Source: Macrostomum hystrix (taxonomy: Eukaryota > Animalia > Platyhelminthes). From it: DNA of 64,000 bases. The stretch is taken from NCBI GenBank assembly GCA_950097015.1, contig CATNEN010000029.1:8370001-8434000 (forward strand). The letters are read 5' to 3'. Below, one piece after another: positions 1 through 64,000 of this stretch (position 1 is its first letter; each line of letters begins with the position of its first letter). The position numbers were made by a program, and so were the translations under genes. The notes below the pieces were generated by a model that did not search any database, was not told the origin of the DNA, and saw only the letters and a program-made list of their open reading frames with translations.

Positions 1-150
1 TGACAGCCTGAGGATCTGGACAAGTGTCCTGACAGTCTGAGGATCTGGAAGGATGTCCTGACAGCCTGAGGATCTGGAAGGATGTCCTGACAGCCTGAGG
101 ATCTGGAAGGATGTGTTCGCAGCCTGAGGATCTGGACAAGTGTCTTGACA
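1..150. repeat. Minisatellite, ~29-bp unit (tgacagcctgaggatctggaaggatgtcc), runs off the left edge; probably in an intron of the RNF gene
   Basis: About 5 visible copies with variants. Confidence 0.9.
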
Positions 151-837
151 GTCTGAGTCTATAACAATAAGTTTGAAAAGACTTCAGCCACCTGGCTATC
201 AGTAATTACACTGCTCAAAATCCGAACAAAACCCTCGCTGCAGTCCCGCAAGGTAGGCAGATGCAGTCGTGCTCTGTCGTGCTTAATTAGGCATCGAGAT
301 CCTTACCTTGAAGAGGCTGGGATTAAAGAAAAATATGAGAAAAATGGGTGAGAAGAAGATGAGCAGAGCCCCAGACAGATCAGACAACGACAAAACGTGA
401 AAGAGGGATAGAAAGACGGGGGAGCATTCACCTGGGAGGGCAGAAGCAGCAGGAAGGGAAAAACCGGCGGCGATGTGCGGCTTCTCATTCCAGACTGGCT
501 CAGTTTAGGTGGGTGGAGGGGTGCAGTCTCGGGACAGACTCGCGCTGCACTCTCATCTCATCTGGGCTGAGCTGAATCTGCCACACAGTTTCTCGTGTCG
601 CGTCGGCTGCAAAATCTATATTAAAAAAAATCACGGCTTAGCTACTGCGTGGCAACGGGGATCGGAGCTACGCGCGGGCGATGAGAAAGGCGAGAGCAGG
701 GAGGCAAGGACCGCGCCCTATTAATTAGAAAAATCAACTGACAGCCAGGTTGAGGCTAAAGAATTGAAAATGGTTTTGTTTTTGCGAATCTAAATAAAAA
801 CAGCATCAAAAATTTAAATTGGATTCGCAATTCTCAC

Positions 838-2321
838 CTTGTCGCCAGTTTTTAACACCTTAACTGGAATCTTTGTTAGGGCCTTCTTCGCCGCGGTGCC
901 AAGTCGACGCTGAAAGTACAGGCGGATAATAAGGGATGCGCTTTTATAGATTACTTGTAAAACAATAGAATGCTTTAAAAACAATGTAAGTTCAGACAGC
1001 TTGATCCATTTTGTTAAGTCATATCGATGAAAATATTTGTCCAGTTGAATTTGATAGAATACAGACAGGAACTGAGCATAAACACACAACACCCGAGATG
1101 AGGGTAGAGAACACTGCGTCGGCTTAGATAGGAAGACGGAAAACAAGGATGCAAGGATGCGTCGGAAAAATACTCCCCAAAGTTTATCCAAAGTTCATCC
1201 AACAGTTTCCCATATGGGACAACATCCACGAGATCAGGGGCCCACGTGATTTAAAATCAAAGTCATCATGTCCCAGATGTCAAAATCATACAAAAGTTTC
1301 TCAATTGCTTCGAATTAGAGATTAAACATACCATTAATGCACCCCTCCCCAAATCCCCCATTGATGTCCATTTGTCAAAGTGCGATTACAGTACAACACA
1401 GAAAGACTATCAAGGCACAGGAGAATGAAGAAATCGACTAACCGACAATCGCTCCTTTGCGTGCAGATAGCGGAACCGCTGTACGTAGTAGAAGATAAGC
1501 CAGGACAGACTAATAACCATCAGCAGGATGAACGACACGGACACAAACAGCACGGACGTCTTGTTGATAAGGCCGTCCGGTCCGATGGCCCGAAATGTGT
1601 AGCCAACGGTGCAGCTGCGATTCGGCTGCAACAGCTCGGACATCAGCTGGCGCGCCAAGTCAAGCTTCTCATACAGAGCCACAGGCAATGGCGGCGGCGG
1701 CGGTGGCAGCCCGAAGGTGGCAGCCGGTGGAGCAGCAGCGGCAGCAGCGGTGGCCGCAGCCGAGGCCTCCTCTTCAGCCTTGGCGCTGCCAGGCGGAGCA
1801 TTGTAGACAAGCAGCAGAGAGACGTGCGGCACTAGTCGGCGAACAGCTTCAATAGTGGCGCCGACGCCGCAGTCGCCGACGTCAGCGTAGACAACTAGAC
1901 AGTCGGCAGCTCTGGCGGCAGCGAGGGTGACTTCGGGCGTAATCAGGCGGGCGTGGTGGCAGTTGGACCTGCTGACTGACAACGGAAGCAGCACAGCTCC
2001 ATCGCCAGTGAGAGTGTGCGCCTCCGGCTGCTGTCGGCGCAGCCAGCTCATGCGGTCCGACGGCATCGGCTGCGGTGGCGTTGAAGAACGCGGTGGAGGC
2101 GGCGGCGGTGGATCGACATCGAAGGCGCGGCCCTGCGACAGGGCCGGGCTGCAGCTGAAGACGAGCTTGAATTCATCTTGCAGCTGGCGACTCCGCTGGT
2201 AGTGAGCGGCCGACATGAACTCCGGTCGCTGGGAGACTTCACTGCGGCCCAAGTGAGACTCGCCAAGAGCAGTCGGCAGCAACAATAACAGCATTGGGAT
2301 AAGGCAGGCAAAGGAGCGCAT
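838..2321 (-). CDS. Goliath/RNF130/RNF150-family PA-TM-RING E3 ubiquitin ligase, 5' part (exons 2321-1443 and 909-838); RING exon(s) not found, probably left of the window
   Basis: Signal peptide [22 protein letters not shown]-like region, then TM segment [42 protein letters not shown] phase-0 GT-AG intron joins it to [24 protein letters not shown]. These match the remembered goliath-family juxtamembrane motifs. Confidence 0.88.
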
Positions 2322-4339
2322 GTTGACCAGCTTGGTTAAAAATAGTTGATGGGCAAAGTTGCTGGAAAAGAAGCCGAAGTCGCTATTTAAAACTAAAAAC
2401 TACTACTTAAAATATCCAGCTTGCTTTTTTATATTTTATCTGTACATAATGCCCACAAAAAAGGATAGGTATATAAAATAAATTTACCATTTAAAAGCTT
2501 TAGGAAACAACAATACTTAGACATTTAGATTTCTATAGATGGTAAGTTATAGTCTATCATAGATTATTATATATATAGGACCTTAGTATGTAATAGTACA
2601 TTTTTTATTTAACAATTTTTTGCCTATCATTACATTGGCTGGTGAAAACTATAAACTACCATTCAAAAAGTAAACATCTTTTTAAAATGTCTAATTACAT
2701 AGATTAGGCAAGAGTCTTCTTTATAGAATTGAAAATTTCCAAAAAAATAAAAAAACGATGTAAAAAAATCTTCCTGTTTAATAGGTGGAACATTATAAGC
2801 AAAAATGTAATAAAATAGGAAATTATTTTTTTGTAAAGAACGAACCTTGTTCCTTTTATACAATCTTCAAGTTCCAGGCTCTGAGAATTGTTTTAATTAG
2901 CTTAATACTACTAGAATAAAGGTTCCTGCAGTGCAGCGCAGGTAGACCCAGACAGTAAGGCCTGTATATAATTTTATTTTTAATCACTGGATAAAACCTG
3001 ACTAGGTAGCTTTTATATCTCTTAAGCTAAAGTAAAAAGTAATAATAAGTTATTTAACAAATTATTACAAAACAGTCGACATGATTAATGGAACCAAACT
3101 CACAGTCTAACATTTACTTTAGGTCAATATAAAATATATTTATATCGATAAAAAAACTCAGACTTTTTGTAAGTCAAAACGGGTCTATTTCTAGCTACTG
3201 AAAATAACAAATAATTGTGACGTGACAAATTATTTTGCTATAAAAACGACAGAATTAAACTTAGTTTACTATTCTTTTTACTCAGTTTCTTTCAGAAACA
3301 TTAAAAAACAATATTATTTTCGTCCTTACGCCAGACTTTTTGTTATCACGCCCAGTGCATGGGATTTGTCAGTTGTAGATGTAAAATATATGTAAAAGAG
3401 AATAATATTAGTACATTAAATCACTGATGAGTAAGCAGTTTTTTCTCATGAGTACTGAATGTAAAATTAATTACATCTTCTGGAAAACGTTAGGCATTTT
3501 TACTTCGCAACATGCATTGGCAAGACAGGCAAGTTGTTTTTCGAAAGAAAAGGTTGCTGTTTTTTTGCATCGCTAACTGTATACAATGATGTTATTCTAA
3601 TTTGGATTGTTACATCCTATTCTGTTATTTGTCCCATTGTTGCGTCATGATGTTTTTTAGATATTTTGTATTTTGATAAAGTTGCCAGTAACCATGTCAG
3701 CAAGTTCCCCTTATTCAACTGTTTTAAGTCACGCTTTCTTTTTCTATTATGGTCTTTATTCATATTTCACGTCGTAATTTGATAACTTACGTCGGTTAGC
3801 ATGTCTCATTTTCTGCTAACAAAGATGTGCTAAAAGCTCTAAAAGCTATATCTCTAAACGTAATTATAGCGATTCCCAGCAGTATCTAGAGTTCGTCTTT
3901 ACATGTATTGTGCAAGCTTAATTGCAGATTTACACAAGATGCATTAAAACTGACTCAAGACTGTATTAAAGAATGGCAGAGTAGTTTAATTATTTTTCTT
4001 TATGTTATGAATAACAAACAACAAAAATGCCAAGATGGCAGCAAAAAAGGTGTGATGCGCAAGTTAATAAATCTGGTAAAAAAGCTGAAACAAAAAATGC
4101 GACGCAAGTAAACAGAGTGGGCACCCCAAAATAAGCTAGACCGAAGACAGGAAAGCACAATAACAAAAAATACTTAAACTCGTACTTTGGAGTTACGATT
4201 AGCATTATGCGATTCCGGCATTGACTTTAAAAGCTTTTCTTGTTTCAAAAATGGGACTAACATTAAAGTGGCAATACAACAGATGCAGTTACTGATTAGC
4301 TACCAATCAACAAAAAATTACGAAAAACATTTTTGTTTT

Positions 4340-4420
4340 TAGAGCGTCGGATTCACGACTTGAAGGTCCGGGGTTCGACTCCCGAATAACAGATGGATTG
4401 GGTATGTTCTTGGGGGAAAC
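4340..4420 (+). mobile_element. tRNA-derived SINE family 1, head fragment
   Basis: agagcgtcggattcacgacttgaaggtccggggttcgactcc is nearly identical to the head of the copy at 32158-32377 and has a Pol III B-box (GGTTCGACTCC). Confidence 0.7.
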
Positions 4421-4490
4421 AGGTTGGAAAAATACTAGCGCATCAGAAACAACAATTAGAATTCTATTTCAGTTGAAAATCTGTAAATAT

Positions 4491-7400
4491 CTACGATGCA
4501 CCAGGCGTTTCAGCAGCTTCGGCCGCTGCAGCGTCGTCTGGCGCGATGTCAGCGATGCCGTCATTCACTCTGGGCTGCGGCGGCGCACCTTCTTCGTCAT
4601 TATCGTTGTCCTCCTCGGCGTCCTCCGAGGCCATCAGGAACTCGCACAGGGCGGCGCGCAGGCCGACGGGACAACAGTTGCAGACAGAGCGAGCCGTGCG
4701 AATCAGGCGGCCTAGGCGGCCGAGCTGCGCCACGGAGGCGGGCGACATCGATTCGCAGCCGGGATGACAGACGCAGCGGAACGGCTGACGCCAAGATTCC
4801 AGGCGGAGGCGGACACGGTGAGACTGGCGGGTGAGCGATGAAGGCAGGCCTTCATTATTTCAATGCGATAGTCTTACAATCAGAACATTTCTGATTGAAA
4901 ATATAGAAAAGTTTTTCAACGGTTATTTCCGCTTCTTGACTACCCAACAGTGTTTCAATGGTCGCTGCCATCTTCTTGACTACCCAACAGTGTTTCAATG
5001 GTCGCTGCCATCTTCTTGACTACCCAACAGTGTTTCAATGGTCGCTGCCATCTTCTTGACTACCCAACAGTGTTTCAATGGTCACTGCCATCTTCTTGAC
5101 TACCCAACAGTGTTTCAATGGTCGCTGCCATCTTCTTGACTACCCAACAGTGTTTCCATGGTCAATGCCATCTTCTTGACTACCCAACAGTGTTTCAATG
5201 GTCACTGCCATTTTCTTGACTACCCAACAGTGTTTCAATGGTCGCTGCCATCTTCTTGACTACCCAACAGTGTTTCAATGGTCGCTGCCATCTTCTTGAC
5301 TACCCAACAGTGTTTCCATGGTCGCTGCCATCTTCTTGACTACCCAACAGTGTTTCAATGGTCACTGCCATCTTCTTGACTACCCAACAGTGTTTCAATG
5401 GTCACTGCCATCTTCTTGACTACCCAACAGTGTTTCCATGGTCACTGCCATCTACTTGACTACCCAACAGTGTTTCAATGGTCGCTGCCATCTTCTTGAC
5501 TACCCAACAGTGTTTCAATGGTCGCTGCCATCTTCTTGACTACCCGACAGTGTTTCCATGGTCGCTGCCATCTTCTTGACTACCCAACAGTGTTTCAATG
5601 GTCGCTGCCATCTTCTTGACTACCCAACAGTGTTTCCATGGTCGCTGCCATCTTCTTGACTACCCAACAGTGTTTCAATGGTCGCTGCCATCTTCTTGAC
5701 TACCCAACAGTGTTTCAATGGTCAATGCCATCTTCTTGACTACCCAACAGTGTTTCAATGGTCACTGCCATCTTCTTGACTACCCAACAGTGTTTCAATG
5801 GTCACTGCCATCTTCTTGACTACCCAACAGTGTTTCAATGGTCACTGCCATCTTCTTGACTACCCAACAGTGTTTCAATGGTCACTGCCATCTTCTTGAC
5901 TACCCAACAGTGTTTCCATGGTCGCTGCCATCTTCTTGACTACCCAACAGTGTTTCCATGGTCGCTGCCATCTTCTTGACTACCCAACAGTGTTTCAATG
6001 GTCGCTGCCATCTTCTTGACTACCCAACAGTGTTTCCATGGTCGCTGCCATCTTCTTGACTACCCAACAGTGTTTCAATGGTCGCTGCCATCTTCTTGAC
6101 TACCCAACAGTGTTTCAATGGTCAATGCCATCTTCTTGACTACCCAACAGTGTTTCAATGGTCACTGCCATCTTCTTGACTACCCAACAGTGTTTCAATG
6201 GTCACTGCCATCTTCTTGACTACCCAACAGTGTTTCAATGGTCACTGCCATCTTCTTGACTACCCAACAGTGTTTCAATGGTCACTGCCATCTTCTTGAC
6301 TACCCAACAGTGTTTCCATGGTCGCTGCCATCTTCTTGACTACCCAACAGTGTTTCAATGGTCACTGCCATCTTCTTGACTACCCAACAGTGTTTCCATG
6401 GTCACTGCCATCTACTTGACTACCCAACAGTGTTTCAATGGTCGCTGCCATCTTCTTGACTACCCAACAGTGTTTCCATGGTCGCTGCCATCTTCTTGAC
6501 TACCCAACAGTGTTTCAATGGTCACTGCCATCTTCTTGACTACCCAACAGTGTTTCCATGGTCACTGCCATCTTCTTGACTACCCAACAGTGTTTGAATG
6601 GTCGCTGCCATCTTCTTGACTACCCAACAGTGTTTCAATGGTCGCTGCCATCTTCTTGACTACCCAACAGTGTTTCCATGGTCGCTGCCATCTTCTTGAC
6701 TACCCAACAGTGTTTCCATGGTCAATGCCATCTTCTTGACTACCCAACAGTGTTTCCATGGTCAATGCCATCTTCTTGACTACCCAACAGTGTTTCCATG
6801 GTCAATGCCATCTTCTTGACTACCCAACAGTGTTTCCATGGTCGCTGCCATCTTCTTGACTACCCAACAGTGTTTCCATGGTCGCTGCCATCTTCTTGAC
6901 TACCCAACAGTGTTTCAATGGTCGCTGCCATCTTCTTGACTACCCAACAGTGTTTCCATGGTCAATGCCATCTTCTTGACTACCCAACAGTGTTTCCATG
7001 GTCAATGCCATCTTCTTGACTACCCAACAGTGTTTCCATGGTCAATGCCATCTTCTTGACTACCCAACAGTGTTTCCATGGTCGCTGCCATCTTCTTGAC
7101 TACCCAACAGTGTTTCCATGGTCGCTGCCATCTTCTTGACTACCCAACAGTGTTTCAATGGTCGCTGCCATCTTCTTGACTACCCAACAGTGTTTCCATG
7201 GTCAATGCCATCTTCTTGACTACCCAACAGTGTTTCCATGGTCAATGCCATCTTCTTGACTACCCAACAGTGTTTCCATGGTCAATGCCATCTTCTTGAC
7301 TACCCAACAGTGTTTCCATGGTCGCTGCCATCTTCTTGATCCCGCAGTCCGCCATAATGAACACCAACCTGGTGGGAGGAACGCCGGGTGCGCCAGGGCA

Positions 7401-8620
7401 GGATATTGTGGCAGGGGAACACGAACGGCCGCATGTAGCACAAGTCATCCATGCGGCACAATGTAAAGTAGGCCTTCTCAATTGGGCACAGTTCAGCCAG
7501 CTGCCGGGGAGATTTTTCAGCCATAGAGCGCAAAGCGGCCAGAGTGCGGGCGCAGTCGATGGTTCGGTCGAATCGCAGGACGCAGTAGCCCAGGTTGCCG
7601 CGGCCGGTGGATTCGGTGGCGCCAAAGTCTGACGCTGTCGGAGCGAAGACGCTGCGAATCTAAAATTTGAAAGTAAAATAAATTAACTATGAAATCAATG
7701 CGAGCAACCATTTGACGAAGGTACTCGTAGTGGCCTAGCGTTCCTAGATGACATAACTGAAGGGCTAGATTAATAGGCAGATATGGGCGAGGCCATTTTC
7801 AGTCATAAATCAGTCATATATCTGTCATTTTATGGGCCCAAATTCGAACTTCGGACCTTTCAGCTAGGAGTCCGAGGCTCTAACTACTGTGCTACGAGTT
7901 TAACACTGGTAGTGACCAAAATTGAAAGACTCAAAAAGTGACAAAAGCCAACAAACCAACCTGCGAGAAGCGTCCCAGAAACCGCCTAGCAATATCCGCT
8001 GAAGTTAGACTGGCGTGAATATTCCAAACCAGAATAAACTGACACCTGGCCGAGCAGGCGTCAGGCACCGGGCAGAACGGAGCCAGCCCCGGCCTCAGGC
8101 CAGCCAGACGGAGGCTTTCATCGCCCCATTTCTTTAGGCGCAGCTGCGGACTGCCGGGCAGGCTATGGGCCAGCCTCTCTGTGCCAGCCTCGGCCCAGCG
8201 CCTTGACACGGACACTGGCAGGCGTAGTATAGCCAGGCGGCTAGATCCACTGGCGTGCCTAGTCAGGTACAGATTGGCTGTCAGTTTATTGGTGAATGTG
8301 ACCCTAATGGCGTCCAACAGAGCGGCGGCGTCCATTTCGATTGGTAGGCCGAGCAGTCGCCAGCTGCGGAGAGCCGATTGCGGCCGGCACAGGCACCACT
8401 GCACATCGGCCGCATTATTCGATTCAGCAGATTCTGACCGGTCGAAATCCCTATAGTCATGGTCTAGAGCGTTCAATAGTTCAGCGTTATCGTAGCGACT
8501 AACCGGACCGGTCACAGACGAATCCGGCGATGATAGCCAGGCTGCAGTGACCTCAACTGGGACCACTTCTTCGCTAGTCTTTAGTAGGTCGGACAGATGC
8601 CTGCGATGGTATGGGGCCAT
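4491..8620 (-). CDS. RRM + Cys/His-module protein, paralogue A (~427 aa; exons 8620-7961, 7659-7369, 4823-4491)
   Basis: All three exons join in phase 0 with GT-AG sites. The splice reconstitutes an RRM (FILVWNI...RFSQ|IRSVFAP...NLGYCVLRF) and the motif PFVFPCHNILPW...|...PFRCVCHPGC, which aligns with paralogues B and C. Acidic C-terminal tail. Confidence 0.8.
4932..7338. repeat. 40-bp minisatellite, ~60 copies, filling intron 2 of paralogue A
   Basis: Unit tcttcttgactacccaacagtgtttc(a/c)atggtc(gc/ac/aa)tgcca with exact 40-bp phase throughout. Confidence 0.98.
7838..7895 (-). mobile_element. Degenerate tRNA-like SINE head in intron 1 of paralogue A
   Basis: Minus strand gtagcacagtagttagagcctcggactcctagctgaaaggtccgaagttcgaat shows an A-box/B-box layout similar to SINE family 1. 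Confidence 0.55.
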
Positions 8621-8709
8621 TGTGTTTACTTTTGATAGTCGATATTTTTATCTCGATTGTCTATTTAACCCAAGTCAAATATGCGCAGCTTTTGGATTCG
8701 CCCGGCAGC

Positions 8710-8810
8710 TACCATTGGTCACACTGTAGGACGAAATAGCTATCACGTGACAGCGCTGAGCCAATAGCTACCGCTCGTATATGTGCCACATCATAACCAG
8801 CCAATAAAAG
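8710..8810 (-). promoter_or_regulatory. Possible proximal promoter of paralogue A (CCAAT boxes, TCACGTGA E-box)
   Basis: CCAAT/ATTGG at about 8713, 8761 and 8801, and palindromic TCACGTGA at about 8743, 90-190 bp upstream of the ATG. These are short motifs and could occur by chance. Confidence 0.3.
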
Positions 8811-8879
8811 GGCCGCGTGATTCTCATGGTCATCCTTCATTGTTTAATTTGTTCGTAGAAAAGAACAGTCTTGCAATTT

Positions 8880-9150
8880 TTGGGTTTGAGACGCAATATG
8901 CACATCATATGGCACCATTTCGCTGCATCCTGAGCACACGCACACATACTGTACGCAGACACACGCTGACACAAGTGTGTACAAACTGTGCCTTGGAGGT
9001 TGGCCCTCGAGGCCGTAAATTGCACGAAAAACACTAAGCCTTCTCTCCGCGACTGCGCCCTAAATAAATTAAATGTGGCCTCGCCGCGTAGTCGAGATTG
9101 GGGACCTTGGTGCGAGAGGCAAATGCGGTAGACCGCTCCGCCACTCACCA
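8880..9150 (-). mobile_element. tRNA-derived SINE family 2 copy
   Basis: Reverse complement matches the copies at 38282 and 56915 (head ggtgagtggcggagcggt...gcctctcgcaccaaggtccc; body gtacacacttgtgtcagcgtgtgtctgcgtacagtatgtgtgcgtgtgctcagga). Confidence 0.8.
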
Positions 9151-9334
9151 CTAATTAACTAACTAACACCACTAATCTTTAGGGTATTAAGTTACACAGC
9201 AGTAAATTTCATCACCTGTACAAATCTTTATATATTATATTTCCTCCTAAGGCTCCATACAGCAGATCAGTCTGTAAACTGTGGGGGAGGCGGCCGCTAA
9301 AATTTCAACCCCAGTTAGAAATAGAACAGAGGCA

Positions 9335-9410
9335 ATAGGAATCGTTTCCCTGGGACTGAGATTCGAACCCCTGACCTTTGTGTTATATAATTCTAAAGCT
9401 TCAACCGCAG
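9335..9410 (-). mobile_element. Degenerate tRNA-like SINE head fragment
   Basis: Minus strand gcggttgaagctttagaattatataacacaaaggtcaggggttcgaatctcag has a B-box GGTTCGAAT and resembles family 1. Confidence 0.45.
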
Positions 9411-9412
9411 GA

Positions 9413-12278
9413 CTACAAGCAGCGACCAGACCTGAGCGCTTGAACCGAGTCACCAACTACAGGCAGTTCTTGTCGAAGCCGGGTCGCTAACCAGTCGAAC
9501 ATCCCACCAGCCGGCGCCGACGGCACAGCCGCAGGATGGCAGGGGCACATGAACGGCGATCCGGATCCGCAGAAGTCGATCTGGACGTCCAACGGATTCT
9601 CGCTGTGCTGATTGGCGTCAGTTAACCAGGGCAGTAAGTTGTGACAAGGGAATGTGAACATCGGTGTCACCTGCCAGGCCTCCTGACAGGAGTGGATTCA
9701 AACAGTGGCGCGAGCGAACGCGTGTTAAAGAGATTTAGATTGAAGAAAATCCTATTTGCAAGATTTGCAATCCACGAGTAAAGCTTAATTCCAACTATGT
9801 ACTGGCCATCTGGCCGATCGACTTCGTTTAATTATAATTATCACCATTGACCACTTTTTAAGCACCACGATTGACATTTTAGCGTTCCGCTTACCTGCAA
9901 GTGGGCAAAAGTGAATCGCACCAATGACCAGTGGAAGATAGCAACTAGAATTTGACAGGCTGCCGCCTTCAGCACTCCCATAGCGTGCTGACAGTCAGTA
10001 GACTTATCAAATCGGGCAATAAGAAAGCCACAATTGCGATATTGTAAATCGCTGCCGGCAATCGCAGGCGACAATCGTGGACAGTAGAAACTGCGCACCA
10101 TTGGTAAAAATCTATGAGCCCGATGTACAATAGTATTGGGCTCCATATTCAACGGCAGATTCCATATCATCAGGAACACCTGAATGATAAGCAAATGTGT
10201 AAGGCACTTTGGTGAAAAGATTATCGTGGGTTTGTTTCATAAAAAACAGACCCAAACGTAGCCCTTTACCGGTTGAAATTCTGGGCCGGCAGTTGTAATA
10301 AGAGGCAGGAAGCTGCAACCGAAACTGTCGGGCGATCTACTAGCGTAGCCATCGGCTTCAAAAGTCTCCGGGCGCACAATTGTAATCTTCACTGGTCGCT
10401 TTTCGCGATCCAGCAGGTTCTGGCACCGATAGAATTCAATTAAACTAGGGGCGGCCGCCTCGATGGCTTCAACAGTGGCGGCCGGGTCCAAGACGCACAG
10501 TATAACTTTGCCCCATTCGGGCTCAACAGATAGTATAGTATAGGCGGTCAGGATTAGTGGGGACAGGCGGTGAATTGTCAGACAGGCTAGCTGCTCCGAG
10601 TCGGCGCTTAGTCGCAGGCCGACAATACGCAAGTACGGCTGCTGCAGTGGGGTGAGTCGGCATTGATTGATTACTAAACCATTGATTATGCGGCGAGTGT
10701 GGACTAAATAGAATAAGAAACTGTGATGTCAATACAGGCAGAGAATCGGAGTGACAGCAGAGAAGCTGGAGTGCCACTATAGCAACTTGAGTGCCACTAT
10801 AGCAGCTGGAGTGCCACTATAGCAGCTGGAGTGCCACTATAGCAGCTGGAGTGCCACTATAGCAGCTGGAGTGCCACTATAGCAGCTGGAGTGCCACTAT
10901 AGCAGCTGGAGTGCCACTATAGCAGCTGGAGTGCCACTATAGCAGCTGGAGTGCCACTATAGCAGCTGGAGTGCCACTATAGCAGCTGGAGTGCCACTAT
11001 AGCAGCTGGAGTGCCACTATAGCAGCTGGAGTGCCACTATAGCAGCTGGAGTGCCACTATAGCAGCTGGAGTGCCACTATAGCAGCTGGAGTGCCACTAT
11101 AGCAGCTGGAGTGCCACTATAGCAGCTGGAGTGCCATTATAGCAGCTGGAGTGCCACTATAGCAGCTGGAGTGCCATTATAGCAGCTGGAGTGCCATTAT
11201 AGCAGCTGGAGTGCCATTATAGCAGCTGGAGTGCCACTATAGCAGCTGGAGTGCCACTATAGCAGCTGGAGTGCCACTATAGCAGCTGGAGTGCCACTAT
11301 AGCAGCTGGAGTGCCACTATAGCAGCTGGAGTGCCATTATAGCAGCTGGAGTGCCATTATAGCAGCTGGAGTGCCAAAATAGAACTCAGGAGAGACTGGA
11401 ATGCCTGTGGTAAGATGATGAAGCCAATAGAACTGGACAGCTTCGGACAATTGTAAGCCGAATATAAGCTAAATATACGTTTGTTCAGTTGGATTTACCT
11501 GACCAGGAGTCACCTGCCACAGCGGCTGATCTATTGGGATCGACAAGCAAGGCCGCTTACTAAGGACTGTCACCGTATCTTTCTCTGCGTCATCTTCTTT
11601 CTTATTGGTTACTTGATGCTGATTCTGTTGCTTCTGTACAAGTGGGGCGCTTAAAGGCAAAAGCGTTGCCGCGGTCACCGCCCAGAGGTCGTAGGCTCGC
11701 GCCCCGGCCTCGGCTAGACGACCAGCTAGTCGAATCCGATCTGCGCCAGGCGACAACAAGGTCAGAGCGGTCGCCGAAGCGACATTCGCTAGATTCGCTG
11801 TCGGCGGCGGCAGCGGCGCCAAATCGGCAACATCGGCGGATGGCCAACAGTCGGCCAGTCGCATAGCGTCTGGATCGTCCCAAATGGCCAGCAGTAGGCC
11901 GATCTCATCAAGAGCCCCTGCCGGCGGCTGGCTCATTGACTCACCAGTGTGCAGGTAGAGCCGACAGGCGCCAGGACCCAACTCGGCTAAGACAGCCGGC
12001 CATTGTTCGGACTGCAAAGAGTCGAATAGCAGCACAGTATGGCCCCCAAGCTTAGTCGAATATCTCACGTACTGCCTGTAGGTGGTCCCGGTGCTATCTA
12101 CCGGACAACCGTCTTGCAGTAGCACGAAGTCGGATAATATTGTAATAGTATTTTCCTCACTTTCTGGACTGTTATCAGCTTCTTCTGTAAGATTCGAAGA
12201 ATTACCACCGCTTATATCCTCGGTGGACACATTGACAGCGGTCTGATTCTCTTTATTATTGTTTGTGTCTGCCTGCAT
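9413..12278 (-). CDS. RRM + Cys/His-module protein, paralogue B (~568 aa; exons 12278-11499, 10641-10270, 10179-9895, 9682-9413)
   Basis: Four phase-0 GT-AG joins. The spliced junction WQVTPGQ|QPYLRIVG aligns gap-free with WYISSGLETYYVVSG in C. RRM FLMIWNLP...YRNCGFLIARF; motif PMFTFPCHNLLPW...SPFMCPCHP. Confidence 0.8.
10760..11375. repeat. 20-bp minisatellite, ~31 copies, in intron 1 of paralogue B
   Basis: Unit agcagctggagtgcca(c/t)tat. Confidence 0.98.
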
Positions 12279-13338
12279 ACCACGCGTTATCTGTTTGTTC
12301 TTTGAAACCTAAGAATATGTTGGGGCTGCAAATTGAAAAGGTGTGGAATAGTTTAGCAATGATGTTGTTTTTCAACATCGAAACATGAAGCAATTTAAAA
12401 AGCTACCTACTTAGTTTATGCTTAGTATATTTTTTCTCGGAAGACATTCGAGTTTTTGACCCTCTCAACCGTCTTCACAAAAAACTTCTCTGGCCACTTC
12501 TTAGAAAATTAATTGATTTATGAAATAATACAATTGCTCAATTCGACACAGCAGGCTCTACTGTCATTTTAACCAAATCTAACTAATAGACTCTAAAATA
12601 TACTTTACTCTACTCTGTAGTCAGTATAATGTCGTACAAGGCGTACTGTGTAATCTACTTTATTATGCTCTTCTAGTATGCGAAAATAGGAACACAAAGA
12701 CTGCACTTTAACAATATCCTTTTAAGTTCACAAGAGATTAACAAACGCATTTGCTGTCAGTAAAACAAGTTTACTAAAAAATTATGCGCCCATAAAAATT
12801 ATGTTTAATGGTATTAGATTACAATTAACAGCGCATGACAATTCACATTCCAAAAAACTGTTCAAATTTTAATCGCGCATTTGATAGCAAACAGCGGGAA
12901 AAACATGCTGGTACAAAATCGATGAAAAAATGGAACGAATGTTTGTCTTTGAACAACAAAATCGCTAATAAACACCAAGGCAATTCAGAAAACTGCAAAT
13001 TTATTATAAGGTATGCAGCAGAAAGACTGCCAGCTATTATACATTTAAACTAATTTATAGATGTATCTTATTATGATTGTAACACTTTCTGCAATTGAAA
13101 ATGTTGATTTTTATGCTCGTATATATATATATGACTTCTAGATTGCAGATCTAAAATGAATGCTTTAATTTTGAATGGAAATTCTAAAATTTATTTGTTG
13201 GTTTGTTTTCTCTCCGTTTTACTAATGCCAGTTTAGGTGGAAAATTTTTAAGATTGTGTCACAATATAACCGACAAATCAGTCAATAATTAAACTTAGTA
13301 ATGAAACAATGCATAAACCGGGAAAATCATGAAAGAGA

Positions 13339-16300
13339 TCAATAAAAGCTGACATTGTCCAAGTAGGAGCGCAGATTAGCACGCACAGTCTCTACCGGAT
13401 ACGCCGCCCTAGCCTGGTGCAGCAGTTCAGCGAATTGCACAAATCTTTGATAACCCGGAGCGGCCTCTTCGCACACTGGATGGCAGGGACAAGCGAAAGG
13501 CGATTTGTCCATAACACAACGCTGCGTATCGGGATCAACCGAGGCAACCCACGGTATGAGATTGTGACACGGAAAGCTGAACGGCGGCACGTGACAGATT
13601 TCGCGCATATTTGCCGCAATGAAGCGCACTTTAACTAGCCAGGCTTTGTCGTCCGTCAGGTTCTGTGGTTTCTTTTTAACAAGATTTCGCAAATAGTCTC
13701 GGTTGTGAGCGCAACGCTTACAGGCCTCTCTAGGCTCGCACTGGAATCGTATAACGCAGAAGCCGCAGTTCTGATTCGGACGAATCGGATCGCGCGGCAC
13801 GTGAACGCTGCGCATTTTAGGCAAGAGTTCACGCAGGCACTTCATTAGCTGCGAAATGGGCAGGTCGGTTGGCAACTCCCACAGTAACAGAAATGGCGCA
13901 TCTGCTTTGGTTGGCCAAAAGAGAAACCTGTCCGGTAGGCTGGAGGCGTACTCGTGACACGTACCGGTGCTGTATTCGCGGAAGCACAAACTGGCGGCTA
14001 CGGGGTTGAGTTGAGTCTTGCACGTGCGTTGCAAACCTTCTGCTGTTAATGCATGATTCGCAGTGCTAATCGGCATTTTTAGGATCTGCTTTTCGGCTGC
14101 CGCAGTAGCAGTCAATTCTTTAACTTGGACTGGAGCCTCCGTGAACGGCTCGGTTTGCTTTACAACTTTGTTAGGCTCAACCAATCGAACGACAGCTTCT
14201 AGCACAGATTTGACGACATTTTGAACGATTTCTGCTACGTTATCATCAGCTTCCTCTGACAAAAAATCGAAATATGCAATAGGCGCTCGAACTGTGGTGC
14301 TGTCTTTATTGCTTACCCCAACTGACTCTTCCGAAGCTGATGGTGCATTCTCTACGCATTCCAAACCAGTATTAGCGGCTGCTGCATCAAGTGGCTTTGG
14401 CTCAGCCGAACGTTTAGTCTGGTTAATCAATGCTGACTCACAGCCTGTATCATTTACAGAAACGATTGTACTGGTCTCTTCATCTGCAACCGCCTTTAGC
14501 ATTTCTTCTTCTGCTATCGCAACGGCACTACTAATAACATCATGCATTTCAATGACTTCGCTTTCTCGACAGTTATTTTCATCAGTTGCCTTTGCAGCTT
14601 CTAAATAGCCAGTTGCCTCAAATGCGCTGCTTGCAGGAATTCGGTCATCAACTGTATCAAACAACGCTTCAATTGGATCGGATGTTAAATCCTTGTCGCT
14701 TGCATCTGCAATGTTGGCGCCAGATAGACTAGGATCCGCAGTGTTAAACAATTCATCCGCGGTTATCATAGAATCAGCTAGCATGGTTAAATGCTTGGCA
14801 TGCGCAGTTTCATCGATGGAAGCTATATTAGCTTCCGTTGCAGCGACGATGGAAATTGCCTTCTTAGGATTTTCTTCCGCTGTCTCTACAACCCTATCGA
14901 CTCGACTTTCGGTCTCCGCTGAAACAGAAACTTCGTTAGGATTATTTACTTCCACTGCGACCGTCTTAAGATCCTCGCCTGTCTCTTTTGCTAGCTCTGG
15001 ACTTGCGACTTCGGAATCAGTTACTTGAACGGGTTTCAGCTCTTCAGCACGTTGGCTAGGAGCGCCAGTGGATACGTCGGCAACAACCTCTTCATCTTCT
15101 GTTGATTCCGCTTCAGACTCCACTCTAAATTCAGCATCCGTATCTGGCATTCCCTCGATCTCAGAATCTGATGCATCGCAGTCGCCATCTGACTTGACTA
15201 GAAGCTGTTTTTTCAACATAACCTCAATCTCACCTTCTGGTAGCGATCCTTCAAAATTGATTGACGCTTGGTTATTGGAATTAGCTGAGAGTTCACTTGA
15301 AGTCTGCACAGCCATCACGGCAACATTGCGAGCTACTTGTTTCAAATAATCAATAGATAGAGTTTTACCATCCATAGGTGCCAAAACGGCGGCATAAGAG
15401 CCAGTAGATGGGTGCACTGCGACGTAGCAACTACATTGACAGTTTAATAATAAGCTTTCCAGGCGTTCTCCAACCCAAGCGCAGTTAACATCAGCAGGGA
15501 AGCCAGAAACAACGTAATAAGTTTCCAAACCGCTAGAAATGTACCAATTATCGGATCCAGAAGCACCAGTGGAAGCGGCGGGTACAAAAGAACCAATGGC
15601 TGGCTGCTTGTTTAGTGAGTCAGCCTGTTGAAGCATTTTTAGGCCTAACAGGAACAGGTTAGAATCCTTTGCTCGTTTGTTGTCGAATTCATTACGTTGT
15701 CTTTTTCTATCGGGAGACTCTTTGACTGATCGCGACGGCGGCTTAGGCGACAAGCGCGCACCGTTCGGTTCATGGGTCAGAGCAGAAGCTGCAGCAGCGG
15801 CAGCGAAAGCGGATGCTGATGCAGTGGTAGTTCGCTCTGAGTGACGCGAAGAGGACTCAATAACTCGACTTCTAGACGAACTACTCGGTGACTTGGACTT
15901 TCCAGAGTCGCCGTGACGACGATGTCGAGGCGACGTATTTCTTGAACGAGACCGGTTGCCATGACGATGCCGAGAGCTGCTAGTCCTTCGCTCTGAACGA
16001 TCATCATAGCGATCCCGACGGGATTTCGATCTTGATTTTGATCTATAACGATTGCTTGAGAGACGACGGTGCGAATTGCTCCGCGAGCTGGAGCGGCTGG
16101 CCTTTCGCCGATCCGAAGAACTCGGAGACCTAGATTTGTTGCGTAACTGCTGACGAGCACGGCTCGGTGAAGACCGCCCGGAATCAAAGCGGTTCGATCG
16201 GCGACTGCTATCTTCAGGGGGACAGTCCACCCAACGCGATGTAGTTCTGTTCTGCTCTTGAAGCATCTGCTGCTGATGCTGAAGCATCTGCTGCTGCTGT

Positions 16301-17352
16301 TGCAGTCTTAACTGATGCTGGTGCCAAGCAGCAGCCTGCTGTGCTTGTGCCCCGTAGGCGCCGCCATAGGGCATCGACATCGGTACTGGTTGAGGAGGAT
16401 AGTTGAATTGATGCTGGCCAAGCGTTGCCGCAGGGGCAATAACGGCTGATAAAGGCGCTTGCCAATAAGGCGCCATCATGGCGGCTTGCGGCGCGTTGAT
16501 CGGATAAGGCATCGGAAAGTGTGTAGGAAATGCGAAAGGTGCTTGCTGATAGGGCATTTGAGGATAAGGATAATGTTGGTGAGGCTGGCTCATTATCATC
16601 ATCTGAGGTGGCTGTTGCAGCTGAGGTGGCGGGGTGGGCGGTGGCGAATCAAGTGCCTCCGACGGTGCCCATAGTTCGAACACGGAGAAGCCTTCTGGCG
16701 AGGAGCTCAATCGGTTGATAATTTCGAATCGTTCTGCCGAGCCAGTTGCCTCGCTTGGCAGTCTCACAAAGGCGGCCCTAGCATCGCCTAGACGTTCTAC
16801 AATTCGCACATCGCCAATAGGAATTCGTCCGCCCGCGGCAGTGTCAGCCAAGTCCGCCTCTGTTAGCTTGTCGGGCAAATTGTAGAGAAAGACAAAATTT
16901 AAACGACGCTTATCGACTGGCTGGCGACTACCGCCGGTGCCACTCTGAATGTAAACTGGACAGGCGACGCAGCGGGCGGACAAATGACGATAAGTATCTT
17001 CCCACTGGCTGGCGTCCAGCTGATCGAAAAGAGTCACACAACAGCTGCCCGGTAGCTCGGCAGAGTTGCGCACACGCGAGCCCAACGGTTCCAATAGTTC
17101 CCTAAGTTCGCAAGTGATTCGACGCAAGAATACAAAATCTGATTTAACCAGCTCCAGATCATCGGCGCTGCTTCCGGCACCGCCGGATGATGATGCGGCA
17201 GCTGCTGCCGCCGCTGCGGCACCTGGCCGCTTATCTGGCGGCAGCATGCGTTCCTGATGACGCTTGCCAAGCATGTGCACTTCGTAGCCTTCGCGCGTCA
17301 TCATGCCAACAGAGCACAGGTCGCAGTAGAATGGAAAAGAATCGCGATCCAT
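13339..17352 (-). CDS. Intronless ~1337-aa protein, paralogue C: matrin/U1-like C2H2 zinc finger, degenerate RRM-like domains, Q/P-rich and RS-rich regions, acidic linker, C-terminal RRM + Cys/His module
   Basis: 4-kb uninterrupted ORF. FYCDLCSVGMMTREGYEVHMLGKRHQ (Zn finger); RS dipeptide tract; RRM LLLWELP...RSVHVPRD...NCGFCVIRF; motif PFSFPCHNLIPW...SPFACPCHPVC. First ATG at 17352 (the track used TTG at 17358). AATAAA on the minus strand at 13190-13195. Confidence 0.9.
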   Translation of the reverse strand: MDRDSFPFYCDLCSVGMMTREGYEVHMLGKRHQERMLPPDKRPGAAAAAAAAASSSGGAGSSADDLELVKSDFVFLRRITCELRELLEPLGSRVRNSAELPGSCCVTLFDQLDASQWEDTYRHLSARCVACPVYIQSGTGGSRQPVDKRRLNFVFLYNLPDKLTEADLADTAAGGRIPIGDVRIVERLGDARAAFVRLPSEATGSAERFEIINRLSSSPEGFSVFELWAPSEALDSPPPTPPPQLQQPPQMMIMSQPHQHYPYPQMPYQQAPFAFPTHFPMPYPINAPQAAMMAPYWQAPLSAVIAPAATLGQHQFNYPPQPVPMSMPYGGAYGAQAQQAAAWHQHQLRLQQQQQMLQHQQQMLQEQNRTTSRWVDCPPEDSSRRSNRFDSGRSSPSRARQQLRNKSRSPSSSDRRKASRSSSRSNSHRRLSSNRYRSKSRSKSRRDRYDDRSERRTSSSRHRHGNRSRSRNTSPRHRRHGDSGKSKSPSSSSRSRVIESSSRHSERTTTASASAFAAAAAASALTHEPNGARLSPKPPSRSVKESPDRKRQRNEFDNKRAKDSNLFLLGLKMLQQADSLNKQPAIGSFVPAASTGASGSDNWYISSGLETYYVVSGFPADVNCAWVGERLESLLLNCQCSCYVAVHPSTGSYAAVLAPMDGKTLSIDYLKQVARNVAVMAVQTSSELSANSNNQASINFEGSLPEGEIEVMLKKQLLVKSDGDCDASDSEIEGMPDTDAEFRVESEAESTEDEEVVADVSTGAPSQRAEELKPVQVTDSEVASPELAKETGEDLKTVAVEVNNPNEVSVSAETESRVDRVVETAEENPKKAISIVAATEANIASIDETAHAKHLTMLADSMITADELFNTADPSLSGANIADASDKDLTSDPIEALFDTVDDRIPASSAFEATGYLEAAKATDENNCRESEVIEMHDVISSAVAIAEEEMLKAVADEETSTIVSVNDTGCESALINQTKRSAEPKPLDAAAANTGLECVENAPSASEESVGVSNKDSTTVRAPIAYFDFLSEEADDNVAEIVQNVVKSVLEAVVRLVEPNKVVKQTEPFTEAPVQVKELTATAAAEKQILKMPISTANHALTAEGLQRTCKTQLNPVAASLCFREYSTGTCHEYASSLPDRFLFWPTKADAPFLLLWELPTDLPISQLMKCLRELLPKMRSVHVPRDPIRPNQNCGFCVIRFQCEPREACKRCAHNRDYLRNLVKKKPQNLTDDKAWLVKVRFIAANMREICHVPPFSFPCHNLIPWVASVDPDTQRCVMDKSPFACPCHPVCEEAAPGYQRFVQFAELLHQARAAYPVETVRANLRSYLDNVSFY

Positions 17353-17612
17353 GCTCAAAGTGGTTTTTTAAACAAGAAATTCTACTGCGCTGTGGGTTCA
17401 CACAGTTGACTACAGGGCGAGCATTTCGAGTTTTGATGAGTTTAGGTTAGGGATTAAGTTGGATGGTTGCTTTTGCTCTTTTCTAATGGCACCTGTGTTT
17501 AAGTCCTGAAAGTGAAGATGGGTGGCAGCTTGAAGGAGCTAGAGAAAACTTTGTATGATAATTTAAAAAGTATTGCCAACTAATGGCCTTAATTACTAAC
17601 ATCCTAATTGCC

Positions 17613-17893
17613 CATACATGCGCAACACCCGGCCGACCCGGCCGAACCGGCCGGGTGAAACGAGGGCCAAGCAAGGTAAGTCGCAAAAACCAATTGACCA
17701 AGCGCAAAAAAATCAAAGGGGGGACCAAGGGACAAAAAAGGAAGGCGTGAAGAAAAGGAAAAAGGGGAGAGAAAAAGAGAGCAAATGAGAGCAAACTAAG
17801 TCGTAAATAGAGCAATGAAATGAACTAAGTCGCAAATGAGAGCAAAAACTAAGTCGCACGGCCGGCTAAGATTTGGGAGGTTGCGCATGTATG
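17613..17893. mobile_element. MITE, 281 bp, with 14-bp perfect TIRs and an 8-bp TSD (hAT- or P-type)
   Basis: TIRs catacatgcgcaac (17613-17626) and gttgcgcatgtatg (17880-17893); identical flanking taattgcc at 17605-17612 and 17894-17901. Confidence 0.9.
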
Positions 17894-20439
17894 TAATTGC
17901 CTTGTAGTTGTATTTCAACTTTTGTAATCATGGGACAAAATGCCTCTTGTTGAGTTAGTAAAAAATTTTCTAGTTAACTTTTTAAGTTAATAAGTTAAGT
18001 TAAGTTATAACATCATATTAGGCTAACAGCAATGTTATAGGTGTCAAACATAACATTACGTCATTTTAAAAAGGCTAAGAATCCTGAACTAAGGATTCTA
18101 ATAATACTTATAATAGTTATCATAGCTAGAATAGTACAAAAAAGTTAGCTAGCTCTGAGTAAACACCTGCTTAGTTTTATAACTTTTAGTTACATTTTTG
18201 ACAAGCATCTGGTTTTTATGCATTTTTTTCAATTTGCAGCTATATTATTTTGTATAGTGATTGCCTATGACTATGAATTTTAAAAAAGAAAATATTTCTT
18301 TAAAAAATAGCTATACAAATATAAACTACTTAAAACATGATAGGCCCTACTGTGACTAATATAAATGATTTCAACATTTAACAAGAGCACAGGCCTAATT
18401 ATAGCAATGGCTAGATGGTTACATACACTCAAAATAAGACTCTGATATAACAAACTATTGATAATTAAATATGAAAATAATATAACACTTCAGCAGAATA
18501 CCTAAATTATATATTTGTTGATTGGTTAAAGTTTCTGAGTTAGTATTTAAACAGCTAGTTTTATTGCACAAAAAGAGGGTTCTTACAACTAGCTAGACAT
18601 AAAAAGAGCCATTTAATTGAATTGAATATATTGAATTCACAGTTGCAATTTTGAAATAGTATATTTATAATTAGAATAAACAAAAAACAATTAATGGCCA
18701 CTATACCAAAACTACAATAACTAAAAAACTACCAAAATATACTTTGTCCTATTTGTCATGCTTTATTATCTTAATTCTTAAAATCTAGCTAGATAGAATG
18801 TGGTAGCTTGTGATGACCTAAAGATTAACTTTTTGGATGTGTTGCTATATAAGGGATTCACTTATATAGCATGGGATAGGGGCCTATAGAGTCCTGATGA
18901 CCAACATGTGAGAAAAGGCTATGGATACATACTAAAGCTTACAGGTCCCTGTTAGGGCCTACAGCTAGTCTATACTACATCTTTAGGTGTGCTCTTTCCC
19001 AAGAGCAAGAGGTTGCATCCAGAGATCTGATGGGCCATGCTAGTGTCCTAGCCCTGAGAAACTCAAACTGGCAACATTTGATGATACTGCTAGAGTCTAT
19101 AGAGTCACAACCATTGTGACCAGAACCTGTTGGCACTAGTCCTCATAGCCTTGCACTAGCCCACTGCAGTGGCTGTGCTAGGGCCAATGCTAACCTATGA
19201 CTTCAAGTTCAACTAACTGCTATACTGTTTGCAGGCCATTGGACTCAAGGCTTAGTCACATTGAACTGCCCGTCTCATTTGTTTATATTGCTAGGGCTAA
19301 CTAGCTAGCTGATATATTTTTCTCAGTTTTCCCCTTTGTATATCTATATATATATAAGGCCTTGGCCTATAAAATAAAAACTCTACTCACCTAAGCTACA
19401 ATAAAAAGAAATCCAAATTTAATTATTTAGCTTTGTGTGGTAAGCAAACAATCTAGCTTTTGTGCCCTTCCAAGTAGAACAATTAAATGGTCATGACTGT
19501 AACTACAAGCCAAATGTAGCTACTTTCAAGCCATCCTGTCACATCTGTCATATACAACCATGACATGACTGAGTTATAGTTAGCACATATAGCTAGCTTA
19601 GACAAAATGATCAGGCCAACAAATGGATAACTTATGTCATGAGCAATATAGGAATAGACAAAAAACATCATCAACATCAAAATTTTATTTAAAACTTCTA
19701 AAACATGGTTGAAAAAATGCAAGGAAACAGACATCATGGATATTGTTAATTGATTGTTGTTAGGGGCCTATTAGAAATAAAAACTACACTTAAATATGAG
19801 GAAATACAGCAGAGACCAATCTTAATAATATTATTACGACACTTTAAATTCGAAGTCCTAGTAGTATGGGTGGCCGTTAAGCCGTCGTCACCGATGACGA
19901 TGTACTCGTAATTAATTCTGGTGTAACTTCTTTAAGGTTCCCAATCATGAGTCCTGTCACCGACAGACACTTCAATTTAAACGGAAAATAAAACAAAAAC
20001 ATGAATTCTCGCTTAAATTTTCTTTGAAGCAGAAACGTCCGTCAGAAAATGTCTGGGTACTCTGGGAACTCATTTCATCTATGTTTCTTGGATTTAATTC
20101 AAGACACAAAATCACAGGTTTTAAATTTGAGATGTGGTGCATATTAGAATAAGGGATACAACTTATTGCTGCGATTACGAATAGGCATTAAGCCTTAAGG
20201 TATTTCAGAAGTACTTAAATATATACAAAAAATTATAGTCTGTATAGACATATGTATATGCCTATATGGACACAGACACGGACATATTCTCCCCTGAATT
20301 TTTTTGGCAGCGCCAAGCTGTGCTAACAGCGTTGGGTTGTGACTGATTGGTTGACAGACTGGACAAATGGTGTACTGTGGTTGACCTGCGCCTAGTATTT
20401 TGGCTTGATCAGTGAAATGGAGAAATTGTAGGCCAACCT

Positions 20440-20635
20440 CCAAGGGACAGTAAATGAGATTATCTGAGCCTTACGGGCAGATGTACACACATGTGTGAGC
20501 GTATGCCTGCGAAACGGTATCTGTGTGCGTGAATGCTCAGGAGTCAGCGGAATGTTCAGAATTGCCTCCTTGCTGGCTGCAGGTCTAGTGTCACCAAATG
20601 ATGTGCAATTGCGCGCAGCCCTCCTGCAATAATTT
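20440..20635 (+). mobile_element. SINE family 2, 5'-truncated copy
   Basis: gggcagatgtacacac...ctcaggagtcagcgg...ggtctagtgtcaccaaatgatgtgc...ccctcctgcaata matches the 3' half of the copy at 56915-57280. Confidence 0.85.
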
Positions 20636-22358
20636 TTTTTGAGCCTACATACATAATTACGCAATGATTATGTAATTTCACCACCGCCCTCATCTCCCCA
20701 AAGCTTACTGTACATCGTCGGGCCCATCAGAGACCGGCAGGGCTCGGTTTTACACTGTCCAGGGTCAAGGATTTCAACGAATACTTTCCATCACGGTTCA
20801 CGCGTGATTTTTTCCCAATATAGTCCCATCATTTTTCCTCCCAAAAAGTCAGACCCTTCTTGCACTTCGGGACACCTTTGACATCCTTGTCCGACTTTAG
20901 ACTACCTGTTCACCAGTCCCCAGCTGCTAGTTCTGTATTCCCTTCCCGAAAGCTATCACTACATGTCGAATCCCCAATCCTTGTTATATTAATCCCCATC
21001 CCCTGAGTCGCTACTGCATGCCTTCGGCTCTGAAGATCGCCGGTCAACATCGCGCTTTGCCGCCTGACCCCTGGAGTACAGACGAGTCAAGCCGGGACTG
21101 TTTGAGCTCGACTCAGTGTGTTTCATTTTTTTTCTTACTAATAGTAGTACTGATTGCTCACAGAGCCCATTCATGAAAGGCTATAGGCATTCACCGGTGA
21201 AGCGGGGCACTGATCGACCTTGTTTGAAGGGATTGAAAGTCTAAATTGAAACCTTAGCTAATACCTCATCCAGCTAAAGTACAAAAGTACAAGTTCGCTA
21301 TGCGAAAGATCATATATGCAGGACCCCCAGTTGATGACCAGCATGGAGTCCCTCTAGCAGTCCTTATTCTCTCTTTCTGACCTAAATATTAGTCGGAGCA
21401 ACCGGGGCCCCTGCCTCGTTAGATTTTAGTTATGGTATCTTGAACCGCAAGTAATGGTGTCAGAACTACTCTAAGTAGTCCCTAACCTAAAACTCACTGG
21501 CTATAAAATTAGAGATAGACAATGGGACCTTGGCCAGTCGGACTAAAACCTAGCTATCAATCACCACTAGGGCAGGTGACAATGGGGGAATTAAGGCCCG
21601 ATCCCCTTCCACCTTGGGATCCGCACTGTGGGTTTTCCAGCGCTCGCATTAAGTCATACCGGGGTTTCATCAATTGTCCATGATGCATTTCACTTCATCC
21701 AGGTACACGCGATGGGCCCTGAAAATGATGATTCAACTCTAAAGAAAACGACATTACAATTTTTTGTATTTACATACAGTTAATAGGCTGCAAACTAAGA
21801 CGGGTGCTTAACTTACACTTACTTACAACACTAAACCCTAGGCCCAAATCCATTTCATCACAGGTTCACGAATCAATGCACCATGCATCCACACTGAAAA
21901 CTATGTTCTGTGACCACCATTTGATTAAAAAATGACTTTGAAGTATCATTGTTGATTTGTTTAGATCTTCTGACTGCCCCTCCTATTCATAATCTGGTAC
22001 ATTTATAATTTATAAATAACACTTGTACATTATGGGTTGGGTTTAAAAAGTACATAGCGCATTGTTCGCTTGAGTGATGGGCGACAATAATAGTGCTTGC
22101 TGCTTGGAAGCAAATTATGTGCAATGCCACTAAAAGGACGAAGCTAAAGATTAAAATATATGAATGCAGTGAGGAGAGGGAAACGGACCCCTGCAGGAAA
22201 AGGACTGTGTTCAGAGAAATCGCTTGCATGAAAAAGTTGGTGTGCAAAAGAAGATTATGCGCAAGCTGGCTGCCAATAAAGGGAGCTTGGAAAAGTTAAA
22301 GATTATCTCCAGGTTGAGGCGGAGATTAACAAGAGTTCCCTGTGCCTTTTCCCTAGAT

Positions 22359-22857
22359 CAGGGGTCGGCAAACTCCGGCCCGCGGGCCAGATGCGGCCCT
22401 CAAAGCTCCCAAATCCGGCCCGTTGCCCCTTCCAACACCTATAGTATACAGTTTCATCTTTCCCCTGTCTCATCTCTCCCGTGTGTCACCTCTCCCGTGT
22501 CTTATCTCTCCATTGTCTCGTCTGTTCCGTGTCTTGTCTCTCCTTTGTCTCACCTCTCCTGTGTCTTATCTCTCCCGTGTCTCATCTCTCCCGTATGTCA
22601 TCTCTCCCATGTCTCGTCTCTCCCGTGTCTCATCTATCCAGTGTCTTATCTCGCTATTTGTCTCGTCTCTCCCGTACCTTATCTCTCCTTTGTCTCATCT
22701 CTCTCGTGTCTCATCTCTTCTCTCTCTTATCTCTCCTGTTTGTCATCTCTCCCCTATCTCTGATATATCGCTCTTAGATTTCTACAGTCTGCGCGGCCCG
22801 CTGTCGTCTTTTAGGTTCTCTTTTTGGCCCGCTAGCTAATAAGTTTGCCGACCCCTG
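22359..22857. mobile_element. hAT (Charlie-like) MITE, 499 bp
   Basis: Perfect 16-bp TIRs caggggtcggcaaact / agtttgccgacccctg; subterminal cggcccgc motifs; 8-bp TSD ccctagat at 22351-22358 and 22858-22865; CT-rich internal repeats. Confidence 0.95.
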
Positions 22858-24586
22858 CCCTAGATAGTATGGGGCTGGCTGAGAAATACGCAGGTGAGAG
22901 AGTCTGGGCTTAGCAGGTGGAGCAAAGCGGACTTTGTTCTTCCTGCCTCTCCCAAATCCAGTAGCAAAACTGGACGTCGTGCCAGGCTGCTGCCGCGGTC
23001 TTCGCAATTTGGGTTGGGTCCCTCGCCAATGACAGCTCAAAATAGCTTTGTTGTTATTCCTCCTCCATGCCACCAGCAAAACTGCCTCCAGTCTTCCCCT
23101 TTGGTCCGTCACCTGTGCGCGTCTCTCATCTTCTCCCATCTTCTTCTGAGCTCTCTCTCTCTTCCCTGCGTCAGCTTCTCTCTACCCCATACCAGTTCCC
23201 ATCCACATACTCTTTTGTCTAGCCATAGGGAGACCCGGCAAAGACTAAACATGCCCCCAGCTTGCAGCCACGCGCATGTGCTCATCTCTCTCTTTCTCTC
23301 CGACCCACTGAGCAGTTCTAGCGCCAAGTCTGCTCCCAATGCACGGCTCTCAGGAGCAGCAAAAAACTTTTTCTCGCCCACTAATGCGTCAAATGTATAG
23401 TCGGCCGCCAAGTTCAACCAACCCGAGGCTCAGCCTATTGGTTAAGGCCCTGTACGTTGGCAAAGCGTTGCGATCTGATAAATTTTCTGCCTTTAAAACA
23501 ACCAGCGTCACAAAAGGGTAACCGCTACTACTAATGCTAGCTGCTGGAGAAGACAAGCATCAGCATTGGGATCCGTTTTATTAGCTGCGCCCATCAGGGA
23601 CCAAATTAACATTTGAAAATAAAATAGACTCAGCAAATTTTTTTTTTCGCGGCAACAGTCACAATAATGGCGACATTCCTGCGGGTCAACTGCCCGCTGG
23701 CTACATGCATGCTATTCTGCTTTTCTGGTGAGTTATGATTGATGGTAAATCGCGACCGTTCGACACTTGGCCGATTGGCTTTGGCCATAGACGATAGACA
23801 ATAGAAGCTAGAATCTAAGACCTAAAATCTATACGTACAGTGCGTGCGAGATTTTCTATAAAATGAGAAACTGATAAGCAGCTTTGACACTTTACAGAGA
23901 TTGGAGCCTTAAGAATGTATTTAAGGACGTCATCGAACAAATATTAAACTCAAGCCATCTGCATTGTTACCACTAGATGATAGCTGTAGCTGTCAGTTGT
24001 TCATAGCTGCCAATAAGAGTAGACTGAATTAAAAAGCAATCTAAGAAAGCAGCAGTCCCGCAAGCATTCAGCACGGTGTTCTCAAGTTTCATTTCATGCC
24101 CTTCATCATGGACACTGAAGTGACTCCTGCACCGCTCACTGCTGATCTTTCACAACTAAGGGCTGAGCAGGCTGAGTGACTCGCTAGTTTCATGCCCCCT
24201 GCAGTGTTACGCACACAAAACCCGACATTAATTACACTAGGACTGGACGAAAAAACATTAAGTAAACAAAAACGAAAAATTAATAATAAAAATTATACAA
24301 ATAACTACCGAGTACCCATGCTGTGAGAAGTTTTCTGTTCTGTTGTCACGTCTGTCCAGTAGGTTGCTACATCTAGCAAAACTAGCTTGCCTCCAATGCT
24401 AACATAGCTATTTGTATCTATGAACTTTAAAGTGCACTTTAAAGTTGTCTGATACGATCGTCCTTTGATGACCTGATAATTCGCTGGTACGATACTTAGA
24501 AAGTGCATGAAAAGAACTCGAAAAATAGAAAGAACACAGTACGAAGAGTTTACTAAATACTCACAATCTACTCAGCATGATTTTTA

Positions 24587-27500
24587 ATGCTCGAAATGCT
24601 CACAGTGCACCTCAGCCTGGCGCAGAACACGGCACCGACATTCAAGCAGTGCAGTGGCTTGAATGCCGCCTACGTGACCGGGGACTGCGGCTCGATACTT
24701 CAGATCAAAGAGGAGGTACCGATTGGTATGTGAATTCCGTATGACTGAGTATAAACACAGGAGGGGAATCTCAGCAAACTGTGGAAATTGTATTATTACC
24801 TGCGAGCTGTTGTAAAGCCACGTAACACACAGCTACCAAAAGTGCCCGTTTAGCAGATGGATCTGAAAGTACACCTGACTCTCTTTCTCACTACAGATAC
24901 GCCTCTGTTTACTGTGGAAGCAGCTGACGCGGAGGGAGACGATGTTGAGTTTACCCTGATGGGGGAAGCAACCCTGTTGTACTTACTGAAGCTCCGGGCG
25001 GACAAGGTCTCTCGAAGCGCTGCCGTTATTGTCAACAGTCGAATCGACAGCGAGGTTTGGGCTGCACTTTTCGCTCTCTTGTTTGATTATATTTTCCTAA
25101 AGCTATGAAATCACTGTTCAATCGGTTCATCGACTTCCACAGAGTCTGAGCAACCCTGTTGCCAACCTTGTTCTGCGGATGAACGATCTGAAAGGCAACG
25201 TGAGTTATTTCCTTGAAGAAAAAATGCAGTTATAGGTGCAAATGACACTTTTTAACACTTATTCTCTCTTTAAAAATGTGTAATCAAATTTAATTTAAGT
25301 TAATCGAGAAGACAATCACTGTGTACATTGTGGATCAAAATGATAATCCACCGGAGCTGCAAAATCTACCTTACCGATGGGAAGTTCCCGAGGTAATGAA
25401 ACTCTTACATGATCTAGTAACATTTTGTATGAGATCACTGCTACATGCAGTTTATTTACTTGTTATTTTTTAATGCAGAGATAACTTTTTCAGCCGTTTT
25501 CATTGCTTCCAGAATACATTGTGGACGTCGCAGACGAGTTTCAATGTCACAGTGCTCGATCGGGACAAGACGCCCAGCAGCTACCGCTTCACCTATGTGG
25601 TATGCTCCGCACTCTGCGTACACTGTGTACTTCTATTGATTTTCTTACTATAAATTACTGAGCCATTCGTATCCCTTAATTTTCAGGTAAACTCGGCGGT
25701 GAGTGGATTGATGAAGCTCAGTTGACGAAGCTTAAGCTTACCTTAAATGCTAGTAATTACTGAGACTACAGAACGCGGGAGCCGAACATGATAAAAATAT
25801 TTGATTTATAACTACGAGTTACAAATGCAGAAAAAGTTAATGAAGTCTGTCAACAGCTGTTTTTGTAGCATTATACGCTCGTATATTTACTTTTATTGGC
25901 CTTCATTTGAACTAATCGTTGAATTGTGGTCACTTTACGGTGACAAAGTATAAAAACAATCGTTATTTTAAATGATTCATTCTCAATCTTTAGTCCACAG
26001 CCTCAACGACAAATCTGTTCAACGAGACCTATCGCGTTACTAGAGGTCTCACTACGGGGACAATGTACCTGAGCACAGTGTCATTAATTCAGCCTCTGGA
26101 TTACGAGAGCAACCGCTTTTATCAGGTGTCCGTCTTTGTGACTGAAGGAATTTTAGGAGGCAAGAACGCATCAACAGATATTGTGGTAAGCGTCCTGGAC
26201 AGACAGGACACTCCACCGGTGTTTGATGGCACGCCTTACTTGGTCTCTGTGACTGAGAACTCACCCGTAGGCACGCTGGTAATGACAGTGCTGGCTAGAG
26301 ACGGTGATCGCGGTGTACCAAATCCAGTGCAATACCTGCTAGACAATAGTTCAGTCCTAGCCGAGCTGTTCGCGTTGAACAGCGCAACCGGTCGACTGGA
26401 GGTCGCCCGCAACATAGATCGTGAGAGCGCCCAGATAGCCGCAGTGTATGCCAGCTTCAGCTTGCAGGTGATCGCCGAAGAAATCTCACCTGACAGTCCG
26501 CAGCCGGCCAACTTGTCGCGCTCGTCGTCACCAGTGCGCATCACCGTTCTAGATGTGAATGACGTGACGCCTAGTTTTGGTCGATCCGAGTACAATGCCA
26601 CTGTTCTAGAAAACACGGCGGCAGGAACGCCAGTAGCTTTACTGACCACTTGCACTGTAACAGATCTGGACGAAGGTGACAATGGCGCCTTTGAATTGTC
26701 AGTAAGCCTTGGTAACGGGAGCGCGTTCGGAGTATTTGACGTTTTGCCCACTAGTGCCATTGGCACCGCAGCTCTGACAGTTCGGGTCAAGGACAGCGCC
26801 GTTTTAGACTACGAAGTAACTAAGAGCATTAAATTTCAGGTGCGCAAGAGAATCCTATATAGCTAATGCTTTTTCAAACTGTTGCGCCACCTTGTTTAAC
26901 TAAGCCTGATATCCCTGCCTTGCGCATTTTGTATGATGCATTTCAGATAGTGGCTAGAGAGTCCAAAACTACAGCGCGGCTGTCGTCGACCGCCACCTTC
27001 ACTGTATTTCTATTGGATGCTAATGACAATGCGCCCAAGTTCAATCTGTCCAAGTACGCGTTCAGCATCTTCGAGAATTCGCAAAATGGCACGTTTGTCG
27101 GTCAGGTCTCGGTAAGATGCTCTTTCGAATCAATTATGACACCAATACTTAAGACTGAGCATGCTTGCGCTTTTAACCCGATTGTAATTTTTACTCATTT
27201 TAGGCTTTTGATCTTGACAGTGGAGATCTCGGAAGAATTGTGTACAGCTTGGGAGGCACTGATGCATACAAGTGAGCAGCTTATGGTTCTAAATAGGCGT
27301 TAGAATACAAAAAATAATGTTTTCTTCCTCGATATAAAGTCGCTTGAACTATTGGCTAGATTTCAGATCAACAGCATCACTGGTCACATCCACGTTGGTG
27401 TCAGAGCCGACGAGGACCTCAGTCTGCTGGACAGAGAGAGGTTCCCTATTCTGTACCTGACTCTCCAGGCTACGGATGGTGGCGGCTTGACCGGCCAGTC

Positions 27501-30500
27501 CCAGCTGGAGATTCAACTACTAGACAAGAATGATCAGAGGCCGTCATTCCAGCGGAGCTTCTACGAAGGAGCTGTGATGGAGAACAGCCTCAGCATGGAG
27601 AGTGTTGTGCAGCTTGTTGTGAGTATCCACAAACCAAAATTGGCATAGAGGAAAGCAAAACAGCCAATGCTGATGTATTAGGCCTTGTATTGGTAGAGCC
27701 TTGATCCCAGTGTCCAATTTCATGTAATGTGTGAACTCTAGTTAATAATTCTAACAACAAAGGCGAATCGGGTCGGGCCGTAGCTTCAATAGATAGGACT
27801 CTCTCCAGAAAGCCTTATCAGAATGGTGATGGTTGAATATTTTTTGAAAATATTTATCTACACTCTAAACTCACTGCAGGCTGTCGACTCGGATCTATTC
27901 CCAAACAATTTCATAACCTACTCATTGCTGCCAAGCAACGCTAGCGTCTATTTTTCCATAGACAACGCAACGGGTATCTTATCTGTCCAGCGACCTCTGG
28001 ACTACGAGGCCCTGCCCATTAAGACCCTGCAACTGCTGGCTGTTGCCGCTGACGGTGGCTCCCCTTCTTTGAGCAGTACAGTGGAGATCCGCATCTCTGT
28101 GGTCGACCAGAATGACATTGTGCCGGAATGCAGTCGGCGGGTTTACAATGGCTCGGTGCCTGAGACAGCCACATACGGCACCCGGGTAACTGAGCTAGCT
28201 GGCAGCGATGGCGACAGTCCGGGTAGTCCGAATTCGCAGGTTTGTGCGGCATTTTTTAGAGCTTCTCAGACGTTGAAACTAGAAATAAAATACAACAAGC
28301 CCTTAGAGGAACAGTTTTGCGTTGAACTTTGCACTATAAAATAATATTATATTTTCTTCAAACGCCAATATCACTCGATTTGATCGTTGGCACATCGGAA
28401 CTCACCCACAAGGTTTTCTTTCGCATTCTTGGAGGCGCTGGCGACCGATTCACGCTGGATGCAAGCGGCACCATCGTTATAGTGGAACGTGGCGCTGACC
28501 TTGACGTTGATAAACTGGGCGTTTTTCACAATATCACCATTGGCATCTACGACCGTGGAACGCCGCAACTCACTGGCGCACCCTGCTATGTGTATATCAA
28601 CGTCACTGACGTAAACAACAAGGCACCCTACTTTGACCCCGTGACCTCTCGAGTCACCGTCTCCGAAGGCGCAGGTGCTTTCGTGCCACTATTCCAGCCC
28701 TCGAAGACTGGTATTGACCCCGACTCGAGTGCCAACCTCACCTACAGTCTGCTTGCCGGCGCCATCACAGGTCGCTCCGCCGGAGGTGCGGCCGTAGCGT
28801 CAACTCCAGCATACAACTTCTCGACACTGTTCAGCATAGATCCTCTGAACGCCACATTGTACACAGTAGCTGCACTAGACCGTGAGATAGCACAGGAGCT
28901 TACCGTGCAAATTCTAGTGCGTGACCTCAACGCTGAGACTCCGATGCCAGTGCAGACTGCGACAGGCACCATTGTACTGACGATAATAGACATCAACAAC
29001 AAGCCCCCACGCTTCCTGTCCACTGGCAGCGCCAACAACTACACTGTTCAAGTGAGAAACCTTTCAGAAATACTGAAGTTGGAAATCATACTTCCAGACT
29101 TTTCTGGTTTCAAAAGTCCCGTTCTTAAAAAAATTCTTTCTCTGACACGAAAGTGACTTCTTTTAGTTTTACGAAATGTTTAGCTTCAGTGTACCAAAAT
29201 ATGTGTTTTTTCGACTACTTTTTCCATTTTTTTCTTGCTTAGGTGTCGGAAGCTTTGGTCCCACCCATACCCATCAACTTGAGGCCGCAAGCTGACGACC
29301 CAGACGTGTCCACGGTCAGCCTAACATACGGCATAGTGCCACCAAGCATTAGCCAGTTTTCTATCGACCCGATCACTGGTCAAGTGTCTCTAGTACAAAG
29401 GCTAGACTACGAAAAGCGCAACAGGCTTGAATTTAACGTTACCGTTAGCGACGGTCTCCACATCACGAGCGCTACCGTTACAATCGACGTCATTAACGCT
29501 AACACCTATGATCCAGTGTTCGATCAGTTCCCAACGCCCCTCAGCTATCCAGAAAATACTCCAATTGGCACTGTTATCGCCACCGTGCACGCCTACGACA
29601 ACGACTCGGGCATCTTTGGTCAGGTAGTTTATAACTTGCTGGCCGGCGACGCCTTCTTCAGCGTTGCGGCCGGTTCAGGACGGGTAACGCTCTCCAGACA
29701 GCTAGATCGTGACGTCTCCAGTGGCGACCAGCAGCTGCTGGTGCTCGAGACAGTTGATAATCCTGGCGGAGTCGACCGACGTCGAGTCAGCCGTCAGATG
29801 GTTGTCAACGTTCTGGATACAAACGACTGTCCGCCAACCTTTCCTAGCAACCTATTCACCTTTCGGAATCTGAAGGAGAACTACCAGGCCGACTTTGACA
29901 TCGACTCTGTGCGTGCCACCGACAAGGACATTGGACGAAACAGCGAGCTTCGCTACGAACTGGTAGCGGCACCCGGACAATCCACCGAGGCACTCCAGCT
30001 CTTTCGAGTTTCAACAGTCAACAACACAGACGGTTACTATGCCCAGCTGAAAGTCAATCAGAGCCTGACGGGCAGGCAGGGCTGGTACAACCTCACCTTG
30101 GTTGCCAGGGACGCTGGCACGCCTCAGCTGACTGGCTCCACTGTGCTCAGCTTCTACATTGCCAAGGCGGATGACTTCACTCTTGTTGACGACGCGGCGC
30201 TGGCTCGCTTCCGCAGCGCTCTCATCGGCACGAATGTAATCCTGATTATTGGCTGCGCCGTGGCCCTGACCTTCATGGTGTGCATGTACTGCAGGTACAA
30301 GCGCCTGTCCCGCCAGGCCGAGCTCGCCATTGTGGCTGGCGAGTCGGACACTCAACAAGTGCGTCTGATGCGGCGAATGCAGCAGCAACAGCAGTCTGAA
30401 ACGGTTTCAGCTGGGGTGGAGACTGCTGCGAAAGACCGCCATACACAAAAGCAGAAAGGTATTGTTTTTTCTGTACACCTGGTGTGGCGATAGCCAGCCC

Positions 30501-30880
30501 CAACATTTGCCTCTGGCCCCTCTCACCAGTTTCGCATAGTAACCCAAGGTGCAAAATAGTCTATAGAGAAACAGATAGAGACGCAGTGGCGGGCACTGTG
30601 AGCGGCCAATTATCCCCCGTCAAGTGGGATTTGCTAGCGAGGGTAGGGAAGAGAGGAAATTAAATGTGGACGAGAGAGCGGACTATGGTTGCGCAGCCTT
30701 CAGCTATTGTCTTAGGCAGCACGGATGAATGCTCTGAAATGCTGGTAAGCCAGACTAAAGAGGCATTGTGGTGCAAAGTCTAAGTAATAATCGCCTATAT
30801 TTTTTCCTAGAATTGAGTGTTTCCTAGAAAAGCGCCAGAACCAGCTCACGCCGCTGCGGGCGCTCTACTCCTGCTTGTGA
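24587..30880 (+). CDS. Non-classical cadherin (11 EC repeats, one TM; CDH23/Cad87A-like grade), short-tail isoform ~1379 aa
   Basis: Exons 24587-24725, 24897-25054, 25143-25199, 25300-25392, 25513-25599, 25994-26839, 26947-27111, 27204-27271, 27360-27618, 27880-28239, 28413-29051, 29243-30458, 30828-30880 are all phase-compatible (4140 nt). Repeated DxNDNxP, LDYE/LDRE and AxDxD motifs; TM NVILIIGCAVALTFMVCMYC; ends YSCL*. The start codon and signal peptide are uncertain. Confidence 0.92.
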
Positions 30881-31496
30881 GCAGCCTGAGTCTCTCATCC
30901 ATTTAACTTTAAAGGTCTTCAACTGCTGCTAATGCATCCTCTACTTTACCGTCAATTTTAAGCATTTACCTGCTTGAGATGCCAAACTCCATCATGCTTA
31001 GTCGCTAAATCAATATCTCAAGCCATTTTTTTAGTCTAAAGCTACAAACTAAGGTGGGACATTGTAAGGTATGCTTACAAATAAAAAATCTTGCATTGCT
31101 TTGGAGTGATTCAATTGTTAAAATGGAGTTTCAAGTGGTCTGGTAAAGTTTTGGTAAAACTGTAAGCTAGCTCTTAGTTTGAAACTGTAAAAACTTAACT
31201 TATTCGTTTTTGTGCTGTTTCTGTCGAAGTCGAAAACGTTTACAATAAAAGAGGCTTTCAATCTAAAAAAATAAAATGCATATCAATTAAATCAAACTCA
31301 AAGGCATAAAATCAACGTCTATAGTACTTATTTCGATCAGTGGATCTCAACAATTCAAATAGATAGACCTTACTTATTCTACCGACAGTAGCACGCGTAG
31401 GAGATACTGTAAGCCCGCAATGTAATAGTACAATATCAATCCTATCTGTCTACTACCAGTAAGCAATTGCTTCTGTTTCTCTTCGCCACCTTACAG

Positions 31497-32756
31497 AAGT
31501 CGCAGAGTCGCATAGTTCCATCGCCGCCGAGAAGGAGGCGGTCAGGGCACCAATTATCATGGCGCCCCTCGTGACCAGCCGACACGAGCCGTGAGTTCTG
31601 AATCCTGACACTGCGGCACTCTGATTGGCTGTTATTAAAATATACAATCCGGGGATTGAGTGGTTGTGAATCCTTGGCACTGCGGCACTCTGATTGGCCA
31701 GTTACTATGATTTAAATAAGCTATGTTAATATTACTAAACGTTTCCAATCCGGATGATAAAAGCTCTATTCGTTCCGCTTCTTCAGATTGAACCACTCGA
31801 GGCTAAACTCCACAGAAGGAGTCGAGAGCAGTCAGTGAGTGCTGATTTTTTCCTTAACACGCAAGATCCCTATCCCTGCTCGCTAACCTTGGACCAGCTT
31901 AAATTTTCTTTTGTTTTTACTTTTAGAAGTGCGGAAAGGAAGCGAAAGAAGAAGGGCAAGAGGTCAAGCAGGATTGATCCCGGGTAAAGACTTTAAATTA
32001 TTACCTTGCAATGGCTGCATTGCCACAATGATTGGCTGTTGTACCTCTCTAATAAACACAAGGCTACCAAGTAAAGCTTTTCGCTTCTGAAAGAGAGGTC
32101 GAGGGTTCGAATCTAGGCCTTAAGCGAGACACTTAATTTTTTAATGACTCAACTCTAATGACGGCTGTGTACGGCTGTCCTGTCCATGGACTAGGGGGAT
32201 GCCACACCCACAGTCAATTTACCCCAGCTGATGCTGGTAACTCATTTAACAGCTGGCTGAACTGAAGCAATGAATAGTTGAGTGTCTTGCTAAAGGACAC
32301 AGATTGTTCCAGTGGAGTCGAGAATCGAACCCCCGACCTTTAAGTCGTGAGTCCGACGCTCTAACCGCAAGGCTACAATCCCTGTACATCTGCTTTTTTC
32401 CTTCGAATAAATTCGTAATTTTTTTTGTTTGAGCCATAAAATATGGCGTGGATCTTAAGCTTACAGTTAGTTCTCTTGACCCTGCCAATTTTGATTGGTT
32501 GTTTATATATGGTTGGTATATTCGAGCATATTTTCTCAGGTCTCTGAGAATAAAGCTTGCTTGTTTGCTTTCAACTTGCAGGAACTCGGATCCCAGCCTC
32601 AACGAGCCTGGTCTCCAGGAGACTCAGCCGACGTCAAATCAGATTGGCGGGGGCCACAGACAGCTGCCGCCGTTGATGCGTCGTCATTATCAGCATCGGC
32701 GTCAACCGGACCTGCTGGAGCCCGACGCTGATTACCAGGGCGGCTACCGAAGCTAA
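31497..32756 (+). CDS. Alternative long cytoplasmic-tail exons of the cadherin (31497-31590, 31787-31834, 31927-31983, 32582-32756); long isoform ~1486 aa
   Basis: Each exon has a polypyrimidine-AG acceptor and a GTGAGT/GTAAAG donor. Phases chain 1-2-2-2 from the donor at 30458 and the frame stays open to TAA at 32756. Confidence 0.7.
32060..32135 (+). mobile_element. Degenerate SINE family 1-like copy, converging tail-to-tail with the next copy
   Basis: gaggtcgagggttcgaatctaggccttaagcgagacacttaa contains a B-box and the core motif (gcaagacactt). Confidence 0.45.
32158..32377 (-). mobile_element. tRNA-derived SINE family 1, best-preserved copy, in a cadherin intron
   Basis: Minus strand: tRNA-like head tgtagccttgcggttagagcgtcggactcacgacttaaaggtcgggggttcgattctc; core tgtgtcctttagcaagacactcaac...cagccagctgttaaatgagttacc; tail agtccatggacaggacagccgtacacagcc. 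Confidence 0.85.
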
Positions 32757-34404
32757 ACGAAATGTCGAATAGAACTTTCCACATGCTTATTTAACATCAT
32801 TTGAATAGAAACTTAGAAACCTATTTCTACTACCACTTATGCTGTGACGCTCCACTCTAAGGTTGCAATTGCCTTGATGCTATTTTTAGAAATTAACTTG
32901 TCGGGAATTCCCGTATGCTAATCAGCTAATTCAAGCACGTGAATAAATTAAGCCAATTAAGTTTTTTTAATTTCACTTTTTATTTAAGGGCAAGTGAAAT
33001 AAAAAAAGTTGTTTAACTAGTTAAGAACCCAGTTTTTTATTTCTATTCCAGAAATGTACATTCATTGTTTCTTCTTGTGTTAGCGACTCTTACTGTTAGT
33101 ATATTCTTGCATTAGTAATTTCAATGCTCTTTTCTGCATATAATAGCTACGCGTGTGCCAGTAAAGATTATATACAGTGCATAATTCATATCGGCTTCAT
33201 ATATGTTATTTTAATTTTATCAGTATATATACATTATTTTTTTTAGAATTTCTTATTCACAAACATTGTATTTTATTTCGTCATCGTATATTGCTCCAAG
33301 CGAAACCACAAGTTTCTTTAAACTTTAGAACTGGACAATTCTATTTTCAACAAATATTTTTCGCGACACTTTATACCGGCGATTAAAACAAACTTATATT
33401 TGGCCCTTCGGTTGAATGTGTAACTTTTGTCTTTTTTAAACAAGCGGCTCTCCTATCTTTAAAAAATTCAAGCGCCATCGTACGAGTATTTTCATCTTTT
33501 ATTGGTAATACACATCTTCGTTACTTTCCTATTAATTATTATGCAATCTGATTGCATTTTTTATTTGCCAGATTGCTCAAAAGCTGTTGTGAGAAAGTCT
33601 AGTATAGATCAGAAAATCAATGTGGAAGAAAGCTCAGAAGACAATAAAAAAAGAAATAATGAAAGACATGCGTCATATACCCCTAAAAGTAGAAAGGTAG
33701 CATTTTGCTACCGATTGTATTAATTCTTTAGCTCCAGAACTGCAATTTCAGTAAATGATTTTACTGGGCACGTCATTGGTCCAGGGCACAGGCTATGAAG
33801 TTATACTATGGGGGGGCTGCGACATCATTGTGGCGCGCTCACCTCGCACTCAACTCATGCAACTCAATGCCAACCCCAGCGCCGCTAGCACATCTAGGCG
33901 CAGAAATTTCAAGCGTACTAAAAAGTCTCGCCCATACGTTTATAATGGCTTTCAAATTACCTTTGTGTACACTGTGGGTGAAGCCAGCTCAGGTGTCCAA
34001 CCCTGCTCCACCTGCCAGACCTCGCGCTTTGCGCTCACCTGTCTTCCGTTCAGCCCTCGTCTCTCTACTCTCGCCTCTCTCCTTTTAGGCTGGCGGAAAA
34101 AAGACTTCAACAGCGTTTGATAGTCTGAGGAGGGTGGGTGTTTTCAATAGTAGACAGCGCCGTTAGCAACCAGCTTAGCAACAAGCGGCGGTTCACAGTA
34201 CTCACTCGCTGGGGTCTGTGGCTTTCTCTCTAGGCAGGGTTAGAGCTCTGTAGCTCTCTGAAAATTTTCACCCTATGGCTTTATATGCGCCCACAATGCG
34301 CCCACAATGTTCTACCATTAAACACTAATTTAAAGCCAAGGTAGGCCGGAATTCAAAAGACAGATCAGCTCAGACAGGCCGAGGCATAGCAGAGAAATCA
34401 GAAA

Positions 34405-35453
34405 ATGGCAGTCAAAACCAACATGAAAGACATTGGCTGGATGTACCACAACTCGGCCAAGAAGGAGGACAGGCCGGAGGTTCGCGTGCCACCGACGTCT
34501 CAGATTCCCGGCCTGGGCAACATGCCAGACGACATGCTGCCGCCGGAGAAGGAGCCGCGCCAGGGCCTCATCAAGGACACGGATACGCCCTACATTGTCA
34601 TGGCCAAGAGCGGCGGGCGAAAGGACCTCCTGTGCATCCGAGAGAATCAACGCAACGACGACGCGCCGGCTAAGGACTATCCGCGCTGCGACTGGTTCTA
34701 CCTGGAGGACAATAGCCTGGCTGAGCAGGAGACGGTCGCACAGCGCGATCCGTGGGTGTTCCGCCTGCCGGACTACATGGTGCACCAGCCGTGGAACGCG
34801 GCCGGCAAGCCGTCGCACGCGGCAGCCGCCCGGTACGGACCTGGCGAGCGGGGCCGGCCGCCGTTTGCTACGGAGCACGACGTGCCGAATCACATGGTGC
34901 GCTTCGACAAGCGATCGCGCCTGCCGGAGGCGCGCAAACAGGGCTTCGGCGTGCGCAACGAGAAGGCTGCTAACAAAGTCGAACAGCAGCAACGGCAGCA
35001 GCAACTGCCAGTGAAGGCAAAGCCGCACAACGAGAACGAGCTCAGGCAGAAGGCCAGACGTGGCGGTGGATTTCAAGTGAGTCTTTGTTCTTCAGAGAAG
35101 GTCGGATATGAAATTTATCGAACGCCCTTAACTAACGAGTGCTTTTCCCTTCAAACTTTCGTTAGAATCCCAACGACGAGCTGCCGGGCGATCACCCAGA
35201 TCGGCCCGCTATGGGCAAGCTGCTATCGATGGGCTACGCCAAGGAGTGGCAGGACTCGCACGACGCCTACGAGCACGAGAAGGCTGAGGCCGCTCGCAAG
35301 CAGGCTGAGAAGCTGCGCGGCTTGCAGGCGAGGGCGCAGGCGAGGGAGACGCAGCAGATGGCGGCTGCCTACCGGCTGGCTGAACGACCGCATCACGGCG
35401 GCGTCAGCACGGTGCCCTGGAAGCCGACCACTAAGGCTGGCGACCTGCTGTGA
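34405..35453 (+). CDS. C7orf57: C7orf57-like uncharacterised protein (~319 aa; exons 34405-35076, 35166-35453)
   Basis: Motifs [37 protein letters not shown] and KLLSMGYAKEW correspond in order to the remembered human C7orf57 motifs ([48 protein letters not shown]). Phase-0 intron GTGAGT...TTAG. Confidence 0.8.
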
Positions 35454-35714
35454 ATGAGCTGAATGTCTGGATGGGACAGACTCGCGCGCTGTAGTTTGAA
35501 ACTACGAACGGAGGCCCGCCGGTCGTTAACTCTGATTGCTAAAATGTCTTTTTGCCTGAAAATTTGCACTGCTTTCTAAATCAAAATTTCAGCATGCATG
35601 ATGAGTAACGTAAATTGTGTTTTACAAGTGGGCTCTCGTGCGGTCTGTGTGTTTTCTAGCGTATTTGACTGTGCTTTAATTATTTCGGTTTGTTTTCTTG
35701 TTCAGTCCTAGTGG

Positions 35715-36255
35715 TGTGTATCCTGGTGTGTTTTGTTCTGTTGTGTCCTGGTGTGTTCTGTTGTGTCCTGGTGTGTTCTGTTGTGTCCTGGTGTGTTCTG
35801 TTGTGTCCTGGTGTGTTCTGTTGTGTCCTGGTGTGTTCTGTTGTGTCCTGGTGTGTTCTATTGTGTCCTAGATTGTTCTGTTGTGTCCTGGTGTGTTTTG
35901 TTGTATCCTGGTGTGTTCTGTTGTGTCCTGGTGTGTTCTGTTGTGTCCTGGTGTGTTCAGTTGTGTCCTGGTGTGTTCTGTTGTGTTCTGGTGTGTTCTA
36001 TTGTGTCCTAGATTGTTCTGTTGTATCCTGGTGTGTTCTGTTGTGTCCTAGATTGTTCTGTTGTGTCCTGGTGTGTTCTTTTGTGTCCTGGTGTGTTCTG
36101 TTGTGTCCTAGATTGTTCTGTTGTGTCCTGGTGTGTTTTGTTGTATCCTGGTGTGTTCTGTTGTGTCCTGGTGTGTTCTGTTGTGTCCTGGTGTGTTCGG
36201 TTGTGTCCTGGTGTGTTCTTTTGTGTCGTGGTGTGTTCTGTAGTGTCCTGGTGTA
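35715..36255. repeat. 20-bp minisatellite, ~27 copies
   Basis: Unit gtgtgttctgttgtgtcctg. Confidence 0.97.
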
Positions 36256-38281
36256 TCATTGGCTAATTATAGTATAGATAATCGCTTTTTGTCTTACGCC
36301 ATGTTTTGACCAACAATTACTTTTCAGAAGAGTAATCTTGTCTGCCTGGGAACAACAACTCTCTTTGCACTTCTCCGTTGAAGGCTCAATTTTCAAATTT
36401 TACCGAATTATTTTGTATCTGTACGTTGTATTTTTATGAGCACAATATGCCTCTTGTATCTTTATACTTTTTAATCAAATGTTCCCCCCAGAGCTCTGTG
36501 TGACCACAATAATACCCCATGTGCTCATCTAAGCAAATATTAGCCTTGTACAGGGCACTTCCTGCCCTTTTGTTTATAGGAGACCGATCGAGTCCGAAAA
36601 TATCTTTTTTAACGTTATTTGTACAGCCTTAAGTGTAGAAACTAGAAGAAACTGCAGCCAGCAAGACGGAAATCCCTGTATAGAGACAGACAGACAGAGA
36701 TACAGCGGCACAGAGGCAGTATCAGTTGATGAAGCTGCATCTAATATACTTCATATTTCAGAAGAATTACACAAATCACCTTCATGCGATTTCATGACTA
36801 AGTGGAAAAGTGAGGAAAACAGCTGAACGATGCAGCCTACACCGCTGTGATTTAGTGTCCATTTGCAAATCTACTTCCTGTAAGTGCCCGAAGGAAATAA
36901 CACTAGTTTAGGCCTCCCTGTTGAGTTTTTTTCCGAACTTTCCGGGGTTAAATAAAATGCACTTTATTTGGCTAGCCCAATTCAAGTTGCAACGAACCCA
37001 ATGTTTAATAATTTGTTTCACGAGTGTATTTTAGTTTTATTTTACCATCACCTCTTCGCCCGTCTGATTCAAAATCATGCAATTTTTGCCATAGAAAAGT
37101 TAAGCCAGGCCCACTTTTCCGGTCACTTAATGATTAATGATTTGTTCGGCCTTAGTCTATGGTCATTTGTGGGGGGGGGCTTCGCACCAACACCGTTCCT
37201 TATGCTAAATATAGCACAGTGAAGAGGGCTTCGGAAAAGTGTCTATGTTACAAGATCAATAATGGACCTATGATTGGCCCGAAGCACAATCAAGGACCAC
37301 TACATGTAGAAGAAGAACGACGGGACATCGTTTCTTGGAAAATTTATTAAATGCAGATTTTCACGCAAAATGGACTATAGTTAGCGAGATAGAATCAGAT
37401 TCAAATTTTGATAACTTTTTTTGGAAGCAGATCTAATGCTGTTCTTTTAATATACGAGTATCTTGCAAAACATGTTGCTTCAACGAGATTTGAAGCAAGA
37501 AGTGATTTTTCCATGAAAATCTGCGTTTAATAAATTTTCCAAGAAACTAAGTCCCGTCCTTCCTCTTCTAGTGGTCCTTGAGCACTATATAGTGGATTTA
37601 CTTGAACCAAAGACACAGAAAAAACACAGAATAGACACTTTTCTCAGGCTTATATGGGAAGCCAATCTTAATCGATCAGCCTTTAAGTTCAGCCACCCCT
37701 CCTCCTCGGATCCTCCCCCTGCCTCCCAAAAAAATCCGGTTGAAAAAGAAAATGGTCTGATGGCTTGTGGCTGGCCTGTATAACCCCCCCACATCAGCAG
37801 CATTCTGCAGATAGGTTTTTCTGCTCCCAATTCTATCCCATCTGTCTTGCCTCTCCTAGAAGAGAGCGTTTGTAGTGAAACACACAGGAAATTGAAGCAG
37901 GAGCATAGGAGGAGGAGGAGGCGGGTCCGAGTTGCAGGCAGCTGGGGAAGGGGACTAATTGGTTGGTCGCACTGCATGAAGGCTCATCAGTCACAGCTGC
38001 CAGGCGGGTATCAGCGTCTAGAGTTTGAGCAGTAGCCTCGTACGTACTGCATCTGCGGGGTACTCGTTCATGTATTTTCGGGAGTGCAAAACTAGTCGAG
38101 CGCACGAAATGAATAGAAAATATTCTGGAGTCACTCTTGACTGGCTTGCATTTTTTGTTAATCTGATTTTATTTGATACTGTACTGATGCTACTGATGCA
38201 GTCAATACTGTACTTGTTCAAAAGTTAACCCCCATCGATGACCCAATCGAAAATGTACTCGACCTATTGTACCGCGAATAG

Positions 38282-38610
38282 AGGTGAGTGGCAGAACGGT
38301 TAACGCGTTTGCCTCTCGCGCCAAGGTCCCTGAGCTCGATTCCGCGGCGAGGCCACATTCATTTGGGGCGCAGCCGCGAATAGAAGGCTTTGAGGCTTGT
38401 CGTGCAAGGCCGACACGACGGCCGACCTCCAAGGCACAGTGAGGGTGTACACTGCCAAACGATGAGAAAGTCCGGGCGGATGTACACACCTGTGTGAGTG
38501 TGTGCTCAGGAATTAGCGGAATGGGCAGAGTTGCCTCTTCGCTGGCTGCGGGTCTAGTGCCACACAAATGATGTGCCCATAACCCTCCTGCAATTACTGT
38601 TATTATATTA
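38282..38610 (+). mobile_element. tRNA-derived SINE family 2, near full-length copy
   Basis: Head ggtgagtggcagaacggttaacgcgtttgcctctcgcgccaaggtccctgagctcgattcc (A-box and B-box-like); shared body; AT-rich (TTA)-like tail. Confidence 0.85.
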
Positions 38611-39225
38611 TATTATGTCTGTACTGCGAATCGTAAGTCAATTACGAGCGTAAAATAGCAAAAATGTGTCATTTATAAAATTGCTACTGCTGTGCATAGC
38701 TAGTTGAGTTATTTAATATCTCATTAACAAACAACTTCCTGCCCCAGAGACCAAATCCTCATGGGATCCTCAAAACTGATACGCTCATAGTATATTCCTC
38801 AGTTCGCAGGCTCATTTGAAAACAGATCCCAATTCCCAAGTAGTTTGGAGGAGAAACAAGAAACGAAGCTAGAAGACCTTAATTCAACATGACAAGTTCG
38901 CAATCTGCTTTCAGCTTCAGCCAGGGCTTCGTGGGGTTGGGTGGACCGGGTTCGGCCTTCCCATTGGGCCAATCCCATTCGCACTTTGGAATTAAGTCGG
39001 CTGTCACTAGGCTTAAAATGCGCAACGGCGCAGAGTTGTGGCTCCGCCCACGCGAAGACCGAGCCGAGTGTAGCAGAGAGGGTAAGTCAACAGTATTGGC
39101 CTTGGGGATTCTTCAGCTTTGACTAGTATCAGCATGACTCGCATACGGACCTTCGTCTAGCTAAGGGTGCATTCTCACTTGCGTGACGCGACTCCGGCAA
39201 ACATGTTTTGCCTTTTGTGCTTTTT

Positions 39226-39447
<222 letters not shown>

Positions 39448-39615
39448 GTCTCTCCGTCTCTCTGCCTCTCCGTCTCTCCGTCATCATTGCCATCTATCGA
39501 CGTTGGTTTTTTCTGTGCCCAGTCATGTCCCTATCTCCTCTCCGTGAGAGTGCCATTGCTTCTCATAGTCTTTTTCCAATATGAGTTCCAGGTAACAAGA
39601 GCACACTCATCAGCA

Positions 39616-42523
39616 ATGGCGGCCAAGTTTCTGTACCCATCCGAGGTAAAATTTTTTGCCCAAGTGAAAAACTGGCCCGAGCTGATGGCAGCCACCGTCG
39701 AAGGCGGCGGAGGCGGACTTCGTCACCTAGGCGAGGCCAGCCTGTCTGATTATGCTCGCCAGCTGCTCAGTCACGATTCGCGCTACCCGAAGCTGCAGGT
39801 TGTGCAACTTGGCGGCGTCTGGTACGCGTTGAACAGCCTGCAGCTCGCCATCTGCCGGCAATTAGAGCGGGCCGGGCACTGTCGCCGCATCCGTGTGCTC
39901 GTCTGCCCTCCGCGGCTGCTGCCCGGAGGTCTTGGACGAGCGCTGACAAGACCAGCCGAGCTAGGAGGTCTGTTGAAGTATTCGAGGGACCTGTTGTCGA
40001 CTTAAGTGTCTGTAGGAATGCGGAGTGTCTATAGGGATGCAGTGTCTGTAAGGGATGCGGAGTGTCTGTAGGAATGCGGAGTGTCTGTAGGAATGCGGAT
40101 TGTCTGAAGGAAATCGGAGTGTCTGTAGGAATGCGGAGTGTCTGTAGGAATGCGGAGTGTCTGTAGGGATGCGGATTGTCTGAAGGAAATCGGAGTGTCT
40201 GTAGGAATGCGGAGTGTCTGTAGGAATGCGGAGTGTCTGTAGGAATGCGGATTGTCTGAAGGAATGCGGAGTGTCTGTAGGAATGCGGAGTGTCTGTAGG
40301 AATGCGGAGTGTCTGTAGGAATGCGGATTGTCTGAAGGAAATCGGAGTGTCTGTAGGAATGCGGAGTGTCTGTAGGAATGCGGAGTGTCTGTAGGGATGC
40401 AGTGTCTTTAAGGGATGCGGAGTGTCTGTAGGAATGCGGAGTGTCTGTAGGAATGCGGAGTGTCTGTAGGAATGTTGAGTGTCTGTAGGAATGCGGAGTG
40501 TCTGTAGGAATGCGGATTGTCTGAAGGAAATCGGAGTGTCTGTAGGAATGCGGAGTGTCTGTAGGAATGCGGAGTGTCTGTAGGAATGCAGTGTCTGTAA
40601 GGGATGCGGAGTGTCTGTAGGAATGCGGAGTGTCTGTAGGAATGCGGAGTGTCTGTAGGAATGCGGAGTGTCTGTAGGAATGCGGAGTGTCCTTAGGAAT
40701 GCGGAGTGTCTGTAGGAATGCGGAGTGTCTGTAGGGATGCAGTGTCTGTAAGGGATGCGGAGTGTCTGTAGGAATGCGGAGTGTCTGTAGGAATGCGGAG
40801 TGTCTGTAGGAATGCGGATTGTCTGAAGGAAATCGGAGTGTCTGTAGGAATGCGGAGTGTCTGTAGGAATGCGGAGTGTCTGTAGGAATGCGGATTGTCT
40901 GAAGGAAATCGGAGTGTCTGTAGGAATGCGGAGTGTCTGTAGGAATGCGGAGTGTCTGTAGGAATGCGGATTGTCTGAAGGAAATCGGAGTGTCTGTAGG
41001 AATGCGGAGTGTCTATAGGAATGCGGAGTGTCTGTAGGAATGCGGAGTGTCTGTAGGAATGCGGAGTGTCTGTAGGAATGCGGATTGTCTGAAGGAAATC
41101 GGAGTGTCTGTAGGAATGCGGAGTGTCTATAGGAATGCGGAGTGTCTGTAGGAATGCGGATTGTCTGAAGGAAATCGGAGTGTCTGTAGGAATGCGGAGT
41201 GTCTGTAGGAATGCGGAGTGTCTGTAGGAATGCGTATTGTCTGAAGGAAATCGGAGTGTCTGTAAGGGATGCGGAGTGTCTGTAAGGAATGCGGAGTGTC
41301 TGTAAGGAATGCGGAGTGTCTGTAGGAAATCGGAGTGTCTGTAGGAAATCGGAGTGTCTGTAAGGAATGCGGAGTGTCTGTAGGAAATCGGAGTGTCTGT
41401 AGGAAATCGGAGTGTCTGTAAGGAATGCGGAGTGTCTGTAGGAAATCGGAGTATCTGTAAGGGATGCGGAGTGTCTCTAGGGAATCGGATTGCCTTTTTG
41501 TTGAGCAGAGCGCATCACTGACTTCCCAGCATCCTTATCCTTGGCTATATATGAGAATTCGCATTTGATTTGGGGACAAATAAACCACTGGTGGGGGGAT
41601 TACAGAAGAAAGCTTTCAGCGACCGGGCAGAAAAGATTGCAGACTCAGAGAAAAGAAGATTAAAGGAATGAAGCGTGGAATCAGGAAATTGCATGCCTAA
41701 GACCTGCGCCTTGTACCTCGGCAGTCGCTCATTACTTTCTGTGCAGGTAGGCAGCCTAGCGACTAGCCCGCATTCCCCTCAATTGGAAATTGACGACTGC
41801 TGTCTTTCAAAAGCGCGCCGGTTACCCCTGGTAGTGTGCTTCAATGTCAATATCTATAAAATATATTTTTACGTTTCTGTAGAAGACGAGGACTCAATGG
41901 TTGAGCAGTGCTCAGATGAAGAAAGCGGCGAGTCGAATTGCTCCGCCGACGAACATAGCGATGATGATGGCGAGGCTGATGAGGATGAGGCTGAAAGCAG
42001 CGCTGAATCCCATTGCTCCTGTTCGGACAGCTACTGCAGCGAGTGCGTCGCTATGGATGCTGGAAGCGGAGACGATGAGGAAGTGGAACAGCGGCCGGGT
42101 AGGCGAACCGGAAGGCGCGGAGAGGCAATCAACACGGCCGCTGCGCCAGAGCTGGGTACGTGAAGCCGAACTTTGCCATTAGGACAGCACCGCTGCTTCC
42201 GATTAGATCTGATTGAATTCACCGAATTGCACCATTTTCTACTATTCACTTCAAACACGCCGCCAACAGCTGACGACTTCGCTGTTGATGCAGACTTGGC
42301 CGACCTCGGACAGTCCGCTGTGCAGCTGCTGGAACGGCTACGCATGACCAGCACCGTGATTCCGCCGCCGCCGTCGCCGCCGCAGTCTCTGCCGCCACCG
42401 CAACCGCAGCCATCACTGAAGCTGGTACCGAAACTGAGATTGGAAAATGACTCGAGAGAGAGAGAATTTACTGTGAAATATGCTCGGGTGATGAATGCAC
42501 AACTAGGAAATAGTGGATATTGA
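39616..42523 (+). CDS. Uncharacterised ~292-aa protein with a ParB/sulfiredoxin-like N-terminal domain, Asp/Glu/Cys-rich middle and Pro-rich end (exons 39616-39967, 41883-42155, 42270-42523)
   Basis: Two phase-1 GT-AG introns chain the three ORFs (879 nt). The N-terminus YPSEVKF...YPKLQVVQLGGVWYALNSLQLAICRQLERAGHCRRIRV resembles the ParB/Srx pattern by eye. The 3' end may be spliced differently. Confidence 0.65.
40008..41482. repeat. 19/20-bp minisatellite filling intron 1 of the ParB-like gene
   Basis: Unit gtctgtaggaatgcggagt with recurring variant gattgtctgaaggaaatcgg. Confidence 0.98.
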
Positions 42524-42555
42524 GATGAGTTTAAATCATCTGTTGATGAGAGGAT

Positions 42556-42950
42556 TGGGATAATTGTGTGAGGAATCTGGGATTTCGAGAGAGGGGAAGA
42601 AACGGGATTAGGGATAATTGGGTTAGGAATCTGGGATTTCGAGAGAGGGGAAGAAACGGGATTAGGGATAATTGGGTTAGGAATCTGGGATTTCGAGAGA
42701 GGGGAAGAAACGGGATTTGGGATAATTGGTTTAGGAATCTGGGATTTCGAGAGAGGGGAAGAAACGGGATTAGGGATAATTGGGTTAGGAGTCTGGAATT
42801 TTGAGAGAGGGGAAGAAACGGGATTAGGGATAATTGGGTTAGGAATCTGGGATTTCGAGAGAGGGGAAGAAACGGGATTAGGGATAATTGGGTTAGGAGT
42901 CTGGAATTTTGAGAGAGGGGAAGAAACGGGATTTGGGATAATTGGGTGAA
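42556..42950. repeat. 54-bp minisatellite, ~7 copies
   Basis: Unit gggataattgggttaggaatctgggatttcgagagaggggaagaaacgggatta. Confidence 0.97.
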
Positions 42951-43514
42951 GAATGTGGGATTTGGAGAGAATGGAACGAAAAAGGATGAGGAAAAATTTG
43001 GTAATGAATCTGCGATTTCTAGAGGCAAGAAACGAGATGAGGGATAATTAAGTAAGGATTGAGTTGTTTTTCCTCTCCAGAGTAAAAAAGTAGTATAATA
43101 TTTTTACTTTTTACTTCTGCTTCGTTGAAAAAGAATCGGAAAATTCTGATTTCTTAACTGTTATACCGTTTCGGCTAACTAGGAGATGTCACTCTAATAA
43201 CCTTTCTGTATTTTTCTAATTTTTCCGTGTTTTCTTAGATTCTATGTCGCTGAAAAAAAGTTCTTATAGTTACAGCTAAACAAGAAGAAGCAAATGTGGA
43301 GGTTAAAAGCGGTGCAAAGTGAATTTTCGCGGTAGCCTCTCAAAGCTGGTCCCTAATTGCCCCGCGTCAAATAATGACAAAACAGGCGCTGATGGTTTAT
43401 GTCTTGTCAACTTCGACACAGCCTAATCTTGGACGTTGTCCCCAAGCAAGTTTAATGGTGCAAGGCTGGTAACTGGCTTAAGCTAAACCAGCTCGGAGCT
43501 GCAAAAGCACAGAC

Positions 43515-45432
43515 TTATCCTGTCTCTTCATTCTCTTATCCTGTCTCTTCATTCTCTCATCCTGTCTCTTCATTCTCTCATCATGTCCCTTCGTTCTCTC
43601 ATCCTGTTCCTTCATTCTCTCATCCTGTCTCTTCATTCTCTCATCCTGTCTCTTCATTCTCTTATCCTGTCTCTTCATTCTCTCATCCTGTCTCTTCATT
43701 CTCTCATCCTGTCTCTTCATTCTCTCATCCTGTCTCTTCATTCTCTCATCCTGTCTCTTCATTCTCTCATCCTGTTCCTTCATTTTCTCATCCTGTCTCT
43801 TCATTCTCTCATCCTGTTCCTTCATTCCCTCATCCTGTCTCTTCATTCTCTCATCCTGTATCTTCATTCTCTCATCCTGTTCCTTCATTTTCTCATCCTG
43901 TCTCTTCATTCTCTCATCCTGTTCCTTCATTCCCTCATCCTGTCTCTTCATTCTCTCATCCTGTCTCTTCATTCTCTCATCCTGTCTCTTCATTTTCTCA
44001 TCCTGTCTCTTCATTTTCTCATCCTGTCTCTTCATTCTCTCATCATGTCCCTTCGTTCTCTCATCCTGTTCCTTCATTCTCTCATCCTGTCTCTTCATTC
44101 TCTCATCCTGTCTCTTCATTCTCTCATCCTGTCTCTTCATTCTCTCATCCTGTCTCTTCATTCTCTCATCCTGTTCCTTCATTCTCTCATCCTGTCTCTT
44201 CATTCTCTTATCCTGTCTCTTCGTTCTCTCATCCTGTTCCTTCATTCTCTCATCCTGTCTCTTCATTCTCTTATCCTGTCTCTTCATTCTCTCATCCTGT
44301 CTCTTCATTCTCTCATCCTGTCTCTTCATTCTCTCATCCTGTCTCTTCATTCTCTCATCCTGTCTCTTCATTCTCTCATCCTGTATCTTCATTCTCTCAT
44401 CCTGTCTCTTCATTCTCTCATCCTGTCTCTTCATTCTCTCATCCTGTCTCTTCATTCTCTCATCCTGTCTCTTCATTTTCTCATCCTGTCTCTTCATTCT
44501 CTCATCCTGTCCCTTCGTTCTCTCATCCTGTTCCTTCATTCTCTCATCCTGTATCTTCATTCTCTCATCCTGTCTCTTCATTCTCTCATCCTGTTCCTTC
44601 ATTCTCTCATCCTGTTCCTTCATTCTCTCATCCTGTCTCTTCATTCTCTCATCCTGTCTCTTCGTTCTCTCATCCTGTTCCTTCATTCTCTCATCCTGTC
44701 TCTTCATTCTCTTATCCTGTCTCTTCATTCTCTCATCCTGTCTCTTCATTCTCTCATCCTGTCTCTTCATTCTCTCATCCTGTCTCTTCATTCTCTCATC
44801 CTGTCTCTTCATTCTCTCATCCTGTTCCTTCATTCTCTCATCCTGTCTCTTCATTCTCTTATCCTGTCTCTTCGTTCTCTCATCCTGTTCCTTCATTCTC
44901 TCATCCTGTCTCTTCATTCTCTTATCCTGTCTCTTCATTCTCTCATCCTGTCTCTTCATTCTCTCATCCTGTCTCTTCATTTTCTCATCCTGTCTCTTCA
45001 TTTTCTCATCCTGTCTCTTCATTTTCTCATCCTGTCTCTTCATTCTCTCATCCTGTTCCTTCATTCTCTCATCCTGTCTCTTCATTTTCTCATCCTGTCT
45101 CTTCATTCTCTCATCCTGTTCCTTCATTCTCTCATCCTGTCTCTTCATTCTCTTATCCTGTCTCTTCGTTCTCTCATCCTGTTCCTTCATTCTCTCATCC
45201 TGTCTCTTCATTCTCTCATCCTGTCTCTTCATTCTCTCATCCTGTCTCTTCATTCTCTCATCCTGCTCCTTCATTCTCTCATCCTGTCTCTTCATTCTCT
45301 CATCCTGTCTCTTCATTTTCTCATCCTGTCTCTTCATTCTCTCATCCTGTCACTTCATTCTCCCATCCTTTCTCTTCATTCTCTTATCCTGTCTCTTCAT
45401 TCTCTCATCCTGTTCCTTCATTCTCTCATCCT
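43515..45432. repeat. 21-bp minisatellite, ~90 copies
   Basis: Unit tcatcctgtctcttcattctc; source of the 619-aa and 647-aa repeat ORFs. Confidence 0.98.
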
Positions 45433-46076
45433 GTCTAGTCATTTTTCTTATATCCCTTTATCATATTCCATTCAATCTCTCCCCTTGTCCCATAATTCTC
45501 CCCACTCATTTCCAGAAAGAATATAAGTCAGCAAATTCTTTATATTACCACTGGATGAAATGGTATGTGGTTCGTCAGTTGGAAATACTGCGCTGCCTTA
45601 CGAAAAATTGTTATGCAATAATGGAGCTCAAAATTAAAATCGGTTGAAGTAACAATGTTCTGATACAACTGGACTGCGACGATGTTAAAGCTAATCTAAT
45701 CTAATCTAATTATATCTTATTTTGTAAGCAAATATAGAGTCACTAGAACAGGTTACAACATTATTTATATAGCTTGTAAAATAATTTATTATTGTACACT
45801 AAAAATATGATTAACGTGCTTTGTAAACGTCGGAGCAATAGATATGCCAATAAATATTTGCTTGGCTGACCAATAGCGAATGAAATAAACACATGAAAAA
45901 AACTAATTGATATGCGTAAAATGTGTGTCGCCTGTAATTAAGACAACTTGACTACTAATTAGCCTCACTGGTTGCTTATAGTAGTAAGCTAAGGATGATT
46001 ATTAGGAGATGATGCCAAAAAAGATTATTTTCGATTGCGAAATATTCATCTGTTGTCTAGGTCAACTTCCGTTTTT

Positions 46077-46826
46077 TAGTTTCAGTTGTCCGCTGTCTAC
46101 TTTCAGTTGTCCGCTGTCTACTTCAAGTTGTCCGCTGCCTACTTTCAGTTGTCCGCTGTCTACTTTCAGTTGTCCGCTGTCTACTTTCAGTTGTCCGCTG
46201 TCTACTTTCAGTTGTCCGCTGTCTACTTCAAGTTGTCCGCTGCCTACTTTCAGTTGTCCGCTGTCTACTTTCAGTTGTCCGCTGTCTACTTTCAGTTGTC
46301 CGCTGTCTACTTCAAGTTGTCCGCTGTCTACTTCCAGATGTCCACTGTCTACTTTCAGTTGTCCGCTGTCTACTTCCAGATGTCCGCTGTCTACTTCCAG
46401 ATGTCCGCTGTCTACTTTCAGTTGTCCGCTGTCTACTTCCAGATGTCCACTGCCTAATTTCAGTTGTCCGCTGCCTAATTTCAGTTGTCCGCTGTCTACT
46501 TCAAGTTGTCCGCTGCCTACTTTCAGTTGTCCGCTGTCTACTTCAAGTTGTCCGCTGCCTACTTTCAGTTGTCCGCTGTCTACTTTCAGTTGTCCGCTGT
46601 CTACTTCAAGTTGTCCGCTGCCTACTTTCAGTTGTCCGCTGTCTACTTCAAGTTGTCCGCTGTCTACTTTCAGTTGTCCGCTGTCTACTTTCAGTTGTCC
46701 GCTGTCTACTTTTAATTGTCCGCTGTCTACTTTAAGTTGTCCACTGTCTACTTCAAGTTGTCCGCTGTCTACTTCCAGATGTCCACTGCCTAATTTCAGT
46801 TGTCCGCTGTCTACTTTCAGTTGTCC
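46077..46826. repeat. 21-bp minisatellite, ~36 copies
   Basis: Unit tttcagttgtccgctgtctac. Confidence 0.98.
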
Positions 46827-47105
46827 GCCTAAAGTGAGACACGTACTTTAAATAATAACGAGAAGCAGATGTAAAGGAAGTAAAAAACGAATATAATTTA
46901 AGCTATGAATAATACCAATTGAAGAATTGTAAGTTTCTAAAGGTGCAGCTTCGATGCTATGGCTTTAAGAAACTAAAACTTGATTCTTAATTCGTTAAGA
47001 AGAGATACGCATTCAAAATCTTTAAATAATTGTCAACATTGCAGCGATCAGTTGTATCAAACGAATGTGACAGTTACTAGCTGCTGCCAACGAAACAACT
47101 TGCAG

Positions 47106-47408
47106 CTACATGTCGCGAAATATGCCGGCGAAAGTTTTTCTCAGATTTTTCATCGTGTCCTCTTGATCCTCAGCGTTTGCCGGCCGAGCTCCGTCGCCGC
47201 TTTTGCCAACAGCCGATGCGGCCGACATTTGACGCGGCGGCGGTGGCGGACGCTGCGGGGGCGTCGGCGGCGGGGGCGTTGATGTCGTTGACGGCTCTGA
47301 CGCCTCGGCGGCAGTTGATGACGTGGGCGCCTGCTGCTTCTGTTGCTGCTGCTGCTGCTGAGCTGAGGATCCATTGTTTGCAGACCCAGTTGATGCGGTG
47401 GACTGAGC

Positions 47409-47449
<41 letters not shown>

Positions 47450-48169
47450 ATTAAAATAGTTAGATAAAAATATGAATGCCTGGACTCAGCCGCTGTATCG
47501 AAATCCAATACCTGGAGACCATACCTTTGTTACAGCTGCCTGCTGCTGCTGCTGCTGAATTTTATTTATTACAACTTCCGCAACGTGCCGGCGATCCTCC
47601 TCCTGCGAGTCGCCAAGCAGTGGCATGTCCGACCCGGCCGCCTAGAGACAGAAATAGATTTCACTTGTTTATTACCCGTTTGACAATTAAATATTTGGAC
47701 TTTTTTATTATAGATTTATGGATTCATTGGGTGACAGATAATTGGTTTAACTGCAGACCCTACTTGGGTACTTTAGCTTAGAGACTTCTGACTTCTGATT
47801 TGTGTCCTCGAGCTAGACACTTAATTCTCTAGTGCTTTAGCTCACCCAGCTGTAAAATGGCGATTGGTTATCAACATCAGCTGGGGTAGCCGGCCTCTAC
47901 AGTCCACGGACTGAACACAGCTGTACACAGCCTTTGGAATTTTCATGCATTTAGCTGTGGCCTTTCTTTTCTTTCTTTTCTGTGGATTTTTTCTGTCCTT
48001 TCTCTATTTCTCTTTGATTGATCGATCGATTGATTTATTGATTAAATGATTGATTGATTGTTTGATTAATTTACTGATTGATTGAATGGTTAATGATTGA
48101 GTGATTGATTGGTTGATTATTGGTTGATTGATTGATGGTTTTTTGATTGATTGATTGATTGTTTGCTTT

Positions 48170-48205
<36 letters not shown>

Positions 48206-48282
48206 ATTGATTGGTTGATTGATAGATAGATTGATTGATTGGTTGATTGATTGATTGATTGGTTGATTGGTTGATTGTTTGC

Positions 48283-48320
<38 letters not shown>

Positions 48321-48366
48321 AATTGATTGATTGATTGATTGGTTGGTTGATTGGTTGATTGTTTGC

Positions 48367-48401
<35 letters not shown>

Positions 48402-51400
48402 GTTGATTGGTTGATTGTTTGCTTTATTGATTGATTGATTGATTGATTGATCGGCAAGCAGTGCAGCTCTCACATCAATAATGTATACAGTGCCGTTATT
48501 GTGCTGCACAGTCTCCAGAGCGCAGATGTCGGCCCCGTTAAACAGGCTGGACAGCTCATCCAGCCACTGCCGATATCTGCATGTTGAGCACGCAGGTGGT
48601 GAGTATATCTGCTAGACAATCATAAGATATCATTATTCAATGAGCGAACTCACTGCTCCGTGATTGGCAGCTGCTCCAACATTGACGACCCCGAGTTCGC
48701 CTTCCAGCCACCGGAGATGCTGCGCCTCCTGGAGATTGTGTTGCAGACATTGGCTAGGCATCTTCGCGACTTTTTCTATTCAGAATGACCACCCCAGAAA
48801 CACCTGTGCATATCAGCATGACCACCCCAGTAACACTTGTTCATTCCAGTATGACCATCCCGGTAACACCTGTTCAAGCCAGAATGACCATCCCGGTAAC
48901 ACCTGTTCATGCCAGTATGACCATCCCGGTAACACCTGTTCATGCCAGTATGACCATCCCGGTAACACCTGTTCATGCCAGTATGACCATCCCGGTAACA
49001 CCTGTTCATACCATTATGACCATCCCTGTAACACCTGTTCATGCCAGTATGACCATCCCGGTAACACCTGTTCATGCCAGTATGACCATCCCGGTAACAC
49101 CTGTTCATGCCAGTATGACCATCCCGGTAACACCTGTTCATGCCAGTATGACCATCCCGGTAACACCTGTTCATGCCAGAATGACCATCCCGGTAACACC
49201 TGTTCAAGCCAGAATGACCATCCCGGTAACACCTGTTCATGCCAGAATGACCATCCCGGTAACACCTGTTCATACCATTATGACCATCCCTGTAACACCT
49301 GTTCATGCCAGTATGACCATCCCGGTAACACCTGTTCATGCCAGTATGACCATCCCGGTAACACCTGTTCATGCCAGTATGACCATCCCGGTAACACCTG
49401 TTCATGCCAGAATGACCATCCCGGTAACACCTGTTCATGCCAGTATGACCATCCCGGTAACACCTGTTCATGCCAGAATGACCATCCCGGTAACACCTGT
49501 TCATACCATTATGACCATCCCTGTAACACCTGTTCATGCCAGTATGACCATCCCGGTAACACCTGTTCATGCCAGTATGACCATCCCGGTAACACCTGTT
49601 CATTCCAGTATGACCATCCCGGTAACACCTGTTCATGCCAGAATGACCATCCCGGTAACACCTGTTCATGCCAGAATGACCATCCCGGTAACACCTGTTC
49701 ATGCCAGTATGACCATCCCGGTAACACCTGTTCATTCCAGTATGACCATCCCGGTAACACCTGTTCAAGCCAGAATGACCATCCCGGTAACACCTGTTCA
49801 TGCCAGTATGACCATCCCGGTAACACCTGTTTATGCCAGAATGACCATCCCGGTAACACCTGTTCATGCCAGAATGACCATCCCGGATACTCACATGAAA
49901 GCCTTGTAGTTGTTTCCAATCTTCTGCAGCCTTATATCGCACCTGGCCTCAATGAGGCTCTCAGCCGTGGCATAGGCCTCACCCTGTGGCAGCAGAGCCA
50001 GAAGGCCGCCAACGTCAGTCAGGGCTTCGTGACCCGTCACTCGAAGCTAGTTCCCCAAATTAGCGTGGGCGGGAGAGAAAGAAAAAGTGCGTTTTTATTG
50101 GAAATTTGAACCGTAGACCGTTGAATTTGCCGCTTGTCCAACTGGATTGATTTAGTTTGACAGCGGGGGGGAACATGAAAACTAGCGCTAGCTCAAATTA
50201 AATTTGTCATCTCTAATTTCATTCATCTTCAAATGGGATTTGAGCTCGTCTCAAGCTTGGGCAGGGCGTTAGCTGCTATAATCCGATTGCGCAGCTGTGT
50301 GTGACCAGCTAAATCGGCTTCTAGATTATCCCCCCCTCCCATAATTCTCTGCCCAAGGGATTCCTTATTGCCAATCGGATTACACTGCGGGATCTGCCCC
50401 CCGCTCAGTCCGGATCAAGCAGCATTTATTGTAATTTCCCGCAATTGCTGCATAGATTTATGGAAGGGGGGCCGAAAAGACGGAAACTCAACTCAACTTG
50501 TCTATTGACCTGCGCTTGTACGAGCACTAACCAGCTAGCTTTATAATTGAAGCTTTGGTCAGCATATATTTGAGATTTTATTGTCAGAATGACTCAATGT
50601 GAACCTTCATGGCCCATGGCGAATTAAATTAACAGCACCGAATCACTGATTCGTGCCCAATCAATCAATGACCAACTCCAACTCTCTATGACCAACTTTT
50701 CGTTTCTACTTGACTAACTCCCAATGTCTATGACCAACTCTCACTCTCTATGACCAACTACCACTCTTTATGACCAACTCCTGATCTTTATGACCAACTC
50801 CCAATGTCTATGACCAACTCCCAATCTCTGTGACCAACTCCCACTCTCTATGACCAACTCCTGATCTTTATGACCAACTCCCAATCTCTATGACCAACTC
50901 CCAATCTCTATGGCCAACTCCCATCTCTATGACCAACTCCCAATCTCTATGGCCAACTCCCAATCTCTATGACCAACTCCCAATCTCTATGACCAACTCC
51001 CAATCTTTATTACCAACGTTTCGTTTCGATATGACCAACTCCCAATCTCTATGACCAACTCACACTCTCTATGATCAACTCCTATTCTCTATGATCAACT
51101 CCCAGTCTCTATGACCAATTCAAACTCTCTATGACCAACTTTTCGTTTCTACTTGACCAACTCTCAACGTCTGGCCAACTCCCAATCTCTATGACCAACT
51201 CACACTCTCTATGAACAACTCCTGATCTCTATGACCAACTCCTGATCTCTATGACCAACTCCCAATCTATATGACCAACTTTTCGTTTCTATATGACCAA
51301 CTCCCAGTCTCTATGACCAACTTTTCGACTCCATGACCAACCTACGGCTCGTATTATCTCCATGACTAACTATGGCTCTCTATGACTAACTTTGAATCTC

Positions 51401-52049
51401 TATGACCAACTCCGAATGAATCTCTATGAGCAACTCAGATCTCTATGACGAGCTCCGAATCCGTTTGACCAACTCTAAATCGTCATGACCAATTCTATTT
51501 TTCCTAGGCCCAATTCAGAATCTCTACGACTTCGAGCTAATTCTAAATGTCAATCACCAATTCTGAATTTCTCTGACCAATTGTGAATCCCTACGACTGA
51601 CAGTGAATCTATTTAAACAACTCTGAATTGATGAGCGAAACAGATCGTCTTTGAGTGTAGCATTTCAAAATCTAGCGTTATTTTATAAATGAAGCAATAT
51701 AGCATTCTGTTGATGCTTATGAGCGGCTACTCCCCCGCCAGTTGATTATTGAATTTCGTTCCCATTGGCCTAAAAATTATTCCATAATAAGCTGCCACTG
51801 GCTGTTATTGACCATAAAAATTCAATTTTCAACTTTTTGAGTAATTAATTTGCTAACCGCTGCCTAGCCTCAATCTCACAGCTCAACTAGAAGCAGAAAA
51901 TCTCTACCCCCACTCACCTTGCCCACGCCACCATGGGCGTGTCCGATTTTCAGCGCCATCGGAAAATAGGCCGGCGCCGCGCCATCGGCGGCAGCCGCTG
52001 GTGCAGATGTCGCGGTCGACGACGAAGGCGCCGCGGCCGCCTGCTGATG
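47106..52049 (-). CDS. Syn: Synapsin, 3' half (exons 52049-51918, 50046-49895, 48728-48654, 48576-48474, 47641-47525, 47447-47106); 5' exons not located, probably right of the window
   Basis: C-domain motifs [66 protein letters not shown] and MPLLGDSQEEDRRHVAEVV; E-domain DTMKNLRKTFAGIFRDM*. All junctions are GT-AG and phase-compatible. The 5' boundary of the 52049 exon is uncertain. Confidence 0.95.
47795..47925 (+). mobile_element. SINE family 1 body (core and tail) in a synapsin intron
   Basis: tgtgtcctcgagctagacacttaa...cacccagctgtaaaatgg...catcagctgggg...agtccacggactgaacacagctgtacacagcc matches the 32158-32377 copy. Confidence 0.75.
48015..48450. repeat. (TTGA)n-type microsatellite in a synapsin intron
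   Basis: Imperfect attg/ttga tetranucleotide run. Confidence 0.95.
48778..49887. repeat. 33-bp minisatellite, ~34 copies, filling a synapsin intron
   Basis: Unit cagtatgaccatcccggtaacacctgttcatgc; the variant cataccattat recurs at 49007, 49271 and 49502 (8 and 7 units apart). Confidence 0.98.
50668..51600. repeat. ~20-bp degenerate minisatellite in a synapsin intron
   Basis: Unit tgaccaactcccaatctcta, progressively degraded to the right. Confidence 0.92.
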
Positions 52050-52914
52050 CTGCGGGGGCGGTGGCAACGATTGGCGGGATAATTGAAGAACAAAAGCCGG
52101 TGGAGGATTTTGGTGAATTATCAAGCAGTGCGTGGGCGGCGCAAGACTGATTAGTGAGTTTAGTGTGCAGCCGGCCCTGAGTGTGTGTAACCAAGGCTGC
52201 CATATCCCCATCACCAACCCCCCCAGTCCCATTCTCATCCAGTTTGAAGCCAGATTGCGTAAACACTGAAAGAGCTACTGAAATATATGAGAGGCTCCGA
52301 GAGGGAGGAGATTAAACAGAAATGAGAGAAGGGGGGTACACAAAATTAGCCAATTTAATGATTTGGGGATCTCAGATGAAGCTCAAAAAAGAAACTGCGC
52401 GGCGCATTTACTCGTACTTTGGGGATGTCGGCCAGCCGGCGGGCTATTTTAAAACCATAAAATGCAAACATTAATATAGGAGACTGAACTGGCGCCTGCA
52501 CTAATGCACTAAGAGCGATTGCGCAGTTTGGCTTTCAGCAGCAGCAGCAGCAGCAGCAGCCAATTTAATTTTTGGCGCCTAATCAAAGCGACCTTAGCCG
52601 CGCACATCGGGCTGCGGGCAATTGAAACCCCGTTTTTTAGATGGCGCTTCGATTATTTTGTTATTGCGCAAACGATAGACTAAAACGCGTTGGGTTAGCA
52701 TCCTTTTTTCGGCCTCTTGTTGTTCGCGGTTTTAGTGGAAAATCAACACGGTATAAGATCAGCTGACTGATAAATTGAAGGGCTTGGAAAATTGGTAAGG
52801 GGAGGTTTGTCACGATCCTCTGAAGTGTCCTCATCCTCATCATCCACATTAGCCATGATCAGAGACAGCATCTAAGAGACGACGAATTGAAATTCGGCAC
52901 ATGAGACAACTGGT

Positions 52915-54415
52915 TGCTAGATGAGACAGTTAGAGAGATGAGACAGTTAGAGAGATGAGACAGATGAGAGATGAGACAGTTAGAGAGATGAGACAGTTAG
53001 AGAGATGAGACAGTGTAGACAGATGAGACAGTTAGAGAGATGAGACAGTTAGAGAGATGAGACAGTTAGAGAGATGCGACAGAGGAGAGATGAGACAGTT
53101 AGAGAGATGCGACAGAGGAGAGATGAGACAGTTAGAGAGATGCGACAGAGGAGAGATGAGACAATTAGAGAGATGCGACAGAGGAGAGATGCGACAGAGG
53201 AGAGATGCGACAGAGGAGAGATGCGACAGAGGAGAGATGCGACAGAGGAGAGATGAGACAGTTAGAGAGATGCGAAAGAGGAAAGATGAGACACGGGAGA
53301 CATTAGACAATGCAGAGAGATGAGACACGGTACGAGAGATGAGACAGTGTAGACAGATGAGACAGTGTAGTAGATGAGACAGTGAAGAGAGATGAGACAG
53401 TGTAGTAGATGAGACAGTGAAGAGAGATGAGACACTGTAGGGAGATGAGACAGTGTAGAGAGAGATGAGACACTGTAGAGAGAGATGAGACAGTGTAGAG
53501 AGAGATGAGACACTGTAGAGAGAGATGAGACAGTGTAAACAGATGAGACAGTGTATGTAGAGAGATGAGACAGTGTATGTAGAGAGATGAGACAGTGTAT
53601 GTAGAGAGATGAGACAGTGTAGACAGATGAGACAGTGTATGTAGAGAGATGAGACAGTGTATGTAGAGAGATGAGACAGTGTAGAGAGATGAGACAGTGT
53701 AGAGAGATGAGACAGTGTAGACAGATGAGACATTGTAGAGAGATGAGACAGTGTAGAGAGATGAGACAGTGTAGACAGATGAGACAGTGTAGACAGATGA
53801 GACAGTGTAGAGAGATGAGACAGTGTAGACAGATGAGACAGTGTAGAGAGATGAGACAGTGTATGTAGAGAGATGAGACAGTGTAGACAGATGAGACAGT
53901 GTAGACAGATGAGACAGTGTAGACAGATGAGACAGTGTAGAGAGATGAGACAGTGTAGAGAGATGAGACAGTGTATGTAGAGAGATGAGACAGTGTAGAG
54001 AGATGAGACAGTGTAGAGAGATGAGACAGTGTAGACAGATGAGACATTGTAGAGAGATGAGACAGTGTAGAGAGATGAGACAGTGTAGACAGATGAGACA
54101 GTGTAGACAGATGAGACAGTGTAGAGAGATGAGACAGTGTAGACAGATGAGACAGTGTAGAGAGATGAGACAGTGTATGTAGAGAGATGAGACAGTGTAG
54201 ACAGATGAGACAGTGTAGACAGATGAGACAGTGTAGACAGATGAGACAGTGTAGAGAGATGAGACAGTGTAGAGAGATGAGACAGTGTATGTAGAGAGAT
54301 GAGACAGTGTAGACAGATGAGACAGTGTAGAGAGATGAGACAGTGTATGTAGAGAGATGAGACAGTGTAGACAGATGAGACAGTGAAGAGAGATGAGACA
54401 TGGGAGACATGAGAC
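52915..54415. repeat. 17-22-bp GAGATGAGACA-core minisatellite
   Basis: Units gagagatgagacagtta and gagagatgagacagtgta; a 314-bp internal duplication gives identical ORFs at 53671 and 53985. Confidence 0.97.
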
Positions 54416-55004
54416 ACTTGACCCAGCTGTTGCATAGCTGATCAGACGGCAGTGGCTGCACAAACCATACTATTGGATCCTTTATAGCAAAGGACTGGCA
54501 TAAGTTAGCCTGGAGTGAGAGGCCCAACTCTATATCGTATTATAGCTGAGCAAAGCAAAGCAATTATTCATAAAGCGACTTCAGACTACAGACTGGGGGA
54601 GCCGCCCTGGCCACCGCCCCCCCCCGCGATTGACCATCTGTCTTGTCCGCCTGTCTTCCAGTAGGATTTTTTATCTAGTCTGGACTAACATACTCGAAGA
54701 ATGGAGGGTTGGCCGGACTGCGGGGACATATCTTATTCAGAGGGTCCCGCTATACAGCGTGCGAGATTAGCCGGGCACCGGGTGCATGCTTCTTTTTGAG
54801 GGGCGAACTGCCTCAGAGCCGGTAGGCAATTTTCGCTTCGGGTTTCTGCTACTCAATGCAAATTAGCGCTTAAGCTCCCTTCTTTGAGCAACCCGACAAC
54901 CCCAAAACAGTGGATAATCTAATGCTATAATTTAACATAGACACAGGCACTGGCCTCCATCTGCACCTCCTAGTCTCAAGTCTCACCATTGAGACAGATC
55001 ACAT

Positions 55005-56035
55005 CATACACTCACACTCACACTCACACTCACACTCACACTCACACTCACACTTACACTCACTCTCACACTCACACTCACACACACTAACACTCACTCA
55101 CACTTACTCACACTCACTCTCACACTCACACTCACACTCACACTCACTCTCACACTCACACTTACTCTCATACTCACACTCACTCTCACTCTCACTCACA
55201 CTCACTCACACTCCCACTCACACACACTTACACTCACTCACACTCACTCACACTCACTCACATACACTCACACACACACTCACTCACACTCACTCACATA
55301 CACTCACACACACACTCACACTTACTCTCATACTCACACTCACACTTACTCACACTCACTCACACTCACTCACACTCACACTCACACTCACACACACTTA
55401 CACTCACTCACACTTACTCACACTCACTCACACTCACACTCACACACACACTCACTCACACTCACTCACACTCACTCACACTCACTCACACACACACTCA
55501 CACCCACACTCACTCACACACACACTCACACCCACACTCACTCACACACACACTCACACTCACACTCACTCACACTCACTCACACACACACTCACACCCA
55601 CACTCACTCACACACACACTCACACCCACACTCACTCACACACACACTCACACCCACACTCACTCACACACACACTCACACCCACACTCACTCACACCCA
55701 CACTCACTCACACACACACTCACACCCACACTCACTCACACACACACTCACACCCACACTCACTCACACACACACTCACACCCACACTCACTCACACACA
55801 CACTCACACTCACACTCACTCACACTCACTCACACACACACTCACACCCACACTCACTCACACACACACTCACACTCACACTCACACTCACTCACACACA
55901 CACACACCCACACTCACTCACACACACACTCACACTCACTCACGCTTACTCACACTCACTCACACTCACTCACACACACACACACCCACACTCACTCACA
56001 CACACACTCACACTCACACTCACACTCACTCACAC
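55005..56035. repeat. Compound (CA/CACT)n microsatellite
   Basis: About 1 kb of cactcacacactca. Confidence 0.97.
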
Positions 56036-56569
56036 CTCAAGCCGAGCTCGCCAACTCCGGCCATGCAATTCAGGCCTTGGCTTTGGTGGAGGAGTGGGGG
56101 AGGAGAGGCGGGGGACATTCAGAGGGTCCCGAGGCCCCAAGGGCAGATCCAATGGCAACTCTTCCTTCCCTGATTCTCCCTCTGCTCTCCTCTTCTCTTC
56201 TAATCTCTTCTCTATCCGTTTCTGTCCGGCCAGGGATAGGATAAAGGAACCAAGGGGGGAGTGGGGCCGGCGGACACAATCGGGCAGGCATAGAAGGAGA
56301 CGCCTCTCAGGGTTGGGTTCAGAACTTAGCGCGTAGAAAAAAAATTAATAAAAAGGCAGACAGTCGCCTCGCGAGACGGGACTAAATTTCTTCTACTGAG
56401 AAATCTTGCCTGGAATTTTTTCCGAAAACGAATTTTTGCAAAATAAGGCATCGCCATTCGAACTATTGGCCAATTCCGACTGGCGGCACCGACTTATTGG
56501 AAGGCGACGACAAAGCAAGGGCGGTCAGCGGACTGGCACCGCTACCAGCGATGCTGCCAAACCTTCGGC

Positions 56570-59500
56570 ATGACGAGCCAAAGAAGCAGTACGACTACTG
56601 AATCACTGCGCGCCTCGGACGAGCCAACGTCTGGGTCCTCGCAGCAACTCTCGCCAGCTTTTGACATCGCGACGTCGGCCTATTCGACATCGACAGCTGG
56701 CCGCGTTTTCGGCTTCGCCAGCCTGCTGCTCATCGGCAGCTGGACTGTGGGAGGAGGCAGGCTGCGGCGGCCCCCTTGCTGGCCTCCGCAGCGCCCTTTC
56801 AGGGCTTCGACACGCCGCCTTGCGCGTGCCGACCACATCATCCGCTGCACCCGCAGATCGCTTTCTGCACCAGCGACTTTGGTTGGTGTCAAATTTCTCT
56901 TGCTTCTCATGAGGGGGTCGGTGGCAGAGCGTTTGCCTCTAGCACCAAGGTTCCTGAGCTCGATTCTGCGGCGAGACCACATTTATTTAGGTCGCAGCAG
57001 CGGAAAAGGTCTTGGGCCTGTTGTGCGATTGTCGCCCTTGAGGGCCAAGCTCCAAGGCACAGTGAAATGTACACTGCCTGACGATGAGAAAGTCAGGGCA
57101 GATGTACACACCTGTGTGAGCGTGTGCCTGCTTACGGTATCTGTGTGCGTGTGTGCTCAGGAGTCAGCGAAATGGGCAGAATTGCCTCCTCGCTGGTTGC
57201 GGGTCTAGTGTCACCAAATGATGTGCCATTGCCCGCAGCCCTCCTGCAATTATTATTATTATTATTGTTATATTATTAATAATGTTTCTCATGTATCTGT
57301 CTAGGTTTCTCGAGTATCTCATTTACCCTCGGGTTCATTATATTTCTCATGTTTCTCCTCCTTTTCTTCCGCATTTCCCCAGTGCTGAAAGTGCGTTTCC
57401 TGCGCGAGATCACGAAGAGCAACGGCTTGGATGGCCAGAACAGGCAGTACTGGGTGGCCGTGCAGAAAGTGTTTCGCAACACTCGAAAAGTGAGTAGCCA
57501 GTTAAGCTGCTTGAGTTTTGGATACTATATGAAGGGCGTTGCCCAATGACCTGATTGACATCTCGCATCTCCGTTCTCGACAGATTGCCGAATTCTATCC
57601 TCGAAACCGAGTCTCACTGTGGATGTACGGCACCAGAGATTCCTGTGGCAGCGGCATCACAGTGCGGCATTATAAATCCATGCCTAGCATGATCTCAAGA
57701 GATGTGGAAATGGGACAAGTCTACCTAGTGACTGGTGAGATAATGGCGCCGATTTTTCTTAACTGACACGATCTGGAGAGTGGTGTGCCCTCTGGCAGTG
57801 TGCAAAATCTAATTCATAAATTGTGCAAAAAAATTAAGTTTGCAAATGGATTCAAAAGTCGGGAAAGATAGAGTCAGAAGTCTTGATACAAAAACGTATT
57901 TGTTATAAAAAAAGTAATGCAAGTAATTGTTTCTTAGAAACTGCTTCTTAAGAAGTATCAAACAAAATCTGGTGTTTCTTAGAAAACATCACCCAAAAGA
58001 AAGTGTTTCTTAGAAATATCTCCCGCAAGCAAGTTTTTCTTAGAAACATCTCCGACAAGCGTTTTTCTTTGAAACATCTCCTGCAAGCTAGTTTTTCTTA
58101 GAAACATCTCCCGCAAGCAAGTTTTTCTTAGAAACATCTCCGACAAGCGTTTTTCTTTGAAACATCTCCTGCAAGCTAGTTTTTCTTAGAAACATCTCCC
58201 GCAAGCAAGTTTTTCTTAGAAACATCTCCTGCAAGCTAGTTTTTCTTAGAAACATCTCCCGCAAGCTAGTTTTTCTTAGAAACATCTCTCGCAAGCAAGT
58301 GTTTTTAGCAAAATCTCCCCCGAGCAATTTTTTCTTTGCGAAATAAAATTTTAGCCACTTCTAAAAGCTGTAATTTTTTAATTTCACTAGGCTACGTGCA
58401 AGATGGCAAGCCCATGCTGTCAGTGTGCAGCTGGATCGCCTACTGGCCTAATCGCAAGGCCAGGAAGGCCCTACCAGCCGAGGAGCTGGTCTCCAGCGCG
58501 GTGACGGTGCAGCAGTCACGCTATTTGAGGCGCGGCCTATTTGAAAAAGGCTGCTCAAAGTGCAAGGTAGGCGGAGCTGCATATTAAGAATAAAGAAACC
58601 AATAGCGATTTATCGTATTAACCGTGACATGAAAGGTCATAAATTAAGGCACAATAGTCGGTATTTTTCTGCTATCAGTGGTGCGGGTCATGCACTAATT
58701 TTCAGGACAAAGGTTCGCTTACTATAGCTAGTCCACCAACTTTCTCGCCTGTTCTTCCTCATCAATCTCTCTCAGCGGTTCTACCTCTGTCCTCGCTGAA
58801 GCTACAATGCAAAAACATCAGCTTGATAAGTTGAGACACATGCGGAACTAAGAAAGCCCCCCCTCTCTCTCTCTCTCTCTCTCGCCATTTCCTTTGTACC
58901 TCGCCGCCGTCAAAACAGTTTGGTCCGCTCCCACTAGCAAGAAAGAAAAAGATTTCGGGCCTGACAGAAGCTTATAGGCCTCTGCCCCTATTGCTTCCGC
59001 GTTTTGCTTATTTCTTGCCGACTGTAGGACTGTACTATTGAACAACTATAGCGGCTATCAGTGGCCATAAGGCAACTGTCGGACCAAGTCCCACCCCTGC
59101 GCTGCAGGTATTTTAGTTTTGTAACTTTTGTTTAGTCTAAGCCAGCTTCTCTGACGAGCTATAAGTTATTTCACATTGTCTATACGCGTAAAGCATAGCC
59201 TGGGTTGTGTGGGAGGCTTGTGAAAGTTTACGACTATATAAAGTATGCGAAAAAATATACAGGGGTGGAGCTGGCTAAAACCAATTAATGCGAGTCCAGC
59301 GATTAGACAGCGCATAGAGATATTAAGACAATGGAAAGCAAAGATGGACACATGAACATGAGGGAGACACATGAAGGGGAGATGAGAGGCAGACACATGA
59401 AGGGGAGAGATGAGAGGCAGACACATGAAGGGGAGAGATGAGAGGGAGACACATGAAGGGGAGATGAGAGGGAGACACATGAAGGAGAGATGAGAGGGAG

Positions 59501-61871
59501 ACACATGAAGGGGAGATGACAGGCAGACACATGAAGGGGAGATGAGAGGCAGACACATGAAGGGGAGAGATGAGAGGCAGACACATGAAGGGGAGAGATG
59601 AGAGGGAGACACATGAAGGGGAGATGAGAGGGAGACACATGAAGGGGAGATGAGAGGGAGACACATGAAGGGGAGATGAGAGGGAGACACAGGAAGGAGA
59701 GATGAGAGGGAGACACATGAAGGGGAGATGAGAGGGAGACACATGAAGGGGAGATGAGAGGGAGACACATGAAGGAGAGATGAGAGGGAGACACATGAAG
59801 GGGAGATGACAGGCAGACACATGAAGGGGAGAGATGAGAGGGAGACACATGAAGGGGAGATGAAAGGGAGACATATGAAGGGGAGAGATGAGAGGGAGAC
59901 ACATGAAGGGGAGATGAGAGGGAGACATATGAAGGGGAGATGAGAGGGAGACACAGGAAGGGGAGATGACAGGCAGACACATGAAGGGGAGAGATGAGAG
60001 GGAGACACATGAAGGGGAGATGAGAGGGAGACACATGAAGGAGAGATGAGAGGGAGACACAGGAAGGAGAGATGAGAGGGAGACACAAGAAGGGGAGATG
60101 AGAGGGAGACATATGAAGGGGAGATGAGAGGGAGACACAGGAAGGAGAGATGAGAGGGAGACACAGGAAGGAGAGATGAGAGGGAGACACAGGAAGGAGA
60201 GATGAGAGGGAGACACATGAAGGGGAGATGAGAGGGAGACATATGAAGGGGAGATGAGAGGGAGACACAGGAAGGAGAGATGAGAGGGAGACACAGGAAG
60301 GAGAGATGAGAGGCAGACACAGTGAAGGAGAGATGACAGGCAGACACAGGAAGGAGAGATGACAGGCAGACACAGGAAGGAGAGATGAGAGGCAGACACA
60401 GGAAGGAGAGATGAGAGGCAGACACAGGAAGGAGAGATGACAGGCAGACACGTGAAGGAGAGATGAGAGGCAGACACATGAAGGAGAGATGAGAGGCAGA
60501 CACATGAAGGAGAGATGAGAGGCAGACACGTGAAGGAGAGATAAGAGGCAGACACATGAAGTGGAGAGATGAGAGGCAGACACATGAAGGAGAGATAAGA
60601 GGCAGACACGTGAAGGAGAGATGAGAGGCAGACACAGGAAGGAGAGATGAGAGGCAGACACAGGAAGGAGAGATGAGAGGCAGACACAGGAAGGAGAGAT
60701 GAGAGGCAGACACAGGAAGGAGAGATGAGAGGCAGACACAGGAAGGAGAGATGAGAGAGAGACATATGAAGGGGAGAGATGAGAGGCAGACACGTGAAGG
60801 AGAGATGACAGGCAGACACATAAAGGAGAGATGGGAGAAGTGCGCAAAGCTGCACTGTGAATTGTTTTAGGCAATTTGTGCTGCCACTGTACTGGCTCAT
60901 TTGGAGGTCGCGTGCAGTCCACGAGGATGGGCGAATGAAGGCAGAGAAAATGGCACAACCTTTTCGTTAGCGAACTCGGTCAATGAATCAGGGCTAATCT
61001 TCGAGGCCAGAACAGTGGCTATCAGTTTTGATAGCCGGGCTTAGCCAAACGCGAGCGGTGGTCTTGTCGGATTGCGGAGGGACTTGGTTGATTGAGTGGG
61101 GGGCTGAACTGCTGCCTCTTGGCTTCAGCCTCTTTGACACCCTAAAGGCGGTGGGGCAATAACACCTCGGCTTATCATGGGATCTTTTGGGCGCTTCCTA
61201 TGGTTTCGGAAATAGATGGCATAATGAGGGTATAGAATTTCCCCACCCCTGACTATGGACAAATTCATTCAACAACTAGATGAGAAGGATCTATGAATTT
61301 AGTGAATTTAGGACTATATCAGGATAATCAATGTCTAGATCGTGTCGATAAGGCAAATCCATGACTAGATCAAGACGAATCCATGACTAGATCAAGGCGA
61401 ATCCATGACTAGATCAAGACGAATCCATGACTAGATCAAGACGAATCCATGACTAGATCAAGACGAATCCATGACTAGATCAAGACGAATCCATGGCTAG
61501 ATCAAGACGAATCCATGACTAGATCAAGACGAATCCATGACTAGACCATGGGTAAATCAAGATGGAGAATGTGTTTAGCTAGTGAATCAAATTGAAATCT
61601 ACTATAACAAAATTGGCAATTTCGCATCCAGATCAAGGACTCGCCGACACTGCCGGGTCAAAATGTCACAACGGATCGCACAACCTGCGTATTCGATTCG
61701 TCAACAGACTATTACATGTGCAAGGCCAGCTATGCGTACTGTGCACCGTACACTGATCCGTACAAGCGGATTAGCGGCTGCGATTGGCACGCGGCAAATA
61801 AAGATCGATACAACAGGTGCGACACCGAGAACATCCAGCTGAAGGCCCAGAAGGGCGGCATCGGTGGTTGA
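56570..61871 (+). CDS. Timp: Tissue inhibitor of metalloproteinases (TIMP), antisense to synapsin (exons ...-56881, 57383-57489, 57584-57734, 58391-58566, 61632-61871; 5' structure ambiguous)
   Basis: CACRPHHPLHPQIAFCTSDF|VLKVR (C-x-C...HPQxxFC), DSCG, YLVTG|YVQDGKPMLSVCSWI, GCSKCK, and a C-domain ...CVFD...CKASYAYC...GCDW...YNRC. 12 Cys in total, as in canonical TIMPs. Intron phases 1,0,1,0 are compatible. Confidence 0.9.
56915..57280 (+). mobile_element. SINE family 2 copy in a TIMP intron
   Basis: Head ggtggcagagcgtttgcctctagcaccaaggttcctgagctcgattc; shared body; tail (tta)n at about 57250-57275. Confidence 0.85.
57965..58310. repeat. 30-bp minisatellite in a TIMP intron
   Basis: Unit tttttcttagaaacatctcccgcaagcaag. 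Confidence 0.95.
59350..60832. repeat. ~24-26-bp purine-rich minisatellite in the last TIMP intron
   Basis: Unit gagatgagag(g)(g/c)agacaca(t/g)gaagg(g/a). Confidence 0.97.
61361..61545. repeat. 22-bp minisatellite, ~8 copies, in the last TIMP intron
   Basis: Unit gactagatcaagacgaatccat. Confidence 0.95.
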
Positions 61872-62359
61872 ACTGCACATCAACTCCCCTCCAAACCCAA
61901 ACCAACTAAAAATACCATCGCAAACATTCGATCTGAGACAGTCGACTAAAATATTACGGTGTTATTTTTGTATGTCAATTCTATTGTATCCGTTTTCCTC
62001 ACCATCAACTGGCGACCGATGTGGTTACATAGAAGCGACAAAAAAGACAACAATGACCTTAATGAAGACAAAAATTGTTGTTGATTTATCATTGTTGGAT
62101 TCTTTCAGAGAGCTCGCCTATCGTTTCTGTTTACTCTTGTTCAATTTATTTTTCTTTGTTAAAATGAACTCTGATTAAAGATCATTATAATCTACCTCGG
62201 CTAAAGTTATCTTGCTTAATTCTTGTTTTTTATCTACCTAATCTGTCTAAAACGCTAATAGAACTTCTATTTTTTGTCTTCTGCCCTTTACGACAAGACA
62301 CGAAATTTTAAGGAATATACTTAAAATAAATTTTCCCTTGGATTTCATTGTCTGATAAT

Positions 62360-62552
62360 TTTAGCCTGGTAGTTAGAGCTTTGGACTTGTAAACCGAACG
62401 GTATAAGGGAGCTCTAATCTTAGTTCAAGGGAAACAATCTGCTAGTTATTGCTACAATTCACTCCGCTGAAATCTATAGCATTGGGCTAGAAATTCGGGT
62501 GGGTGTTTCGACTCACGCAGTCCACGAACTGAACAGTGGTACACAGCCTTTA
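62360..62552 (+). mobile_element. Degenerate SINE family 1 copy
   Basis: tagcctggtagttagagctttggacttgtaaac head and agtccacgaactgaacagtggtacacagcc tail match family 1. Confidence 0.55.
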
Positions 62553-64000
62553 GATAATGAAATAAAGTAATCAAGTAACCAAAAAAGTTCTATTATGACG
62601 AATAATTTTTAATTATAGTTTTTCAATTTGAACTTTTATATTTTTTATATACTAAATAATTATAATTTAATTTTATATTTACGCATTGAGTTATATTGAT
62701 AAAATTATTATTTTAATTATTAAATTTTAAAGAAATATTATATTAAAAAAATTATTAATTAATAGAATATTTAATAATAAGCAGATTAACGTTTGACATG
62801 AGCCCAGCAAAAGCTGCCACGCTCCGCATTACTCAGCCTTCAAACCTCATAGTCCAGAATGCATTTATAACTATTCCCCATATAGCAGACCCGATCAGCA
62901 GTCGTAGACTGGACATTCTCATTTCACGCTTCAGAGAAAAAAACTTAATTTTTTGTGTTTCTCTCTTTATTTATAATCTAATCCAATTCTACTATCAGCT
63001 GTCTGTTAGTGTAAACAATATAATGGATCTAAATTAGCAAAGCCGCTCATAATTCGCACTGTCCGTCCATTGCTTTGAGCTAAATTTATTATATTAATCT
63101 GCTTTCAGCTTAAATGGGTTCCCACGTTGGTTGGATTATCTAAAAATGACAACATGATCCCATGATTCCCACCATAGTCACTGGCTTATGTGTTTTTTAT
63201 AACCTTGAAATATTCGCAATATACGCACTTTCCAAAACAGTTTAATTCTATAACCGTCGACAACCTAATCCTAAGTCATATGTCAATTTCAAAGCCATGT
63301 CACCTCTCTCTAATAATCGCACTATTACGACCTGACCTATAAACGCTTTTTCTATCAACGCAAGATCCGGAAATAATTTGCGATAACTTATATATTTACG
63401 TCTGTCTATATGTGTACCTATATTTTTTGTTTGCGTATTTGGGTGTTTATGTGTGTTTTATCGGCTTTGCTTATAATCGGTTTGTTCTTTAGTTGTACCA
63501 GCAAACGATCAGTCACTTACATACTGCCCCCTTCTGTCTCTCTCAGCTGTCACTCCGTGTCTCGTCAATGAAAAATATATAAAAGTTTGCAAAAATCAAA
63601 AGGAAAAAAAGATGCACTCGGACAGCAAAGAAACAACTCGATCCCAAATGAGGAAAATTATATTATATTACGAGTTTTTATGCTCCGCGAAAATACTTTC
63701 TTTTCATATTTTTTTTTCTTTTAAAAAGTCGGCTATTGAAGCATCTTGGCAAAGTTTATCTTTTGATCGGCTGTCCCAATTAGTACTTAATAATAATAAT
63801 TTATGGGCTTATAGGTCAGAAACTAAATTTGGTTGCTTGTTGGTTGCCAACTGAAGCTGTGCGGCCCCTGGATCTTTGTAGACTGGCTAATGTGGGCGGC
63901 TGAAAATATGCATTTGCACGATCGATTGCTATACTGCAGCAAACTTGGAGAGAGAGAGATTACTGTTCTGTTCCGTTTTCTTGCCTTCAACTGCGAGTCC

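What the first reader, a model, noticed from the sequence alone, without database searches (positions are those of the whole stretch)
4491..13640. Conserved PFxFPCHN(L/I)(L/I)PW...PFxCxCHP module: candidate new metal-binding domain
Seen: A has RPFVFPCHNILPW-(19 aa)-QPFRCVCHPGC, B has PMFTFPCHNLLPW-(19 aa)-SPFMCPCHPAA, and C has PPFSFPCHNLIPW-(14 aa)-SPFACPCHPVC, each followed by a likely helix. The C-H and C-x-C-H residues are invariant although flanking identity is low. In A the module is split by a 2.5-kb repeat-filled intron, so ORF-level annotation would miss it. Inference: five potential Zn ligands next to an RRM, possibly a composite RNA-binding or dimerisation unit.
Basis: partly seen in the sequence, partly recalled or inferred. 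Interest (0 to 1): 0.72.

Follow-up and report, generated by a model that had tools for sequence, protein, structure and literature searches.

The report
Flatworm-only Cys/His extension of an RRM
A conserved Cys/His-bearing tail attached to an RNA-binding (RRM) domain is real, matches no described domain or solved structure that I could find, and was found only in Macrostomum flatworms. It occurs three times in what is largely one big spliced gene, and whether it binds zinc is still untested.

Summary
The motif pairs are real. PxFxFPCHN(L/I)(L/I)PW and PFxCxCHP each occur exactly three times in the six-frame translation, always paired and on the minus strand. Chance expects 0.16 and 0.56 per window.

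- **What each pair is.** Each pair is the tail of a divergent RRM. The AlphaFold2 model has mean pLDDT 87, and every top structural match is an RRM.
- **Novelty.** Pfam, NCBIfam, PDB sequence profiles, Foldseek, VIA-align and ESM Atlas all miss the tail.
- **Distribution.** A profile search of 1.84 billion proteins found eight true relatives, all from Macrostomum lignano. The window comes from another Macrostomum.
- **Invariant residues.** Over 13 copies the unit has eight invariant columns: RNP1 Phe, one helix-α2 Cys, Pro, His, Trp and Cys-x-Cys-His. The Cys of PCHN is Ala, Val or Ser in four M. lignano copies, so the "five invariant ligands" reading fails. His plus CxCH remains a plausible four-ligand zinc site.
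- **Gene structure.** RNA contigs confirm the 2,545-nt minisatellite intron that splits module A. They also show B spliced in frame into A, giving one mRNA. C probably joins too, for about 2,300 aa with a U1/matrin-like finger, an RS region and three RRM-CH units.

Zinc binding and side-chain geometry could not be tested. I class it as a new variant of a known kind, of moderate interest.

The parts
13339..17352 (-). Part C: a 1,337-aa ORF from the ATG at 17352. It has an N-terminal U1/matrin-like C2H2 finger, RRM-like domains, an RS-rich region, an acidic region and the first RRM-CH unit. If it is spliced on to B, the exon would end at 13354 (LDN|).
   Evidence: (zf-C2H2_jaz E 0.0077, below the Pfam cut-off)
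13609..13911 (-). RRM core of unit C (residues 1150-1250 of the ORF as listed).
   Evidence: AlphaFold2 pLDDT 92-97 over the core; VIA Z 9.2 to the SYNCRIP RRM; Foldseek E 4e-4
13471..13608 (-). Cys/His module of unit C, ICHVPPFSFPCHNLIPW...SPFACPCHP. It is predicted as short strands plus a knuckle-like coil.
   Evidence: 40/46 identical to M. lignano
13354..13470 (-). Two C-terminal helices of unit C.
   Evidence: H154-170, H173-187; 31/39 identical
11499..12278 (-). B exon 1. The ATG is at 12278, and a candidate acceptor for a C-to-B splice lies at 12273|12272.
   Evidence: the RNA loose end at 10644 continues at 11502
10270..10641 (-). B exon 2 (RRM-like domain, YLRIVGL...).
   Evidence: RNA contigs and the joint 10177/10268
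9895..10179 (-). B exon 3: RRM core of unit B.
9432..9682 (-). B exon 4: the Cys/His module of unit B. RNA shows the exon starts at 9682, which adds EAWQ. It ends at the donor 9432|9431, so the stop at 9413 is spliced out.
   Evidence: joints 9681/9894 and 8599/9431 in all four runs
8601..9431 (-). Intron joining B to A (831 nt, GT..AG, in frame: ...SVQALR|HLSDLLKTS...).
   Evidence: four runs; the joined sequence completes the second helix pattern of the family
7961..8600 (-). Exon carrying an RRM-like domain and strand beta1/helix alpha1 of unit A. The ATG at 8620 is not used in the spliced form.
7369..7659 (-). Exon with the rest of RRM A and the first half of its module (PFVFPCHNILPW).
   Evidence: joint 7659/7961 in four runs
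4824..7368 (-). Intron splitting module A. It holds a 40-bp x 60.2 minisatellite at 4932-7339.
4491..4823 (-). Last exon: the second half of module A (QPFRCVCHP), the helices, an acidic tail and the stop codon.

Best explanation
The motif pairs mark a roughly 190-residue composite 'RRM-CH' unit. The unit is a divergent RRM, nearest to the Mei2 type, whose chain continues into about 45 residues carrying P-x-H-[ND]-x3-W, a variable loop of 15-35 residues and [FY]-x-C-x-C-H-P. Two helices follow. The unit was found only in Macrostomum, in SR-like multi-RRM proteins, and it repeats within proteins. B and A here are one mRNA (shown). C very probably belongs to the same gene (inferred). That would give a protein of about 2,300 aa with an N-terminal U1/matrin-like C2H2 finger, an RS region and three RRM-CH units. 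My inferred mechanism is as follows. The invariant His and the C-x-C(-H) knuckle form one structural Zn(II) site. The fourth ligand would be H144, the nearby variable Cys or the invariant helix-alpha2 Cys. This site closes the variable loop and fixes the extension and its helices onto the RRM. The result would be an enlarged, rigid RNA-binding unit in a nuclear RNA-processing protein.
For: - Motifs are real and non-random.
- The RRM fold is predicted with high confidence, and the module itself has pLDDT 81-96 once 15 sequences are used. Only RRMs appear among the structural matches.
- Of the 8 fully invariant columns in 13 copies, 6 lie in the module and 5 are Cys/His.
- The loop between the two halves varies in length while the halves stay fixed, as in two-knuckle zinc sites.
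- In protein C the module is the most conserved segment between species, 87% against 55% for the RRM core and 32% for the acidic region.
- Three of the four copies that lack the PCHN Cys have a Cys within a few residues (NWC, NWCC, HNC).
- No known family matches.
- All relatives are from M. lignano.
- The B-to-A splice is seen in four RNA runs and completes the helix pattern.
- The RS-rich region and the weak matrin/JAZ-type finger fit an RNA-processing protein.
Against: - No metal test was possible, and no model coordinates were available, so clustering of the Cys/His side chains is unverified.
- C143 and H144 are adjacent, as are C115 and H116. Adjacent residues rarely bind the same ion, so the ligand set is uncertain.
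- The invariant alpha2 Cys aligns with the conserved buried Ala of canonical RRMs and may be a core residue only.
- The RNP1 and RNP2 aromatics are partly lost, so canonical RNA binding is not assured.
- The first AlphaFold2 run, with 7 sequences, gave pLDDT below 50 for the module. The good model therefore rests on a shallow alignment of 15 rows.
- The C-to-B junction was not checked with reads.
- The RNA runs are of undeclared kind. I infer they are RNA because introns are missing from their contigs.
Confidence: 0.5

Rival explanations
1. The module is a metal-free, lineage-specific C-terminal extension of the RRM. In this reading the invariant His, Asn, Trp and Cys residues pack on the domain or contact RNA directly, as extensions do in U1A, PTB, Mei2 RRM3 or the xRRM, and no zinc is involved.
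For: - The model shows extra short strands straight after beta4 (E105-108, 111-114, 122-125, 132-134), as expected for an extension of the sheet.
- Pro, Trp, Asn and Phe are conserved as strongly as Cys and His.
- The first Cys is dispensable.
- Adjacent C-H pairs are awkward ligands for one ion.
- Mei2 RRM3 gives the longest structural alignment, 110 residues reaching model residue 153.
Against: - Absolute invariance of C-x-C-H and His across paralogues that are only 15-35% identical to the C unit is unusual for packing residues.
- The variable loop between two fixed halves fits a clasp.
- A replacement Cys appears nearby when the PCHN Cys is lost.
Confidence: 0.3
2. The module with its two helices is chiefly a protein-protein or intramolecular docking element. 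It would pair the three units, or pair each unit with the preceding RRM-like domain. Zinc may or may not be present, and the degenerate RRM would act like a UHM-type protein binder rather than an RNA binder.
For: - RNP2 position 2 is L/M and RNP1 position 5 is V/I instead of aromatic.
- Every unit is preceded by another RRM-like domain, and units come in twos or threes per protein.
- Amphipathic helices follow each module.
Against: - RNP1 position 3 stays aromatic (F/Y).
- The conserved R-F of RNP1 is kept.
- No UHM hallmark (the R-x-F loop) was identified.
- No interaction data exist.
Confidence: 0.15
3. The Cys/His residues form a catalytic centre, for example a Cys-His dyad or a metal-dependent nuclease or deaminase-like site that acts on bound RNA.
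For: Only the invariance of the His, Asn and Cys residues.
Against: - There is no similarity to any enzyme family in sequence or fold.
- The module is small, about 45 residues.
- It repeats three times in one protein, which is more typical of binding modules.
Confidence: 0.04

Closest known systems
Mei2-type RRM (Pfam RRM_2, PF04059; S. pombe Mei2 RRM3, PDB 6YYL / 7DUS)
   Same: - The only non-family protein that reached significance in 1.84 billion was a 5 x RRM_2 protein (P0009, E 2.3e-6, RRM part only).
- It shares a similar NCG[FY]xVxRF RNP1 region.
- Mei2 RRM3 gives the longest structural overlay (110 residues, Z 6.5).
- UniProt names the M. lignano B orthologue 'RRM_2 domain-containing'.
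   Different: - Pfam RRM_2 does not hit any member at E <= 1.
- hhalign gives only 55% probability, over beta1-beta3 alone.
- Mei2 has no PxHNxxxW...CxCH module.
RRM-plus-zinc-finger composites: RBM5/RBM10 RRM1-RanBP2 ZnF (PDB 7PCV), U2AF1 ZnF-UHM-ZnF, CPEB RRM2-ZZ
   Same: The concept is the same: a small Cys/His module directly follows or flanks an RRM and works with it as one RNA-binding unit. This rests on general knowledge of those families.
   Different: - The ligand patterns differ: W-x-C-x2-C...C-x2-C for RanBP2, CCCH for U2AF1, and ZZ for CPEB.
- No sequence match was found.
- 7PCV aligns over the RRM only. Foldseek reports 138 columns but at rmsd 11.6.
SWIM-type C-x-C-x(n)-C-x-H zinc sites
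   Same: They contain a C-x-C knuckle plus a His and a variable spacer. This shows from general knowledge that C-x-C can bind one Zn.
   Different: The order and spacing differ: here it is H...C-x-C-H. No Pfam SWIM hit was found and the context is different. The resemblance is of pattern only.

Membership tests
RRM fold | beta-alpha-beta-beta-alpha-beta sandwich | tested here: met
   AlphaFold2 gives E7-11, H19-29, E33-37, E51-56, H60-80, E96-100 with pLDDT 92-97 over the core. VIA gives Z 9.2 (6KOR). All top rows are RRMs.
RRM_1 (PF00076) by sequence | Pfam gathering score reached | tested here: not met
   No hit for A, B, C or most M. lignano members. The best is P0005 at E 0.28, 11.5 bits against a cut-off of 20.7.
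Canonical RNA-binding RRM | Aromatic residues at RNP2 position 2 and RNP1 positions 3 and 5 | tested here: not met
   RNP2 reads F-L-[LM]-[IL]-W-[NE]-L-P, with position 2 L/M. RNP1 reads N-C-G-[FY]-x-[VI]-x-R-F, with position 3 aromatic but position 5 V/I.
Mei2-type RRM_2 (PF04059) | Significant profile match to RRM_2 domains | tested here: inconclusive
   The family profile hits the 5 x RRM_2 protein P0009 at E 2.3e-6. Against that, hhalign gives 55% probability and Pfam RRM_2 gives no hit.
Any described zinc-finger or metal-binding domain | Match to a Pfam or NCBIfam model, or to a solved structure, over the module | tested here: not met
   Pfam and NCBIfam give nothing. The PDB profile gives only chance hits at E 1.4 and 4.9. 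Atlas features score 0.76. The module could not be folded alone for its own fold search.
   H116, C141, C143 and H144 are invariant in 13 of 13 copies, as is C67 in helix alpha2. C115 is present in only 9 of 13.
   Model coordinates are not exposed (one search shows only FASTA files in /data). No wet assay is available.
U1/matrin-type C2H2 finger (zf-met / zf-C2H2_jaz) at the N-terminus of C | Pfam gathering score reached | tested here: inconclusive
   16.8 bits against a 22.6 cut-off in C. 19.3 bits in the paralogue P0002. The C-x2-C...H-x5-H pattern is visible in FYCDLC...HMLGKRH.

The most novel reading that the evidence does not exclude
The PxHNxxxW...CxCH segment is a previously undescribed zinc-binding mini-fold that arose in the Macrostomum lineage on a Mei2-like RRM. 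With that RRM it forms a new composite RNA-recognition unit, repeated three times in one SR-like giant protein. It would be a datable, lineage-specific birth of a metal-binding RNA-binding module.
Probability: 0.4. Interest if true: 0.6.

Novelty: new variant of a known kind. Interest (0 to 1): 0.45.

Why it matters
RRMs are among the commonest RNA-binding domains, and much of their specificity comes from extensions. This extension has a strict His/Cys-x-Cys-His signature, no detectable relative outside one flatworm genus, and a confident predicted fold. It is therefore a compact case of recent domain invention on an old scaffold. Macrostomum lignano is a tractable model with RNAi, transgenesis and in situ hybridisation, so the function of the family could be tested directly. 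The gene also illustrates an annotation problem. Public models of it are fragments or chimeras with retroelements. The true mRNA skips an apparent stop codon and an apparent start codon and crosses minisatellite-filled introns.

Tried and rejected
- **Family scans.** Pfam on all ORFs, exons and M. lignano relatives gave nothing over the unit. NCBIfam on the module gave nothing.
- **PDB profile searches.** The whole unit gave only SRSF2 RRM at E 2. The module alone gave chance hits to TRPM3 and Rop.
- **Atlas feature searches.** The unit gave RRM leads below 0.9. The module gave 0.76, which is noise.
- **Structure prediction and fold searches.** The first AlphaFold2 run, with 7 rows, left the module unmodelled. 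Foldseek, VIA-align and Atlas fold searches on the good model return RRMs only and cover model residues 1-133.
- **Mei2 comparison.** hhalign against Mei2 repeats was weak and did not reach the extension.
- **Genomic orthologues.** The search for longer or NCBI-annotated M. lignano orthologues returned only P0001 itself. I therefore could not compare intron positions or synteny in M. lignano.
- **Other checks.** tRNA and Rfam scans of the window were empty. Literature searches for Macrostomum with RRM and zinc, or with Mei2, gave nothing relevant.
- **Readings rejected.** A chance motif is rejected. Three independent genes are rejected for B and A. I judged heme CP or CxxCH-like motifs unlikely because the CP dipeptide is not conserved and the spacing is wrong.
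Full report
**Observation**

The minus strand of 4491-17358 carries three copies of a two-part motif.
- A has PFVFPCHNILPW at 7428-7393 and PFRCVCHP at 4784-4761.
- B has PMFTFPCHNLLPW at 9664-9626 and PFMCPCHP at 9556-9533.
- C has PFSFPCHNLIPW at 13584-13549 and PFACPCHP at 13500-13477.

Across all six frames of the 64-kb window, the patterns P.H[ND]...W and [PF].C.CH hit only these places. Block-shuffled sequence gives 0.16 and 0.56 hits.

**Gene structure**

All introns I inferred are GT..AG and phase-consistent. Four public runs hold this locus as contigs 95-100% alike. I take them to be RNA because introns are missing from their contigs, although their kind is not on record. These contigs show the following.
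- Intron 7960..7660 is confirmed.
- The donor at 7369 is confirmed. Its loose end continues with 24 letters identical to window 4823-4800. The 2,545-nt intron that splits module A, with its 40-bp x 60 minisatellite, is therefore real.
- The RNA allele reads GACGAG (Asp-Glu) where the window has CACCAG (His-Gln) at 7374-7369.
- B intron 10269..10180 is confirmed.
- B intron 3 is 9894..9683, so exon 4 starts at 9682 and adds EAWQ.
- Unexpectedly, a joint from 9432 to 8600 removes B's stop codon (9413) and A's ATG (8620) and keeps the frame (...SVQALR|HLSDLLKTS...). All four runs show it.

The sequence created by that last joint fits the family's second-helix pattern (compare VRANLRSYL in C and LRAALCEFL in A). 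B and A are thus one mRNA of about 983 codons.

C probably belongs to the same gene. A GT follows ...SYLDN at 13354, and an AG precedes ADTNNN at 12272. The M. lignano model P0001 reads ...SYLDSADESDS in exact register. The whole protein would be about 2,300 aa. One small contig in run X4 (8589-8747) runs unspliced across the acceptor, so an A-only or intron-retaining form may also exist.

**What the unit is**

With a 15-row alignment (A3), AlphaFold2 models C residues 1150-1339 at mean pLDDT 87 and pTM 0.76.
- The core is a canonical beta-alpha-beta-beta-alpha-beta fold, at residues 7-100 of the unit.
- Short strands and a turn follow at 105-134 and carry ICHV, FSFP, CHNL.
- A coil carries PFACPCHP, with pLDDT 81-89.
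- Two helices close the unit at 154-170 and 173-187.

VIA-align against 48,161 chains gives RRMs only. SYNCRIP scores Z 9.2, and Mei2 RRM3 gives the longest overlay at 110 residues. Foldseek against PDB and the ESM Atlas fold search also return RRMs only, and their matches cover only about half of the model.

Nothing matches the module by sequence. Pfam found nothing. NCBIfam found nothing. PDB profile searches found nothing meaningful. Atlas features scored at noise level. I could not fold or search the module alone.

**Distribution**

A profile of the unit was run against 1.84 billion representative proteins. It found ten hits at E <= 0.001.
- Eight are true family members, and all are from Macrostomum lignano: P0001 to P0008.
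- P0009 is a 5 x RRM_2 Mei2-like protein that matches the RRM part only (E 2.3e-6).
- P0010 is a spurious repeat protein.

The window's own proteins are 50-87% identical to their M. lignano orthologues by region. The window therefore comes from another Macrostomum species, in agreement with earlier notes on this genome. Paralogues P0002 and P0007 each carry two units. P0002 also has the N-terminal C2H2 finger and an RS region, and it is intronless. Public models of the orthologues are fragments or chimeras with retroelement ORFs.

**Conserved residues**

Every family member has one P.H[ND]...W followed 27-40 residues later by C.CH. Over 13 copies the unit has eight fully invariant columns: F56 (RNP1), C67 (helix alpha2), P114, H116, W121, C141, C143 and H144.

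The Cys of PCHN is not invariant. It is Ala in P0005, Val in P0006 and P0008, and Ser in P0007 copy 1. Three of those four copies have a Cys close by (NWC, NWCC, HNC). P0005 and P0006 are close paralogues, so this amounts to at most two independent events.

The alpha2 Cys aligns with the buried Ala of canonical RRMs, so it may be a core residue rather than a ligand.

In protein C the module is the most conserved segment between the two species. It is 87% identical, against 79% for the helices, 55% for the RRM core and 32% for the acidic region.

**Interpretation**

The unit is shown to be real, RRM-based, repeated, expressed and spliced, restricted to one genus in the databases searched, and unmatched by any described family.

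The rest is inferred. His116 and the C141-x-C143(-H144) knuckle would form one structural zinc site that clasps the variable loop and fixes the extension to the RRM. The protein's RS region and U1/matrin-like finger point to nuclear RNA processing.

Several points count against this, or remain open.
- Side-chain geometry could not be inspected.
- The adjacent C-H pairs make the exact ligand set uncertain.
- The RNP aromatics are partly lost.
- A metal-free extension (rival 1) or a docking role (rival 2) fits most of the data as well.

**Comparison with known families**

The RRM is closest to the Mei2 type, but it does not meet Pfam RRM_2, and hhalign gives only 55% probability. Functionally the nearest analogues are RRM-plus-zinc-finger composites such as RBM5 RRM1-ZnF, U2AF1 and CPEB, but neither pattern nor fold is shared. 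I therefore file it as a new variant of a known kind: an RRM with a novel, lineage-specific Cys/His extension.

**Rule followed**

Noticed in passing
window 8985-9027: A 43-nt stretch inside the B-to-A intron has very high word depth in the RNA contigs (476 in X1, 240 in X3). Several short contigs carry unrelated loose ends on both sides. It is probably a piece of an abundant or repeated transcript.
   Followed up: no
window 4340-4385, 7840-7885, 9340-9390 (minus strand): tRNA-like B-box fragments (GGTTCGAA...) lie downstream of or within introns next to each module. ARAGORN and Rfam find no gene there, so they may be SINE relics.
   Followed up: partly
window 8589-8747: One contig of run X4 runs unspliced across the acceptor at 8600. 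This could be intron retention or a separate A-only mRNA that uses the ATG at 8620.
   Followed up: no
window 7369-7374: RNA contigs read GACGAG (Asp-Glu) where the window has CACCAG (His-Gln), just before the splice donor. This is an allele or strain difference within the module's variable loop.
   Followed up: partly
window 10764-11376 and 4932-7339: Both large introns of the gene are filled by near-perfect minisatellites: 20 bp x 30.6 at 98% matches, and 40 bp x 60.2 at 97% matches. The window holds many more, including ORF-like arrays at about 35.7-36.3, 39.2-40, 42.5-46.9, 48.7-50.1, 53-54.5 and 59.2-61 kb.
   Followed up: no
window 26063-30493 (+): A run of ORFs with cadherin-repeat hallmarks (DVNDVTPSF, DQNDIVPE, DINNKPPRF, DTNDCPPTF) and a transmembrane tail. 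It looks like a multi-exon cadherin gene.
   Followed up: no
L001 9392-12610 (M. lignano NIVC01003369.1): Paralogue P0002 is encoded without introns, unlike the intron-rich gene in the window. It has a zinc finger, an RS region and two RRM-CH units.
   Followed up: partly
P0001, P0018 (M. lignano UniProt models): Public gene models of family members are chimeras with retroelement gag-pol or RNase H ORFs, or they are truncated at splice sites. UniProt names such as 'CCHC-type', 'FZ domain' and 'FIST domain' are misleading.
   Followed up: partly

What the first reader, a model, noticed from the sequence alone, without database searches (positions are those of the whole stretch)
4491..17352. Tandem cluster of three divergent RNA-binding paralogues sharing an unrecognised RRM + Cys/His architecture
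Seen: three consecutive minus-strand genes (A ~427 aa, B ~568 aa, C ~1337 aa), visible only after manual splicing, share two colinear blocks. The first is a degenerate RRM-like block (WQVTPGQQPYLRIVGL / WYISSGLETYYVVSGF / WCLCRPQSALRSWRLLGL). The second is a clearer RRM (FILVWNI..RSVFAP..NLGYCVLRF / FLMIWNL..RSFYCPR..NCGFLIARF / FLLLWEL..RSVHVPR..NCGFCVIRF) followed by a conserved Cys/His module. Established: RRMs have RNP2/RNP1 strands like these. Inference: an old, lineage-specific family of RNA-processing proteins; the nested architectures (C > B > A) suggest a full-length regulator plus truncated partners or competitors. I cannot assign it to a known family.
Basis: partly seen in the sequence, partly recalled or inferred. 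Interest (0 to 1): 0.85.

Follow-up and report, generated by a model that had tools for sequence, protein, structure and literature searches.

The report
Macrostomum multi-RRM family with Cys/His tail
The stretch holds two flatworm genes, not three, from a small family found so far only in Macrostomum. Their proteins carry worn-down RNA-recognition domains joined to an unrecognised cysteine/histidine tail that probably binds zinc, and they are most likely nuclear RNA-processing factors.

Summary
The shared blocks are real, but there are two genes. 'B' and 'A' are one 7-exon gene (BA, 983 aa), joined by an intron at 9431-8601. The M. lignano orthologue (BOX15_Mlig000637g3) is one protein, 49% identical; five introns match in position and phase, and the sixth matches once its 1-nt gap is allowed for. 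C (1337 aa, one exon) and the order C-BA-RING gene are also conserved there. The repeated unit is a domain pair plus a Cys/His tail: once in C, twice in BA. An AlphaFold model of a family member (pLDDT 82, pTM 0.85) gives two beta-alpha-beta-beta-alpha-beta folds, the second RRM-like (Z about 9), and an unmatched tail. Three Cys and two His are invariant in 11 copies; two of the three RNA-stacking aromatics are absent. C adds a U1/matrin-type zinc finger, two more probable RRMs and an RS region. A profile search of 1.8 billion proteins found only M. lignano relatives. Best reading: a lineage-restricted nuclear RNA-processing family built like Matrin-3/RBM20/ZNF638. RNA and zinc binding are inferred. 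The 'truncated competitors' idea fails. The scan noted this stretch before (s1-384951), not on other DNA.

The parts
13339..17352 (-). Gene C, single exon, 1337 aa
   Evidence: Open frame; M. lignano orthologue of 1292 aa, single exon, 47% identical end to end
17257..17325 (-). C: C-x2-C-x12-H-x5-H zinc finger of the U1/matrin/jaz type (aa 10-32)
   Evidence: Pfam zf-C2H2_jaz E 5e-4, below its cut-off; ligands invariant in four family members; aa 1-45 are 96% identical to the orthologue, dN/dS 0.03; Prp9 finger E 5e-4
16942..17151 (-). C: N1, probable degenerate RRM-like domain (aa about 68-137), shared with BA and two other paralogues
   Evidence: Alignment; 79% identical to the orthologue, dN/dS 0.06; fold inferred from pattern and an Atlas lead below 0.9, not modelled
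16663..16908 (-). C: N2, probable RRM (aa about 149-230); the only one keeping Phe at both RNP2-2 and RNP1-5 by manual register
   Evidence: Alignment; 82% identical, dN/dS 0.07; not modelled
16258..16647 (-). C: Gln/Pro-rich low-complexity region (aa 236-365)
   Evidence: 22% Q, 20% P; same composition in the orthologue
15823..16215 (-). C: Arg/Ser-rich region (aa 380-510)
   Evidence: 33% S, 27% R, 24 RS/SR dipeptides; also in the orthologue and in paralogue P0003
15283..15552 (-).
   Evidence: Leave-C-out profile E 3.5e-4, orthologue 9e-9
14023..15255 (-). C: acidic, poorly conserved region (aa about 700-1110), apparently inserted inside the module's first domain
   Evidence: Net charge -57, 34% identity; leave-C-out profile resumes after it; exact split point uncertain
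13612..13899 (-). C: second RRM of the module (aa about 1152-1247)
13342..13611 (-). C: Cys/His tail (aa 1248-1337) with P-C-H-N and C-x-C-H motifs
   Evidence: 81% identical to the orthologue, dN/dS 0.04; invariant residues
11499..12278 (-). Gene BA exon 1: ATG at 12278, degenerate N1/N2, start of module 1
   Evidence: N-terminus matches the orthologue's; intron conserved
10270..10641 (-). BA exon 2: first domain of module 1 (donor 10269 preferred; 10257 and 10251 also keep the frame)
9895..10179 (-). BA exon 3: second RRM of module 1
9432..9682 (-). BA exon 4: Cys/His tail of module 1
   Evidence: Acceptor 9683 matches the orthologue's intron position
8601..9431 (-).
   Evidence: Same position and phase as a 1078-nt intron with a GTAAGA donor in M. 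lignano; gapless protein match across it
7961..8600 (-). BA exon 5: end of module 1, linker, first domain of module 2, start of its second RRM
7369..7659 (-). BA exon 6: rest of the second RRM and P-C-H-N motif of module 2
4491..4823 (-). BA exon 7: C-x-C-H motif, terminal helices, acidic tail, stop
   Evidence: Matches P0004 and locus L004 18150-18344
4932..7339 (.). 40-bp minisatellite (60 copies) filling BA intron 6
10764..11376 (.). 20-bp minisatellite (31 copies) in BA intron 1

Best explanation
Two tandem genes, C and BA, belong to a small family of multi-RRM proteins found so far only in Macrostomum. The family plan is: U1/matrin-type zinc finger, two N-terminal RRM-like domains, a low-complexity or RS stretch, then one or two copies of a module of about 310 aa (two RRM-type folds plus a Cys/His tail). 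Shown: gene structure, family membership, module duplication older than the split between BA and paralogue P0003, purifying selection. Predicted: the module folds as one compact unit. Inferred: the invariant Cys (helix 2 of the second RRM), His (P-x-H-N) and C-x-C-H bind a structural zinc ion that fixes the tail onto the RRM. The module then offers a non-canonical surface (invariant Arg residues, a Trp and one Phe/Tyr) for protein partners or structured RNA, and not the classical base-stacking sheet. Inferred function: C is a nuclear pre-mRNA processing or splicing regulator that holds RNA with its zinc finger and N2 RRM and joins splicing assemblies through its RS region. BA has lost finger and RS region and would act as a two-module adaptor in the same pathway.
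For: One-gene BA model, conserved introns and synteny. Family members and architectures. Model pLDDT 81.7, pTM 0.85 with two beta-alpha-beta-beta-alpha-beta folds. Second fold matches RBM5 RRM1 (Z 9.5, rmsd 2.0, 84 aligned), U1A (Z 9.3) and Hsh49 (Z 8.8). Five of the 14 invariant columns are Cys/His at a median 24% identity. dN/dS 0.03-0.07 in finger, N1, N2 and tail of C. RS regions in C and P0003. The M. lignano orthologue is expressed: Mlig000637.g3 has 12-81 reads per body fragment in PMC7336406 Table S8.
Against: No Pfam RRM model reaches significance for any block (best E 0.08). Two of three stacking aromatics and the RNP1 basic residue are missing in the module. The first fold of the module matches generic ferredoxin-like domains (MscS, rotavirus VP1, Z 7.7-7.9) as well as RRMs. 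N1 and N2 were not modelled. The model is of a paralogue, not of the window protein. No localisation, binding or knock-down data; no transcript data for this genome. dS is near saturation, so the ratios are rough.
Confidence: 0.5

Rival explanations
1. The family is the fast-evolved Macrostomum descendant of a known gene of the Matrin-3/RBM20/ZNF638 type, now beyond sequence recognition, with a secondarily added tail.
For: Same kinds of parts: matrin-type finger, RRMs, RS region (PMC12795506). Atlas feature neighbours of C's N-terminus include zf-met + RRM and 'Matrin-3-like' clusters at 0.82-0.84.
Against: Those scores are below the lead threshold and may only reflect the mix of domains. No such protein was found by the profile search or among solved structures. 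Only one finger, and the C-terminal Cys/His motif does not have matrin spacing. The top fold matches are RBM5, U1A and Hsh49.
Confidence: 0.2
2. The proteins do not bind RNA. The RRM folds are pure protein-interaction platforms and the family works as a nuclear scaffold, for example in chromatin or silencing complexes.
For: 0 of 11 module copies keep the RNP2-2 or RNP1-5 aromatic. BA has lost finger and RS region and its N2 is degenerate. The two folds pack in an orientation unlike solved tandem RRMs (rmsd 12-19 A).
Against: The finger is of an RNA-associated type and nearly invariant. C's N2 keeps two aromatics. RRMs without the canonical sheet can still bind RNA through helices (PMC9958909; 10.64898/2025.12.13.694091).
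Confidence: 0.2
3. The invariant Cys/His/Asn/Arg residues form a catalytic site (metal-dependent nuclease or Cys-His enzyme) mounted on an RRM pair.
For: Five invariant Cys/His are one more than a single structural zinc needs; neighbouring Asn, Trp and two Arg are invariant too. The tail has no structural match.
Against: No invariant acidic residue; no deaminase H-x-E/P-C-x-x-C or Rieske C-x-H box; no enzyme among fold matches; tandem copies and low-complexity context fit an adaptor better.
Confidence: 0.07
4. One reading: three separate genes, with B and A as truncated partners or competitors of C.
For: B can be closed with an in-frame stop at 9413 and A opened with an ATG at 8620. The bridging donor in this genome (GTCTGG) is weak, so intron retention could give a short B-only product; read-through also hits a stop in M. 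lignano.
Against: The orthologue is one protein across the junction, with the same intron; the sequence in front of the acceptor is not conserved; intronless paralogue P0003 aligns to BA in one piece across the junction (752 columns, E 2e-84).
Confidence: 0.03

Closest known systems
Matrin-3 / RBM20 / ZNF638 family
   Same: Combination of matrin-type zinc finger, RRM(s) and an Arg/Ser-rich region (PMC12795506); long acidic stretch as in ZNF638 (own knowledge).
   Different: No detectable sequence homology; one finger only; up to six RRM-like folds; C-terminal Cys/His tail of another pattern; module duplicated in some members.
Canonical RRMs (RBM5 RRM1, U1A/U2B'', Hsh49/SF3B4)
   Same: Beta-alpha-beta-beta-alpha-beta fold of the second domain, Z 8.8-9.5, rmsd about 2-3 A.
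   Different: 12-16% identity; RNP2-2 and RNP1-5 aromatics and RNP1-1 basic residue absent; about 90-residue tail and a second fold packed against it.
RBM5/RBM10 RRM1-zinc finger unit (PDB 7pcv)
   Same: An RRM followed by a metal-binding element; top structural hit.
   Different: Only the RRM part aligns (chain residues 4-89); the RBM5 finger is a four-Cys RanBP2 type (own knowledge), unlike the Cys..His..C-x-C-H set here.
Mei2-type RRM3 (Pfam RRM_2)
   Same: Top Atlas feature neighbour of C's C-terminal part (0.89); one M. lignano fragment is auto-named RRM_2 protein.
   Different: No RRM_2 hit in Pfam scans; score below the lead threshold; Mei2 proteins have no such tail (own knowledge).
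SR-related proteins
   Same: RS region with 24 RS/SR dipeptides next to RRM-like domains in C and P0003.
   Different: The RS region is internal and absent from BA; best SRSF2 match is insignificant (E 0.7).

Membership tests
RRM superfamily (second fold of the module) | Beta-alpha-beta-beta-alpha-beta fold of about 80-90 residues | tested here: met
   Model of paralogue P0003 756-1068, pLDDT 81.7; Z 9.5 to RBM5 RRM1, 9.3 to U1A
RRM superfamily (second fold of the module) | Aromatics at RNP2-2, RNP1-3, RNP1-5 and a basic residue at RNP1-1 | tested here: not met
   RNP1-3 Phe/Tyr in 10 of 11 copies; RNP2-2, RNP1-5 aromatic and RNP1-1 basic in 0 of 11
RRM superfamily (second fold of the module) | Significant match to a Pfam RRM model | tested here: not met
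   Best RRM_1 E 0.082 in 2 of 23 rows; none for window exons
RRM superfamily (first fold of the module) | RRM fold as opposed to a generic ferredoxin-like fold | tested here: inconclusive
   Topology predicted; best matches over residues 15-104 are MscS and rotavirus VP1 domains, Z 7.7-7.9; Foldseek aligns tandem RRM proteins over both folds
RRM superfamily (N1, N2) | RRM fold | not tested
RRM superfamily | RNA binding | not testable with these tools
   Needs CLIP or binding assays
U1/matrin/jaz-type C2H2 finger | C-x2-C-x12-H-x5-H spacing | tested here: met
   Pfam score 20.7 bits, just under the 22.6 cut-off
Matrin-3/RBM20/ZNF638 | Two matrin-type zinc fingers, one C-terminal | tested here: not met
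   One finger in C, none in BA; tail motif differs
Matrin-3/RBM20/ZNF638 | Sequence homology of the RRMs to family members | tested here: not met
   No non-Macrostomum hit at E 0.001 among 1.84 billion proteins for the C-terminal block; no solved family RRM at E 10. Profiles were shallow, so very remote descent is not excluded
Matrin-3/RBM20/ZNF638 | Arg/Ser-rich region | tested here: met
   C aa 380-510 and P0003 300-400; absent in BA
Mei2-like RRM_2 | Pfam RRM_2 match | tested here: not met
Structural zinc site in the tail | Four Cys/His ligands within bonding distance of one ion | not testable with these tools
Indirect hint only: U1A residues 92-98 align to model 235-239 in some rows and to 264-276 in others
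Rieske iron-sulphur motif | Box 1 C-x-H plus box 2 C-x-x-H in a Rieske fold | tested here: not met
   No C-x-H box, middle residue of C-x-C-H varies, no Rieske fold match

The most novel reading that the evidence does not exclude
The repeated unit is a new RNA-binding or catalytic module: two RRM folds locked in a new orientation by a zinc site built from one RRM helix and an unmatched tail. It recognises its target through a non-canonical surface and still assembles when a 400-residue acidic insert splits its first domain, as in gene C.
Probability: 0.3. Interest if true: 0.62.

Novelty: new variant of a known kind. Interest (0 to 1): 0.42.

Why it matters
It defines an unannotated family of at least five or six paralogues in a model flatworm, all listed as hypothetical or mis-named proteins, and gives it a confident predicted fold. 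The RRM-pair plus Cys/His module has no match as a whole in Pfam, the PDB or the ESM Atlas, so it is a concrete case of an old RNA-binding fold rebuilt in one lineage. It is testable, since RNAi and transgenesis are established in M. lignano. The reach is limited: no homologue outside one genus was found, and there is no phenotype or link to a standing question. The corrected gene model also matters for annotation: two public models of the locus are wrong (one fuses a retrotransposon, C and half of BA; one carries a frameshift).

Tried and rejected
Pfam scans of all exons and family members: only a weak zinc finger. Word-based search with C's C-terminal part at 330-1050 aa: nothing. PDB sequence searches: nothing significant for the RRM or tail blocks. 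Single-sequence AlphaFold of C's C-terminus: pLDDT 36, discarded. Metagenome contigs: two alignments were too divergent to search with; the single-protein scan found no relative. N1-N2 as an older copy of the module's domain pair: not supported (hhalign probability 2%). The segment after C's acidic insert is not significant alone against shuffles, so the split-domain reading rests on its position next to the second RRM. No further module copies in the window. No paper names these genes; four supplements lacked them. Rieske and deaminase readings of the motif were rejected.
Full report
Source. The closest relatives of everything in the region are Macrostomum lignano proteins at 42-69% identity, so the window comes from another Macrostomum species. 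An earlier scan note names M. hystrix (s1-278242); I did not test the species directly.

Observation. The C-terminal block is shared far beyond chance (BLASTP E about 1e-16; shuffle z 11-21). The middle block fails pairwise tests but passes leave-one-group-out profile tests. B and C also share an N-terminal block.

Two genes, not three. A profile of the C-terminal block found P0003 (BOX15_Mlig033299g2, 1072 aa, intronless), which carries a B-like and an A-like module in one chain. That pointed to a phase-2 donor at 9431 and acceptor at 8601. Joining them gives an open frame of 983 aa from the ATG at 12278. A targeted search then returned BOX15_Mlig000637g3 (P0018, 933 aa), which aligns to this model at 49% identity over 838 columns with no gap at the junction. 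Five introns lie at the same position and phase in both species; the sixth does so once a 1-nt gap in the M. lignano exon 6 is allowed for. Read in the frame of fragment P0004, the M. lignano protein would be 981 aa; a sister entry, Mlig000637.g6, is listed at 2943 nt, which is 981 codons. That g6 is the intact copy is my inference from the length. The same M. lignano contig has a single-exon C orthologue (1292 aa, 47%) upstream and the RING gene downstream, as in the window.

Family. Among 1.84 billion representatives the profile found seven proteins, all from M. lignano. They are orthologues of C and BA plus paralogues P0003, P0005, P0006 and P0007. C, P0003 and P0007 begin with a C-x2-C-x12-H-x5-H finger and share N1 and N2 with BA. 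C and P0003 have RS regions. In a tree of 11 module copies, BA module 1 groups with P0003 module 1 (99/99) and BA module 2 with P0003 module 2 (94/98, just under the tool's threshold), so the internal duplication came before those two genes split; C is a separate one-module branch. BA is therefore not a truncated C. The profile was shallow and free-living flatworms are thinly represented, so 'Macrostomum only' is a statement about present databases.

Structure. AlphaFold on P0003 756-1068 with a 23-row family alignment gave pLDDT 81.7 and pTM 0.85: two beta-alpha-beta-beta-alpha-beta folds (15-104, 134-220) and a tail of short strands and two helices. The second fold matches RRMs (RBM5 RRM1 Z 9.5, rmsd 2.0; U1A Z 9.3; Hsh49 Z 8.8). 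The first matches ferredoxin-like domains in general (Z 7.7-7.9). Solved tandem RRMs align over both folds only with rmsd 12-19 A, and the best Atlas TM-score is 0.39. The tail was not searched alone, so its fold is unmatched here but not shown to be new.

Conserved residues. Of 216 ungapped columns 14 are invariant at a median 24% identity; five are Cys or His: one Cys in helix 2 of the second RRM, the His of P-x-H-N, and C-x-C-H. Two further Cys are kept in 8-9 of 11 copies. This pattern is typical of a structural metal site (established knowledge; not measured). Canonical RRMs bind RNA by aromatics in RNP1 and RNP2 (PMC9958909). In the module, RNP2-2 and RNP1-5 are never aromatic and RNP1-1 is never basic; RNP1-3, a Trp in strand 1 (8 of 11) and two invariant Arg remain. 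C's N2 keeps Phe at both lost positions by manual register. Finger, N1, N2 and tail of C are under strong purifying selection (dN/dS 0.03-0.07, dS near saturation). In C, the first domain of the module appears to be interrupted by about 400 acidic residues; support is moderate.

Expression. No reads could be examined for this genome. For M. lignano, Table S8 of PMC7336406 lists Mlig000637.g3 (2799 nt, the length of P0018) with 44, 43, 12 and 81 reads in four body fragments, classed 'Tail', and g6 with 107, 100, 165 and 125, classed non-specific; neither carries a neoblast or germline label in Table S6. Counts are low and the copies are hard to separate, so I read this as low, broad expression.

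Mechanism. Most likely (0.5) C is a nuclear RNA-processing regulator that uses finger and N2 for RNA, the RS region for splicing assemblies, and a zinc-stabilised RRM-pair module as a non-canonical docking surface; BA is a two-module adaptor without finger or RS region. Rivals: an unrecognisable Matrin-3/RBM20/ZNF638 descendant (0.2), a protein-only scaffold (0.2), a catalytic tail (0.07), three genes (0.03). The parts resemble the Matrin-3 family plan (PMC12795506), but homology and the second finger were tested and not found, so it is built like that family without being filed in it.

Verdict. A real, previously undescribed lineage-restricted family with an unusual module; new variant of a known kind; interest 0.42. 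Limits: model of a paralogue, no coordinates, no reads, one comparison species. The joined gene model was not used in any database search or fold; exons were submitted by reference.

Noticed in passing
window 812-2330, minus strand: Secreted/membrane PA-RING (goliath/RNF130-like) gene directly downstream of BA; its orthologue with RING Pfam hits follows BA in M. lignano locus L004.
   Followed up: partly
P0001 (UniProt A0A1I8I8L7): Public model named 'CCHC-type domain protein' is a fusion of a retrotransposon gag-protease piece (1-460), the C orthologue and the first half of the BA orthologue.
   Followed up: yes
L004 about 17525-17535: The M. lignano assembly copy behind BOX15_Mlig000637g3 has a 1-nt gap in exon 6 relative to P0004 and the window, which shifts the last 53 residues out of frame; assembly error or damaged homeologue not decided.
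   Followed up: partly
window 9682-9660, minus strand: In this species module 1 of BA has Trp where nine other copies have a Cys (E-x-C motif), so one of the second-tier Cys is dispensable.
   Followed up: partly
L001 10001-13219 and window 13339-17352: C and P0003 are intronless, while BA, P0007 and P0010 have introns at different positions; retrocopying or independent intron gain.
   Followed up: partly
window 12300-12340, minus strand: A strong pyrimidine-rich acceptor lies about 50 nt before BA's ATG, about 1 kb after C's stop; it could be a 5' UTR intron or a spliced-leader acceptor in a C-BA operon-like unit.
   Followed up: no
window 25994-30490, plus strand: Multi-exon cadherin gene (Pfam Cadherin E 1e-32).
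   Followed up: partly
window 34429-35454, plus strand: DUF5524 gene (Pfam E 8e-18), C7orf57-like from memory.
   Followed up: partly
window 35700-61600: Dense run of unrelated minisatellites (periods 4-54 bp), with short possible coding pieces between them, e.g. 41672-42520 plus and 47109-47447 minus, neither with a Pfam hit where tested.
   Followed up: no
P0010 aa 70-330 (L003): One paralogue carries a long acidic tandem repeat N-terminal to the module, recalling the acidic region of C.
   Followed up: no
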